Assembly (NCBI RefSeq): GCF_030028105.1
Contig: NC_092372.1
Coordinates: 168,770,058-168,834,057 of the forward strand
Direction of reading: 5' to 3'
Origin: Mobula birostris
Lineage: Eukaryota
DNA: 64,000 bases
Position numbers and translations under genes: made by a program
Shown: one piece after another, positions 1 to 64,000 of the stretch
Layout of the letters: every line of letters begins with the position of its first letter
How positions within the stretch are numbered: the first letter of the stretch is position 1
The notes under the pieces: generated by a model
Told to the model about the DNA's origin: nothing
Databases searched by the model: none
Seen by the model: the letters and a program-made list of their open reading frames with translations, nothing else

Positions 1-101
1 TTATGTTTTTTTTAAAATTCTGATGTATTGCAATGCATTGCTACTGCAAAATAACAAATTTCACAACACACGCCAGTGATATTAAACTCGATTCTGATTC
101 T
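1..101 (+). mobile_element. 3' tail of Rex1/Babar-like LINE or derived SINE
   Basis: Ends ...gatattaaactcgattctgattct; a similar tail occurs at about 18220-18297. Confidence 0.5.
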
Positions 102-163
102 CAGTTGATAACTGCAATTTGCTGTCATATAAAGTGTTGGAGTGATTACAATTACTACATTTA

Positions 164-638
164 GATTAGATTAGATTATGAGGACACGCAGTCCTCTTTT
201 AAAGAAATGATACAATGTTCCTCCAGAGTGATATCACAGAAACACAAGACAGACCAAGACTAAAAAACTGACAAAAACCACATAATTATAACATATAGTT
301 ACAACAGCGCAAGCAATACTGTAATTTGATAGAAGAACTGACCATGGACACAGTAAAAAAAAGTCTCAAAGTCTCTCGAAAGACCTACATCTCACGCAGA
401 CAGTAGAAGGAAGAAAAGTCTCCCTGCCATGAGTTTCCAGCACCGCAAACTTGCCGATGCAGCATCCTGGAAGCAGCCGACTACAGTCCGACTCTCAGTC
501 CGTCCGAAAACTTCGAGCCTCCGACCAGCCCTCCGACAGCAAGCACCGAGCACCATCTCTGCCGAGCGCTTCGACCCCAACCCCTGCAACAGGCAAAGCT
601 GAGGATTTGGGGCCTTCCCTCCGAAGATTCTTGATCAC
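164..638 (-). mobile_element. Non-autonomous retroelement with (CTAAT)n tail, inserted in an old CR1 3' end
   Basis: (ttaga)n tail at the left end. 7-bp TSD acattta at 157-163 and 639-645. The flanks rejoin into a CR1 3'-end sequence finishing ttctatgactctatga near 795. Confidence 0.6.
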
Positions 639-1449
639 ACATTTAAGAGGTACTTAGACTTAAGTGGGCAAAGCACAGATAGATACATATCTAGTGCCGG
701 GAGGAAGAAATAATGCAGGTAGGGAATATGTTCTGAATGGACATTGTGGAGCAAAGGTCTCACTTTCTATGGTGCAGAATTCTATGACTCTATGATTGGC
801 TATATTTGTCTTCAAACTGCATCTGGATTCTTCCATACTGTGATCATGGCTTCCTAGAGGATCCTAACTACATATTCATTTATTAATGTTGCCTCATTAC
901 GCATGACTAAATCAAAAGCAGACTGCTCCCAAGTAGGTTCTGTAACATATTGTATGAGAAATAATTCTAATGCACTCCATAATTTTGTCTTCCTGGTCCA
1001 GTGCCAGTTGAATAATTACAATTCCCTTTTAACATGCCTTTGATACTCCTTCATTTATACATTGTTCTGTCGTCAGGCAGTAGAATGGGGCCTAATAGTA
1101 CTCCAACCCATATCTTTGATTTTCTATTTTTCTTTACTTCCACCTAAATTAATTCTGATCCACTCTTCCTACATCATCCCATATCATATGACTGACTTAT
1201 CTTAACAATATCCCCACCTTCCTTTCAGTTGTAGCAGGACTTATAACCCAGGAACCTGATCTGCCATTGACTTTGAGTTCAGCTCAATTGACATGTGTGA
1301 TCTCATAACTAAAGCCTCCCTTCCCAACAAAAATTTCTATTTCAGTTTTAAATATATTCAATGGCTTAACCTCTATAAACTGTCTGGGATACAGAATTCC
1401 AAAAGTTAATACCTCTGTGAGAGAAGAGTTTCCTTCTCAGCTTCGTGTA

Positions 1450-2645
1450 AACATAGAACATAGGCTAGTACAGCACAGTACAGGCTCTTCAGCCCACAAT
1501 GTTGTGACGACCCTCAAACCCTGCCTCCCATATAAGCCCCCACCTTAGATTCCTCCATATACCTGTCTAGTAGTCTCTTAAACTTAACTAGTGTATCTGC
1601 CTCCACCACTGACTCAGGCAGTGCATTCCACGCACCAACCACTCTCTGAGTAAAAAACCTTCCTCTAATATCCCCCTTGAACTTCCCACCCCTTACCTTA
1701 AAGCCATGTCCTCTTGTATTGAACAGTGGTGCCCTGGGAAAGAGGCGCTGGCTATCCACTCTATCTAATCCTCTTATTATCTTGTACACCTCTATCATGT
1801 CTCCTCTCATCCTCCTTCTCTCCAAAGAGTAAAGCCCTAGCTCCCTTAATCTCTGATCATAATGCATACTTTCTAAACCAGGCAGCATCCTGGTAAATTT
1901 CCTCTGTACCCTTTCCAATGCTTCCACATCCTTCCTATAGTGAGGTGACCAGAACTGGACACAGTACTCCAAGTGTGGCCTAACCAGAGTTTTATAGAGC
2001 TGCATCATTACATCGCGACTCTTAAACTCTATCCCTCGATTTATGAAAGCTAACACCCCATAAGCTTTCTTAACTACCCTACCCACCTGTGAGGCAACGT
2101 TCAGGGATCTGTGAACATGTACCCCGAGATCCCTCTGCTCCTGCACACTACCAAGTATCCTGCCATTAACTTTGTACTCTACCTTGGAGTTTGTCCTTCC
2201 AAAGTGTACCACCTCACACTTCTCCGGGTTGAACTCCATCTGCCACTTCTCAGCCCACTTCTGCATCCTATCAATGTCTCTCTGCGATCCTTGACAATCC
2301 TCTACACTATCTACAACACCACCAACCTTTGTGTTGTCTGCAAACTTGCCAACCCACCCTTCTACCCCCACATCCAGGTCGTTAATAAAAATCACGGAAT
2401 GTAGAGGTCTCAGAACAGATCCTTGTGGGACACCACTAGTCACAATCCTCCAATCTGAATGTACTCCCTCCACCACCACCCTCTGCGTTCTGCAGGCAAG
2501 CCAATTCTGAATCCACCTGGCCAAACTTCCCTGGATCCCCATGCCTTCTAACTTTCTGAATAAGCCTACCGTGTGGAACCTTGTCAAATGCCTTACTAAA
2601 ATCCATATAGATCACATCCACTGCACTACCCTCATCTATATGCCA
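1450..2645 (-). mobile_element. Young 5'-truncated CR1 LINE (family A), RT C-terminal half
   Basis: ORFs 2436-2621 (YMDFSKAFDKVPH) and 1514-2587 (SGVPQGSVL, KFADNTK, VRPHLEYCVQFWSP) with one frameshift; ttctatgt tail. Confidence 0.95.
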
Positions 2646-2810
2646 TCATAAAATGGATGAACATTCATTTTGGAAAGGTGTTCCCTAGTGCTGACTCAAC
2701 CTGTGGGATAAAACATCCTCTCAGCATCCACTTAAAGAAGCTCACTTAGGTCACCTCTCATTCTTCTAAAAAACAGTTAATTATCAGCCCAACCAGCTCA
2801 ACAGATGACA

Positions 2811-3331
2811 GCTCAGTTCAGGTCACCTCACTACAGGAAGGACGTGGAAACCATAGAAAGGGTGCACAGGAGATTTACAAGGATGTTGCCTGGATTGGGG
2901 AGCATGCCTTATGAGTATAGGTTGAGTGAACTCGGCCTTTTCTCCTTAAAGTGACGGGGGATGAGAGGTGACCTGATAGAGGTGTACAAGATAATGAGAG
3001 GCATTGATCGTGTGGATAGTCAAAGGCTTTTTCCCCAGGGCTGAAATGGCTAGTACAAGAGTGCACAGTTTTAAGATGCTTTGAAGTGGTACAGAGGAGA
3101 TGTCAGGGGTAAGATTTTTACACAGAGTGGTAAGTGCGTGGAATGGGCTGCCGGCGGTGGTGGTGGAGGTTGAAATGATAGGGTCTTTTATGAGACTCCT
3201 GGACGGATACATGGAGCTTAGAAAAATAGAGGGCTATGGGTAAGCCTAGGTAGTTCTAAGGTAAGGACATGTTCGGCACAGCTTTGTGGGCCAAAGGGAC
3301 TTTATTGTGTTGTAGGTTTTCTATGTTTCTA
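2811..3331 (+). mobile_element. CR1 family B 3' fragment (about 520 bp)
   Basis: Encodes SPHYRKDVETIERV...ELRKIEGYG; tail ttctatgtttcta. Confidence 0.9.
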
Positions 3332-3339
3332 ACTCCTTC

Positions 3340-5475
3340 AAATCAACCTAACGAAAGCTCTTCTGCATTGCCCAATGCAGATTTACCCCTCTTTATATAA
3401 GAGCAAAGCTCTACCCAATACTCTAGGTGTAATCTCACTGAGGCCCTGTACATTTGTAGTAAAGTTACCCTTTCTTTGCATTCTATTCTGATTGCAATGA
3501 GGGCATTTGTTCCTTTTACTTTTCTATATCATTATTGCATCTACATGCCAACATCATGTATCTTATGTATGAGGGCACAGTAAGGCACCATTCTGTCAGT
3601 TTTCTCCTTTAAGGTAATATTTAGGTTTTCTATTCTTCCTACCAAAATGGAAAACCTCATATTCTTCCATGTTACTCCATCCATCCTAGCAATTGCAACA
3701 AACTTGACTTGGTCCTTTCATTAAGTTGTTAAGATACAATGTAAATAGTTGATGCCCTAGCATTGATTCCTGCAACAACATATATATTCTGGCTTGCCTA
3801 TCTGAAAATAATGCAATTATCCAGAATTATTTTATTCTGTTAGTTAACCAATCCTCTATCCATGTTGCATATTACTCCTAATGCCATGAGCTCATATCTT
3901 GTATAGTAACATTTTATGTGGCACTTTATCAAATGCCTTTTAGGAATCTAAACATCTGCTGCTTCCCTTATCCATCCTGCTTGTTACATTCTCAATGAGC
4001 TTTAGCAAATTTGTCAGCATGATTTTTCTTTCATAAGACCATATTGACTTGGCTTAATTACATGATGATATGCTACCATGTCTTTAATAATGAATTCTAG
4101 CAGTTTACCCATGACAGATGTCAGGTTAACATGAGTGTAGTTTCCTGCTTTTTGTTTCCTTTCTTATCTGAATAGGGAAATTTATGATACTTCAACATGC
4201 TGTAACCTTTACAGATTCTATGGAATGTTAGAAGAAGTTTTCACTCTACCTCCAACAACTCCTTTTAAGGTCTATGGATGTAGGCATCATGTCCAGGGAA
4301 CCTTTCAGCCTTTAATCCCATGAGTCTGTTTAATAGTCTTTTCCCAGCAATAATGACGGCTTGAAGGTTTTCGCAATCTTTGTTCCTTGATTTTCTCCAA
4401 TTAATTGGATGCTTTTACCATGAAGACATACAATATATTTGTTCAAAATCTCTGCTATTTTCTCATTTCTCAGTTTCATCTTCTATGGGGCAAACTTTTG
4501 CTTTTGCTATTCTTTTTATATTTGCATAGAAATTCTCTTTCGATATGGTGTCATCCTCAACTCCGCTTTCGTGGATGGATCATCCTTTTCACTGTCTTTT
4601 CCTCAGTGGAGTACACTTTTGTTGAGAATTAGGAAATACTACTTTAAATGCCTGCAATTTCTTATCTTCTTACCTAAATAAACTATTTTCCCTGTCCACA
4701 TTAGCCAGTTCTCCCAAACTGCCCTCCACAACCCACTTCCTTTGGTAGCTCCTTCTACATAGATACCACCCTTTTTGTGAAAAAAATGAAGTTGCTCTTC
4801 AAACTACTATTAAGTCTTTCCCCTCTTACTTTAAACATAGGCCTTTTAGTTCTTGATTCTCCTACACTGGGAAAAAAGATTTCACTGCATCCATCCTCTT
4901 CATTTTATACACCTCTCAGTCTCCTATGCTATCTAGAATAAATTCAAAGCCTGTCCGACTTCTCTTTACGACTCAATCCCTCAAGACCTTGCAGCATATT
5001 TGTAAATCTGATCTGCACCCTTTCTAGATTAATACCATCTCTGCTATAGCAAGGTGACCAAAACTGAAGTTAAGATGTGTGACAGTCTTCTACGATTGAA
5101 TATCTATCCAATTTTCACCCTCCTTGATGCATTGCTGTTTCTGAAGTTTGTGTTCCAATTCACCATCACCTTGCATGGAGCCAGAGGCAAGAACTTCCCT
5201 GTTGTCAGGAAATTCTGGGGCAGATTCAGGAGAGAGACATAAGAGATCACAGGTTTGTGGTTGATAATGCTGTGGATAGTGTAGAACAGATTGTGGAGAA
5301 AGTTTGTGCAGATTGTGCAACTTTGACGGATCTATATATGCATACCTTAAAATCCCTCTGTTCCTCCATACTGTTAAGAATCCTGCCATTAACCCTATAT
5401 TGTGCCTTCAACTTTAACCTTCCAAAGTGAATCACTTCACACTTTATCAGACTGAACTCTATCTGCATCTCTTAG
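3340..5475 (-). mobile_element. Mosaic of old, decayed CR1 ORF2 fragments
   Basis: Remnant motifs such as KCEVIHFGR (ORF 5247-5468) and an AFDKVPH-like stretch near 3915-3945; many stops and indels. Confidence 0.7.
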
Positions 5476-5725
5476 ATGTTGGAATCTACAGCAACAATAT
5501 GCTTTAGGAACTCAGAAGAAAAGAACTGCAGAGGTATCAAGTCGAGACCCTGCATCAGGACCATGAAGGAGAATTACTTGAGCAACATCTATGTGGGGTG
5601 GGGGAGGAGAGTTGGAGAGGGAGCGCAAGAGAGAGAAAGGGAGTGTGAAAGAGTGAGAGACAGAATGAATCTCCAACCTCTCTAACCCCTCCAGACGCTG
5701 CCAAATCTGAGTTCCCCCAGAATGT
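5476..5725. mobile_element. Penelope-derived terminal repeat remnants in inverted arrangement
   Basis: gagaccctgcatcaggac at about 5543-5560 is a degenerate hammerhead-type core on the minus strand; opposite-orientation cagacgctgcc...gagttcccccag near 5692-5720. Confidence 0.5.
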
Positions 5726-6264
5726 AGCATAGTGGTACAGGAGGACAAACACAACAATGAAACACAACAGGTGAAAAAAATGATGTGAGAAGGAATATGA
5801 ATATCTGTTTGAATACATAAAATGTTCAAACCCGAATGTTTGCTTTGCTCAGACCCCTTACACAGGCCAATAAAAATGGAGGTACCACATTGAGGTGTTC
5901 AGGCTATAATTATCAATTTGATAAATTATCAAAAAATTATCTTCTGTAATGATACATTTGGGCATAGTGTTCATCTCTAGATTACTTCAGTTATATCGGG
6001 ATACAAGATCAATTTTTAATGAACTGACATTGTCAAAGATATCATTAAATCTCCTTATTGCACATATCCAAGGAGACAAAATTCCTTAGTAGTGCAGAAA
6101 AAGATGATATACAGTAGAACATAAACACTATAGCACAGTACAAGCCCTGAGGCCCATGACCCTTTAACTTACTCCAAGATCAATCTAAGCCTTTTCAGCC
6201 ACATAGCCTTCCATTACTCTTTCATCTATGTGCCGATCTAAGAGTCTCTACGATGTCTCTAATG

Positions 6265-6343
6265 CAGGGGTTCCCAATGTATTTTATGCTATGGACACTG
6301 ACCATTAACTAAGGGGTCTGTAGACACCAGGTTGGGAACTCTG
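6265..6343. mobile_element. 79-bp hAT (Charlie/MER5-like) MITE
   Basis: TIRs caggggttcccaa / ttgggaactctg; 8-bp TSD ctctaatg (6257-6264) versus ctctaaag (6344-6351). Confidence 0.85.
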
Positions 6344-7033
6344 CTCTAAAGTATCTGCCTCTTCTCACCATCCCTGCCAGTGTGTTGTACACACTCACCA
6401 CTCTCTCTGTAAAATCTACTTCTGACATTCCCCCCCCCCTCCCCATATGCTCCAACTACTACCACCCTCTGCCTTCTGTTGGCAAGCTAATTCTGAATCC
6501 ATGCTGTCAAGTTTCCTTGGATCCCATGCCTCCTGACGTTCTGAATGAGCCTACTACCATGAGAAACCTTGCTGAACACTTGACTAAAATCCACATTCAC
6601 GCAACCATTGCTCTATCTTCATCAATTTGTTTTGTCAATTCCTCTTAATCGATCAGGCTCATGAGGCATCACCTGTCCCTCACAAAGCCATGTTGACTAC
6701 CTGTAATCAGATTATGTTTCTCCACATGCTCATAAATCCTGTCTCTAAGAATCCTCACCAATAGTTTGCCCACCACTGATGCAAGACTCACTGATTAATA
6801 ATCACCAGAGTTATCCCTATTACTTTTCTTGAACAAAGAAATAGCACTTGATCAACCTCAAATCTTCTGGTACTACTCCTGTGGCCAGTGAGGATGCAAA
6901 GATCTTTACCAAGGCACAGCAATCTTTTCACTTGCTTCCCATAGTAAGCTAGTGTATATACAGTCGGGCCCTGGGGACTTAACTACCTTTATATCTTTCA
7001 AATGTTTCAGCACATCTTGATTAACACTGAGAT

Positions 7034-8997
7034 GTTCTAGTATTTCTGGATCATTGGGAAGGTATGACTTGTACTAAAAGACGGGTTACACTGGAACCCA
7101 AGGGAGACCAATACCACTGCGGCCAAGTTTGCTTGAGCAGTTGAGGAGGGTTTAAATTAACTTGTCAGGGGCATGGGGACAAGAAAAATAGGGCTGAGGA
7201 TGGGATAGTTGGTATACAAGAAGATGCAGTATGTAGTGAGATGGTGGGGAAGGTCAGGCAGATGACTGAGCAAAATTTCAGTCAGTGTAACATGGGGGCA
7301 AAATCAAAAGCGGTGATGAATACAGTTCTGAAGATGTTATATTTCAATACACGCAGAAAATGGAATAGAGCAGATGATCTTGTAGCACAGTTAGAAATTG
7401 GCAAGTATGACGTTGTGGGCATCACTGAGTCATGGCTGAAAGAAGATCATAGTTGGCAGCTTAATATCCAAGGATGCACCTTGTATTGAAAGGACAGACA
7501 GTTAGGCAGAGGGTGTGGGGTGGCTCTGCTAGTAAAAATGAAATCAAAGCCTCAGGAAAGAGATGATACGGGATCAAAAGATGTAGAATCATTGTGGGTA
7601 GAGTTAAGAAACTGTAAGGGTGAAAAGAACCTTGTGGGAGTTACATACAGGCCTCCGAACAGTAGCCAGAACGTGAGATATAAATTACAACAGGAGATAG
7701 AAAAAGGCAATGTTACCATAGTCATGGGGGTCTTCAAAATGCTGGGAAAATCAGGTTGATGCTGGATCCCAAGAGAGGGAATATGTAGAATGCCTATGAA
7801 ATGGCTTTTTAGAGCAGCTTGAAGTTGAGCCCATGAAGGGAAGGCAATCCTAGAGTGGGTGTTGTGCAATGAACTAGATTTGAGTAGGGAGCTTAAGGTA
7901 AAGGACCTCTTGGGAGGCAGTGATCACAGTATGATAGAATTCACCATGCAGTTTGAAAAACACAAGTCTGATGTATCAGAATTAAAGGGAATTACAGAGG
8001 CATGAGAGAGGAGCTAGCCAAAGTTGATTGGAAGGAAATACCAGTAGGATGATGGCTGAACAGTAATAGCTGGTGCTTCGAGGGCAATTCAGAAAGCGTA
8101 GGATAAATACATCCCAAAGGTGGAGGGCCGCTGGTAGCAAAGAAGCAGGACATCCGCAAAAGGACTGATTAGGAGAATGGGCAAAAAAGTCACAGATGGA
8201 ACATAATATAGGTAAGTGTATGGTCATGCACTTTGGTAGAGGGAGCAAAGATGTACATGGGAAAAAATTTAAAAATCAGAGGAACAAAGGGATTTGGAAG
8301 TCCTTCTGCAGTATTAACTTGCAGGTTGAGTCTGTTGGAAGAATGTCAAATGCAATGTTAGCATTTATTTTCAGAGGACAAGAATAAAAGAGCAAGGATG
8401 TGATGCTGAGGCTTTATAAGGCATTGGGCAGACCACACTTGAAATATTGCAAGCAATGTTGGGTCTCTTCTTTAAGAAAAAATGTGCTGGTATTGGAGGG
8501 GGTCCAGAGGATGTTCAGGAGATTGATTTTGGGAATGAAAGCATTGACGTATTAGTAGTGTTTGATGGCTCTGGGCCTGTATTCACCAAAGCTTAGAAGA
8601 ATGGGAGGGGGGGAATCTCATTGAAACCTATAAAATATTGAAAGGCCTAGATGAAGTGGATATGGAGAGTATAGTTCCTTTTGTGGGTAAGTCTAGGACC
8701 AAAGAACATAGCCTCAGAACAGAGAGAGATTTAAATTTAGAACAGAGATTGGGGGGAATTTCTTTAGCCAGAGAGTGGTGAATCTCAGAATTTCAATGCC
8801 ATGGATGACTTTGGAGGCCAGTCATTGAGTATATTTAAAGTGAAGGTTGATAGGTTCTTGATTAGTCAGGGCACTAAAGGGTATGGGAAGAAGGCAGGAA
8901 AATGGAGTTGAAAGGGATAATAAGTCAGCCATGATGGAATGGTGTATCAGATCTGACGGGCTGAATGGCCTAATTCTGCTCCTTTGTCTTACGGTCT
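7034..8997 (+). mobile_element. Internally deleted CR1 nested in the minus-strand CR1
   Basis: Endonuclease motifs LYFNTR, YDVVGITESWL, VGVTYRPPNS; RT tail KCMVMHFGR; 3' end gtcttacggtcttat. Confidence 0.85.
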
Positions 8998-11900
8998 TAT
9001 ATCAGCTTATTCTACACTGACCTCACATTTGTCAAGGTTATGCTTTTATCCCTGATTCCCTTCTCTCACTTTGTCCTGGCCTTCTTATATGTGTAAAACA
9101 CCTTGAAGTTTTCCTTAAACCTACTTATCAAGGCCTTCCCTTGTCCCTTTCTTGATATCCTAAATCCATTCTTAAGCTCTTTCCTGGTTACCTTGTAACC
9201 CTCAAGAGCCCTGTCTGATCCTCGTTTTCTAAACCTCAAGTATGCTTCTTCCTTCATCTTGACTAGATGTTCCACATCTCATCAACCATGATTCCTTCAC
9301 CCTACTATCCCTTCTCTGCTGCGATGGGACAAACCTATCCAAAACCCCATGCAAGTGCACACTCAACAAACTCCAAGTTTCTGTTGGGTATTTCTCTGAG
9401 TATATCTGTTCTCAATTTATGCTTCCAAGTTCCTGCCTAATAGCAACATAATTTGCCCTCCCCCAATTAAATACTTTCCCATACTGTCTATTCCTATCCC
9501 TCTGCAAGGCTATGTTAAGGGTCTGTGTCTCTGAAATGTTCACCCACTGAGTGTTTTGTCACCTGACTAGGTTCATTGTTTAGTATCAGATCCAATATGG
9601 ATTTTACTCTAGTCGGCCTATCTACAAATATATCAGGAATCTTTCCAGAACACAGCTAACAAACTCCGCCCCATATAAACCTTTTGAACTAGGAAGATTC
9701 CAATCAATATTAGGGAAGTTGAAGCCACCCATGACAACAACTCTCTTACTTTTCGCTTACTTCAAGAATTTGCCTCCCAATCTACACCTCAGTGTCCCTA
9801 TTGCCATTGGGAGTTTGATTAATTATCCAATAGTGTGATTGCTCCTTCGCTCTTTCTTATTTCCACCCATACTGACTCAGTAGACAATCCCTCTAATGAT
9901 GTCCTCACTTTTTGTAGCTGTAATTCTATCCCTGGTTAGTAATGCCACTCCCCCATATCCTTTACCTCCCCCTCTGTCCCTTTTGAAACATGTAACCTCA
10001 GAACATCCAGTAGCCATTCCTGCTCATGTGACAGCCAAGTTCCTGAAAGGACACAACTTTGTACTTCTCATATTAAATCAGACACATTTCAATCCACCCA
10101 ATTGACTACAATTATGCCCTTTCCACTGCCTATCCTTCCTCACAGTCTCTCTACATGCTGTATCAACCTTCACAAACTGCCCCACCTGCTGACCTATCAT
10201 TCTGGTTTCTATCTCCAAACTGTGTAAACTGCCAGATATTTAAACCCTCCTCAACACCTGCCCGTAAGAATATCAGTTTCCTTCAATTTAAGCTGTAACC
10301 TATCCCTTTCCTACAGGCCATACCTTCCCCAGAAGTGATTCCATTGATCCACAAATCTGAAGCCAACTTGTTACCCTCGTTGGCACATTGCACAGGCAGT
10401 AATCCAGAGATTCTTAGCTTCCAGGTTCTACTTGTCAGTTTCTTACCTAGTTCCTCATATTGTCTCTTCAGGACCTTATCCCTTTTCCTACCTATGTTAT
10501 TGGTACCAATATACACCACAACTTCTGGCTGCACACCCTCTTTCTTAAGAATGCTGGGGTCCTTATCTGAGATGTCCCTGATCTTGGCAGCTGGGAGGCA
10601 ATAAAGTCTCCTGTCTGTTCCCCTAACTACTGAACTCCTGTTAACACTTCTCTATTCTTCTCTCCCCCCGCTTTCCCTTCTGAGCCACAAAACCAGACTG
10701 GGAGCCACAGACCTCGACTCTACAGCTTTCTCCTGGTGGGTCGATTCCAACCCTCCGCCCTCCCATCAGTATCTAAAATGGTATACTTGTTATTGAGGAG
10801 AACAGCCACAGGAGTACTCTATGCCGTTTCTGTCTATTTCTTTTCCCTCTCCTGACAGTTACCCAGCTACCTGCCTCCTACAACTTAGACGTGTTTACCT
10901 CCTTGTAGTTCTTATCTATCACCGACTCATTCTCTCATATGGGCTGAAGGTCACTCAGCTCCACCTGCAGCTCCAATTCCCTCATACAATATATAAGGAG
11001 CTGCACTCAATGCATTTCTTGCAGATGTAGCAACCAGGAAAACTAGAGGCCTCATAGATTTCCCACATCTTGCATGGAAAGCACACCTGAGATCCATTTT
11101 CACTATTCTAGCTAGGTATTCATAGACAAAGAGAAACCTCAACTTAGCCTCTGCCCCTTCTCCATGACGCCTCTGGAGCTAAAGCGTCAAGCTCCCCCAC
11201 CCTAATACTATCCTATTTGCATATGGCCCCTCCACTAAAATCTAACTGCTTTTTATTAGCTCTTGCCAAGTCCCTATTAAGCCAAACTATCTCAATCTCT
11301 GCAGAAAGGCCACTGATATGAACAAATATAATAATGAAAAATTTTAAGGTGTAAATATAAAATGTGTATGAGGAGACATTGGGAGGACTACATGAAAATA
11401 ATAGTTAACCGTTCTTAAAGATACAATGCAATATTGCAGCAATTCCAGGCAGAAAACTCATAAGCCTTCAGTACGTCAAACACTGACAGGCAAGCATTAA
11501 GCACATTTTTTAGATTATTAACAGAGTTTATGATGAGTTGTCTTCAAGTGATGATGTTTCATTAATCATGACAGAATTTTTCAAATAATTTTATAACTCT
11601 AGCTTGCACTGCAGAAGCACACAGGCAAAATCAAACTGAAAAGGTGCTGAAAAGGTTACAAATGCAGAATAAGTGACTGAATGAGAATTCAGTAACTCCT
11701 GGTTTACAGATTTATAACAGGACATTCATCCATTGAACAAAACCACCTGCCTTATGACTGTACTGCTCATTGGGAATTTAACAAGCAATGTTTTCCTGGC
11801 CATGCATGAATTAGCCTACTGTATATATTTTGTATTTTGTTCTGAAAATAAACTTTGATTAGAAGCTAATGAAAAGGTTGTACTTGTTAAGCCACTAAAC

Positions 11901-12153
11901 TACAGTGCATTCTAGTAATTTTACTTTCTTTTAAAACTACAAGAAACTTGGAATTAAAGTATTCACTTAGAGCAGTCAATTTGTCATTGACAAGATCTTT
12001 ATAGACTGTGGATAGTATTCTTTTTTATATATATTATTGTTGTTAAGCAAAATCACCAGCAAATCCCACTTGAGTAATTCTCGTATTTCTTTTATATAAT
12101 AAATTACACTTAATTCTGATGTCCAAATTCAGTTTTTCAGGAAAAACCTTTAC

Positions 12154-12179
12154 CTTTTAACAAGCTCCTTTGTCAGTAA
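12154..12179 (-). CDS. Putative 26-nt exon of unidentified host gene (LLTKELVK)
   Basis: ttctctttatataatattag|...AAG|gtaaag; phase 0 to 2, in frame with the upstream exon chain. Confidence 0.55.
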
Positions 12180-12762
12180 CTAATATTATATAAAGAGAAA
12201 TGATGACAATTTGGGTGAATGTTAACAGAGTATCTGCAAGGATTTATCTCCCTTGGGACATGCATGGTTTATAATACAAGATATCACTTGCTAAAGTGAA
12301 ACAAAACTGTAAATTAATCATGTTACTTTATAGCTAGTTTTTCATCCCTCCTTCACTGTTCCATCCTGTCAAAATCTACCAAGATAAGATTGATCACCAT
12401 GTAAATAAGTTAACATCATAGCATACATGATATACACACCAATCTTATTTAAAACAAACTAGATGCTTGAAGGAACCAACTTTCAACAAAGGCTTTAAAT
12501 CTACATTATATTTGAAATAATTAGACATTATTTTACTTGATGGTGTTCATAAAAGAATGTTTTTTATATAAATAAAATGTATTGACGGTGGCAGCAGGAT
12601 AGATTTAAACCCATAATATTTGCAAATCAGTAACCATCAGAAACAGAATAACATTAATATTCTGTGATGCAACATTAATATTCTGTATCACTTTACCATA
12701 AGCAGAAACATAATGGCATTCCTTGTATCTCTGATACTTTTTATACCATTATTGTCCCTTAC

Positions 12763-12815
12763 TGAATCGCCTCTCAGAAGTAAATTGGTACATTCTGATT
12801 CAACTTCTATCAGCA
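12763..12815 (-). CDS. Putative 53-nt exon of unidentified host gene (LIEVESECTNLLLRGDS)
   Basis: cttattttcttag|...TCA|gtaagg; phase 1 to 0. Confidence 0.6.
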
Positions 12816-12944
12816 CTAAGAAAATAAGTCTCATAAAATTTGATTACAGTTAGCCACAGAACTATGAGTCACAAGGAAAAGTAATATATTTCTGAGATTA
12901 AACAAAAAACTTAATTGGCTGTCTAAATTTAGAGATTCACTTTG

Positions 12945-13312
12945 TTCATTGAAATCTTTCAAGTGTGTGATCACTCAGCATAAAACTAAGGAAATGCTTC
13001 ATTATCAGAGGAGTCACCAGACTGATGAAAAGTTAAACAGAAGTCTTATTGCTCTCTTGGTTGAATGGAAATATCTATTGCTCAAACAAACACTGGTATC
13101 AATCTTGATGTACTGGTCAACATTAAATCCTCATTCAACATGTCTACAATTTTCTGGCCATTTCTTTCTGAAGCTTTATGTTGAATCTCATTAGGCATAC
13201 ATTACTTGCTACATTTCCACTTACAAAACACTGACTACATTTCAAAACATAACTATGGCTATATATTGTTATAGATTATGAAAAGAATTATATAAATGCA
13301 TGTTGTTTCTTT
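12945..13312 (+). mobile_element. Decayed Deu-domain SINE (SacSINE/AmnSINE-related)
   Basis: Resembles the Deu SINE body and 3' end as I recall it (ctgactacatttcaaaa...tataaatgca); a clearer 3' end sits at 35150-35325. Confidence 0.5.
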
Positions 13313-13590
13313 GCATCAGTTTGAAAGACTTAATATCCAATTGAGGAATTACAGAAACAATAAGATGATTAGCCTTGCTGAATGTTCTGTCACGGTTCTC
13401 GTGTTATACAGTATAAAACAATAACTACATCTTAAAAATACTTGAGATTCAAAATATTCCATATACACAAAAACAAATATTAATTCAGAATAAGTTATCA
13501 AAGAACAAAAACAAACTTTTTTATTTTGTTTCAGCTGAGTACAATACAAGGAAATCAGCAATGAACTTATTCTGTAGGTGAAAAATATAC

Positions 13591-13660
13591 CTATAACAGC
13601 TGTATTTTCCACTGTCCAATACTGATTGCAATTTGGTTTCCTCATTTTCATTATTCTCAC
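13591..13660 (-). CDS. Putative 70-nt exon of unidentified host gene (VRIMKMRKPNCNQYWTVENTAVI, or alternative frame GENNENEETKLQSVLDSGKYSCY)
   Basis: Strong acceptor ttttgcttctgtgttctgcag and donor TAG|gtatat; two frames are open. Confidence 0.65.
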
Positions 13661-14269
13661 CTGCAGAACACAGAAGCAAAAAAAAATCATCATAAATGTA
13701 ATTAAAGTAGTCTGCACAAATAATTTAGGTCAGCAATTATTGTTAAAAATCACTAAAATTTCAAGAAACTCCTAACAATCCATATTAACCATTTAGTATT
13801 AAATATATGTTATTATATATACTTCTAAATCAGAATGTGTCATTTTATTTTCTCTTAAATAACAATGCTGCTTAGCTGATACCACAGATATTAGTAGGTC
13901 TACATAATGTTGCAACAGGGTTTAATCTTCATGTACAAATTAGCCAATAAACATGACAAAATATTTGATTTGGTGACAACTGAACTAACTTCAATACAGA
14001 TCACTGCCAGTATTCACACCTGCATTTTCCTCAGACCCTAAGTAAAAATTGAAGGAGAAAACCGAGACAATTTTTCTTCCTTCTACACTTCTAGATCAGC
14101 AAGGTTCATGTAGCACTCCTTCTGTTGTCTTGGCCAATTCAACTTAGCACCCAGTGCAAGTCATGAAGACTGATACATAAACGAATTGAAGTCCTTTATT
14201 TTTAAGTTACTTGATAGTGTTCCGATATCTAGCCAGCTGCCAAAATTGGTGGAGGAAGCCAGAACACTA

Positions 14270-14960
14270 AATTTCAAAGGTTCAGTCATTACCAAAGTAT
14301 ACAAATCTGAAATTCTTCCGCAGAGAGCCACAAAACCAAGAAAGAAAAGCATGGCAACTCAATCATCAATCCCCAAATCACTCCTCTCCACACAAAAAAT
14401 GAACAAAAACGGAACAGGCACATCGATTCCCAAATTCCCTGTGCCCACGCAGAAAAACACAAGAAAGATCAGGAAAAAAAAAACACAGAATATCAAAAAC
14501 CATAAGACTGGAAAAAGTCTACAGTCCAAGTCCATATCCAAAACACAGAAAACCGGGGTAACATTCTCCAGGCACAGCGGCAGGCCATTCCCTTTCTGGC
14601 AGCAGAGCGATCCCACCAGTGATCAAAAGGCAGGCAGCCAGCACTCAGCTTCCATATTCGCTCGATGTTTCAATCTCCCTTGTTGCTTTAATCGGTGAAC
14701 AATGGAAGCTATAATTGGTGAAATGAAGTCAAACACTGGCTCGTGCCCCACAGCTTTCACACAAGATGCTTCTACCTCCCGGAATCTTCTCAGAGACTGC
14801 AGAGCGCTGAAACACTCAAACCATCTCCAAACGGAACTCAACATGAAAAACAAATGTAAAAGCATCAAAGAAGTGAAATATATGGCTTCATGATCTATCC
14901 AGAAGATGTTGACCGAAGGAGCGTTGTATGCAGTTGCCATCTTGACTGGAAGTGACCATA
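14270..14960 (-). mobile_element. Non-autonomous LINE-derived element with Rex1-like tail
   Basis: Left end resembles the (tttgaa) tail at 43049; right end reads cacttccagtcaagatggc on the minus strand, a typical LINE 5' start; no RT coding between them. Confidence 0.5.
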
Positions 14961-14984
14961 CATGATTTTAAGATTAATTAAAAT

Positions 14985-15737
14985 CACTTTGGAAGGACAA
15001 ACTCCAAGGCAGAGTACAAGTAAGTGGCAGGATACTTGGTAGTGTGGAGTAGCAGAGGGATCTCGGGGTACATGTCCACAGATCCCTAAAAGTTGCCTCA
15101 CAGGTGGATAGGGTAGTTAAGAAAGCTTATGGGGTGTTAGCTTTCATAAGTCGAGGGATAGAGTTTAAGAGTCGCGATGTAATGATGCAGCTCTATAAAA
15201 CTCTGGTTAGGCCACACTTGGAGTACTGTGTCCAGTTCTGGTCACCTCACTATAGGAAGGATGTGGAGGCATTGGAAAGGGTACAGAGGAGATCTACCAA
15301 GATGCTGCCTGGTTTAGAAAGTATGCATTATGATCAGAGATTAAGGGAGCTAGGGCTTTACTCTTTGGAGAGAAGGAGGATGAGAAGAGACATGATAGAG
15401 GTGTACAAGATAATAAGAGGAATAGATAGAGTGGATAGCCAGCGCCTCTTCCCCAGGGCACCACTGCTCAATACAAGAGGACATGGCTTTAAGGTAAGGG
15501 GTGGGAAGTTCAAGAGGGATATTAGAAGAAGGTTTTTTACTCAGAGAGTGGTTGGTGCGTGGAATGCACTGCCTGAGTCAGTGGTGGAGGCAGATACACT
15601 AGTGAAGTTTAACAGACTACTAGACAGGTATATGGAGGAATTTAAGGTGGGGGCTTATATGGGAGGCAGAGTTTGAGGGTCGGCACAACATTGTGGGCCG
15701 AAGGGCCTGTACTGTGCTGTACTATTCTATGTTCTAT
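14985..15737 (+). mobile_element. Young CR1 family A 3' fragment
   Basis: Intact ORF 15104-15676 with about 12 of 190 residues differing from the copy at 1514-2587; tail ttctatgttcta. Confidence 0.95.
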
Positions 15738-16761
15738 TAAGGCATTATTTAGCAATGAAATTAGGAAATATTTGCACAAAGAGCTGTGGAAATGTGAAAC
15801 TTGCTCCTGAAAATGCTGCATCATTTGAAGGGGCCTTGATAGATCTTACATCAGGTAAAGATATCTAAGTATATAGAGCAAGAGTAGGTAAATGAAGTTA
15901 AGCTACAGACCAGTCATAATCTAACAGAATTATAAGAATGGGTTACATGGTCTAATGATCCTTCAATTCTAAATGAATCCCCATTAAATTTCAACTTTTT
16001 TAACTATTGCTGTGACAGGATAAAAGTCAGGGAAAACTTCTTCCTATACCATACTGTCCAAATGAAATCCACTATTATATCAACACTGAGAGAGTGGCTG
16101 TTTAAAATGGTTTTCACATTTCATCCATGATATACTGCATAAATTTAAGAAAAATATTTAAAAGTTATCATTTTCAAGTTATTTCATTTGACAGTGATAA
16201 GCTACCTTATTTGTTATAAAAATAGCAAATGTACAATGTAGATTCATGAGCAACATTTGGTATTCCACCAGTGTACTAGCTAACTCAATCACTGGCAATT
16301 AAGAATCAAGTCAATCTTCTCATGGGATAAATAGTATGTCTGAAACATCTTCATTACATGATACTTCCTTCATGATACCTGTAATACAAGCATTAACTGA
16401 ACTCAGAATGACCACTGAGTATGGTAAATTTATACCTTCTATTCGTCCTACCATATACATAAATTTATAAAGTCAAGGGAGGAATATGTTACTTTATAAT
16501 GAATTCTGATTCCAGAATACAATCAAACAACCATAGATGAGATCATATGCAAATGAACAATCATACATTGTCTCTTTAATTTTTCTTAAAAGTATAAAAC
16601 TGTACAGTGTAATATGAAAACATTACCAAGAAAATTACATTTAACACTATTCACAGCCTTTCTAAAGCATAAGACCCCAAAAATATAATGAGAGAGCCCA
16701 GAATTTATTAATGTAGTCAAATATATCACTCCATGTTATGACTGAAAGACCTATTAATTAC

Positions 16762-16798
16762 CTTGTATTCAACAATATTCTTCACACCAAAACAATAG
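16762..16798 (-). CDS. Putative 37-nt exon of unidentified host gene (YCFGVKNIVEYK)
   Basis: cttttgccctcttttcttacag|...AAG|gtaatt; both sites strong; phase 2 to 0. Confidence 0.65.
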
Positions 16799-18299
16799 CT
16801 GTAAGAAAAGAGGGCAAAAGATGTCGGTGACATATTCCCACGAGGTAGAAAAAATTACTTGGAACTTAGGGAAGAAAGGCAAGTTGGCAACCTTATGAAA
16901 AAGGGATTTGGTGAATAGCATTACATAAATAGAAAACATTCATAATGTCTATATATTAAATTTAAAGGACTGGATGGGATGGGAATCTGAGGACTCTGCT
17001 AATGTTTAGAAATCTGCGGTCTGGATTCTTTGTTGAGAGGGTGTTTTATTTGAGAAGCATTGTGCTAAAGTCAAAATATAACTGGATGTGGAAGTTTGAA
17101 TCTGAGCATCACCGTATGGGACAAACAGTGATCAAAATTGCAAGAAAAAAAGTTCCATGCATGATTGGTTAAGCACTTTAAAAATGCAGACATGGCTGAA
17201 TATAAGTTTGCCAGCTGTAGTACTGATTACTTTCGTTAGTTCACAGGCAATAAGAGTTTAAGCATCAAGAGTGAGTGATTTAATGAACAATTTTGCTCTC
17301 AACTTGTTGTCTGATATCAACTCGAGTACTAAAATCTAATCTTGTGCTCAGAGCACTCGTGAATAAAGCAGTTCATCAAAGCAATCAGTCTCAAAGTTTT
17401 CATCTTAAATTGATCTAACTGCATTTTTAAAAGTTTGCTTCTGTTTAAACATTTGCCTCTTCATCTGCTAATCAATTCCAGTAATTGTCATTTTTGGAAG
17501 CTCCTATAACAGGAAAAAAATGTTGCAGCAATCAAGCTACCAAATATTTTTTCTAAAGGGTAATCCTTTCCAGATTTCAACCAATATTAGTCACAAAAGC
17601 TGACTCAGAGTATGTGCATCACTGTACAATAGTAAACTACAGGATATGGTTTAACTGTGGACTTCAAGGAAATCATCCACCTGGGATCAATATTTCCTCT
17701 TTTTATGTGCAGGTAAAATCTGGAAAATTCATATAGGACATACTCAGATACTCAAAAAAGCTGCTTAACCAGGCTGTGATTATAGGCTCCTGTCCTATCA
17801 TTAGTGTTAAATTCACTTGCAGAACTGGTTTAAGAAAATTCTCATTTCTCACCTTGCACAAAAACTGATTTGAACTTCGAGCAATTTAGTAGGTCTTAAA
17901 TTATTTCCCAGGTTAACAGGCAGGAAGAATCATACATCCCTTTATCTAATATGTGACTTATGATAAGATGTGAGGGCAGTGGACATCATATGCAGAGACA
18001 GAATCCAATCTTGTGAAGGCACTCAATGTTAGTCACTTAGTTTATCGTAGAAAGAATATTATTTGCCATTCTCTTAGTTTCATATAATGTAGGGATTTGA
18101 TGGTAGAAACATTTGTTCTTGATGCCATATATTTGGTCAACTTTTCTCACACTAACATATATTCACCAATGTTTCAGGAAAGGCTTCTTCCCCTCCACCA
18201 AATAGAAATTTATAGCTTTTTTTTTATTATGTGTTGCCACAAAACAACATATTTCATGACATATGCTGTGATATTACACCTGATTTGGATTCTGATATA

Positions 18300-19881
18300 C
18301 AGGTGTCCTCCGCTTTTCGAACGTTCGCTTTACGAAACCTCACTGTTACGAAAGACCTACATTAATACCCTGTTTTCGCTTTCAGAAGGTGTCTTCACTG
18401 TTACGAAAAAAAAGCAGCGCGCAGGGAAAATCAGCGCGTGATAAAAGGCAGCGCGCGCCCCGAGTAGCCACTGTCCCCCGGATTCGGAATCGCATTCTAG
18501 CCAGCATTGCTTAAACACATGCCTGTGAGCAGCCGTTTGCAAGATGAGTTCTAAGGTATTGGAAAAGCCTAAAAGAGCTCATAAGGGTGTTACACTTAGC
18601 GTAAAACTAGACATAATTAAGCGTTTCGATCGTGGTGAACGAAGTAAGGACAAAGTGAGTTTGGCTTGTGGAAGCTGACGAAGATGATGTTGAAGAGGTT
18701 TTGGCATCCCACGACCAAGAACTGATAGATGAAGAGCTGATGCAATTGGAAGAAGAAAGGATAACGATCGAAACCGAATGCAGTAGCAAAAGTGAAGTCG
18801 TTCAGAAACTGAACGTGAAGCAACTGCGTGAGATTTTCGCTGCAATGATAAAGTACGACTTTAATTTTGAAAGGGTACGTAGGTTTAAGGGATATTTGCA
18901 GGATGATTTGAGTCCTTACAAAGAACTGTATGATAGAAAACTGCGCGAGGCTCAGCAGTCAAGCAAGCCTTCCACATCAGCCACAGCAGACAACGAACCT
19001 CGACCTTCGACATCGAGGCGGGCAGTCATAGGAGAAGATGAGCTGCCTGCTCTAATGGAAACAGACGACGAGATGACACCTCACTGTCCCACCACCCTAC
19101 GATTCACGGAGAATGCAGCGGTAGCTGGGAGGCACACAGCACATCTTTAAGAAAAAAGCCGAAATAAACATGCTAATTAATTAGGTGCCGCCCGATTGCA
19201 TCGTCTCTGATCTGGGCCGACAATTACGTGTCGGGCAGCACCTAATTAATTAGCATGTTTATTTCGGCTTTTTTCTTAAAGATGTGATGTGTGCCTCCCG
19301 GCTTACCGCTGCACCCCTGCATGCTTCACGGATCAGGATCGGTTGGTGGCCACTGCACCACCCCAACCTGCGACGACTCAGTCTAACACACCATCATCAG
19401 CGTGCTCGGCGCTGAACCAATTCCGGTAAGTGATACTACACTGTACATTCATTATTTCTACTTTATATAGGCTGTGTATTTTTACGTGTTATTTGGTATG
19501 ATTTGGCAGCTTCATAGCTTAAAGGTCACTGGACAGCGCTTGCACCGTGTTTTTGCCAACAGCGCTTGCGTGAGATTTTCTGCCGACGGCGCTTGTGTGA
19601 GATTTTCGCTACGGAGAACAGTGCAGTAATGATTGTGGAAAAGTATTTCTACTTTATATAGGCTGTGTATTTATCATATCATTCCTGCCTTTACTATACG
19701 TTACTGTTATTTTAGGTTTTATGTGAAATTTGGCATGATTTGGTAGGTTATTTTTGGGTCTGCGAACGCTCACAAACTTCTCCCATATAAATAAATGGTA
19801 ATTGCTTCTTCGCCTTACGGCATTTCGGCTTACAAACTGTTTCATAGGAACGCTCTACCTTCGGATGGCGGGGGAAACCTG
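18300..19881 (+). mobile_element. Tigger/pogo-family non-autonomous deletion derivative (1582 bp)
   Basis: TA TSDs (18298-18299, 19882-19883); imperfect TIRs caggtgtcctccgc / gcgggggaaacctg. CENP-B-like N-terminus MSSKVLEKPKRAHKGVTLSVKLDIIKRFDRGER from 18544 is fused out of frame to a Tigger acidic C-terminus (ORF 18668-19150); no DDE domain. Confidence 0.9.
19114..19313. repeat. Long inverted repeat (arms about 82 bp, 35-nt spacer)
   Basis: 19114-19195 is the near-perfect reverse complement of 19231-19313. Confidence 0.95.
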
Positions 19882-20824
19882 TATCTGACTGGTGAGAGCT
19901 GATACCACAGGAACCCGAGTTTATCAACATTGAACCTATTATTCATTGTTGCAAAATAACAGCTTAAGAGCTGGAGTAGGCCATTGGATGAGGCACTAAT
20001 ATTTAATAAGTTTGTGGCTGATCTGATTGTCACTACTGACACATTAAAGACTAGAGTAACATTTCCTTTTTCTTTTATGTTAATAAAATAATTTTATGTA
20101 TAAAACACACACCTCAGATACTGATGAGTACAGGTAGAAAAACAGAGGTTTGCAAAAGAAACAATTTAAACCTGCTTAAAGCAATGACACTATGAGCGAT
20201 TCAAGTGAAAGTTGGAAAAGCATTTTCACTTTGTTAATTAGGTATTATATTCTATCACAGTAAACTAAGGCTACATAGATTGTTAGCTCATTTAATCAAC
20301 CAATGTTTCACTTGATCAAATATGATCAAAAATACATTGTAAAAATATTTACCAAACATAAACAGTAGGGAACTGGTAATGCACGTAAATTCTCAAAACA
20401 CTAAAATTGAAAATAGAAATATTCCTGTTTTCAATTGTGTCAAGCAGTGATGGAGTTTATCACAGTATTACCAGAAACTGCTGGAAATGCTCAGCAACAT
20501 AAGCACGCTTATGAGGGGGAAAAAAACACAATTGTCAACAGTTCAGGTTCTAAATAAAAACTACTTCACCCTCTGCTGATGTTGCCTGACCTAAGTATTT
20601 CTAGCACTTCCTAATTTATTCCATATTTCCTTCTTATGATGTTTTCCACATTTTTTTCCACAGGTATTAATTATTTATCAGCTTTGGAAACTGATTCAAA
20701 CTCCCTCCTAGGAACCTTTGAGGCAAAGGTTTTATAACATTTTAATTAAAAAAAACACAAATGTGTACACTTTCTGGGTACTGGAGACCACGTCGAAGTA
20801 AGCTCTTTCATTTATTTACTTGTC

Positions 20825-21110
20825 TATCTTTCAGGATGACCGAAAGTACTTCACAACTGAAGGTTTGTTTTCTTTGCGGGAAGAAAACATATCCAACGCT
20901 GTAAGCAAACACAGCAGGTATTCTATACATAATGAAGGATAAATGTTGGCTAAGATACCAAGTAAGCTCTTTTACCTTTCTTGCTCATTCACCTCGGTAC
21001 TGTAGTTCCATTTGAAAGACAAATTCTTATAAAAATCAGGCTGGATTTTTCACTCAGGTAATGAATTGGACTTTGAATTGATGGTTCAGACAAGATAAGA
21101 AAGCTTACAT
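20825..21110 (-). mobile_element. Decayed Deu-domain SINE
   Basis: caggatgaccgaaagtacttcaca...ggataaatgttggctaagatacc resembles the reverse complement of the Deu SINE body. Confidence 0.45.
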
Positions 21111-21336
21111 TTTGATCATTTATTTGTGCTTAAAAATGATCTCAGGCTGAAAGATTTTAGATATTGCAACTGACAATACCATTGGTTTGGGAAAGTTCAA
21201 AAAGTTGTGAATATATCCAGCACTAGAAATGTACCTGTGCAAACCTTGAAATGTAATAGGTAATTGCCAGCTTTTGCTCCCATGGTTAAATAAGCTGCTC
21301 ATATTGAATCTGTAAATATATATAAGGAATGGTCAG

Positions 21337-21570
21337 AAACACAAGAAAGTCTTCAGATGCTGGAAATCCAGAGTAATATACACAAAACGTTGGAGATACT
21401 CAGCAGGTCAGGAACTCATCGATGGAAATGAATAAACAATTTTCCAGGCTGAGACCTTTCATCCTGACTGGAAAGGAAGGGAGAAGATGCCTGATTAAAC
21501 CAGTGGGGGAAGGGGAAGGAGGACGTTAAAATATGATAGGTGAGGCCAGGTGGCTGGGAAGGTAAAGGAC
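21337..21570 (-). mobile_element. Penelope-like element 3' end
   Basis: Colinear with 34444-34700 (cagatgctggaaatcca...cagcaggtcagg...gagacctttcatc). Confidence 0.7.
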
Positions 21571-21654
21571 TTATTCATTGTCATTCCAAAACAGAAATTG
21601 ATGTAATCATTGAATAAGAGGGTAAAAGCAGTATTGCAATTATTATATTCAGCT

Positions 21655-22692
21655 GTTTAAGGATAGTCAACATTGCATGGTGCATGGTAGGTCATGTCTA
21701 ACCAATTTTGTACAGTTTTTCAAGGAAGTTACCAGGAAAGTTGTTGTTGTCTACATGGACTTCAGCAAGGCATTTGACAAAGTCCTGCATGGGAGGTTGG
21801 TCAAAAAGGTTCAATCGCTCAAGATTCAAGATGAGGTAGTAAGGTGTAGTGGACAGCAAGGAAGGCTACCTGAGCTTGCAGCGGGAACTGGACCAGCTGG
21901 AAAAATGGGCCCTTAAAAAGGCAGATGGAAATAATGCAGACAAGTGTGAAGTGTGGCACTTTGGTAGCACCAACCATGGTAGGTCTTACACAGTGAATGG
22001 TAGGAGTGCAGTAGAACAAAGGGATCTGGGAATCGAGGTCCTTAATTCATTGAAAACTGGTGTCACAGGTGGATAGGATCATAAGGAAAGCTGTTGGCAC
22101 ATTGACAATCATAAATCAAAGTACTGAGTACGGGAGATGGGATGTTATGTTGAAATTGTACAGATCATTGCTGAGGTCTAATTTGGAGTACTGTGAGAGT
22201 TTTGGTCACCTACCTACATGAAAAAGTACAGAGTAAATTTATGAGGATATTGCCGGGTCTGGATGACTTGAGTTACAAGGAAAGATTAAATAGGTTTATT
22301 TCTTTATTCCTTGGAATGAAGAAGATTGAGGGCAGATTTGATAGAGGTATACAAATTTATGAGAGATATAAATAGGATAAATGCAAGCAGGCTTTTTCCA
22401 CTGAGATTGGGTAGACTGCAACTAGAAGTCATGGGTTAGTGGGTGAAAGGTAAAAAGTTTTAAGGAGAACATGAGGTAAAACTTCTTCACTCAGAGGGTT
22501 GAGAGAGTGTGGAACAGGCTGCCAGCACAAGTGGTTCATGCGAGCTCGCTTTTATCATTTAAGAGAAGTGTGGATAGATACATAGCTATGATCCCAGGGC
22601 AGGTTGATGGGAGTAGGCAATTTCAATGTTTCAGCAAGGACTAGATGGGCCAAAGGGCCTGTTTCTGTCCTGTACTTTTCTATGACTCTATC
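21655..22692 (+). mobile_element. Decayed CR1 RT and 3' end
   Basis: GRSCLTN, YMDFSKAFDKV, KCEVWHFG; tail ttctatgactcta. Confidence 0.9.
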
Positions 22693-23251
22693 ATTGCTGC
22701 TACATACTTCTCAATATGAAGCCTTAAATATGAATAATACTTAGGCAGAAGAAACTTACATTAGAAAGAAAACATACGGTGGATTAATACTTGCCATATT
22801 GAAAACCAGGTTTGGCATAATGGAAATCATACACATATCGTTCATATTTTTGATGGGGTTAAATAATTCTCCAAAAATGTCAATTATGAGCACTGATTGA
22901 TTTAAACACCCAACAGAAGGAGGTAATTTGTATTGATAAAAGCAGAAGCAGAATTTCTCACAATTTTTGAAAATATAAATACTGAATTTAAATCACTCCT
23001 TCCATAAACTAAGCATTGATTTTAAAAAAGAAAAACTACCACGTTTTCCTGATGGACAGTTTGGTTCATAAGCACCGTACAGGAGATTACATTGTCAAAT
23101 GTTTCCAAAGTACTACACTTTGGATTAAAATATGTCATTAAATAATTTAGAGTCATCAGTAACATTCGGTATTTCTATCCATAAATGGAAAAGACAACAA
23201 TTTAAAAAATACAAATTCAAAGCTGATTGTTAAAGACACATATTCACTCAC

Positions 23252-23274
23252 TACAGCAAACATTCTGACATTAC
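23252..23274 (-). CDS. Putative 23-nt exon of unidentified host gene (VMSECLLY)
   Basis: ctcccacttccgttatag|...GTA|gtgagt; phase 0 to 2, matching the next exon. Confidence 0.55.
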
Positions 23275-23623
23275 CTATAACGGAAGTGGGGAGATCATGC
23301 ATGAGTGAGGAGATTTAAAAATACTAAGTAAGCTGTTCCATTTAAAACTAAACTGCTAAATAGTGATCACAGAACCAACAATAATTTCACGAAGAAAGGA
23401 TGAAAAAAACAATGACCTGTATCAGTAAATCGATTTGTAGATACCTAATGCTGCTTACAATACTTGAACATTGAATGACCTAAATTTGTCACTTATGGTT
23501 GTGGCTACAAGTGATAAATATTTTACATTACCATCTGTGGGTCTTGGTGACAATGTGAATTAGAACACTGGGTCACCTCTTGAGGCTGCATATGAATTAT
23601 GCCAGAGCTAATATGTTACCTAC

Positions 23624-23639
23624 CTCTTTCATTTTCCAG
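23624..23639 (-). CDS. Possible 16-nt microexon (WKMKE)
   Basis: gctttccag|CTGGAAAATGAAAGAG|gtaggt; phase 2 to 0; short pyrimidine tract. Confidence 0.3.
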
Positions 23640-24354
23640 CTGGAAAGCCCATAGGTGAAATGCATTATCATAAGCAGTCCAGTTCTCAGTTACTACTTAA
23701 CACCAAAACAAACATTAAAGTAGTCATCATTCAAAACTAAAACAGCAGTCTTATTTTAAAAATAATAGGAATGGTGAGTAAAAACATATTTTAAATATGG
23801 TTTACAGTAGGCACATAGCTGGATTTTGACAGAGTCATCTTTATCCTTCATAAAACTGGTAAATATCTGATATTGTCTTTTCTACGGAGAACATAATTCA
23901 GATATCAGATGCAAAAACAAAAATGATTTTGCACTAACGTAGCTGACTACAAGGAAATTATAAACATCACAATGAAGAATCACTGCAAATTACTCTGGTT
24001 TTGCAGTCTGCACAAAACTGCTCACAAAGGAAACTATTAAATCCCAAGATACTGCAGCCCCAACTATCCACCGTATGTTCAATATTTTCCTGCAGATGAA
24101 TCCACTGCAATAGATCGATACAAGGAATAAAGTAATGTGTTGACTTTAAATCTGCTCAGTTTGGCATGGATGGCAAGGCAAGTGTGAAACAAACTTCTAC
24201 GTCATTAGCGTCTGATCTCCAGATTAAAAATGCAGGCCTCCCATATGAGCTGCTTGCCCTTGTTGCCTGCAATATAAAATTGCAATCTGTCCTTTTCAGA
24301 GCAGAGGTAAAGTGAGTCAGTTCACAGTAGCATTTTTATTGTTTTCTCTTTTGG

Positions 24355-25668
24355 TTTGCTTATGTGTGAATGATGTTCTTGGACTACAGTTCAGCATTCA
24401 ACACCATAGTTCCATCCAGGCTGGACAAGAAGTTCAGAGACCTCAGCCTTGACCCTGCCTTGTGCAGCTGGATCCTGGACTTCCTGTCAGATCGCCAGCA
24501 GGTTGTAAGAGTGGGCTCTCTCTCCTCCAACCCTCTGACTCTCAATACAGGAGCCCCTCAAGGCTGTGTACTAAGTCCCCTCCTTTACTCCCTGTATACC
24601 CATGACTGTATCACCACCCACAACTCCAATCTGCTAATTAAATTTCCTGACAACACTACACTGATTAGCCTAATCTCAAACAATAACGAGGTGGCCTACA
24701 GGGAAGAGGTCATCTCTCTGACACAGGGGTGTCAAGAAAACAACCTCTCCCTCAATGTGGCAAAAACAAAGGATCTGGTTGTGGATTACAGGAGGAATGG
24801 AGATGTGCTAACCCCTATTGACATCAATGGATCTGGGTTGAGAGGATAAACAGCTTCAAGTTCCTCAGCATCAACATCACCGAGGACCTCATGTGGTCTG
24901 TACACACCAGCTGGGTGTGTGGTGAAAAAGGCAACTCAGACGGTTGAGGGAGTTTGGTATGGGCACCCAAATCCTAAGAACCTTCTACAGGGGCACAATT
25001 GAGAGCATCCTGACTGGCTACATCACTGCCTGGTACGGGAACTGTACCTCCCTTAATCACAGGATTCTGTAGAAAGTGGTGCGGACAGCCCAGTGCATTT
25101 GCAGTAGTGAACTTCCCATGATTCAGGACACTTACAAGGACAGGTGTGTAAAAAGGGCCTGTAGGATCATTGGGGACCCAAGCCATCCCAACCACAATCT
25201 ATTCCAGCTGCTACCATCCGGGAAATGGTACCGCAGCATGAAATGAAATATCTTTATTGTCACTGCATAGCACAGTTGTCATGCACCAATACACCGAAAA
25301 TGAATTTGCAACTCTCATACTCAATGCTATAAAACAACAAATAAAATAAATAAACAATAAATAAATCAAGTAACCAGCCAGCATAAGCAATGTCCAGGAT
25401 TCAACATGGCGGCACGTCCACACGCAGCGGCTCTGCACTCGCTAAATCAGCATAAAAGCCAAGACCAACAGGCTCCAGGACAGCTTCTTCCACCAGGCCA
25501 TCAGACTGATGAACTCACGCTGATTTGAGTGTACTTTATATCACACTGACTGTTCTATTTATTATAAATTACTATGATTGCACATTGCACATTTGGATGG
25601 AGACATTACGTAAAAATTTTTACTCCTCATGTATGTGAAGGGCGTAAGAAATACAGTCAATTCAATTA
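24355..25668 (+). mobile_element. Rex1/Babar-like LINE, RT and 3' UTR
   Basis: ORF 24370-24849: LDYSSAFNTI, TGAPQGCVLSPLLYSLYTHDC, LNVAKTK; tail tcaattcaatt. Confidence 0.9.
25240..25447 (-). mobile_element. 208-bp retroposed insertion inside the Rex1 copy
   Basis: 6-bp TSD cagcat (25234-25239, 25448-25453); minus strand ends aataaagatatttcatttc. Confidence 0.75.
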
Positions 25669-26303
25669 ACAATAAAAAGTCATAAAGACAATTCAGCATT
25701 AGGTAGTTTGATTACTTTGGTTAAAATGGTGAATTTTCAAGAAGATTGTTGGCTGATGGTTTGTGGACAAGGAGACACAAATTGAATATGGTAGGCAAAA
25801 CATGTAAGAAGGAATGAGAGGAAAATCATTTTGTTTTGGCAGAGAGACATTTCAATCTGGGACTCAATGCCTAAATGGTAATGGAAACAGTATTAATTAG
25901 GGCTTTCAAAAAGGTATTGGACAGGTAATTGAGGAAATGTGATTTGCACGGTTGTATGATTGGACTGAAATGATTGCTCAACAAGGAACTAGCACTGATT
26001 CAATGGACAGATGATATCTTTTTATGTCATAATGATTCCATAATTCTGGGAAGGATGTAGGAAAAGATGCTCAACAGTAAAAGTAAGCAATAAGATACAT
26101 GTACAAGTGGCAAAGAAGAGAAATGGAAAGATCTGCAGGATTGAAGACACAGACTAAGCAATGGACAAAAAAAAAACAAGGCAGGATGTATAAGTATTAA
26201 GTATCTACATCAGCATACCTGCAATATTTCACAATGTAAAGTTATAAAACATACTAAAATCCAGAAGTTACTTGGACAATTATTTCAGATCATTTTTCAC
26301 TAT

Positions 26304-26849
26304 ACATAGAAACATAGAAAGCCTACAGCACGATACAGGCCCTTTAGCCCACAAAGCTATGTCGAACATGAAATTACCTAGAGTTACCCATAGCCCTCTA
26401 TTTTTCTAAGCTCCATGTACCTATCCAGGAGACTAATAAAAGACCCTATCCTATCTGCCTCCACCACCGTCGCCGGCAGCCCATTCCACGCACTCACCAC
26501 TCTCTGCGTAAAAGCTTACCCCTGACACCTCCTCTGTACCTACTTCCAACCACCTTAAAACTGTGCCCTCTCATGCTAGCTATTTCAGCCCTGGGAAAAA
26601 GCCTCTGACTAACCACATGATCAATGCCCCTCATCATCTTAAACACCTCTATCAGGTCACCTCTCATCCTCTGTCGGTCCAAGGAGAAAAGGCCGAGTTC
26701 ACTCAATATATTCTCATAAGGCATGCTCCCCAATCCAGACAACATCCTTGTAAATCTCCTCTGCACCCTTTCTATGGTTTCCACATCCTTTCTGTAGTGA
26801 GGCGACCAGAACTGAGCACAGTACTCCAAGTAGGGTGTGAACAGGGTCC
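26304..26849 (-). mobile_element. CR1 family B 3' fragment (about 545 bp)
   Basis: ORF 26494-26865 LEYCAQFWSPHYRKDVETIERV; ttctatgt tail. Confidence 0.9.
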
Positions 26850-28449
26850 AAATTACAAACCACACACTTTGAAAAGGCTGCCCTAAGATTGTTTGCTAAG
26901 CCACACATTTATGTTTTCGAGGCACTTTCCTGTTTAAATTAACCTCCACTTATTACTTGTGTTTGAATGCAATAACATGCTGCAATAAAAACAAAAAGAA
27001 TAGTAGTTACAGCACAGAAGCTGCTATCTGGTCCACTGAGTCTGTACCAAATTCTATGTAAAATTGTGAATTTCCTTTAGAATTTTAATTTTTAAACATT
27101 TTTTTTGCCTCAGTATTTAAAGCCTGTACCTCTGAAGCTCAATTATAACTATAGGATGTAATGTTCATCATTTCCATATCAAAGTACGTTTGAGTATTTA
27201 TCAAATTTAAAATTAACAAGAAAACAACTCATGTTCGTAAAGTTATTAACAAAGTTCTGAGTTCAGCCAGATTCTTCTCTGTACTGTGCATCATGTGGAG
27301 ATACCTTGCATAGTGGAGGTATTCACACCTAATCCTTCAAATATCTGATGCGTCCAAAATGTTAGAACCTAGACAAAGCAGTTCCCTACTACCTAACGTT
27401 CCTTCTTCGTGGTGAGAAGTAATTTTTCAACGCAAAATTTTTTTCCAGAACTTATCCAAATGTACCAGTCTCTTACAATTTGCAAATAAGTACAATTTAC
27501 AACATAGATAATTAAATATGAAGAGTAGTCGTGTGGTTCTAGCTAGATAGCTAAATATCAGTTTTTTAAAAATTGGCCATCTATTGTATTTCTATAAGTG
27601 GCACCTTGTTCGACGCAAATTTCCCTACATAGAATTGCAAAAGCAATTACACCTCAACCAGTAGATTGTCAAATGGATTGGGATGGCCTGAGGTCACAAA
27701 AGCACTAAATAAATGTATGATATTCTCCCTTCTACATTTGCTCTATAATATTTTTACACTCTTCCTGTTCAAAATTTTATTTACTTTAATTTACCGTCTC
27801 GGCCTTTATATTCACATGTAAAGCATTCCATCAATAAACACCCAGAAAAGCTTGAACTTATAAAGGGAAACTAGTATGGATTTTTTTGAAGATAAAATTA
27901 ATTTGACCTTTTTATTCAATGAGGTAACAAGGAAGGTTGATAAGGGAATACAGCGGGTGGTACCATATTCGTTGCTCCAATGATAAATGCCCTTGTCTGT
28001 ACCATATGATGTGTGTTGAGACCCCACTGCCATATCATGTGTCAGCCTGATGGGGGCTCCACCCTTAATTCCTCTACAGCTCTTTGAGCTGGCAGGTCTC
28101 TGTTGATATGTCCCTCTATCATTTGTCTTCCTGTCACATTCTGCACTTTTGATTTCCCTATGACATGTATATCTGTTAATTTCCTAGTGACTTATGGGGC
28201 TGATATTGGCGCAAGGCAAGTTATTTTATGAGAAACTTTATGAGTGACCAGCTATATTCCAGCGTCTGAGTGAGTGAGACTAGATACTGAAACATAGCAT
28301 TAAAAGTGTTGTTTGGTAAAACTTAAAAAGTTTGCACTCCATCCAAATGCAGAATACTAGGCATGATCTCTCCCAATTGAAATAACACATAAATGTGTGC
28401 CGAGATAGCAAGCTTTCTGATTCACTGTAGATTGTACATGGTAGAACAA

Positions 28450-29830
28450 ATATGTCTGAGTGCAGGATTTTTTGGAAAGTGATAGTTAAAGAATGATGAC
28501 AGCATAGAGAAGACTTTACATTTGATTTTAAACTAGCTAAGGCAGATAATACAGGACAGAAGAAAGATATTATCGTATCTCATGGATCACATGGTAAGAA
28601 AATTGTATCAAAAGATAAAACACTTAAATGAAACTTGTGAGAATACATTAAATCCATCACAGGCACACTGTAATCGAGCTAGAAATGAATTCTCAACCAA
28701 GATCCCCGACACTTCGTTAAAGAAGCTTTTAGCACATAATTCCAGCTTTTTGCAGCAGGACTTGTTTAGTGATTGGATTAATTATGGAACCCAGCAGTTA
28801 GCACTAGAGAAGTTAATACTGACAAAAATTACAGAGCCATCCAAACCAGACGAGAAACGTTAGCTGATCAATTGAAGGATGTACTGGACATGTGAAACAT
28901 GAGAGAAGTGGTAGCATACGAAATTTTAAAAGCCAAGGTAGCTGAGATGTCAGAAGTGAAAAAGTGCAGTAGTACAATTAACTGAAAATTGTGCCCTATG
29001 CCCCATGCTTGGGGAAAATTACATACAATTCAAAATGGAAAATCATACCTACAAATGATATGTAATGACTATTACAGTAAAAGTTCATAGAGTTAATAAC
29101 CCAAACAATGTGAGATCACAAACAGGATCAAACTCAGAGTGTCACTTCAACACAATACACCTGGTGCCAAATGAGAGCCACTCTTTGGAAGGCACACTAA
29201 CCAAATGTGTCTACGACAAGGCTCTACATTAAAGGAAAGTGACATTTTAACTTAACTCAGAAGCAATATATAACATACTGCCAAAACAAGCCATCAGCCT
29301 TCTTATTGTGCAGTGCAGAAGTCAATAAAATATGAGCTGTTAATGTACTATACTGAAGCCTGTTGAGAGATCTTAAGTTGATGAATCCAGAGAATCAAGA
29401 GTGTTATGATGAGCATTTCATCATCATAGTCCAGAAAGATATTACTTCCATACTTGGAAACACGATAGTACAGCTCTTGGTACTGTTAGAGGTGTATCAT
29501 CATCAGGATTGCTTCAACTTCAGCAATTATTTCAGCCCTACAATGAGCTAACAGATGCTGTACTTGGAGCAGGAAAAGCAGAATGCAAAATACATCAGTA
29601 AGACAAGTGGCAACTTGTCACAACGAAAATTAAAAGTGCAAAAGACCTGTTGACATATACAGATGATGAAACCCACGTCATCAGGCTGACACTTGATATG
29701 GTAGTTGACAGTGATAAGTCAACATAAACCAGAGTATGATAAAGGGGGCATCTCTTACCAGAGGAACAGATACAGTACTAGATCCATCAACTCAGCTACT
29801 GTGACCTAGTGCTAAGTTGAAACATGCTGA
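28450..29830 (+). mobile_element. Highly decayed Gypsy-like gag/protease relic
   Basis: Gag-like stretch in ORF 28582-28863, a frameshifted CPAWGK-like zinc-knuckle remnant near 28999-29020, and a TGA protease-like remnant near 29155-29172, in the expected order. Confidence 0.4.
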
Positions 29831-30247
29831 CTGAATAGCTAATTTGAATGTTTGTTTTTCTAGTTTTTTTTATATATTAAAGGAGATACCTAATGTTTGC
29901 GGTTTACCTAATATTGAATGAGTACCATTTCATGAATTGTGTAATGTGACCAACTCCTTTCTATCTAAACATTACAAGAATATTTAAGTTAGAACTATCT
30001 ATAGAGATACACTGTATGCCTCTGGGGTGAACTTTTCTACCTGTGTAATATTCGGAATTCAGCAGTGGAAAAGGTACTATTGTTTGTTAGCTCAACTGCA
30101 TAGCTATTTTTTGTGAAAGAATGAGAAGTATCTACGTGGATTTTCTTCTCAGAAAATGGTGAATATGTTTTGCACATTGATATACTAGGTGCTGAAATCA
30201 GTTAATGAAATGCTGGCAATTAGATTTGCATAATCTTTTGCACTGAT

Positions 30248-30445
30248 CCTTTCCACACCTTGTGGTGCACTGGGCAGCAACTTTGCCATTTCCTTAGCGT
30301 TTGTCTGTTTTTTTTTTTACAAGGCCAAGTTGCTAGCTCAACGCTCAACCCCATGTAGATGGAAAGCATTCAGGGAGCCAGCCAGATTTGAACCTGGGAC
30401 CACTCGCCTTGTAGTCCAGTGTGGAAGCCACCACACCACTAGCCA
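30248..30445 (-). mobile_element. tRNA-derived SINE
   Basis: Minus strand begins ggctagtggtgtggtgg (A box) ... ggttcaaatc (B box), followed by a non-tRNA body. Confidence 0.75.
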
Positions 30446-30879
30446 GTTTATAATCCTTTTGGGTGAAGTGAAATCAAATGAAATGAAAAGTGTAAGTGTT
30501 ACAAAATAATAATACGGGCCAGAGAGGCGCATAATCTTAGTGGGAAAGAGAGGAACATGCTCACTAATCTGTATCTTGGATTGCAGTTCCCTGGAGATTT
30601 GAGCGAGTTATGTACAAAGTGATGCTCGAATTTGTGTGTTACAGGCCATTAGGTCTCCTTCTAATTTTATGCTTCACATGTATATTATAAACTGCCCGTA
30701 CGGACAGATAAAACAACCTGAAGATAGGTGGATACAAGTAGCTAACAGTGCCTAAGATTCCTAGAAACTCCCAAAGTTTTAAAACTGAATCTAAAAACAG
30801 AATCCAATCAAGTAATATAAATATACAATCCTTTCATGCAATTAATGAGAATTTTCCAAAGGAATTTGGATTTACTTTC

Positions 30880-31201
30880 TCAGAGAAGTTACTTTTAGGC
30901 AGTAGAGGAAGAATAGGAGACACAGGAAAAAGATATGAGAGATGAAAGAGTGGAAAGACTTAAAAAAACACCTGAGAGGTAACACAATTACAAAGAGGGC
31001 AATGAATACCTGGAATGAGCTGCTAGGGGAAGTGATTAGGTGGGTACAACTGCAACATTTAAAAGACGCTTGGGTAGGTATATGGCGTTGGAAGATAATG
31101 GGCCGATTAGAGGCAAATGGGACTAGCAAGAAGGATGCTGTGGTTGGCATGGACCAATTAGGCCAAAGAGCCTGATTGTGCTATATTACTCTATGACTCT
31201 A
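30880..31201 (+). mobile_element. Old CR1 3' end
   Basis: WNELL...QHLK in ORF 30942-31175; tail ctctatgactcta. Confidence 0.7.
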
Positions 31202-32269
31202 GTAACAGAAGAAGTCTCATTAAGTAGCTTTTACAAATAGTTGGCACAGGATCTGACTGGCGTTTTCTACACTATATAGTTCAATGAACTTTCAACTTTG
31301 CAGTATCCCATATCCAATATTGTCTCTTCAATCAGAAAAATAATCAACATTCATCAGTAAACATCTGGAGTAAAAGTCCAGAGAACTTTAGATTGAGTAC
31401 TTTTTAGATGTCAATTTTATACCAGAAAACAGCTGCTTTGTCATATACAGAGATATTTTGATAGCACTGAATACAGATCTTGATTAATTTACCCTGAAAG
31501 ATTTGCTATCTAAAGTTTCTCTCTATTTTAAGTGCTGTTAGTCTTTTAAGTCATTACTCACAAGCTCATCTCAGAGTACATCAGCATAAATTTACATTGT
31601 TAATGAACATTTGTGGTAAATGTATTAATGGCACTTGTAAGTATCAATTCAGTGTTAATAACTTTATGTAATGCAATGAGTTTATTTTTTTTTCATGGGA
31701 GAACGTCACCAGTCAAAAGCCTGCACTCAAATTTATTGAGTACATAAATGATTCATTTCGCACCTGGGTTCTACAAATATAGTACACTGCAAAGCTAAAC
31801 TTTTTTTCTAACTATACATGAATTACAAAACCTAAGATATTTAAAATCAGCAAATAATTTACCTCAAACAACAGTTCTAATTAAACTACATGAGCAAGTC
31901 TGATGAAACGTTATAGACCTGAAGCATTCACTTACTCCAACTGTGGATGCTCCCTGACCTGTGGAAACCTACAGGATATTTTGTTTTTATTTTAAGTTTC
32001 TGACAACTATACTACCTTGCTTTCACAAATTACTGAATTCTTTTCTCTTCTATAAAGGCATTTATGTTACAATTAAATGCTTTATGGACATATTATTTGT
32101 TTTTAACATGATGAACACATGAAAAGAAAAGAATGTCTAGGAACAAAGCAGCATTATGTAAACTACTAATTCTCAGAAACCATTGCCAGTCAAGTTGAAA
32201 AGTGCTAGCAGGATCAGAAGTTAGACCTAACTGAATGGATAGAAAATTTACTAAACGATCCAAGGCTTG

Positions 32270-32790
32270 GGGTGGAGGTTTTTCAGATTTTCAGATTTGT
32301 CTGTGACCACTGGTGTGGTGCAGGGTGCAGAGATCAGTGCTGCATCCTCTGTTGCCTTCATACAATGTGTCAACGATTCCATCGTCCAAGTCTACATTTT
32401 CATTGTAATATGTAAGATGATTGCCGAAACCTTTAACTCTTCATAGTTTCTAATTTGTTGCAGTACTGAAATCATTTTATTTTCACTTTCAGCCGTTTCT
32501 GGGATCTCCAAACCTGAATGCTTAAAACTACATGAGCAAAACAACAGCAAATTGTTTTATGCTTATTTTCCTGCTAGCTATCAGTGACAAAACATCACTG
32601 CTTTTTGAACACACATGCAACTGACGCTATTTGAAAACTGTTCAATCTAAGCACAGTGTAGTGTCCAATGGCCATGCAACAGTCTCCTGTTCCAATGAAG
32701 CTGCATAGTGTCCCAAATAAATGAAGGGAATCCCAGTTATGTTCATGATCATTAATTATATGAGGCCCTCCATTGATTGAGGTTGACTGT
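32270..32790. mobile_element. Tigger-like DNA transposon fragment
   Basis: Minus strand gives FKHSGLEIPETAESEN...NYEE...NENVDLDDGIVD, resembling a pogo/TIGD acidic C-terminus. Confidence 0.45.
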
Positions 32791-32879
32791 GATGTTGTGT
32801 CACAGCTGTCTACAAGATACGCAAGTCAGAGCACTATGATATGGAGAGTAAGCTGTTGCCCATATGACATCACACTGCA

Positions 32880-33317
32880 ATTACACGAAATGGCTCCACT
32901 TGCAATATTTTTGTGCAATGTTAGTCGCCCCAGTAGTAGTAAATAATTAAATTTGAAAAGATGCAGAAAAGATTCACAAGACTACTACTTGGATTAGAGA
33001 GTTTAGATAAACTGAAAGTGCTTTTCCTGGAGCAAAGAGAGAAGCTGAGAGAGGTAACATGAAAAAAGTATATAAATTTAGGGTATATTGCTAGGGTAAA
33101 AGCCAAGAGTCAGTTTCCCATAGCATTAGCATCTAAAACTAGAGGGTATATGTTGGTTTACAAAGGATTAAGGGATTTCTCCCCCCTAACCCCCACAGAG
33201 AGTAGTTGGCATCTAGAAAGATACCAGAGGTGGTGGTGGAGACTTGAACAGTAACAAAATTTAAGAGACATCTGGATAGTTACTTGCCTGTTTCTATGTT
33301 GACAACTCTATGACTCT
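32880..33317 (+). mobile_element. Old CR1 3' end
   Basis: gcagaaaagattcacaaga (QKRFTR); tail ctctatgactct. Confidence 0.65.
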
Positions 33318-33514
33318 TGTCATTCATTGTTTACCTAAGACAATAAATACCTTGTTAACTTGTGGGAAATTTAATCTACATTTTTTGTACAAATATGGCA
33401 AATACAACAAGAAAGTAATTGAAAGGTTAAACACAAGATAATATTTCCATAAAGCTAATGCCATTTCTTTCAGTGGTTCTCAATTCATGGCTTCTAGCTT
33501 TTTTTTAAACTTGT

Positions 33515-33785
33515 TTTTACTAAGATACGGCATGGAATAAGTCCTTCGGGTTGCACCACCTAACAGTCCCCAACTTAACCCTAGCCTAATCCCAGGACAA
33601 TTTACAATGACCAATTAACCCACTAACCAGTACATCTTTGGAATGTGGGAGGAAAGCAGAGCAGCCGGAGAAAACCCATGCACTGCATGGAGAAAACATA
33701 CAGACCCCTTACAGATGACGCTGGAGCTGGAACTGAACTCTGAACTCCGAAGCCCCAAGCTGTAAAAGCTAACCGCTACGCTTCT
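33515..33785 (-). mobile_element. V-SINE (HE1-like)
   Basis: V-domain tttggaatgtgggaggaaagcagagcagccggagaaaacccatgca; tRNA-like head at the right end. Confidence 0.75.
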
Positions 33786-34443
33786 GTGGAAGTTATATAC
33801 TGTTTTTTTTTAAAACAGCAAACTCCTGTCCATTATATTTCTTTTTCAATTTTGTATGATATAATCTACATAATTATGTGATATATCAAGATTAAAAGCA
33901 GACTAATTATCAATTCACATAAAAAAAAACACTTTTCTTACATAGCAAAGATTGCTGCAAGTTTTGTGTGTGTTGTTTGGATTTCCAGTATCAGCAGATT
34001 TCCTCGTTTGCAAGTTTTAAAGGATTTATTTTTAGGTATTGTTGCTTTTTTTGCCCACAGTCCTGACCTGAATGACTTGGTAGACCCAAAATAACTCTTA
34101 GCTAACTAGTTTTCTAATAATTATTGTTTCTAATATACACACAGGTCATCTTTTCTATTCCTCTCACCTTTTTTTTTAATGAAGAACTTCAAAAGTCTTA
34201 CCAACTTTTCTACAAAAACTCACTATGCCTATACTTCCACTCACAATTCACCTCTCCCATTACTCATATCTCTCTATTCCCAAACCACAAATGTGGTTCT
34301 CTTGTCCTTGCTTTGAACCACATGAGTATACACAACCACATGCTCCAACCCAATTATCGAATCCCCTTGTCTTTCAGTATTTTAAAAGGAGTGTTCCCTC
34401 TGCCATATCTAGGCATTTTTTATAAAAAAGCCCCTCTATTTGT

Positions 34444-35135
34444 AAACAATAGAAAATTTGGAGATGCTGGAAATCCAAACCACACACACAAAATGCTGGA
34501 GGAACACAGCAAGTCAGGCAGAATCTATGGAAAAAAGTACAGTCCATTTTTCGGACCGAGATCCTTCGGCAACACTGGCAAAAAAAGATGAGGAGTAGAT
34601 TTCAAAGGTGGGGGAGGGGAGAGAGAAATGCAAGGTGATAGGTGAAACTGGAGGGGGAGGGATGAGGCAAAGAGCTGGGAAGTTGATTGGTGAAAGAGAT
34701 ACACGGCTGGAGAATGGAGAGTCTGATAGGAGAGAAGGCCATGGAAGAAAGAAAAAGGGGGAGGAGCACCAGAGGGAAGTGATGGGCAGGCAAGGAGATA
34801 AAGTGAGAGAAGGAAAAGGGGATGGGGAATGGTGTAGTGGGGGGCATTACCGGAAGTTCGAGAAATCGATGTTCATGCCATCAGTTTGGAGGCTACCCAG
34901 ATGGAATATAAGGTGTTTTTCCTCCAATCTGAGTATGGCCTCATCGCGACAGTAAAGGAGGCCACGGATGGACATATCGGAATGGAAATGGGAAGCGGAA
35001 TTAAAATGGGTGGCCACTAGGTGATCCCGCTTCTTCTGGCAGACAGAATTTAGGTGCTCAGTGAAATGGTCTCCCAATCTATGTCGCGTCTCACCGATAT
35101 ACAGGAGGTCACACCAGGAGCTTTGGACACAGTGC
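34444..35135 (-). mobile_element. Penelope-like element, GIY-YIG C-terminus and terminal repeat
   Basis: Minus strand YIGETRHRLGDHFTEHL...VATHFNS...LEEKHLIFHLGSLQTDGMNIDF (includes ORF 34847-35077). Confidence 0.85.
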
Positions 35136-35149
35136 TATCTGCAAAGACA

Positions 35150-35325
35150 TTTTCTGATTATCTGCACTTTATCAGATTTGTTTGTGGAAACATGCATTCA
35201 GCAAACTGATGCCACTCTTCTTACATTACAACTGTGAGTACACTTCAAAATATTTAATTGGCTGTAAAGTGCTTTCAAATATCCCAAATTTGCAGTATGA
35301 GTTACGTAAATGCAAGTCATTTTTC
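35150..35325 (+). mobile_element. Deu-domain SINE 3' portion
   Basis: ttacattacaactgtgagtacacttcaaaatatttaattggctgtaaagtgcttt...taaatgcaagtc. Confidence 0.6.
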
Positions 35326-35479
35326 AAATGTTGCTTTTATCTGAAGCTTGCATGTTCTGTGGTTCTCTGGTTCAATGCAAGAATTTAATTAGAAATATTC
35401 AGCTCTTTAGCTTGGCAATGACATGAAAATATGTGGGATGACATGCAAAAATGACAATATTATGGGTCTGTGATTGAAT

Positions 35480-37090
35480 ACAGATAGGTTGAGTGAATTT
35501 GCAAAAACTCAGCAAACTGAGTTTAATGCAGGAATAGTGCAAGATCATGTAACTTGCTAGCAGGGGAAAAAGACAGATTATCATAATGGGCAGAGATCAC
35601 AAATAAGTGAAGTACAGTACGTCCAGTACATGACTCACAATAAGTTAACAGGCAGGTGCATCAGCAAGGCAAATGAAATATTGGGATTTATGGCAATGGG
35701 ATTGAGTTTTAATTTAGGCAAGTATTGTTACAAATCTCCAGAGTGCTAGCAAGGCCACACTTGAGTCTTCTCTTCTCATTTAAGAAAGAATATAACAGTA
35801 TTGGAGGTTGTCAAAAGAGATTCACTATGTTAATTCACGAGATGACAGAATTGTTCCATTACGAGAGACTAAAACTGTTGATTTTGTTCCTTCTGGAGAA
35901 TACAAGAATGAGAGATGATCTTATTGAAACAAATACTGAAGGTGAAAGACATGATAGACATTGAGAGGTTTCTGCAAGTGAAAGAGTCTTGAAAGAGTAA
36001 TATACGTAATTATTTAGGATATTCAAGATTGCTTAACATAATTTCCAGTATACATGAAGAGCAATGAAATAATTGTTTATCTGAATGGATGCAAAAAACA
36101 CACAATAAGGCAAAGAACGTAAGAAATATAAATACTTAAATACACAAATTGATTGAAGGGTCTCGGCCTGAAACGTCGACTGTACTCTTTTCTATAGATG
36201 CTGCCTGGCCTTCTGAGATCCTCCAACATTTTGTGTGTGTTGCTTGGATTTCCAGCATCTGCAGATTTTCTCTTGTTTGTACATAGACTGATTGTATGTC
36301 CATAAAGTGATGCTAGGCACAGGAGGTGTACATAAGGTGAATGAGAGGAAACAATAAAGTAATGGTGGTGGAGGATGTTGAGCAGTGTGTTAGTTGGTGG
36401 AGGTATCACTGCTTGGGAAAGTAATTGTTTTAGAGTCTGATGGTCCTGGCTTGGAAGCAATGTAGCCTCCTCCCTGATGGAAGTGGGACAAACAGTCCGT
36501 GAGCAGGGTGGGTGGAATCCTTCTTGATGTTACTGGCTCTTTTCCTGCACCTTCTGTACATATGTCCTCAAAGGCAGGTAGACTGGTGCCAGTGATGCAT
36601 TGAGCAGTTTTGACTACCCATTATAGCGCCTTCATGTCTGCCATAGTACAGTTTCCATACCATGCAGTGATGCAGCTTGTTAGGATGCTCTCTATTGCAC
36701 ATCTGTATAATGACTTGAATATACAAACGTAGATGTGCATAGTCCAACTTTCTTCAGCCTCCTCAGAAAGTTGGTGAGTTTTCCTGATTGTGTTCTGGGA
36801 CAATGAAAGGCGATTACAAGATAAACAGGTGGTAATTTAAAACTAGTGCATAGAAGCTTCTTCCCACAAAAGACAGTAAATCTTTGGAATTGCCTGCTCC
36901 ACACAGTTGTAGACACCAGATCACTGGAGGTACTTAGTGGAGATAGATAATTTTTAGAAAAATCATGAAATTGAGGGGTAGGGGGAAACTAGCACAGATG
37001 ATGAACAATGGCCTGAGATAAATCAGTCACAAAAATTTTGAATGGTGGAATAACATGAAAGGCATAATGGCTTACTTCTATTTTCTTGTC
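35480..37090 (+). mobile_element. Old CR1 interrupted by a Rex1 fragment
   Basis: LARPHL and QKRFT in ORF 35725-35964; 3' part resumes at about 36800. Confidence 0.6.
36020..36790 (-). mobile_element. Rex1/Babar-like 3' fragment, containing a Penelope terminal repeat at 36150-36279 (+)
   Basis: YRCAIESILTSCITAWYGNC (ORF 36621-36803); insert gaagggtctcggcctgaaacgtcgactg...cagcatctgcagattttctcttgttt. Confidence 0.8.
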
Positions 37091-37234
37091 TTCTTGCTTT
37101 GGTCTCTTAAAACTGCCCACCATTCAGTAAGATCATGACTAGTATACAACCTCTACACTGCACAACTTGCACAACACACACAAAGTGCTATAGAACTCAG
37201 CAGTTAAGGCAGCATCTATGGCGGGGAATTACAA

Positions 37235-37560
37235 AGAATTCACAAGCAAATCTTTATTGAATTACCGATGAGGGTAAAGATGTTTTAGTTTATAAGGGAA
37301 GTTCTTCAAAGGATAAGCATGATCTCCCACACAATATGCATTTGTTTACGAAATATACAAAAATTGTGCTGTGATTTATTAAGTTTCTTAAGGAACAGCA
37401 TGGCTCACATTTGCAGAAGACATCTGGTTTGGTGTTATTGGGGAATCTAATCATACATTCCATTTTACTCCATTGCAATCTCATGCCATCTGCTCATTTT
37501 TATTTTTCTATTGTTTAATGTTGATAGTAATCTGATTTATAGATTACGTCAGTGGTCAAA
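37235..37560 (-). mobile_element. Possible PIF/Harbinger transposase relic
   Basis: Minus strand VGDHAYPLKNFPY resembles the GDxAYPL motif of DDE_Tnp_4; the rest is badly decayed. Confidence 0.3.
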
Positions 37561-37749
37561 TCTTCTGTTATGTAAAATCTAAGCAAAACTGAGGGCTCAC
37601 ATCATTTCTGATAAGATGTTCATTAGTTTAATAAATGATTGAGAAAGACTAATCAACCTCTCATCTCAGTCAATTCAGGATACTTGGAAGTTCTGCTAAT
37701 TCTTACTTAGGCCCTTGAGTTTGCTTCCTGTACTCTGGGATTCTGTTTA

Positions 37750-38960
37750 CCACTCAGGTCATTCATTGCATCATGAAGACATATAACAGTTCATGTTCCA
37801 AGCCCACACTGATAATGCTCCCCACTCTTTCTGTGCTACGTTGACAACAGCATTGGTGCTGCCTCCTGCTTCCATGCCGACCTTGTCAATTTCATCAACT
37901 TGCTTCCAACTTCCATCCTTCCCTCAAATTTATCGGTCTGTCTCTGACATCTTTCTCCCCCGTCTCGATCTCCCTGTCTCCGTCTCTGGAGACAAGACTA
38001 TCTATTGACACAGTTGATGTCAGAAGTTTACATACACCTTAGCCAAATACATCTAAACTCAGTTTTTCACAATTCCTGACATTTAATCCTAGAAAACATT
38101 CCCTGTCTTAGGTCAGTTAGGATCACTGCTTTATTTCAAGAATGAAATGTCAGAATAATAGTAGAGAGAATGAGTTATTTCAGCTTTTATTTCTTTCATC
38201 ACTTTCCCAGTGGGTCAGAAGTTTACAACAAGCGTGTGCGAGCAAGGAGGCCTACAAACCTGACTCAGTTACACCAGTTCTGTCTGGAGGAATGGGACAA
38301 AATTCCAGCAACTTACTGTGAGAAGCTTGTGGAAGGCTACCCAAAACGCTTGACCCAAGTTAAACAACTTAAAGGCAATGCTACCAAATACTAACAAAGT
38401 GTATGTAAACTTCTGATCCACTGGGAAACTGATGAAAGAAATAAAAGCTGAAATAAATCATTCTCTCTACTATTATTCTGACATTTCACATGCTTAAAAT
38501 AGTGATCCTAACTGACCTAAAACAGGGAATGTTTTCTCAGATTAAATGTCAGGAATTGTGAAAAACTGGGTTTAAATGTATTTGGCTAAAGTCTATGTAA
38601 ACTTCTGAGTTCAACTGTATCTTTTCTAAGCCTACTCACGCTTTCAGCTATCTTGACTGTACCTCTTTCCACCCTGTCAATTATAAATGCGTAAAAAAAT
38701 AACTTTTCTCAGTTCTGCCCTCTCTGCTGCATCCGTTCCCATGATAAGCTGTTCCATTCTAGAACATCTAAGATGTCCTTCTTCTTCAAATACATGTAAT
38801 GGGGTTTCCTTTCCACCACTGATGCTGCTATTGCCTGCATCTTCTCTATTTCCAGCACATCTGCCCTCATCCCAACCTCCTGTTGCCATAACAGTGATAG
38901 TGTTTTCTTTGTCCTTACCTAACACCACATATCAAACCACTCTTCCAATCTTGTCAACAA
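37750..38960 (+). mobile_element. Penelope-like RT fragment split by a Tc1 insertion
   Basis: Frameshifted IGAASC.HADLVNFI..NFHP.LKF...LDL.VS.SGDK, then after the insertion F.KPT...SYLD.TS.HP. Confidence 0.75.
38011..38617 (+). mobile_element. Sleeping Beauty-like Tc1 (IR/DR group) non-autonomous element, 607 bp
   Basis: Inverted repeats of about 216-220 bp (38011-38226, 38398-38617), each with outer and inner tcagaagtttaca-type DRs. Internal KRVRARRPTNLTQLHQFCLEEWDKIPATYCEKLVEGYPKRLTQVKQLKGNATKY. Right TA intact, left CA. Confidence 0.95.
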
Positions 38961-39669
38961 ACAACAGTTATACGAAACAAACACCAGCTTACGGCAAAGA
39001 ATTGTCTCAGACTTGGTGAAATTGGAATCACAACAGAGAACAACACACTGGCATCAGAAACAGCTTGTGGGAAGATTATCTGCAATATTTGGTTGATTCA
39101 TGCTGTGTATTTGTGGTTTGAACACAGTTTTGAATGGTCAGTGCCGCCTGTCCATTGGGGACCATTGCACAATCATGTGGTACTTACCCAAGGGTCCATT
39201 GCTTTGTTTTACCAAAGTGCTGAAATATTCCTCCAGTTGCTGACATTTGAATTGAACACTGTTTGGTCTGGTTTAAGCCCTGTGGATGTGCGGACAGTTT
39301 ATTTATTACCCTCGTTTATTGAATGGAATATTGCCAGTTCGTTTTATGAATATGTTGTGAGTGAATAAAGAGTTAATTACAAGTTGCGTAATAAGAAGAA
39401 AGTAAGATGAGTGAATTGAAGCATAGAAATGATGTCAGCGATCCTGAAGTTGGGGCTGGCAAAAGAGAAATTAAACTTACTACTAAACCTTTGGTCAGTA
39501 GAATTGAAAGTTATCAAAAGGAATATAAAACAAATACGAACAAAATTAAAGGTTTAATACCATCAATTAAGGATCTAATAAAAAATAAAGGAGATGTCTT
39601 ACAAGTGCAATTTCATCTTGAGGACTTGACTAATCTCTGTGAAGCTGTTGATAAAGTATGACTATGACT

Positions 39670-40258
39670 ATGCCATCAGGTTGGAGGCTACCCAGGTGGA
39701 ATATAAGGTGGCGTTTCTCCAACCTGAGTGTGACCTCCGCAGCAGTAGTGGAGGCCATGGATTGACATATCAGAACGCGAAGTGGAATTAAAATGGGTGG
39801 TCACCAGGTGATCCCACTCCTTCTGGCGAACAGAGCATGGCGCTCGGCAAAACAGCCTCCCATGAACATCAACTTCTCAAAGTCCCAGTAATGTTGCCCT
39901 CTACCCCACCATTCCCCACCCCCTTTTCCATCTCTCACCTTATCTCCTTGCTCATCCATCACCACCCGTTGGTGCCCTCTTCCCTTTTCCTTATTCCACA
40001 GCCTTCTGTCCTCTCCTATTAGATTTCCCCTTCCCCAGCTCTGGGTATTTTCACCAATCAACTTTCCAGCTGTTTACTTCACCCCTCCCCCTCTCAGTTT
40101 CACCTATCACCTTGTGTTTCTCCCTCCCCTCCCCCCATCTTTTAAATCTACTTGTCTTTTTTTCTTCAGTCCTGCTAAAAGGTCTTGGCCTGAAACGTTA
40201 ACTGTACTCTTTTCCATAGATGCTGCCTGGCCTGCTGCGTTCCTCCAGTATTTTGGAT
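39670..40258. mobile_element. Penelope-like 3' fragment with 5' inversion
   Basis: 39670-39860 runs in the same orientation as 34876-35075, while 39861-40258 is the opposite strand of 34480-34877. Confidence 0.8.
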
Positions 40259-42026
40259 GTAAAACAATGGTTGACTCAACCATGTTACACTGAAGGTTAT
40301 GTGTCTCACATTCCAACAGACGATGTCACTCAGATTCCAAGGCATATTTTGACTATGCATGTAGTAGATGATCCACAAGGTGATGCGAAACTGAATGACA
40401 GTGTGTCAAATGTCAGCCCTCAAAGCTCTGCTGTAGGAAGAAAACCTTCTGTATCTACATCCTCCTCTGCATGCATTAAAACAGAAGCTGATTTTGCTGG
40501 ATTAATGGCATGTCAATAATTATTGAAAGACAAACATGCGCTGGAAAAGCAAGAGGAACAACTATGGAATAGGAAGGAACAGCTTAAGATGGAGGAAGAA
40601 ATTGCCGCACATATGGCTAAAGTAAATGTGCTAAGGGCTTCAAGTGTAGCAAGGGCTAAAAGTGCTCCAGCAGCATGGTCTTATGGTGTCAATTCTTATA
40701 TTGAAAAGGCACAGGAAAAAAAAACAATCAATATCAATGTTGATTCATTTGTTCCTCATGTATTTGGGATACATTAACAAAACCCAAAGTAGTAGTTCAG
40801 GGGGTTTACACTCAGCTTGCACTAATGAGGCGCTCTGAACCGATGACATATCCAACAGCTCAAAGAGCTCATGGGGAAATTCACCTGCAGCATAGAAACA
40901 CTCCTGTTTCAGACGTTAGAGGTCAAACAGTATTATTGATATTATGAAGAAGCAAAGTGAAATAACAATCTTATTGGCACAACAACAATGTATTTTATCT
41001 TTGTCTAAAAGAGAGATTCAAATCTTAGATGGCGATCCATTGTAGTATCATGCATTCATGAAGGCCTTAGAAAGCAAAACTGACAGCCATAGTGACTGCC
41101 TCTATTTCCTTGAACAATAAACTAGGGATCACCCTAGAGAACTTGTGAAATGTTTTCAGCATGTCAACCCTAAGAAAGGATATGTCACAGCTAAGGCTTT
41201 ATTACAGGAATATATTGTAACGAACAGAAAATTGCATCCACCTACAAGCAAAAGGCTCTTTCTTGGGTACTTATCAAATTTGAAAATGTAAAAGCCCTTC
41301 AAGACTACAGTGTTGTTCTTAGAGGCTGTTGCAATGCCATGGAAGAAGTGCAGTACCTGCGTGAGCTGGACATGTCTGCCAAATGTCAATTGTTGTAAAG
41401 AAACTGCCTTACATTATAAATGGAGAACGGAACTGCAAGAAAGGCACAACCATAAGAGTATTGTTGATTTTATTGAAGGGCAAGTAAAGATTGCAACAGA
41501 CCCGGTACTTAGGAATATACAGTCACCTGCAATAATCAAAGGTGTGAATACAACTAAGTTACAACTTTGTTCTAGGACTAAAGGAAGCAGATTTGCCACT
41601 ACTGTGGCCATTGTGGAAGTAAAGCTGAATCTGAACCTCGAACTAATGGAAGGGAAATGGTCTTGCCAGCCAAAGGGGTTTGTCTGTTCTGCAAAGGTGA
41701 AGACACATTGGATATATGCCCTTAGCTGGAGAAAAAGGCTCATATTGAGAACGTTGTCTTTCTAAAGGAAAATGTTGTCTGCTTTGACTGTTTGTGTACA
41801 GGATACATCAGCAAGGATTGTAGGGCATGATTTTCATGCAAGGTAAGCAGTTTTAAGCATCCCAGCACATTTCATATTCACACTAACGAAAAGAATGCAG
41901 AATCAAAACATGCCGTGAAAGAATCAGCATTGAGCGGTGCCCTGATACATAACGGCCTTACAGGGGCTGGCGATCATAATTCCAGTACAAGTGAAATCTA
42001 AGGGAGTAACAAGACTGTGGTTACTT

Positions 42027-42118
42027 ATCAAAGTTGCTGGTGAACGCAGCAGGCCAGGCAGCATCTGTAGGAAGAGGTGCAGTCGACGTTTCAGGCTGAG
42101 ACCCTTCGTCAGGACTAA
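42027..42118 (-). mobile_element. About 92-bp Penelope terminal-repeat insertion
   Basis: Same family as 36150-36240 and 40165-40258; interrupts the BEL protease region. Confidence 0.85.
42081..42116 (-). ncRNA. Minimal type I hammerhead ribozyme motif
   Basis: AGUC-CUGACGA-AGG(GUCUCAG)CCU-GAAA-C-GUC-GACU: stem I AGUC/GACU, core CUGANGA, stem II AGG/CCU, GAAA, palindromic ACGU in place of stem III, GUC cleavage triplet. Confidence 0.7.
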
Positions 42119-43048
42119 GTCCGACTTCACAGGAAAAAGGACACATATTCTCTTGAGCACCACGGGCAATAGAAGGTCATGAGCAGCTACACTGTTTCAG
42201 AATTGCAAGTGGCTGGCTTAGATGGTGAAAACTATTGTGAACTACCTAACATCTTTAAATAGGAGAGTATTCCTGTCCATGGAGGGAACAATCCATGACG
42301 GGGATCTCCAGGGATGGTCTCACCTGAAGCATGTCCATTTGTCAGAGATTGATTCAGAAATTAAGCTACTAATAGGGACAAATATGCCTAAAGCATTGGA
42401 GCCATTGCAAGTGATTCGCACGGGAGAACTATGTTGGGTTGGACTGCAAATGTACTACTGAAAAGAATCAATGGTGACAGGAGAGACTATGCATGGCCTG
42501 AGCCCACAGTTAACAGGATCTCAGTTTTGAACTTGGATGACCTTTGGCAGTGGCAGTTCAAGGCAGACTTCCCTGAATGCAGGCAAGATTAACAATTTGG
42601 TTTGTCAAGATAAGACCACAAGTTCATGGAGCTGGTTACAAATTCTGCAAAACTATTAGACAGACACTATCAAATTAGTTTACCTTTGAGAAAGGAGGCT
42701 AACATGCCAAATAACAGGAAGATTGAAGAACAGCATGCTCTAAATTTAAGGAAGAGGTTTAAAATGGATTTCTCATTTCAGATAGACTACACAGCTTCCA
42801 TGATGAATGTCATCTCTAAAGGTCATGCCGAAACAGTGCTAGCAGAGGATCTGGAATGCAGTGATGGGAAAGTCTGGCATATTCCACATTATGATGTTTA
42901 CCACTCCAGAAAAGGGGAACTTCATGTTGCGGTTGAATGTGGAGTGACTTTTCAAGAAATATCAATGCTTAGCTCTTACAGGGACCGGATCTTACTAGCT
43001 CACTGGTTGGAGTCATAACCAGATTCAGAAAAGAACCAGTGGTGATCA

Positions 43049-44159
43049 AAGTTCAAAGTAAAATTTATCATTAAAATACGTGCAAGCCACCACATACAAC
43101 CCTAAGATTCTTTTTCCTGTGGGCATACTTAGCAAATCTATCGAACAGTAACTGTAAACAGGATCAAAGAACAACAAACTGTGCAAATGCAAATATAAAT
43201 AAATAGCAATAAATAACGAGTATGAAATAATATAAAATGAAAGAGCATGAAATAACAAGATAAAGAGCCCTTAAAGTAGAACCATCGGTTGTGGGAACAC
43301 CAGAAATAGTATGAGTGTGGTCATCCTCTTTTGCTCAAGAGCCTGATAGTTCAGGTGTAGTAACTGTTTTTGAACACAGTAGTGCAAGTCCTGAGGCACC
43401 TGTACCTTCTACCTTATGGTAGCAGTGAGAAAAGAGAATGACCTGGGTGGTGAGATTCTTTGATGATGGATGCTGCTTTTCTAAGGTAATGTTTCATGTA
43501 GATATACTCAATGGTTTGGAGAGCTTTACCCATGATGTACTGGGCCAAATCCACTACCTTTTGTAGGATTTTCCACTCAAAAGGCATTGGTAGCCAGTCA
43601 GCACACTTTCCACTACACATCTATACAAGTTTGCCAAGATTTTTGATAACATAATTGTCCTAGACTCCTGAGGAAGCAGAGGTGCTGTTGTGCTTTCTTT
43701 GAAATTAAATTTATATAAATGGGTCCAAGATAGGGCCTCTGAGGTAGTCCTGAGTCTCGAGGGCCTCTGTATTAAGGAATTTAAAATTGATCTTCTCCAC
43801 CTCTGATCCTCCGATGAGTACTGACTCATGGACCTCTGGTTTCCCTCTCCTGAAGTCTACAATCAGTTCCTTGGTCTTAGTGAAATTGAGTGAGAGGTGG
43901 TTGTTATTACACCATTCAGCCAAAATTTTAATCTCCCTTCTGTATGCTGACTTATCACCACCTTTGATGCAGCCCACAACAGTGGTGTCATCAGCAAACG
44001 CATGTGATGTTGGAGCTGTACTTAGCCACACAGTCATAGGTGTAAAGTGAGTAGAGCAGGGTGGCTAAACACTCATCCCTGTGGTGCTCCTGTGCTGATG
44101 GAGATTGTGGAGGAGTTGTTGCTGCTAATCTGAACTGACTGTGATTTGCAAGTGAGGAA
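43049..44159 (-). mobile_element. Rex1/Babar-like LINE fragment nested in BEL RT
   Basis: FADDTTVVG, LNFTKTKELIVDFRR (ORF 43711-44037); (tttgaa) tail; atca duplicated at 43045-43048 and 44160-44163. Confidence 0.9.
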
Positions 44160-44989
44160 ATCATGGCAAATACTGAATCAATGTTTCATCAGGTTAAAGT
44201 ACGAGAGGAAGATGCAGATCAGCTGAGGTTTCTCTGGTGATCTGATGGTGGCCTCAGCCAAGATATGATGGACTTTAGAAAGGTGGTACATCTCCTTGGA
44301 GCAACTTCATCACCAAGGTGTGCCAACTTCGCCCTTAGGAAATGTGCAGAAGACAATGAAAATCAGTTCAGCTGAGGCTGCAGATAACATTTTGGTTTTC
44401 TTCCTTGTTGATAACTGCCTTGTGTCAGTGTCCTCTGAGAAAGAAGTGGTATCTCTGTATCATGGCGTATCCATTTGTGTGAAAGGTGGCTTTTAACTCA
44501 TGAAGTAGATAGCAACATACATAGTGTACTAACTGTGCATAGAGAAAGACATGAAGGATTTGGATTTGGATTAAGATGTAACTTTGGGGAGAGAGTACTG
44601 GATGTGCAATGGTCTGAAGATTGCTAATGTGATTACACAAACTTCGCTTATTTCGCTAATAATTGCTATATTACATTGTCATGCTCCTGACTTTCATTCC
44701 TGCACATTGCAGTATAGTTAGATGTTACTGAATCTAATCTCCTGTCCCATTGCTGAAGTTTGCATTTTATTCTATTTGATATTAATATTTTAACAACATT
44801 ACTTAAGTTTTTTAATAAAATTATTAATTTTGATTTTTTAAAAATACTTTTAACTATTTTAAAACATTTCTGGCTATCAGAAACATTTAGTTGTAAAGGC
44901 ATGATATGTCAAAAGGTCATTAAGGCATTCTGTGGGAGATGCCATGTGTAAAATGAGGCCAATGGAGTGTTATATATAGGAGACAGCAG

Positions 44990-46090
44990 GGTTTCACTTC
45001 CAGATGAGTTTAATGCCTTCTATGCTCGCTTTGACCAAAAACATGGAGGAGCTATCACAAACTCTCACATTCCTCAATGATACTATGATTTCAGTCTCTG
45101 ATGCCGATGTGCAAGCAGCCTTCAGGAGGGTGAACCCACAAAAAGCATCTGGCCCAGATGAGGTACCTTGCCAAGTCCCAAACACCTGTGCTGATCTACT
45201 GGTTGGTGTGTTCTCGCTTTGGCAGTGTGTGCTACTTATCTTCTTCCAGCAGGCTTTGATTATACCAGTGCCCAAGAAGAGCATGGTGACCTACCTCAAT
45301 GACTATCACCCAGTAGCACTACATCAACAACCTCTTACTCAATATCATGAAAATCAAGGAGCTGATTGTAGACATCAGGAGAAGGAAATCATTGGAGGAT
45401 CAGAGGTAAAGAGGGATAGCATCTTTAAAGTCCCAGGTATTATTATTTTGGAGGACCTGTCCCAGGATATAAGTGCAATTACAAAGAAAGCACAGCAGTG
45501 CCTTTACTTCTTAAGAGTTTACAGAAATTCAGCATGGCATCTAAAACTTCTATAGGTGAGTAGTGTAGAGCATATTGACTGGGTGCATCACAGCTGGTAT
45601 GGAAACACTAATACCCCTTGAACTGAAAATCCTACAAAAGTAGTGGATATGGCCAGTCCATCACAGGTAGAATCCTTCCAACCATTGAGCACTTCCACAT
45701 AGAATATTGTCACAAGAAAGCACCATCCATCATCAGGAGCCCCCAGCACACAGGACATCCTCTTCTCTCACTGTTGCCATCAGGAAGAAGGTACAAAGGC
45801 CTCAGGACTCAGCAATACCTCCAAGAACAGTTACTACCCCTCAACCATCATTAAAATATTCTCACAACCTATGGGCTCACTTTTAAAAACTCATTCAATC
45901 ATGATCTCAATATTTATTGCTTATTTATTCATTATTATTTTCATATCTTCCTTTTGTATTTGCAGTTTGTTGTCTTCTGCACTCTGGTTAAAAACCCTAG
46001 CTGGGTGATCTTTCATTGGCACTGTTATGTTACTATTCTATAGAATTATTGAATATGTTTATAAGAAAATTAGTCTCTGGGTTGGTGACA
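44990..46090 (+). mobile_element. Internally deleted Rex1/Babar-like LINE
   Basis: KASGPD, IIPVPKKS, LNDYHPVAL, KKAQQCLYFLR (ORF 45004-45555); central RT missing. Confidence 0.85.
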
Positions 46091-46091
46091 T

Positions 46092-46382
46092 ATGAGGGGT
46101 GATTGATAAGTTCGTGGCCTAAAGTAGAAGGAGTCAATTTTTTAAAAAACCTAGCACATTTATTTCTCAACATAGTTCCCTCCTACATTTACACAGTCTA
46201 GTGGTCGTGGAGTATATGAATCCCTTCTTTGTAGAAGTCGGCGTCTTGGACCTCCAGAAAGTGGTCCACAGCAGGGGTGATTGCTAAGTTTGTGGCTTAA
46301 GGTAGAAGGAGATGAGTTATACAGCTCTTGTTACATGCACGTGCAGTTCAACTCTTTGAGTGATTATGCAGAAAGTTTGAAG
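46092..46382. mobile_element. Mariner-like MITE fragment with internal direct repeat
   Basis: tatgaggggtgattgataagtt start resembles mariner TIRs; the 38-bp unit recurs at about 46273-46311; no opposite TIR seen. Confidence 0.5.
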
Positions 46383-47185
46383 AACTCACCTTTATTTCTT
46401 TCAGCTTCCCAAGTGCCTTCTCCGTAGTAACAGCAACGACATTCACTTCTAGCCCCAAAACTCTCAAATCTCTGGCATACAGCTGGTGCATCCCTCAGTG
46501 ATGTTTGTCGCCCTTTTTTGCTTCCCTATTACGTTTCCAAAGTCATTTCCAGCACTCCAATTTCCAGTCTTGTCTCTCTTTGACTCTTTGTATACAGTAT
46601 TTGAAAAAGCTGTATTATAGGCTAGTTAACCTTTATATTACATCTTGTCTCTCCTTAAGACATTTCAATTGCCTTTTGTTGGTTTTTAAAAGCTACCCAA
46701 TCCTCTAGCTTCCTGCTTTTTTTTGCAACATTGTACACTTCTTTTTTGCTTTTATGCTCTCTGTAACTTCCCTTGTCAGCCACGGTTGTCTCATCCTCTC
46801 TTTAGAGTATTTCTTCTTCTCTGGGATAATCTATTCTGTACTTTCTGAATTGCTCCTCGAAACTCCAGCCATTGCTGTCCTGCTGTCATCGCTGCTCTTG
46901 TCCCCTTCCAATCACCTTTCACTAACTGCTATCTGATACCTCTGCTGTATCCTTTACTCCACTATAATACTGATAGTTCTGATTTTAGCTTTTTCCTCTC
47001 AGACTGCAGGCTGAATTCAATCATACTCTGATCTCTGCCTTCTAAAGGTTCCTTTACCTTAAGTTCCTTAATCACATCTGGTTTATGACACAACACCCAA
47101 TCCAGAAATGTTTTTCCCCTAGTGGGCTCAACCACAAGCTGCTTTAAAAAGCCATCTTCTATGCATTCTAGAAATTCCTTTTCTT

Positions 47186-50100
47186 TTCAATATTTTTTAT
47201 TAGTTTCTACATAAAAGAATACAAAGTATATATAAAGGTTGAAAAAAATGACTACCGATTACATTATATCTATTCAAAATAACAATCTCATTACCCTGTA
47301 TTCATGTAGGTTAGTCAAAGTTATGTTGAAATATACTAATTTATTACAAAAAAAATCTAACCCCTACCAAGACCAAAACTGTTTATTAAGGAGAAAAGAA
47401 GGTAAAATACCTTCTCGTATAATAAAAATTAAAAATAGTCAACATCTGAATTTAAACAACGAATTGAAAGTCTTGAAAGTTTTGAAAATAATTCAGAAAG
47501 GGTCCCCACAATGTTTGGAAGTCTTGACGAGGTTCAGAAATTGAATAGCGAATCTTCTCTAAATCTAAGCATGACATAACATCGCAAAACCATTGAGCAT
47601 GAGTAGGAGGAAAAACATCTTCCCATTTAAACAAAAGCGCCCTCCTAGCTATAAGAGAGCTGAAGGCCAAAATATGTAAATCTGATGTCTCCAGCTTGAT
47701 ATCTTGTCCAGCAACAATACCAAATAGGGCTGTCAGAGGATTAGGCTTAAAATTGACTTTGAAAAGTAAAGAAAAAGTTTGAAAAACTTCCTTCCAATAT
47801 TTTACAAGACATGGACAAGTCCAAAACATATGAATTAATGAAGCTTCTCCATTTATTGCATCTGTCACAGTAGGGAAATATATCCAAATAAAAACGAGAT
47901 AGCTTACCTTTAATCATACGGATTCAATGTACCACCTTAAATTGTATGAGGGAATGGCGAGCACATAGCGATGATGTATTAACCAGTTTAAAAATTTCAT
48001 TCCAAATTTGCTCAGATATTGATGTCTGTAAGTCTTGTTCCCAGAGATTCTTAATTTTGTCTAAAGGAATATTCCTCATCTCCAGTAATACACCATAAAT
48101 ATTAGATATTGAACCATTATAAAAAGGTGTCAAATTAAAAATTATGTCTAGTAGGTTCTTATCTGACCTTATAGGAAATGTACATAATTGAGATCTTAGA
48201 AAGTCTCTAATTTGTAGATATCTAAAAAAGTGAGTTTTGGGACAGCGATGTTTAGCTGACAATTGCTCAAATGAAAAAAGATCTCCTCCAACAAACAGAT
48301 TCCAAAAGTATTTAATACCCAACCTGTCCCATTCTTTAAAAACTAAATCAGTCATGGAGGTTTTTAAAAAAAAATAGAATAAATGGGACTAGAAAGGGAA
48401 AATCTCAATAAACCAAAATGTTTTCTAAATTGAATCTCAGAGTATGTTTAACTATTAAATTATCAGTTAGTTTCCTTACAAATAAAGGAAGTGAGGATCC
48501 AAGAAGAGAAATAATAGAAAATTTACTAACAGAATTAGCTTCTAAAGAAACTCATACCAGACAGTCTACATGATTAATATAATATATCCGAAACGCAAGA
48601 TATCGTATATTAACTGCCCAGTAATAAAACCTAAAATTAGGTAAGGCTAAACCTCCAGACTTCTTTGGTTTTTGAAGATGAAATTTATTTAAACAAGGAC
48701 TTTTTTTCCATATATAGGAGGATCGAATAGATTCAAGTGAGTCAAAAAAGGATTTAGGAATAAAAATGGGTAAAGCCTGAAAAAGATACATAATTTTAGG
48801 TAGAATATTCATTTTAATAGAATTAATTCCTCCGACCAACGATATTGAAAGAGGTGACCAATTTAATAATATCTTTTTTACATGGTTCAATAAAGTAAGT
48901 TTTCTTTAAACAGGTATTTGTAATTCTTAGTGATTGTTACACCCAAATAAGTAAATTGATTCCTTACAATTTTAAACGGAAGATTAATATTAACTAATAC
49001 CAAATTATTTAAAGGAAATAATTCATTCTTATGTAGATTCAATTTATATCCTGAAAACTGGCCAAAACAGGAGAGTAAAGAAAATACACAAGGTAACAAA
49101 ATTTCAACATTACAGATAAAAAGCAATATATCATCAGCGTAAAGCGCGATTTTGTGGGTGATAGCTCTCCTTGAAATACCACAGCTATCATTAGATTCTC
49201 GAAAAGCAATAGCAAGGGGTTCCAAAGCTAAATCGAAAAGTAAAGGACTCAACGGACAACCTTGTCTAGTTCTGCAGTGAAGTTTTAATGGTTTGGAATT
49301 TTGAAAATTAGTAAGAACTCGAGCAGAAGGAGATAAATAAAGTAATTTAATCCATTGAATAAAATCTGGTCCAAAATTAAATTTTTCTAAAGTTTTAAAT
49401 AAATAATTCCATTCAACCCGATCGAAGGCTTTCTCAGCATCTAAAGATATCACACATTCCGATATCTCCTGAGAAAGAGATTAAATAACATTTAATACAC
49501 GGCATATATTAAAATAGGAATGTTGGCTTTTAATAAATCCAGTCTGATCACCAGAAATAATAGAAAGTAAAATATTTTCAACCCTACGAGCCAGAACTTT
49601 AGGAAGAATGTTAGTATCTATATTAAGTAATAAGATTGGCCTATATGAAGAGCATTCAGTTGGATCCTTATTCTTTTTTAGGATAAGTGAAATAGAAGTT
49701 TCATAAAAAGATTGAGGCAAACTACCTAATTTGAAAGAATCCAAAAAGACTAAGTACAACTGCGGTATAATTAATGAAGAAAAAGCCTTATAAAATTCTC
49801 CTGAAAATCCATCTGGACCCGGAGCCTTCCCCGAGTGTAATGAACGTATAGCCTCGGCTATTTCCTCATACGAAATGGGTTGATCCATCCATTTGCAATT
49901 ATCTGCAGAAAGTGCAGGGATATTTAATTGATCTAAAAAATTGTTCGTTACAGTATTATCTTTAGGGGAGTCAGAACTATAAAGTTTAGAATAGAATTCT
50001 CTAAAGGTATCATTTATTTCAGAGTAATCATTTGTCCTATCACCATTCATTTTGCAAATTTCTTTAATTTGTCATTTAACTACAGAAGTTTTTAATTACT

Positions 50101-52819
50101 ACTACTACTCTACTACTACTACGTCGACTCAGGCCTAGGGGGCCAGCGTCGGGCATGATGACAGACTCTCCACTTCTCTTAATTGGTTGGCCAACACTTT
50201 GCCTGATTTATCTCCATGAATGTAAAATTGAGTTTTATCTTTTAAGAAGTTGAGTTTCAATTGGATATCTTAACAGAAGATCATATTTAGTTTGAACTTC
50301 AACACGTCTTTTATACAAAACAGGATCTGGAGCTATAGCGTATTTTGATCTAATTGTTTTAATTGATTGGCTAATTCAATTCTTTGTTTATTAGCTTTAT
50401 TGTTAACACTCACAGTATAAGAAATAATTTGTCCTCTAATATAGGCCTTGAAAGTATTCCATTCAATAAGATTTAAGTCTCTTCCTTTTTATTCTCTTCA
50501 AAAAACAAAATAATATGCTTCTCTAGAAATTTTAAAAATTCCTTATCTGATAACAAAGTTGTATTAAAACGCCAGAATCTGTTGGTTTCAAGAAGACCAG
50601 GGAGTTTTAAAGATAAAAATATAGGACCATGATCTAAAACAGCAATCTCTTTATATTCACAGGAACGAACTGATGAGATCATTTGACTATCAATAAAAAA
50701 AAAATCAATCCTGGAATATGTGTGGTGAACATGGGAAATAATCCAATATTCCCTATCTATGGGATGTAAGAAATGCCAAACATCAACTATACCACACTTC
50801 AATAAAAATAATCGTATAAACAAAGCTGATTTATTAAGAGACGCTGGTTAACAGATGATTGGTCTAAGATTGGGTCGAGCCAACAGTTAAAATCTCCTCC
50901 CATCACCAAAGAATAAAGATTCAGATCTGGTAAAAAAAGAAAAAAAAATATTCAAAGAATCCTGGGTCATCATTGGCAAATACTATTATCTTATTATCTA
51001 GTTTTTCTGAGACTATAACAAAACGTCCATTAGTAGCAGACTTTATGTTGGACAAAGGAAAGTGTATTATCTATAAGAATCAAAACGCCTCTAGATTTGG
51101 CCTGAAAAGTGAAAACAAAGTCCATTCCAACTGCTAAAAAAATGTAGATATCACATTTGCGTGTGTGAGTTTCTTGTAAAAAAAAAATAGGGACCTTAAA
51201 TTTCTTAATATAAGCATAAATCTTATTACATTTAACAGGGCAATTTAATCCTTTCATGTTAAAACTGAGTAAATTAATAGTTTGGTCCATTTTTAATATT
51301 ATTTAAAGGAAGGATTAAAATGTAAGTTAAAAACCAAGCTATAAGCCTTGAGAAATGGTAACCAAGCAACAAGTTGGCTAAAAATTCGTAAGCAGCTTCC
51401 AGAAAAAAAACATAACCCCGCCCACCTCCCAAAGGAAGAAAACCGACCAATAGAAAGTCGGCATCTACAAACTACTGACAACCCCCCAAAAAACCGGGTG
51501 ATCGCTCCAATTAGTTACAAGGATATTTATATTCCAACCTAGACTAAACAAAACCCAAACAAGAGATTCAGCTCTCGTATATCAAAAATACAGTATTAAA
51601 AAATACAAAAGGAAATTAGTTACAAAGGTTTATGAAAAATAAAAGATACAATTATTAATACAGAAAGACATTGAACATTAATCTTATATCTTCATGGAAA
51701 AACAGACTAAGCAATTAGCTTTCGAATTTTAAAAAAATCTTTGTGCTTCAACATTCAAAAGAAGCCATTCGAAGGATCCATCATTAATTAGATTCTCAGT
51801 CAAACTAGGTAGCCAAGGGACGGGTTAAAACCCTTGTTAAAGAAAACCCCAACAGAGCTTGTTTAAACTTAACACACTCCTGCATAACCTCAAGCCAATA
51901 ACCTTCCAGAATCTTAATGTTCCACCCTATAACCAGACATGCCCCTTCGACGGAATTTGCAAATTAGAAGTTTTCACTTAATCTTATGTCTTCATGTAAG
52001 GAGAAAGTACACAGTTAGCCTTGGGATTTAACCTTCGGATTTTTAAAATTTCTGTGCTTCAATAGTCGAGCAGAACCATTCAAAAGAACTGTTTTTAAGT
52101 GTAATTCTGAGTCGGGCTGGGTAGCGAAGGGAAGGCTTGAAACCCATATTAAAAAACTTGGACATAACTTCTTTGAATTTAACACATTCCTGCATAACCT
52201 CAGGTGAATAATCTTCAACAATTCTAATCTGCGCAATCTGTGAACTTGTTCAATCATAGGCACAGACGTCAAAATCTCCAGAAATAATTCTTGCAAAATG
52301 TTTGCAAAAAACTCCATAGGATGGTTACCTTCGATTAATTCTTCGAGACCCATAACCCATAGGTTGTTCCTTCTATTTCTAATTTCTAGATCGATAATCT
52401 TCTGTCCTAACTTTTTGTTGGACTTCGATTGCTTTTCACAAAGCTTCTGCAATTCATCCACTTCTGTTTCCAGAGCCGAAAAATTTGATACGTTTATTGT
52501 GTTTCTTGATACGTTTATTGTGTTCATTAAGAGTTTGTTGAATAGAGTCCAATTTACCATCTACTTGTTTAAATTCAGGGCTGAATTGTTGAAACTTCTC
52601 AGAGGCTTCTCGTGCATGACTTTGTAGCAATTCCATAATAGAATCCAAAGAGGCAGGAAAATTATCCTTTTTAGTACCTCTGGCACTCCTTCCAGCCATA
52701 ATGAAAGAATATCACACTTAAAAAAAAGACGTTTCAAGACGGTTTGAAAATAGTAAGATAATTAAAATTGGAGCAACGGCAGATTGCTGTTACTTCATCA
52801 GCCACCACAAGGAAATCTC
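47186..52819 (-). mobile_element. Near full-length L1-clade LINE (about 5.6 kb), inactivated
   Basis: ORF1 52015-52699 (LEIRNRRNNL, IEQVHR). ORF2 47452-51290 (SFNMKGLN, FLQETH, SRIDFFF, GKAPGPDGF, SLDAEKAFDRV, QGCPLSP, YADD, GGLALP, HMFWTCP) with frameshifts. TSD agaaattccttttctt (47170-47185) / agaaattccttctctt (52820-52835). Confidence 0.95.
50098..50178 (-). mobile_element. 81-bp RTE-like 3' end with (TAG)n tail inside L1 ORF2
   Basis: TSD ttaatt (50092-50097, 50179-50184); removing it restores LANQLKTSV. Confidence 0.8.
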
Positions 52820-53145
52820 AGAAATTCCTTCTCTTGGGATCTAGCACTACTGATTTTCCCAATTTTCTTGCATATTGAAATCTGCCATGATTATCATTAC
52901 ATTGCCCTTTTAAACACCTTTTCTATCTCCCATTGTAATTTGAACCCCACATCCTGGCTATTGTTCAGACACCCATCAGAGTATTTCTACCTTTGCAGGT
53001 TTTTAAACTCTACACACAAGGATTACACGTCTTCCAATCCAATATCACCTCTTTCTAACACAAGAGCGAAGTTAAATGCAATCTAGCCCAAAGGAGAGGG
53101 GGAGGGAGGGAAGTGGGGTAGAGGGAGGGAGAGAGGGAGAGAGGG

Positions 53146-53666
53146 AAACATAGAAAACCTACAGCACAATACAGGCCCTTCAGCCCACAAAGTTGTGACA
53201 AGTATGTCCCTACCTTAGAAATTACTAGACTTACCCATAGCCCTCTATTTTTCTAAGCTCCATGTACCTATTCAAAAGTCTCTTTAAAATACCCTATCGT
53301 ATCCGTCTCCACCACCGTTGCCGGCAGCCCATTCCACGCACTCACCACTCCGAGTAAAAAACTTACCCTTAACATCTCCTCTGTACTACTCCCCAGCACT
53401 TTAAACCTGTATCCTCTTGTGGCAACCACTTCAGCCCTGGGAAAAAGTCTCTGACTATCCACATGATCAATGCCTCTGATCATCTTATACACCTCGATCA
53501 GGTCACCTCTCATCCTCCGTCGCTCCAAGGAGAAAAGGCCGTGTTCACTCAACCTATTCTCATAAGGCATGCTCCCCAATCCAGGCAACATCCTTGTAAA
53601 TCTCCTCCGCACCCTTTCTATGGCTTCCACATCCTTTCTGTAGTGAGACGACCAGAACCGAGCACA
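53146..53666 (-). mobile_element. CR1 family B 3' fragment (521 bp) inserted in a GA-rich tract
   Basis: FWSSHYRKDVEAIERV; 18-bp flanking repeat ggagagagggagagaggg at 53128-53145 and 53667-53684. Confidence 0.9.
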
Positions 53667-53786
53667 GGAGAGAGGGAGAGAGGGTGGGAGACAGAGGGAG
53701 GGAGTGAGAGAGACAGACAAAGACACACACAGGTCCCCTCAGGGAGAATATAAGTGCATATGAAGTTATTTCAAAACTGCTGAGTA

Positions 53787-54088
53787 TTTAAAGATTTAAA
53801 GATTAGTGACATTTATCACATGTACAGTGAAATGTGTCGTTTGCAAAGCAAATGTTCCGATGGGCATCCCGTAAATGCCGCCGTTCCTCTGGTGCCAACA
53901 TAGCATGCCCACAAATTACTATGCCTAATTCATACATCTTTGAAATTTGGAAGAAATCTGAAGCACCTGGAGGAAACCCATGTGTTCATGGGGAAAATGT
54001 ACAAGTCTTAAGACAGCAGTGAGAACCGAACCCCAATCTTGCAGCTGGTGTTGTAAAGCATTATACTAACCACAACACTGCTGTGGTG
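53787..54088 (-). mobile_element. V-SINE with a different 3' tail
   Basis: V-domain gaagcacctggaggaaacccatgtgttcatggggaaaatgtacaa; (tttaaaga)2 tail. Confidence 0.7.
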
Positions 54089-55004
54089 ACCAAACTATAT
54101 AACTTTTGGCAACAATTTTTATTCTGGAGTTCGTAATGAGTGACTGAACAAAGTATTGCTCAAGTTGCAGTGCACCCAGAGGCAAAAAAGTTTGAGACAC
54201 TTATATATAGCATGAAACAGCATAAATTTCCTTTATTTGAAAATATACATTTACAACTTCGAAAAATATATTAAAAAAAGATGTTTTTACTTTAGGCTAC
54301 CTAAATGAAAATTAATTATGCAATTACTTAAACTGAACCACTCCAAACTGCCTCCATACTTTGTAGAGATGCACTTATAAATTAATGTTGATTATATTCT
54401 AAATAAAACTGGTTACACCATCCTTTGCAATTAGTAGGATACAGTTAAATGGAAGTTAATTGAGAGCTAGCAATTAAATATTGCTGCTTCAAGCAACCAT
54501 TTAGAGTGACGGTACAGTACCTATACAAACACACAGTCCAAATGGCATTTTCATTTCATGAAGTTATCTTGATACCATAAATACCTTAATGGTATAACTA
54601 TTTTGAAAAAAAAATCACTTTCACATTGCTGAAGATTACAACTAATCCATGAGACAACTCAGGATTTTCACCAGCAAAAGCAAATAAACTGTAAGAGATC
54701 AGTTAATAAATTCCTCGGAACACACATTGTTGAAAGTCTTTTGTAGAAGCTAACATAAAAAAGTATTTTAATGCAAAGATATCCTGACATATTCATATCT
54801 TTCACACTTTACAGGGAATTTCATGGGAAGCAAAATACTAACACAAAGGAATCTCATATCTTATCAACCTTGCAAAAGTACTCAAAATTGGTTAGCTAAG
54901 AAGTAACTTGTGATTACTCTGCTACCGAATATGCAATATTGGTTTATGCAATATTGCGATTGTGTGATGATACCAAAGTGTAGCTATAACTTATTACAAC
55001 TTAC

Positions 55005-55153
55005 CATTGTCATCTTTTACTAGTTCATTTTGTAATGGATCTATTCCAGTTTCTTGAGCATCTGTTTCCAAAGGATGTCTGGTTTCAAAGGCTGAAATTC
55101 TTCTCGAGGAGGACAGCATCTTGAGAGTCACCTCAGGTATCCAAATGAATTTC
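55005..55153 (-). CDS. Putative 149-nt exon of unidentified host gene (KFIWIPEVTLKMLSSSRRISAFETRHPLETDAQETGIDPLQNELVKDDN)
   Basis: ccttttctgtttgtag|...ATG|gtaagt; 49 open codons in otherwise AT-rich unique DNA; contains an in-frame ATG. Confidence 0.7.
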
Positions 55154-55699
55154 CTACAAACAGAAAAGGTAATTTGTTGATACCTTGAATGAACGTCACA
55201 GTTATCTGATGGTCTAACAATACCTCTTGGGTAGTAAATACATTGATTTCATTCCAATTTCTTGTTCAAATCATGAACAAACATTTCTATTGTGACTCAC
55301 ACAATTCAGCAAATTAGATCAGTAATATATTTGCTAGGCATACACAGAATAAATAAATCATCATGTCAAATCTCACACTGATTTGATATCATTCCAAAAG
55401 TGAACCAGTATAATCAAACAGGAGATAAAACCTGTAATTAACAACAGAACTTGCTCACTAATATTTTCTAATGGGATCCCAAAAAAGTTTGGTGATTGAT
55501 TGGGACAGCTGGTTTGCAGATTTGCATGATTTTTATTACTAAATTTTTTAAGAGTTTGTATACTGATAAAAGTCCATATGTTACATTGCCTGTAGAGTTT
55601 AGCTTGAGGCTACACCAGTATGAGGGTTTAGTACCATATATCAAGGCATTCATTTTAACATACAGGACAAGATAGACAGCAGAGTAGGATGACATGGTG

Positions 55700-55970
55700 G
55701 TGGGAGGGGGGAGAAAGAGGGAGAAAAGTGGAAAGGTGGAGGAGGAGAAGGGCTCTGAGAATGATTCCTATCCACAATGGGTTATGGACCAATGGCTGAA
55801 GGGACTTTGCTTCTCTCAAGGGGTTTTCAGAAAGATCGTCTGCATACTTCAATAAACAACAGTTGCATTACAGAACCAGAACCAGCTTGCAAAAGGTACC
55901 TATGCTAATTTTTCTTTTAGGCTGCTGGCTCTTTTCAGGACAGTTCTAGAGAAATTTGCAATTCTGGAGG
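55700..55970 (+). mobile_element. PIF/Harbinger (HARBI1-like) transposase relic
   Basis: RRRALR..PYP-like start and gctgctggctcttttcag (AAGSFQ) motif; a second SGSFQ relic at about 56919-56933. Confidence 0.4.
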
Positions 55971-56458
55971 TTATGGGGGCTTGTTGTTCAAGGACATTCA
56001 GCTCCTTTATCTTGTGTAGAGGGCTGCATGCAAAGCAAAGGGGAAGAATTTATTTTTCAGTAATGTGAGATGGCCAGTGATGCAAGGAGTTACAGTCTAA
56101 ACCTTGTATCACTGTGATCTCAAGTTGTTCATGCTGAGGGAGTGATTATCACCAAAAGTGATTATCACTCTCTCAGCATGCATATAATCTATGATCATGG
56201 TCTGAAAAGATAAAGATGATCAATGGTAATAGTGGGCCAGAATACTGTGCCCACTTCTTTTCAGTTGATGCTTCAATAAACAGTGTGAAATATAGGAATA
56301 TCCACGGAGACATAAAATTGACTAGATCCTCACACGTTGGATGAACAAAAGGAAAAAAGAGGAAGGTAGTGAAAATGGTGGAAAGATATGGGATGGGCAA
56401 GAGAAGGAAAGAAGAGAAAATCTGCAACCTCTTTTTGTTATTGTATTCAGTTACTTAC

Positions 56459-56488
56459 TGTAGTATTCCCCCTTTAATGATCAGAAAC
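56459..56488 (-). CDS. Possible 30-nt exon (FLIIKGGILQ)
   Basis: Donor ACA|gtaagt; phase matches the 55153 exon; weak acceptor ggatattcag. Confidence 0.25.
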
Positions 56489-59400
56489 CTGAATATCCAA
56501 TAGCACATGGTCAGTACAAGATTGTGTGCTGAAGGGCCTGTAATAAGCTGTAGATTTCCATGTTCTATGTTCTGTTCCTGGGACAATGAAGCAGATTGTG
56601 TCCTCACAAAGAACTGGACAAAAAAGACTTGAACTGATGTGGCATGTGCCCACCCCCAAACAAGTGATAGAATTCTAAAGTGGTCTATATCAATTTCCTC
56701 ACGAAATTCAACAGTAGTTCTTTTGCTGAATCTCTTACTATAAATTTCCTGTGGAAAATCAGCTTTAGAGTCAAAACCTATGCCTATATAGTCAGCACAA
56801 TCTCAACCAACAAAAGTCCTGCCTTGGTCTCCATAGAATTGGAAATTTGGTTCAACTTTTCCAAGCACCAAAAGCCACATTGATTGGTTTCAGTCTATTC
56901 AGACTCCTGCTGACACGTAGTGGCTCCTTCCAAATGACTACTTCCCAAAAAGCCTTGCACTTTAGTGAGGCTTTGACAACTTATGATCAGAGAGCCAACA
57001 GTCCACACTTCATTTCGAGCCAATTAGTTGGTCAACAGAATGAATTTTACATATTGAGTTCACAGTCAGATATTAAAATTGGGAAATACATGGAGATGGC
57101 AACAGAAACTAGGGGTTGGAGTTACAAAGTTGCAAGCAATCTGAGGTGACAGAACTCAGGGACCAAAGCCAGGGGACAGATGCTTGAAACTTCAAAAATT
57201 GAGGTGGGAGCTTGAGACAAAGAGAAGGGAGCAGTGTAAGCAGTGGGAGCTGAGCACAGGTTCCAGGTATAAGCTGAAGGAAGGAGAACTAAGAGTGGAA
57301 GACTTCAGCAGGGGAAGTGTGACAAGTGACAAGTGACAGGCCATTTGCCGCCATAGCAGAGAATCCTACAACTTTTAAGAGAAGGTGACTTCTACCATTC
57401 CTTTCCATGAACTGACCAAACAGGCATGAGGAACTTTTGTGGGGTTTGTTGTATTAAACTTAAAAGGTGCAAACCAGATAGTATCAAACCTTTTGCTAGG
57501 TTCTTGCATCTGCAATCATGTGCTGCATTTCTAGTTATGTTAATACATATTCAACTGTAGTGATATATTAATAAAGATTTATATTCTGTAATATTTTCTC
57601 CATTAACCATTGAGTGAATAAAACAACTGTCAATGAAAATTTACAGTAAAGATTAAATATTTTCACAATGTAACCTTCCCGATGTGATTATTCTGAAGAT
57701 TTGCATTATAACCTGAGGCACCCAATCTACTTTAAACAAGGTTGTTAGTGAAGCTCGAGTAGAGTTTTTATTTATGTGAACAAGGTAAAATTACTGTACA
57801 GCATCTCATGGCAAGACCCTGCTTCATAACAGGTTCCTGCAGTGTCCAGCTGACAAGCAAATGTGACAAAAACATCCTGCCCCGGGATTAGCTACATCAC
57901 GCAATACATTTTTAAGTGTTAACCATCTCACTTTAAAATTTTACAAAAGTAATCATCATAAACACAAATGAGCAGAACCTCAAGTGAAACAACCATATAA
58001 TTACTATAGCTACAAGACCAGAGGACAAGAATGCTGCAGGAAATAACTCCCACAAATGTTTCTTGCACTTTTTGGAGTAGGATGAGATCTTAAAGTTTAT
58101 TTGACTAGTTGTACAAACAAAGTAATACTTAGTAGAACATCATGGCAAGAGACTCCATTACTGAAGCAAGTAATCACCCAGGACAAAGGAACCATGCTGA
58201 ACCTTTTCACCTCTCCTCTATGGCTTTAATTTGTATCATCACAAAATGAATTAGTTTAAATTTACTAAGACCCTTTGACTGCACTTGGAAAATAACACAA
58301 ATCCCATTATCCTTATATAGAAGTATATTGTTATGTTCCAATGACAGAGATCAAGGAACTCTCAATCTCAAAAATGGTTCGAAAGGACTATAAAGCATCA
58401 TTTCCATTTGGGATAACTATGAATTATTAGCTTTAACAATACCACTGACATGCATTAGTTAACAAAGCAAAAAAAACGAAGCCCTGATACAGGGTCTTCC
58501 AAAAACACCAACCATCCCTTGCCTCCACAGATGATGTATCATCCACTGAGTTCTTCTGGCAGTTTGTATTTTATTCTATACTGTGACATCTGCATTCTTG
58601 TGTCTCTGAAAGAAATACAGAAGTGCCCATTGCACCAGCTCTTGCGATTACTGTTTGCCTTGTTGTCTGCTTCGTCATTGTTGCTGATTATGAAAACCAA
58701 ATCAAATTAACATTTCAAACTATCATGGCAGGAAGTTCCAAACATCAATTAATCAGCTTGTACATACGGTCATTATATGTCTTCTACATGCCCTTACTGG
58801 CCTGGCATGTAGAAGACACAGTGTTTCTCCAGAGCAGGGCTGGTGACATGCTACAGATGGCCGTAGAATGTCAACCTCAAAATAAGGTCTATGCCCAGAT
58901 GGCCCAGCTTCAAACTACACCTATCTTGCCAAGTATGGTGGCAGTATGCACTTGCTGAAAAGCAACAGGAAGGGCACTGGTGATTACAAGTGTAATCACA
59001 TATGCTATTATTCTGAGGCTGGACTCTCACTCACGCAACACGAAGTTGCTTCCTCAGGGCAGCTGCTCAGCAATCCAAATGAACAGTTTGAGAACCAATT
59101 GCTACGCTGCTTTGAAAGCCACAAAGCTCCTTTCAAAACAGGTATTCAGACTCATAATGGGATTAACCTATGTTTGGCATTTATAGAAGACTTCACGTGG
59201 TTTCAACTTGCCTGCAATGGAAACTGTAACACTAAAGGTTGTAGAAGTGCTGGTGTTATTGCATCTAAATGGAGTTGAGGATTAATTCCATATTGGAAAG
59301 GACAGGCTGCAATCAATTCAAAATCCATGGACAAGCTTAGAAATATGTTCTTCATAATCCCTGGAATTTCAGACAAGGCGACTATGCACCAAAATTTCTC

Positions 59401-59679
59401 TGTACGGCTGAGTTCTCTGAGGCCTGAACTCGAGTGTGACCCACTCCTTCACAGAGCTAGAGTCAAGGATATCTTTTTCCCTAATATAGTCATGCCATAC
59501 TTATCTTTTGACTCCACCATAGAGGTCATCTCTAGCTTATTCCCTACTGAGACACAATGCCAATGGCAACTTATGAAATGTCAACTGCAATTGTCATACT
59601 GTTGGATGGCACTCTTCTTCACTGTACTTTGCTGAGCTGATATGATTACAGCAAGTAGATTTTCCTGACTAATTCAGAG

Positions 59680-61335
59680 ACGATAGGTACAAGGCTGAGA
59701 AGTGTAAAGTGATACACCTCAGCAAATAGAGTAAGACACAGTCATGCAGGAATAGAGGACTGGGAGCAAACGTTCAAAGGTTTTTGGAAATTAAAGGCGC
59801 ATTGAGAGAGAGTGATTAATTAAGTATTTGGAACGGATTTTCAAAAAGAGAGAAACAGAATATAAAAACAGAAAGTTATTGTTAAACTGTCAGGCACTGA
59901 TAGGTCACAACTGGAGTACTGACTCTAAAAGAATATGAAGAAGATCTTGAGAGGGGTGCAGGAAAATTTAATAAAATAGTTCCAGGAATGAAGGATTCAA
60001 ATGTAATATTAACGTATAGCTGCATTTTATCTCCTTGGTACAAGCAAGGCCGAGAGGCAATTCAAGTTTACAAGATCAATTTGTTTAAAAAAGATGACAG
60101 GGAAGTTGTTCCCATTAAGCAATGTGTCAAGGTTCAGGAGGCACAGATCTGAACTTTTGGGCCAGAATTACATGGAAGTTGTGGGGAAGAAAAACCATAT
60201 TAATTCTGGTTAAAATCCAGAAATCATTGCTTATAGGGTAATTGAAATAGAACTAATCAGTGACTCAAAAACGGCTGGACACCTGAAGGCTAGTGGGTTT
60301 TTAAGAATTGGATTGAATGACACTTTATGATATAACAAAAGAGAAGGATGACTGTCTTTTACATCACGGCCATATATGACTAAATGTGGCATGAGAAGCC
60401 TTGGTAAAATGAAGATAATGGGCCTCAGGGCAATATCCTGGGGCCAATTATTTTCAGCTGATTGACCTTCCTTCCATTATAAAATCAGGCTTAGATACAT
60501 CTTTGATGTTGGCACACGTTTCACTTTTGATTGCGACGAATAAACCAATCCATGCTTTAACATAATAGGGTGAAGGCAGCATTCAGACATGGGGTGATAA
60601 GTAGCAAATAGTATCCTTTCCACCAAAAAAAAAATCCAGGCCATGACAATATATAATACATTAACGCTTGAGAAAGGAAATAAGTGTACTGCAGCCAGGC
60701 ATCCTGATGAAACAAGGGGGTAAATACAGAAGCTGTGAGGCAGATACAAACAATTTACATAATGAAAGGTTAATTCAGTGGAGAAGAGGCTGGCAAACAG
60801 AGGATAATGTGGGAAAATGTGAAGTTGCTCAATTTGGAGGAAAGAATAAAAAAAAGAGTATTACTTAAATGAGAAAGATTGTAGAGAGTTGTAACACAAA
60901 GGAATTTGTAACTCAAAGTTAGAGTACAGGTCCAGCAGGTAATAGATAAGACAGCAGGTACGTGATATAATTACTTCAAGTGTGCTGGAATATAAAAGTA
61001 GTGAAGTCTTATCACAATTGCATAGGGCACTAGTCATTCAATGTCTGGAATATTGTGAACAATTTTAGCCCTCTCATTTGAGGAGAAGCATATTGTCATT
61101 TAGAAAGGTTCACTGGGAAAATCAGAATTATGGAGATGCTATCTTATGAGGAAAGACTTAATAGGTTCGGTCTGTACTCATTGGAGTTAGAAGAATGGGG
61201 CCTTGACAGGCTAAATGCTAAGAGGAAGTTTTCTCCTCATGGGAGAGTCAAAGATCAAAGACCATAATCCCTTCAGACTGAAATGTGGAGGAAGTTTTTC
61301 ACAGAATTCTGAACATTCTGAATTCCTTGCCAGAA
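59680..61335 (+). mobile_element. Two old CR1 3' fragments
   Basis: KCKVIH / KCEVAQFG and LEYC-like remnants at about 59700, 59910, 60815 and 61045. Confidence 0.6.
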
Positions 61336-61428
61336 AGTTAAGTTTTAATCTGTTAGGGAATCATTGGTTCTGGACATTAGGCTGGAAAATAGAATTGAAG
61401 AAAATTAGATTAGTGCTGACCTTATTTA

Positions 61429-63662
61429 ATAGAAACATAAATAGAAATATAGAAAACCTACAGCACAATACAGGCCCTTCGGCCCACAAAGCTGTGCCGA
61501 ACATGTCCTTACCTTAGAAATTACCTAGGTTTACCCATAGCCCTCTATTTTTCTGAGCTCCATATACCTGTCAAGGAGTCTCTTAAAAGACCCTATTGTA
61601 TCTGCCTCCACCACCATAGCCAGCAGCTCATTCCATGCACTCACTACTCTCTGCATAAAAAACTTACTCCTGACATCTCCACTGTACCTACTTCCAGGCA
61701 CCTTAAAACTGTGCCCTCTCATGTTAGCCATTTCGGCCCAGGGAAAAAGCCTCTGATTATCCACACAATCAATACCTCTCATCATCTTATACACCTGTAT
61801 CAGGTCACCTCTCATCCTCCGTCGCTCCAAGCAAAAAGGCTGAGTTCACTCAACCTATTCTCATAAGGCATGCTCCCCAATCCAGACAACATCCTTGTAA
61901 ATCTCCTCTGCACCCTTCCTATAGTCTCCACATCCTTCCTGTAGTGAGGTGACCAGAACTGAGCACAGTACTCCAAGTGGGGTCTGACCAGGGTCCTATA
62001 TAGCTGCAACACTACCTCTCGGCTCCTAAACTCAATCCCACGATTGATGAAGGCCAATGCACCGTATACCTTCTTAACCACAGAGTCAACCTGCGCAACA
62101 GCTTTGAGTGTCCTATGGACTCGGACCCCAAGATTCCTCTGATCCTCCACACTGCCAAGTGTCTTACTATTATACTATATTTTATATACTATATATTATT
62201 TATACTTTTTTTTTTATTAAGTGCAATCGTGAACAATAGCCAGATCAGAAATGCTGATCAAGTCAACTAGTTCCCAAACAGAACTCTGATAGGCCAATCA
62301 GATGGTTCACTGCTGCTCAGCAATAGAACATAAAACAGGCACAAGGGTCGCTAGCCCCTGTACCCCAGAAACACACCTGAGCGGTGCGGCGGAGGTATGT
62401 GCTATGCATGACCTGATCTGAAAGCATCATGTTGACTCATAACAGATCATGCTCACGGTGGAACAGCTTAGTCAAGGATGGGGTGATCAGCACAGATGGA
62501 CAAGTTATACCTCCACTATCCCTTCTGCCATCATATTTGACCTACCAAAATGAACCACCTCACGCTTATCTGGGATGAACTCCATCTGCCACTTCTCAGC
62601 CTAGTTTTGCATCCTATCAATGTCCCGCTGTAACCTCTGACAGCCCTCCACGCTATCCACAACACCCCCAACCTTTGTGTCATCAGCAAATTTACTAACC
62701 CATCCTTCCACTTCCTCATTCTGGTCATTAATAAAAATCATGAAGAGTAGGGGTCCCAGAACAGATCCCTGAGGCACACCACTGGTGATCGACCTCCATG
62801 CAGAATATGACCTGTCTACAACCACTCTTTGCCTTCTGTGGGCAGGCCATCTCTGGATCCACAAAGCAATGTGCCCTTGGATTCCATGCCTTCTTACTTT
62901 CTCAATTAGCCTTGCATGGGGTACCTTGTCAAATGCCTTGTTGAAATCTATATACACTACATCTACTGCTCTACCTTCATCAATGTGTTTAGTCACATCC
63001 TCAAAAAATGCAATCAGGCTTGTAGGACACGACCTGCCTTTGACAAAGCCACACTGACTATTCCTAATCATATTATGCCTCTCCAAATGTTCTTAAATCC
63101 TGCCTCTCAGGATCTTCTCCATTAACTTACCAACCACTGAAGTAAGACTCACTGGTCTATATTTTCCTGGGCTATCTCTACTCCCTTTCTTGAATAAGGG
63201 AACAACATCCGCAAACCTCCAATCCTTTGGAACCTCTCTCGTCCCCATTGATGATGCAAAGATCATCACCAGAGTCTCAGCAATCTCCTCCCTTGCCTCT
63301 CACAGTAGCCTGGGGTACATCTCGTCTGGTCTCGGTGACTTATCCAGCTTGATGCTTTTCAAAAGCCTCAGCACATCCTCTTTCTTAATATCTACATGCT
63401 CAAGCTTTTCAGTCCGCTGTAAGTCATCCCTACAATCGCCAAGATCCTTTTCCGTAGTGAATACTGAAGCAAAGTACTCATTAAGTACCTCTGCTATCTC
63501 CTCCGGTTTCATACACACTTTTCCACTGTCACACTTGATTAGTCCTATTCTCTCATGTCTTATCCTCTTGCTCTTCACGTACCTGTAGAATGCCTTGGGG
63601 TTTTTCTTAATTCTGTCCGCCAAGGCCTTCTCATGGCCCCTTCTGGCTCTCCTAATATCTGT
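61429..63662 (-). mobile_element. CR1 family B, longer 5'-truncated copy with nested insertion
   Basis: ORFs 63300-63665, 62601-63086, 61812-62150 and 61531-61830 form one RT with few stops or frameshifts (KSPRPDEMYPRLL, FNKAFDKVPH, FADDTK, RKIEGYG). Confidence 0.95.
62182..62524 (-). other. About 340-bp poly(A)-tailed, structured retroposed insert of unknown origin
   Basis: Interrupts CR1 between tatactatatt and ctgccatcat; AATAAA runs directly into an A10 tract (62206-62218); several internal hairpins. Confidence 0.65.
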
Positions 63663-64000
63663 CATGAATGAGGGAGGTGGGGGAGTTTGAATGACGAACT
63701 CCTATGCTTACAGTTTTATCTCCAGCTCAAGAAAGTCTGATCAGCCCCTCTCAAAGTTATATGCTATTACCATCACAATGCTTTCCACCTTTTATTAAAA
63801 CATAGGCAGCAGCCACCTAGTACAGTGGTCACAAGAGCGGGCATCTGTGGCAAGGGCCCACATCCTGACACCCCTAGCATTTACGTTAAGTACAAAGCAC
63901 ATCAGAAGCATACTAGAATGCTCACCATTATGCAGTGTCAACACACAAGACCATAAGGCATAGAAAAAGAACTAGGTCATTCAGTCCATCTTTCGGCATG

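Follow-up and report, generated by a model that had tools for sequence, protein, structure and literature searches.

The locus described here raises the question of how DNA closely resembling the Sleeping Beauty (SB) transposon came to lie in the genome of a ray, and how it acquired the unusual pair of ends that it carries. The sequence analysed is a stretch of 64,000 nucleotides from Mobula birostris (contig NC_092372.1), referred to below as the window, and all coordinates are positions within it. An earlier note, made from the letters alone, had placed an SB-like Tc1 element at 38011..38617, and these limits proved exact: a dead Tc1 element of 607 bp opens with CAGTTG at 38011 and closes with CAACTG at 38617, and is bordered by CA before its first base and by TA after its last. 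Its parts, and the remnant in which it sits, are as follows.

37932..38922 (limits approximate), plus strand: decayed retroelement remnant hosting the insertion, from a frame test
38009..38010, plus strand: left copy of the target-site duplication, now CA and presumably TA before one transition
38011..38227, minus strand: left arm, an inverted SB right IR/DR by comparison, with the outer DR intact, the inner DR truncated at the junction and no half-DR enhancer
38228..38229, no strand: junction of the inverted right end with the transposase remnant, from sequence comparison
38230..38394, plus strand: final 54 codons of an SB-type transposase with the stop codon (SB residues 287-340), without start, DNA-binding domain or DDE triad
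38398..38617, plus strand: right arm, an SB right IR/DR with inner and outer DR and one 5-bp deletion
38618..38619, plus strand: right TA copy of the target-site duplication

The two arms, at 38011-38227 and 38404-38617, lie in opposite orientation and agree at 90.4% over 219 columns (E 4e-83), and their local inverted score of 330 compares with a maximum of 28 among 200 shuffles. They measure 217 bp and 214-220 bp, and 176 bp separates them. As in the IR/DR group of Tc1/mariner elements, the inverted repeats are some 200-230 bp long with CAGT ends, and the target site is TA, intact on the right and now CA on the left; three of the four DR cores were recovered by a DR scan at two mismatches or fewer, the fourth being present and shortened at the junction. 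Between the arms, 38230-38394 translates into 54 residues and a stop, the C-terminus of a transposase, which in the earlier note differs from SB at about 7 of 54 residues. The comparison bears out that figure, with 47/54 identity to the SB transposase of the pT2 vector and 46/54 to SB100X (PDB 5CR4 chain). The 54-codon remnant is incapable of making transposase. The element is thus short and non-autonomous and retains both ends in the manner of a MITE, having no ORF start while still holding the 54-codon remnant inside. No second copy of the element or of its transposase piece was found within the 64-kb window, and an Rfam search of the window gave no matches. Two other identities were considered and rejected, namely Gag_p30 for the 54-residue piece (Pfam E 0.01, below the cut-off, no Tc1 Pfam family being matched either) and an RNA function suggested by the hairpin fold (z -31), which merely restates the inverted repeat.

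The flank at 37932..38922 we take, from a motif, to be a Penelope-like reverse transcriptase; none of six flank pieces matched Pfam, and the label is unconfirmed. If the element is removed together with one dinucleotide, the flanking frame is open across the site, and if the element alone is removed the frame shifts. This frame test, judged by that flank motif, argues for a TA duplication with a later transition in its left copy. Among 138 frames of at least 75 residues in the window, Pfam found reverse-transcriptase pieces and weak matches only, and no host exon. A CR1 protein encoded there is closest to two proteins of Hypanus sabinus, at 85% and 88% identity; the values are 71% and 68% for two sharks, 56% for Pristis and 50% for a turtle (all among the best 120 of 5230 matches, which name no teleost). 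Together with the Mobula hypostoma match described below, this makes the host most likely a myliobatiform ray, in line with the earlier note's view that it is not a teleost. Other retroelements of the window include CR1 3' ends at 1453-2611 and 14985-15737, one with a 365-residue open frame, which are 96% identical over 754 bp and by that likeness represent a young CR1 family, and an older CR1 family whose members, 85-87% alike, lie near 2811-3331, 26307-26849, 53145-53667 and 61437-61996. A decayed element at about 39395-43015 has frames like those of what we presume to be a Bel/Pao-type LTR retrotransposon, with no Pfam support, and on the minus strand 47455-52560 holds a long decayed non-LTR retroelement, presumably L1-like, in which an ORF1-like frame lies upstream of pieces of reverse transcriptase (Pfam RVT_1, E 9.5e-26, for 48890-49480). 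Two CR1 reverse transcriptases (P0266 and P0280) with 64-73% identity to the ray LINE come from 1.6-kb contigs filed as Klebsiella pneumoniae and Proteus mirabilis, which are likely vertebrate DNA contaminating bacterial records.

For comparison at the DNA level we used two SB-type loci, L001 and L002, the only ones of that type among 25 loci from a metagenome scan; they are called salmonid-type here on the strength of protein identity, their C-terminus being like those of Oncorhynchus, Salmo, Hucho and vector proteins. In its metagenome contig, L001 (1275-2297) is a natural intact SB-type transposase frame of 340 residues, with SB HTH, Tc3 and DDE domains in Pfam, both IRs and TA flanks, and over 220 bases of the right IR it does not differ from L002. 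A third locus, L003, matched the element at 79% over 81 bases, and the other 22 of the 25 gave no DNA match to it at E 0.01.

Against L001, the element's left arm aligns with the right IR at 207 of 219 positions and with the left IR at 149 of 223, and overall its identity is about 95% to the SB right IR and 63-67% to the left IR. The K2P distances to the right IR are 0.052 for the left arm and 0.068 for the right arm, with 0.074 between the arms themselves, and either arm stands at 0.509 from the left IR; the two IRs of L001 are only 65.3% identical to each other. By this comparison both arms of the ray element are SB right ends, rather than one left and one right. The claim of IR/DR ends in the earlier note therefore stands as regards the inverted arms, which are 90.4% alike, and needs correction in that there are two right ends and the left inner DR is truncated. 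A scan for DR cores also found in the left IR of L001 a half-DR-like site, which from the available text of two accounts (PMC5224488, PMC7827188) we take to be the half-DR enhancer, and the ray element has no counterpart of it. Without asymmetric ends or a left IR with a half-DR, this copy is best described as a derivative of SB-type DNA and not as a canonical SB element. In the text available of three reviews (PMC7827188, PMC8151067, PMC4505599), the half-DR of the left end enhances SB transposition without being essential to it, transposition requires all four DRs, and a doubled left end boosts activity. The available part of Wang 2017 (PMC5224488) reports that SB moves a MITE-like substrate in cells at about 10% efficiency, and that no MITEs were found for zebrafish Tdr1. 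An SB-type element with two right ends only 176 bp apart and no enhancer would be expected to be a poor substrate for transposition.

In DNA overall, the element is 91-95% identical to salmonid-type SB. Its bases 217-607 match L001 at 362 of 396 positions, and its non-coding arms match the right IR of the intact L001 at 95.0% (left) and 93.5% (right), so that the close likeness to SB which the earlier note had described, in the non-coding IR as well as in the 46-47 of 54 residues, is as high as it was thought to be. The 54 codons agree with L001 at 151 of 162 bases (dS 0.106, bootstrap 0.014-0.234, over about 35 synonymous sites; dN 0.062) and give dS 0.075 and dN 0.079 against L002. Both coding DNA (151/162) and right IR (93.5-95%) exceed the 80% identity by which Sleeping Beauty is recognised. 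Relative to L001, four substitutions are common to both arms, the left arm alone carries five, including one at the junction, and the right arm alone ten, which suggests that the active ancestors were about 2% apart in non-coding DNA and that decay within the ray accounts for most of the distance. As to vectors, the available text of PMC6362248 derives the IRs of SB vectors from a minnow element and not from a salmonid.

Five residues separate the ray piece from salmonid-type and vector SB, and all five occur together in 3 of 244 aligned relatives. Four of the five are common to a Prochilodus-type lineage and absent from salmonid SB. In a tree of 18 C-terminal segments (98 columns), none of whose 15 branches is starred, the ray-type rows fall outside both the salmonid-type (91/95) and the Prochilodus-type (87/93) groups. 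Taken together, these two observations point to a donor that was probably a sister of salmonid SB, and not necessarily itself salmonid. The direction of transfer, from fish to ray, rests on the wide teleost range of SB rather than on this tree. The relatives P0002 and P0098 both show all five ray-type residues, the latter, in whose cluster P0386 also falls, being far more decayed (73% to L001).

The best named match of the transposase piece, at 91%, is a gene model of Mobula hypostoma, a species in which a 199-Mb contig carries a second ray copy showing all five of the diagnostic residues. The protein concerned (P0003, XP_062905703.1) is a predicted TTC33 isoform which closes, over residues 140-235, with sequence of SB origin: 18 residues come from the antisense strand of the 5' part of the transposase gene (15/18 to L001) and are followed by 67 residues of sense C-terminus (85% to L001). 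This points to a second, inverted Mobula SB copy exonised in a predicted gene model. Its antisense 5' coding sequence implies that Mobula contains 5' portions of the element, and the joining of that sequence to a sense C-terminus implies that strand switches occur in the ray SB family. No full-length or intact ray copy emerged from these comparisons, which leaves the earlier note's suggestion that such copies could yield new SB variants a conjecture. Mobula hypostoma is the only chondrichthyan name among the best 120 of 317 protein matches, and none occurs among 82 of 82 matches in a collection that includes Hypanus, Pristis and sharks, protein sets being in both cases rarely a place where dead elements are held. 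In the available text of Jia 2022 (PMC9777934), the hosts of SB are 107 ray-finned species, drawn from 33 orders, together with a single mollusc and no chondrichthyan, the sole chondrichthyan entry being a ZB-like element in one species; no chondrichthyan names were found in its supplement as available. The main text of Zhang 2020 (PMC7070016), in the part available, mentions neither sharks nor chondrichthyans. We found no literature on SB in rays in a search that lay outside Repbase, Dfam and subscription journals, where an annotation may exist.

The earlier note had proposed horizontal transfer, and the distances agree with it: a dS of about 0.11 in the coding remnant and a K2P of 0.05-0.07 in the arms lie far below expectation for chondrichthyans and teleosts, whose lineages separated more than 400 My ago. 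As had been anticipated, the divergence is also not proportional to that of the hosts, since in the same Mobula protein the dead SB piece is 85% identical to L001 and TTC33 itself is 73% identical to Salmo salar TTC33 (104/143, a host control at the protein level from one gene; 63-72% to five other vertebrates). At a mean vertebrate rate of 3.1e-9 per site per year (PMC7070016, in its available text), more than 2 substitutions per site would be expected across that split, against the 0.05-0.07 found in the arms. The filter described in the available text of Zhang 2020 (PMC7070016) takes at least 100 codons and a TE Ks below 99.5% of host core-gene Ks; set against it, we have a dS of 0.075-0.106 from 54 codons only, and a host control consisting of one gene at the protein level. 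We hold the horizontal origin of the element to be very probable. Prokaryotic genome contigs and viral contigs, scanned for the IR pattern, gave no matches and so no vector candidate. The element had no BLASTN match in plasmids or E. coli genomes, and a protein scan of viral contigs gave six pattern matches, none of them a relative. Mean private decay per arm is about 3.5%, from which the element would be roughly 11 My old at 3.1e-9 per site per year, and several times older at slower elasmobranch rates.

Two other explanations would dispense with a transfer. Vertical descent from the jawed-vertebrate ancestor under strong conservation may appeal to selection, which can act on IR binding sites and transposase, and would require a rate below 1e-10 per site per year in both branches, each of more than 400 My, if the arms are to differ by 0.05-0.07. 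Teleosts are not known to evolve slowly; the spacer between the DRs is free to vary (65% between the two ends of SB itself), and TTC33, a host gene under selection, is less conserved than the SB piece. The slow evolution of chondrichthyans lends the idea something (7e-10 per generation in the epaulette shark; PMC10587355, available text), and the neutrality of DNA transposons within their hosts (PMC7070016, available text) counts against it. It is nearly excluded already, and we give it next to no credence. That salmonid DNA or an SB vector entered the ray assembly by contamination or misassembly is conceivable in that SB vectors are widespread as laboratory DNA, and we consider it highly improbable: the five residues unlike salmonid-type and vector SB recur in the chromosomal copy of Mobula hypostoma (3/244 relatives), both arms carry private decay and indels, and the target duplication lies within a host retroelement. 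The 7-kb region is, moreover, represented in sequencing runs from a single sample of organism A (four runs, with 0.74-0.81 of its words) and a single sample of organism B (four runs, with 0.46-0.51), a result at the level of the region and not specific to the element; word shares in runs of organisms C-G were small (0.05-0.10) and play no part in the argument.

With horizontal transfer as the preferred origin, we propose that an SB-clade element, sister to salmonid SB, entered an ancestor of the ray tens of My ago at most, a step in which we place high confidence. The double right end could have arisen, at about even chances in our estimation, by gap repair after excision, in which synthesis of the new strand would have run through the right IR and the gene's 3' end before turning back to copy the right IR a second time, the fold-back product then reading right end, 54 codons, right end. 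This two-right-end form would subsequently have been mobilised whole by cut-and-paste in trans, an event that would have produced the TA duplication, and would have decayed neutrally since, which we find rather probable; transposase for the insertion at the TA site would likely have been supplied by another copy. The exact ends on a TA duplication suggest movement as a unit, and since the arms are 7% apart, equal to the divergence between ray copies, the form may be about as old as the insertion and date from the active period. The need for four DRs and the efficiency of about 10% for MITE-like substrates argue against mobilisation in trans, unless the damage to the inner DR came later. The account as a whole, a dead two-right-end SB element of a family horizontally acquired from a bony-fish SB lineage and mobilised in trans, appears likely to us.

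A different history of the ends can be imagined in two ways. The ray element may have been natively symmetric and have suffered a plain deletion, a possibility that draws on related IR/DR families with near-symmetric IRs (DTSsa1; PMC2198921, available text), on the position of the break inside the inner DR, which is a transposase binding site, and on the presence of the same four ray-type bases in both arms. Its cost is that the left end must have been replaced within the roughly 2% of right-IR divergence, the salmonid-type left IR being only 65.3% identical to the right, and the inversion-type rearrangement in the other Mobula copy indicates that strand switches do happen in the ray SB family; we regard native symmetry as doubtful. 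Alternatively, a normal left-right element may have inserted and been rearranged once in place, so that the two-right-end form was never mobile. There is one copy in the 64-kb window, and the truncated inner DR and absent enhancer predict a poor substrate, as such a history would have it, but the 7% divergence between the arms marks an old event belonging to the active period, and the two exact termini stand on a TA duplication. We think a rearrangement in place unlikely.

Mobilisation in trans of a fold-back derivative, which we continue to prefer, sets the element beside several known systems. With Sleeping Beauty/Tss1 (DD34E/Tc1; PMC9777934; PDB 5CR4) it shares the CAGTTG termini, the TA target and IR/DRs of about 220 bp, the right IR being 93.5-95% and the C-terminal 54 residues 85-87% identical. 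It differs in its chondrichthyan host, a group absent for SB and SB-like elements from Jia 2022 as available (PMC9777934), in having two right ends and no half-DR enhancer, in its length (607 bp against about 1.64 kb), in lacking a transposase ORF, and in the five shared ray-type residues, four of which are also Prochilodus-type. The SB-related Tc1 elements of Prochilodus, Muraenolepis and Pygocentrus (P0026, P0022 and P0176), compared by protein and not by IRs, share those four; P0026 and P0022 are 81-83% identical over the 54 residues and hence farther from the ray piece than salmonid-type SB (87%). The closest precedent is the transfer of Group 1 Tc1 (DTSsa1) between lamprey and teleosts, likewise an IR/DR Tc1, 95-99% identical across lineages more than 500 My apart and in neutral decay after arrival; it concerns another Tc1 family and host pair, and a parasite-host route was proposed for it (Kuraku 2012, PMC3516227, available text), whereas no vector is known for the ray. 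Internally deleted Tdr1 copies and mariner MITEs of the MADE1 type (PMC5224488, available text) are similarly non-autonomous with both ends retained, the Tdr1 derivatives having more than 400 bp between their IR/DRs, in contrast to the 176 bp and the duplicated end of the ray element.

If this account is true, the Sleeping Beauty clade extends to the cartilaginous fishes, none of which is listed in the available text of the 2022 survey (PMC9777934). In the available text of Zhang 2020 no kind of transfer is commoner than that of Tc1 elements among aquatic vertebrates (975 transfers, 94% involving ray-finned fishes; PMC7070016), and for that reason transfer alone would be of little surprise to specialists; what we describe is a structurally odd, new derivative whose family is known and whose host group is unreported for the SB clade. 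It would also supply a specific candidate for a horizontal transfer behind part of the Tc1/mariner excess of rays and skates, in which these elements make up 2.3-3.3% of the genome against 0.14% in sharks according to PMC12361510, whose available text does not mention horizontal transfer. The two-right-end build, furthermore, constitutes a natural test of the view that a left end bearing the enhancer is required by IR/DR elements and that these give rise to no MITEs. More tentatively, an SB-clade transposon that came from bony fishes may, in devil or eagle rays, have spawned an amplified, MITE-like family with two right ends 176 bp apart and no enhancer. Were such a family to exist, a form of substrate that the cell assays and the Tdr1 survey argue against would have amplified, and a ray transposase variant or the ray IRs would relax the IR/DR checkpoint and offer variants for the design of SB vectors.

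Follow-up and report, generated by a model that had tools for sequence, protein, structure and literature searches.

A Penelope-type minimal hammerhead ribozyme in a truncated, likely Neptune-type element within a TBC1D5 intron of Mobula birostris

The window, that is, the whole 64,000-nt stretch of Mobula birostris DNA analysed here, carries a minimal hammerhead ribozyme in a 92-bp insert at 42 kb. We interpreted these 92 bases, with good confidence, to be a terminal-repeat piece of an abundant Penelope-like element (PLE) of a ray, likely of the Neptune type, left by a probable abortive insertion, and we predict its hammerhead to be a near-silent passenger. The motif is the already described Penelope minimal hammerhead (Cervera and De la Peña 2014), here in a truncated copy of this likely Neptune-type element.

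The type I minimal hammerhead reads along the minus strand from 42117 to 42080, with the predicted cut 3' of C42085 (C17). Its parts are:

42116-42113, minus: 5' strand of stem I, AGUC (plus U42117)
42112-42106, minus: core box CUGACGA
42105, minus: bulged A between positions 9 and 10.1
42104-42101 and 42096-42093, minus: stem II, GGGU with GCCU, loop CUCA
42092-42089, minus: core box GAAA
42088-42085, minus: C-G-U-C, C17 being 42085
42084-42081, minus: 3' strand of stem I, GACU (plus G42080)

Stem III is reduced to the palindrome ACGU (A15.1-C-G-U16.1), as the initial annotation of this DNA had stated and as can be read directly on the minus strand. The same annotation had called the hammerhead intact. 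Every core element was indeed present and exactly placed, but the pair 10.1-11.1 was G·U, not G-C. In hammerheads, such a change would be expected from mutagenesis to lower the cleavage rate. With its G·U the 42-kb copy is unlike the minimal hammerheads described previously, in which G10.1-C11.1 is highly conserved (Cervera and De la Peña 2014, PMC4209133), while the descriptor of the minimal hammerhead does not make the pair obligatory. Among six window copies, the pair was G·U in three, A-U in two and G-C in one.

The 42-kb motif had the makeup of PLE minimal hammerheads: the boxes CUGANGA and GAAA, an NUH site, type I topology, helices I and II, a palindrome at 15.2-16.2, no helix III, and a bulged base between 9 and 10.1. 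A descriptor scan, which the initial annotation had proposed as a check, gave the 42-kb site as the sole full match on both strands of the window. When reshuffled windows of the dinucleotide type were scanned with any stem III of 0-8 nt allowed, five matches were obtained in 300 (0.017 per window); the form with a 2-nt stem III gave none in 300. Rfam gave no match to a hammerhead model in the whole window or the 151-nt locus. Stem II was 100% paired across the six window copies. Covariation in these six decayed copies was not above that of shuffles, 173 of 500 of which reached the observed two double changes, and their fold z-scores against shuffles (-0.3 to +0.9) are uninformative for a motif so small.

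Ten pieces of the family, the 42-kb insert included, were found in the window:

42027..42118, minus: 92-bp insert with the ribozyme and the 58 nt that follow the predicted cut; end of a likely Neptune-type PLE, truncated at 5' and lacking the tail
34440..35134, minus: longer 5'-truncated copy with GIY-YIG C-terminus (35113-34850), pyrimidine-rich 3' UTR, decayed ribozyme and tail
39670..40256, plus: copy with an inverted 5' endonuclease ORF piece (39670-39834), UTR and decayed ribozyme, tailless
36150..36279, plus: short tailed copy that starts inside the first core box
21330..21567, minus: copy with a tail, a decayed core and about 100 nt of UTR
31897..32000, plus: old short copy from stem I on, second core box broken
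58480..58609, plus: old short tailed copy from the core edge on
5471..5657, minus: old copy that keeps about 80 nt of the pyrimidine-rich UTR
37160..37222, minus: piece downstream of the ribozyme only
33960..34010, plus: solo tail piece of about 50 nt

The initial annotation had listed seven other, degenerate sites, and all seven were matched by a profile of the window copies. The profile was built from five copies, which include four of the seven sites. Outside this training set, it matched with E values of 0.0003 (5.5 kb), 0.002 (58.5 kb) and 0.009 (31.9 kb), and its best match in the reversed window, which served as the control, had an E value of 7. The pieces at 37160-37222 and 33960-34010 were additional to that list, and both are without the ribozyme. 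The 42-kb copy was 74-87% identical to its sister copies, of which the one at 39.7-40.3 kb is inverted relative to it. A complete core with both stems was absent from all other copies in the window.

The 3' ends fell mainly into two classes. The short class (42027 and about 40256) ended 58-60 nt after the cut site, and the long class (34440, 36279, 21330, 58609 and 34010) ended about 44 nt further on. By comparison with other PLEs, the two classes look like the presence and absence of the PLE tail.

The Penelope origin proposed in the initial annotation was borne out by the sister copies at 34.5 and 40.2 kb, which join the end of a GIY-YIG ORF. The 34.5-kb copy runs upstream via the pyrimidine-rich UTR into 88 aa of GIY-YIG C-terminus ending at the ORF stop. 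The order at the 3' end of the family is the end of the GIY-YIG ORF, pyrimidine-rich UTR, ribozyme, about 58 nt, and an optional tail of about 44 nt. The 88-aa fragment had 487 relatives at E <= 0.001. Eight long full-element relatives (455-891 aa) were scanned, and Pfam found RVT_1 in seven of them and GIY-YIG in seven, the nuclease following the RT. A match to CX2-5CxxC, the linker feature of Neptune (Craig et al. 2021, PMC8557442), was present in 12 of 13 relatives inspected; in 11 of the 13, including the best match (68% identical), it lay in the linker that leads to the nuclease. Truncation has left the window copies without this part.

The Neptune-type structures seen were the two 3'-end classes and the inversion at 39670-39834, 5' inversion being typical of PLE structure (PMC8557442); tandems were seen solely as joints in sequencing runs. 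Pfam gave no match on the window's own nuclease fragment alone, and no relative of this fragment was found in prokaryote genomes. A 20-nt family pattern hit 33 loci in metagenome and viral contigs, and none of the 33 was the ray family. Judged from its sequence, the family is Penelope-like and likely of the Neptune type. Since no full-length element was seen, the 42-kb copy is tied to the ORF only via its sister copies and the UTR-like upstream consensus.

A distinct, retrozyme-type system of short elements, as the initial annotation had inferred, was not upheld. With the core as reference, the 5' ends ranged from +79 to -560, and at least three types of upstream sequence occurred among the ten copies. 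Two copies keep endonuclease ORF pieces, none is tandem, and one has a full core. Truncation of copies of an autonomous Neptune-type element gives just such a pattern.

An older Penelope-like RT fragment, which matches a Neptune-type relative, was seen at 37831-38934 on the plus strand. A 615-bp element that splits it at 38007-38621 has long inverted ends, and we take this element to be probably a Tc1-type MITE. Among the protein relatives, P0004, P0028, P0055 and P0064 are models of host-domain proteins that end in or contain the GIY-YIG C-terminus of the family, for example skate neuromedin-U receptor 1. These models are either exonised Penelope pieces or annotation errors.

The 42-kb copy sits in a decayed LTR retrotransposon, of which two pieces were seen:

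40980..43158, plus: decayed BEL/Pao gag-pol piece, the insertion target (relatives carry PF05380, PF00078 and PF03564)
44160-44615, plus: further piece of the same BEL/Pao element

Both limits of the insert, 42027 and 42118, and the remark that it starts just before stem I, were correct in the initial annotation; related contigs carry on in family sequence past both. The BEL relatives were colinear on both sides of the site, with 18 residues unmatched where the insert sits, and about 18 codons of the BEL/Pao protease region were missing there. Because the relatives have these 18 residues, about 54 bp of the target appear to have been lost. Contigs of intact BEL relatives skipped the insert, with a joint from 42002 to 42130 in runs X5 and X9. 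Pfam gave no match on the window's own BEL frames.

About 2 nt at each insert junction could belong to either side, which is possible microhomology, and the longest word common to the two junction regions was 4 nt. A target-site duplication was considered for the 42-kb insert and rejected, none being found. Insertion of PLEs without duplication and with joining by microhomology is on record (PMC3846280). A second insertion, of about 1 kb, splits the BEL/Pao RT region at 43159-44159.

Four public ray runs were compared with 41500-42700 at 80% likeness, giving 17,920, 39,404, 12,281 and 2,565 contigs. In runs X1 and X5, respectively, 242 and 413 contigs were in family sequence past 42027, and 98 and 261 past 42118. 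Beyond 42027 the loose ends contained the tail; ahead of 42118 they had a UTR-like tract of pyrimidines with CAG at its end. The summed depth in the DNA runs was 2-9 million on the insert versus 11-3000 on the flanks, which is not a copy number; the high copy number claimed in the initial annotation agrees with this depth, thousands of times above the flanks. Run X20, which is possibly RNA and may contain DNA, covered flanks and insert alike.

Stem I has its edges at 42080 and 42116, and exactly there hundreds of contigs diverged. This suggested that the ribozyme may be the most conserved part, with subfamilies leaving the reference at these edges. Judged by the 31-letter rule, the 42027 junction was not bridged by any contig (X1 and X5 had 25-26 letters), and sharing of the insertion between organisms A and B is therefore only a hint. 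On 42027-42118, single-contig joints in run X5 imply head-to-tail units of 37-97 nt, some of them almost ribozyme-only. Such units, if real, would be natural dimer substrates.

The insert lies inside a 41-kb intron of TBC1D5, in the sense orientation. The flanking exons are:

55153-55005, minus: first coding exon of TBC1D5, ATG at 55119, near-perfect Mobula protein match
about 13660-13591, minus: next coding exon of TBC1D5, near-perfect Mobula protein match

Aligned with Mobula proteins, they had 39/40 and 23/23 identical residues. Both exons are on the minus strand like the insert, in agreement with the earlier description of the copy as sense to the host pre-mRNA. Relative to TBC1D5, five of the ten pieces were sense and five antisense; on these small numbers, selection against the sense orientation is not apparent. 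With ten pieces of either orientation in 64 kb, ray introns carry the motifs densely, and pre-mRNA would thus seem to tolerate solo minimal hammerheads.

Other repeats were seen in this gene. Two LINE 3' pieces, at 1453-2172 and 15018-15737, are 96% complementary over 720 nt; they flank the TBC1D5 exon near 13.6 kb and could favour back-splicing or RNA editing. A nearly full-length but decayed element at 47400-52600 (minus strand), with pieces of ORF1, endonuclease and RT, is also in the TBC1D5 intron that holds the insert. It is presumably L1-like.

For the 42-kb insert, the course that best fits is as follows. The element protein would nick the target and copy uncut RNA from the inner of two starts downstream of the ribozyme. 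Use of the inner start would leave the tailless 3' end at 42027. In the Anolis Poseidon element PAc, the tail was traced to two internal RT starts downstream of the ribozyme, with mostly uncut RNA (PMC11167929). It counts against this explanation that the internal-start mechanism was shown in a Poseidon element, not in Neptune. Copying would then halt after 92 nt, and the end would be joined via short microhomology with loss of the target segment and no duplication.

In the full element, cleavage after GUC is predicted to require the pairing of two ribozyme copies through ACGU, and it would be slow and probably protein-assisted. The initial annotation had likewise held that cleavage would need a dimer, which is in line with published minimal hammerheads, uncut as monomers and weakly cleaved as dimers (PMC4209133). 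Among Xenopus dimers, eight of nine did not cut. The Anolis PLE ribozyme was cut only with its protein, and the main template was uncut RNA (PMC11167929).

The 42-kb copy is predicted to cut the host pre-mRNA rarely: it lacks an intact partner in the window, has a wobble pair at 10.1-11.1, is predicted to fold into a hairpin that traps the core, and has two relatives in inverted orientation nearby. The predicted fold was a core-trapped rod of -11.0 kcal/mol versus -7.0 kcal/mol for the open hammerhead. The trap pairs GACG with CGUC and buries the core, with a probability of 0.68-0.92 in four contexts. The ACGU self-duplex was -3.1 kcal/mol, and no intact partner ribozyme was found in the 64-kb window. 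The two inverted relatives are 1.8 and 5.7 kb away, and the predicted duplexes with them were -125 (40.2-kb copy) and -111 (36.2-kb copy). By these predictions, both could pair with the 42-kb copy in the pre-mRNA. The 42-kb ribozyme is most likely a passenger, predicted to be near-silent in the TBC1D5 intron.

A second point against the explanation by abortive insertion is that four of the ten copies start within 12 nt around the 5' edge of the ribozyme, above what random truncation would give. The 5' ends of the ten pieces relative to the core were -6, +4, -4, -3, -80, -100, -310, -560, +42 and +79. Four lay between -6 and +5, with scan-type P values of 0.03, 0.03 and 0.14 under three length models. 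This could reflect preferred inserts of 90-140 nt, made of ribozyme plus tail, with the 5' end fixed at stem I. We regard this as unlikely, though of all the alternatives it fared best. The fixed start could come from RT that begins at the internal site of an upstream repeat and runs off an RNA begun or spliced at the 5' edge of the ribozyme; alternatively, a short non-autonomous RNA could be moved by the Neptune protein.

Several features would fit such a start. The flanks of the copies starting at stem I are not pyrimidine-rich (Y fraction 0.32-0.57 versus 0.73-0.85 in UTR-bearing copies). A pyrimidine tract plus YAG, which resembles a splice acceptor, lies directly at stem I in all UTR-bearing young copies and in the family consensus. 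In Drosophila virilis, the Penelope intron runs up to the 5' end of helix I (PMC4209133), and the Drosophila Penelope intron is placed 46 nt after the start site. Loose ends at 42115 were long and heterogeneous in four runs (173, 222, 175 and 25 contigs), with an agreement of 0.32-0.38 and a median of 121-216 nt. Seven of nine go-back joints inside the insert (all nine from X5) restarted at 42115-42118, among the joints listed, 12 of 43.

On the other hand, the heterogeneous loose ends are equally explained if several subfamilies and old copies have different sequences ahead of stem I, and the go-back joints are biased to the reference edge and mostly at single-locus depth. No foreign exon sequence was seen ahead of the 42-kb copy, where at most 5 nt are unassigned. 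The clustering test was post hoc with n=10, and two of the four clustered copies are old with soft boundaries. We likewise doubt that inserts with a fixed 5' end are present in great numbers in ray genomes, whether as 'strong-stop' products or as a ribozyme-headed, SINE-like family. If a fixed start were true, it would map Penelope start and splice sites directly in DNA, and if the clustering at stem I holds genome-wide, the copy numbers in rays would make the start, splicing and copying of PLEs testable from one assembly.

Two other origins of the 5' ends were rejected. For inserts derived from cleavage, no copy starts at C17+1, the nearest starts being +4 and +42 from the core start. If RT stalled at the hairpin, copies should stop at the 3' rather than the 5' edge of stem I.

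It is also conceivable that the insert comes, as a solo monomer, from a tandem non-LTR retrozyme spreading via circular RNA, but we consider this very improbable. Retrozymes with solo monomers, derived from PLE terminal repeats, have been described in one chondrichthyan (Li et al. 2026, bioRxiv 10.64898/2026.07.22.740005), and a few head-to-tail joints of 40-100 nt units were seen in organism B. These joints, however, were at depths of 14-91, against about 15 for a single copy. The insert shares with animal non-LTR retrozymes (PMC7229834; bioRxiv 10.64898/2026.07.22.740005) a type I hammerhead, its non-coding nature, the relation to PLEs and the occurrence as solo monomers. Non-LTR retrozymes are defined by at least two units in tandem, with a complete ribozyme in each, and by circular RNA (PMC7229834), whereas the insert is a single unit in 64 kb, with no tandem unit and a single descriptor match in the window. 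A monomer derived from a circle would be permuted at the cut site, and the family instead continues into the PLE UTR and tail. The ribozyme is also of the minimal PLE type, not of the canonical type with loop contacts found in animal retrozymes.

That selection maintains the 42-kb copy for an effect of its intronic ribozyme on TBC1D5 RNA processing is hardly credible: it is the only window copy with a complete core and is sense to TBC1D5, but it is probably just young, it sits in a repeat, an organism C contig 94% alike (orthology not proven) stops matching at 42028, and the G·U change, the trapped fold, the absence of a partner and the 5:5 orientation of the copies all speak against it.

The reading as a truncated PLE end agrees with what is described for known systems. 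Like the PLE minimal hammerheads (PMC4209133), the ray motif is of type I, with a helix I of 4-5 bp, a bulged base after the core and a palindrome in place of helix III, and it lies in the terminal repeat of an RT/GIY-YIG element. According to the same paper, such motifs are found in fish Neptune, Xena and Poseidon elements and are mostly dispersed single motifs, 'probably related to truncated PLEs' (PMC4209133). Helix II is 4 bp in the ray copy versus 7-8 bp in the Schistosoma minimal hammerhead (PMC4209133). The abundance in rays looks far above the 4,000-9,000 motifs of coelacanth and Xenopus (PMC4209133), although the ray depth is not a motif count. The covered parts of the text and supplements of Cervera and De la Peña (2014) name no shark, skate or ray.

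Like the Neptune PLEs (Craig et al. 2021, PMC8557442), the family has a C-terminal GIY-YIG, the linker in its relatives, a 5' inversion, an optional tail and a ribozyme in the terminal repeat. With Anolis Poseidon PAc (Frangieh et al. 2024, PMC11167929) it shares two 3'-end classes and inserts that keep the uncut ribozyme. In contrast, the PAc ORF starts inside the ribozyme and PAc copying starts in an AC-rich loop (PMC11167929), whereas the ray ribozyme holds no long ORF start and the inner ray end is at a GU-rich run. Among the papers listed in literature searches on hammerheads and Penelope in cartilaginous fishes, none on the ray family was found. Taken by itself, the 42-kb insert adds a further truncated Penelope copy, carrying the motif one would expect, and matters little as it is.

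Elsewhere in the window, a near-perfect inverted repeat of 73 bp with a 35-nt spacer was seen at 19123-19303, with a microRNA hairpin score below the threshold. It adjoins an ORF remnant at 18659-19150, which we take to be pogo/Tigger-like.
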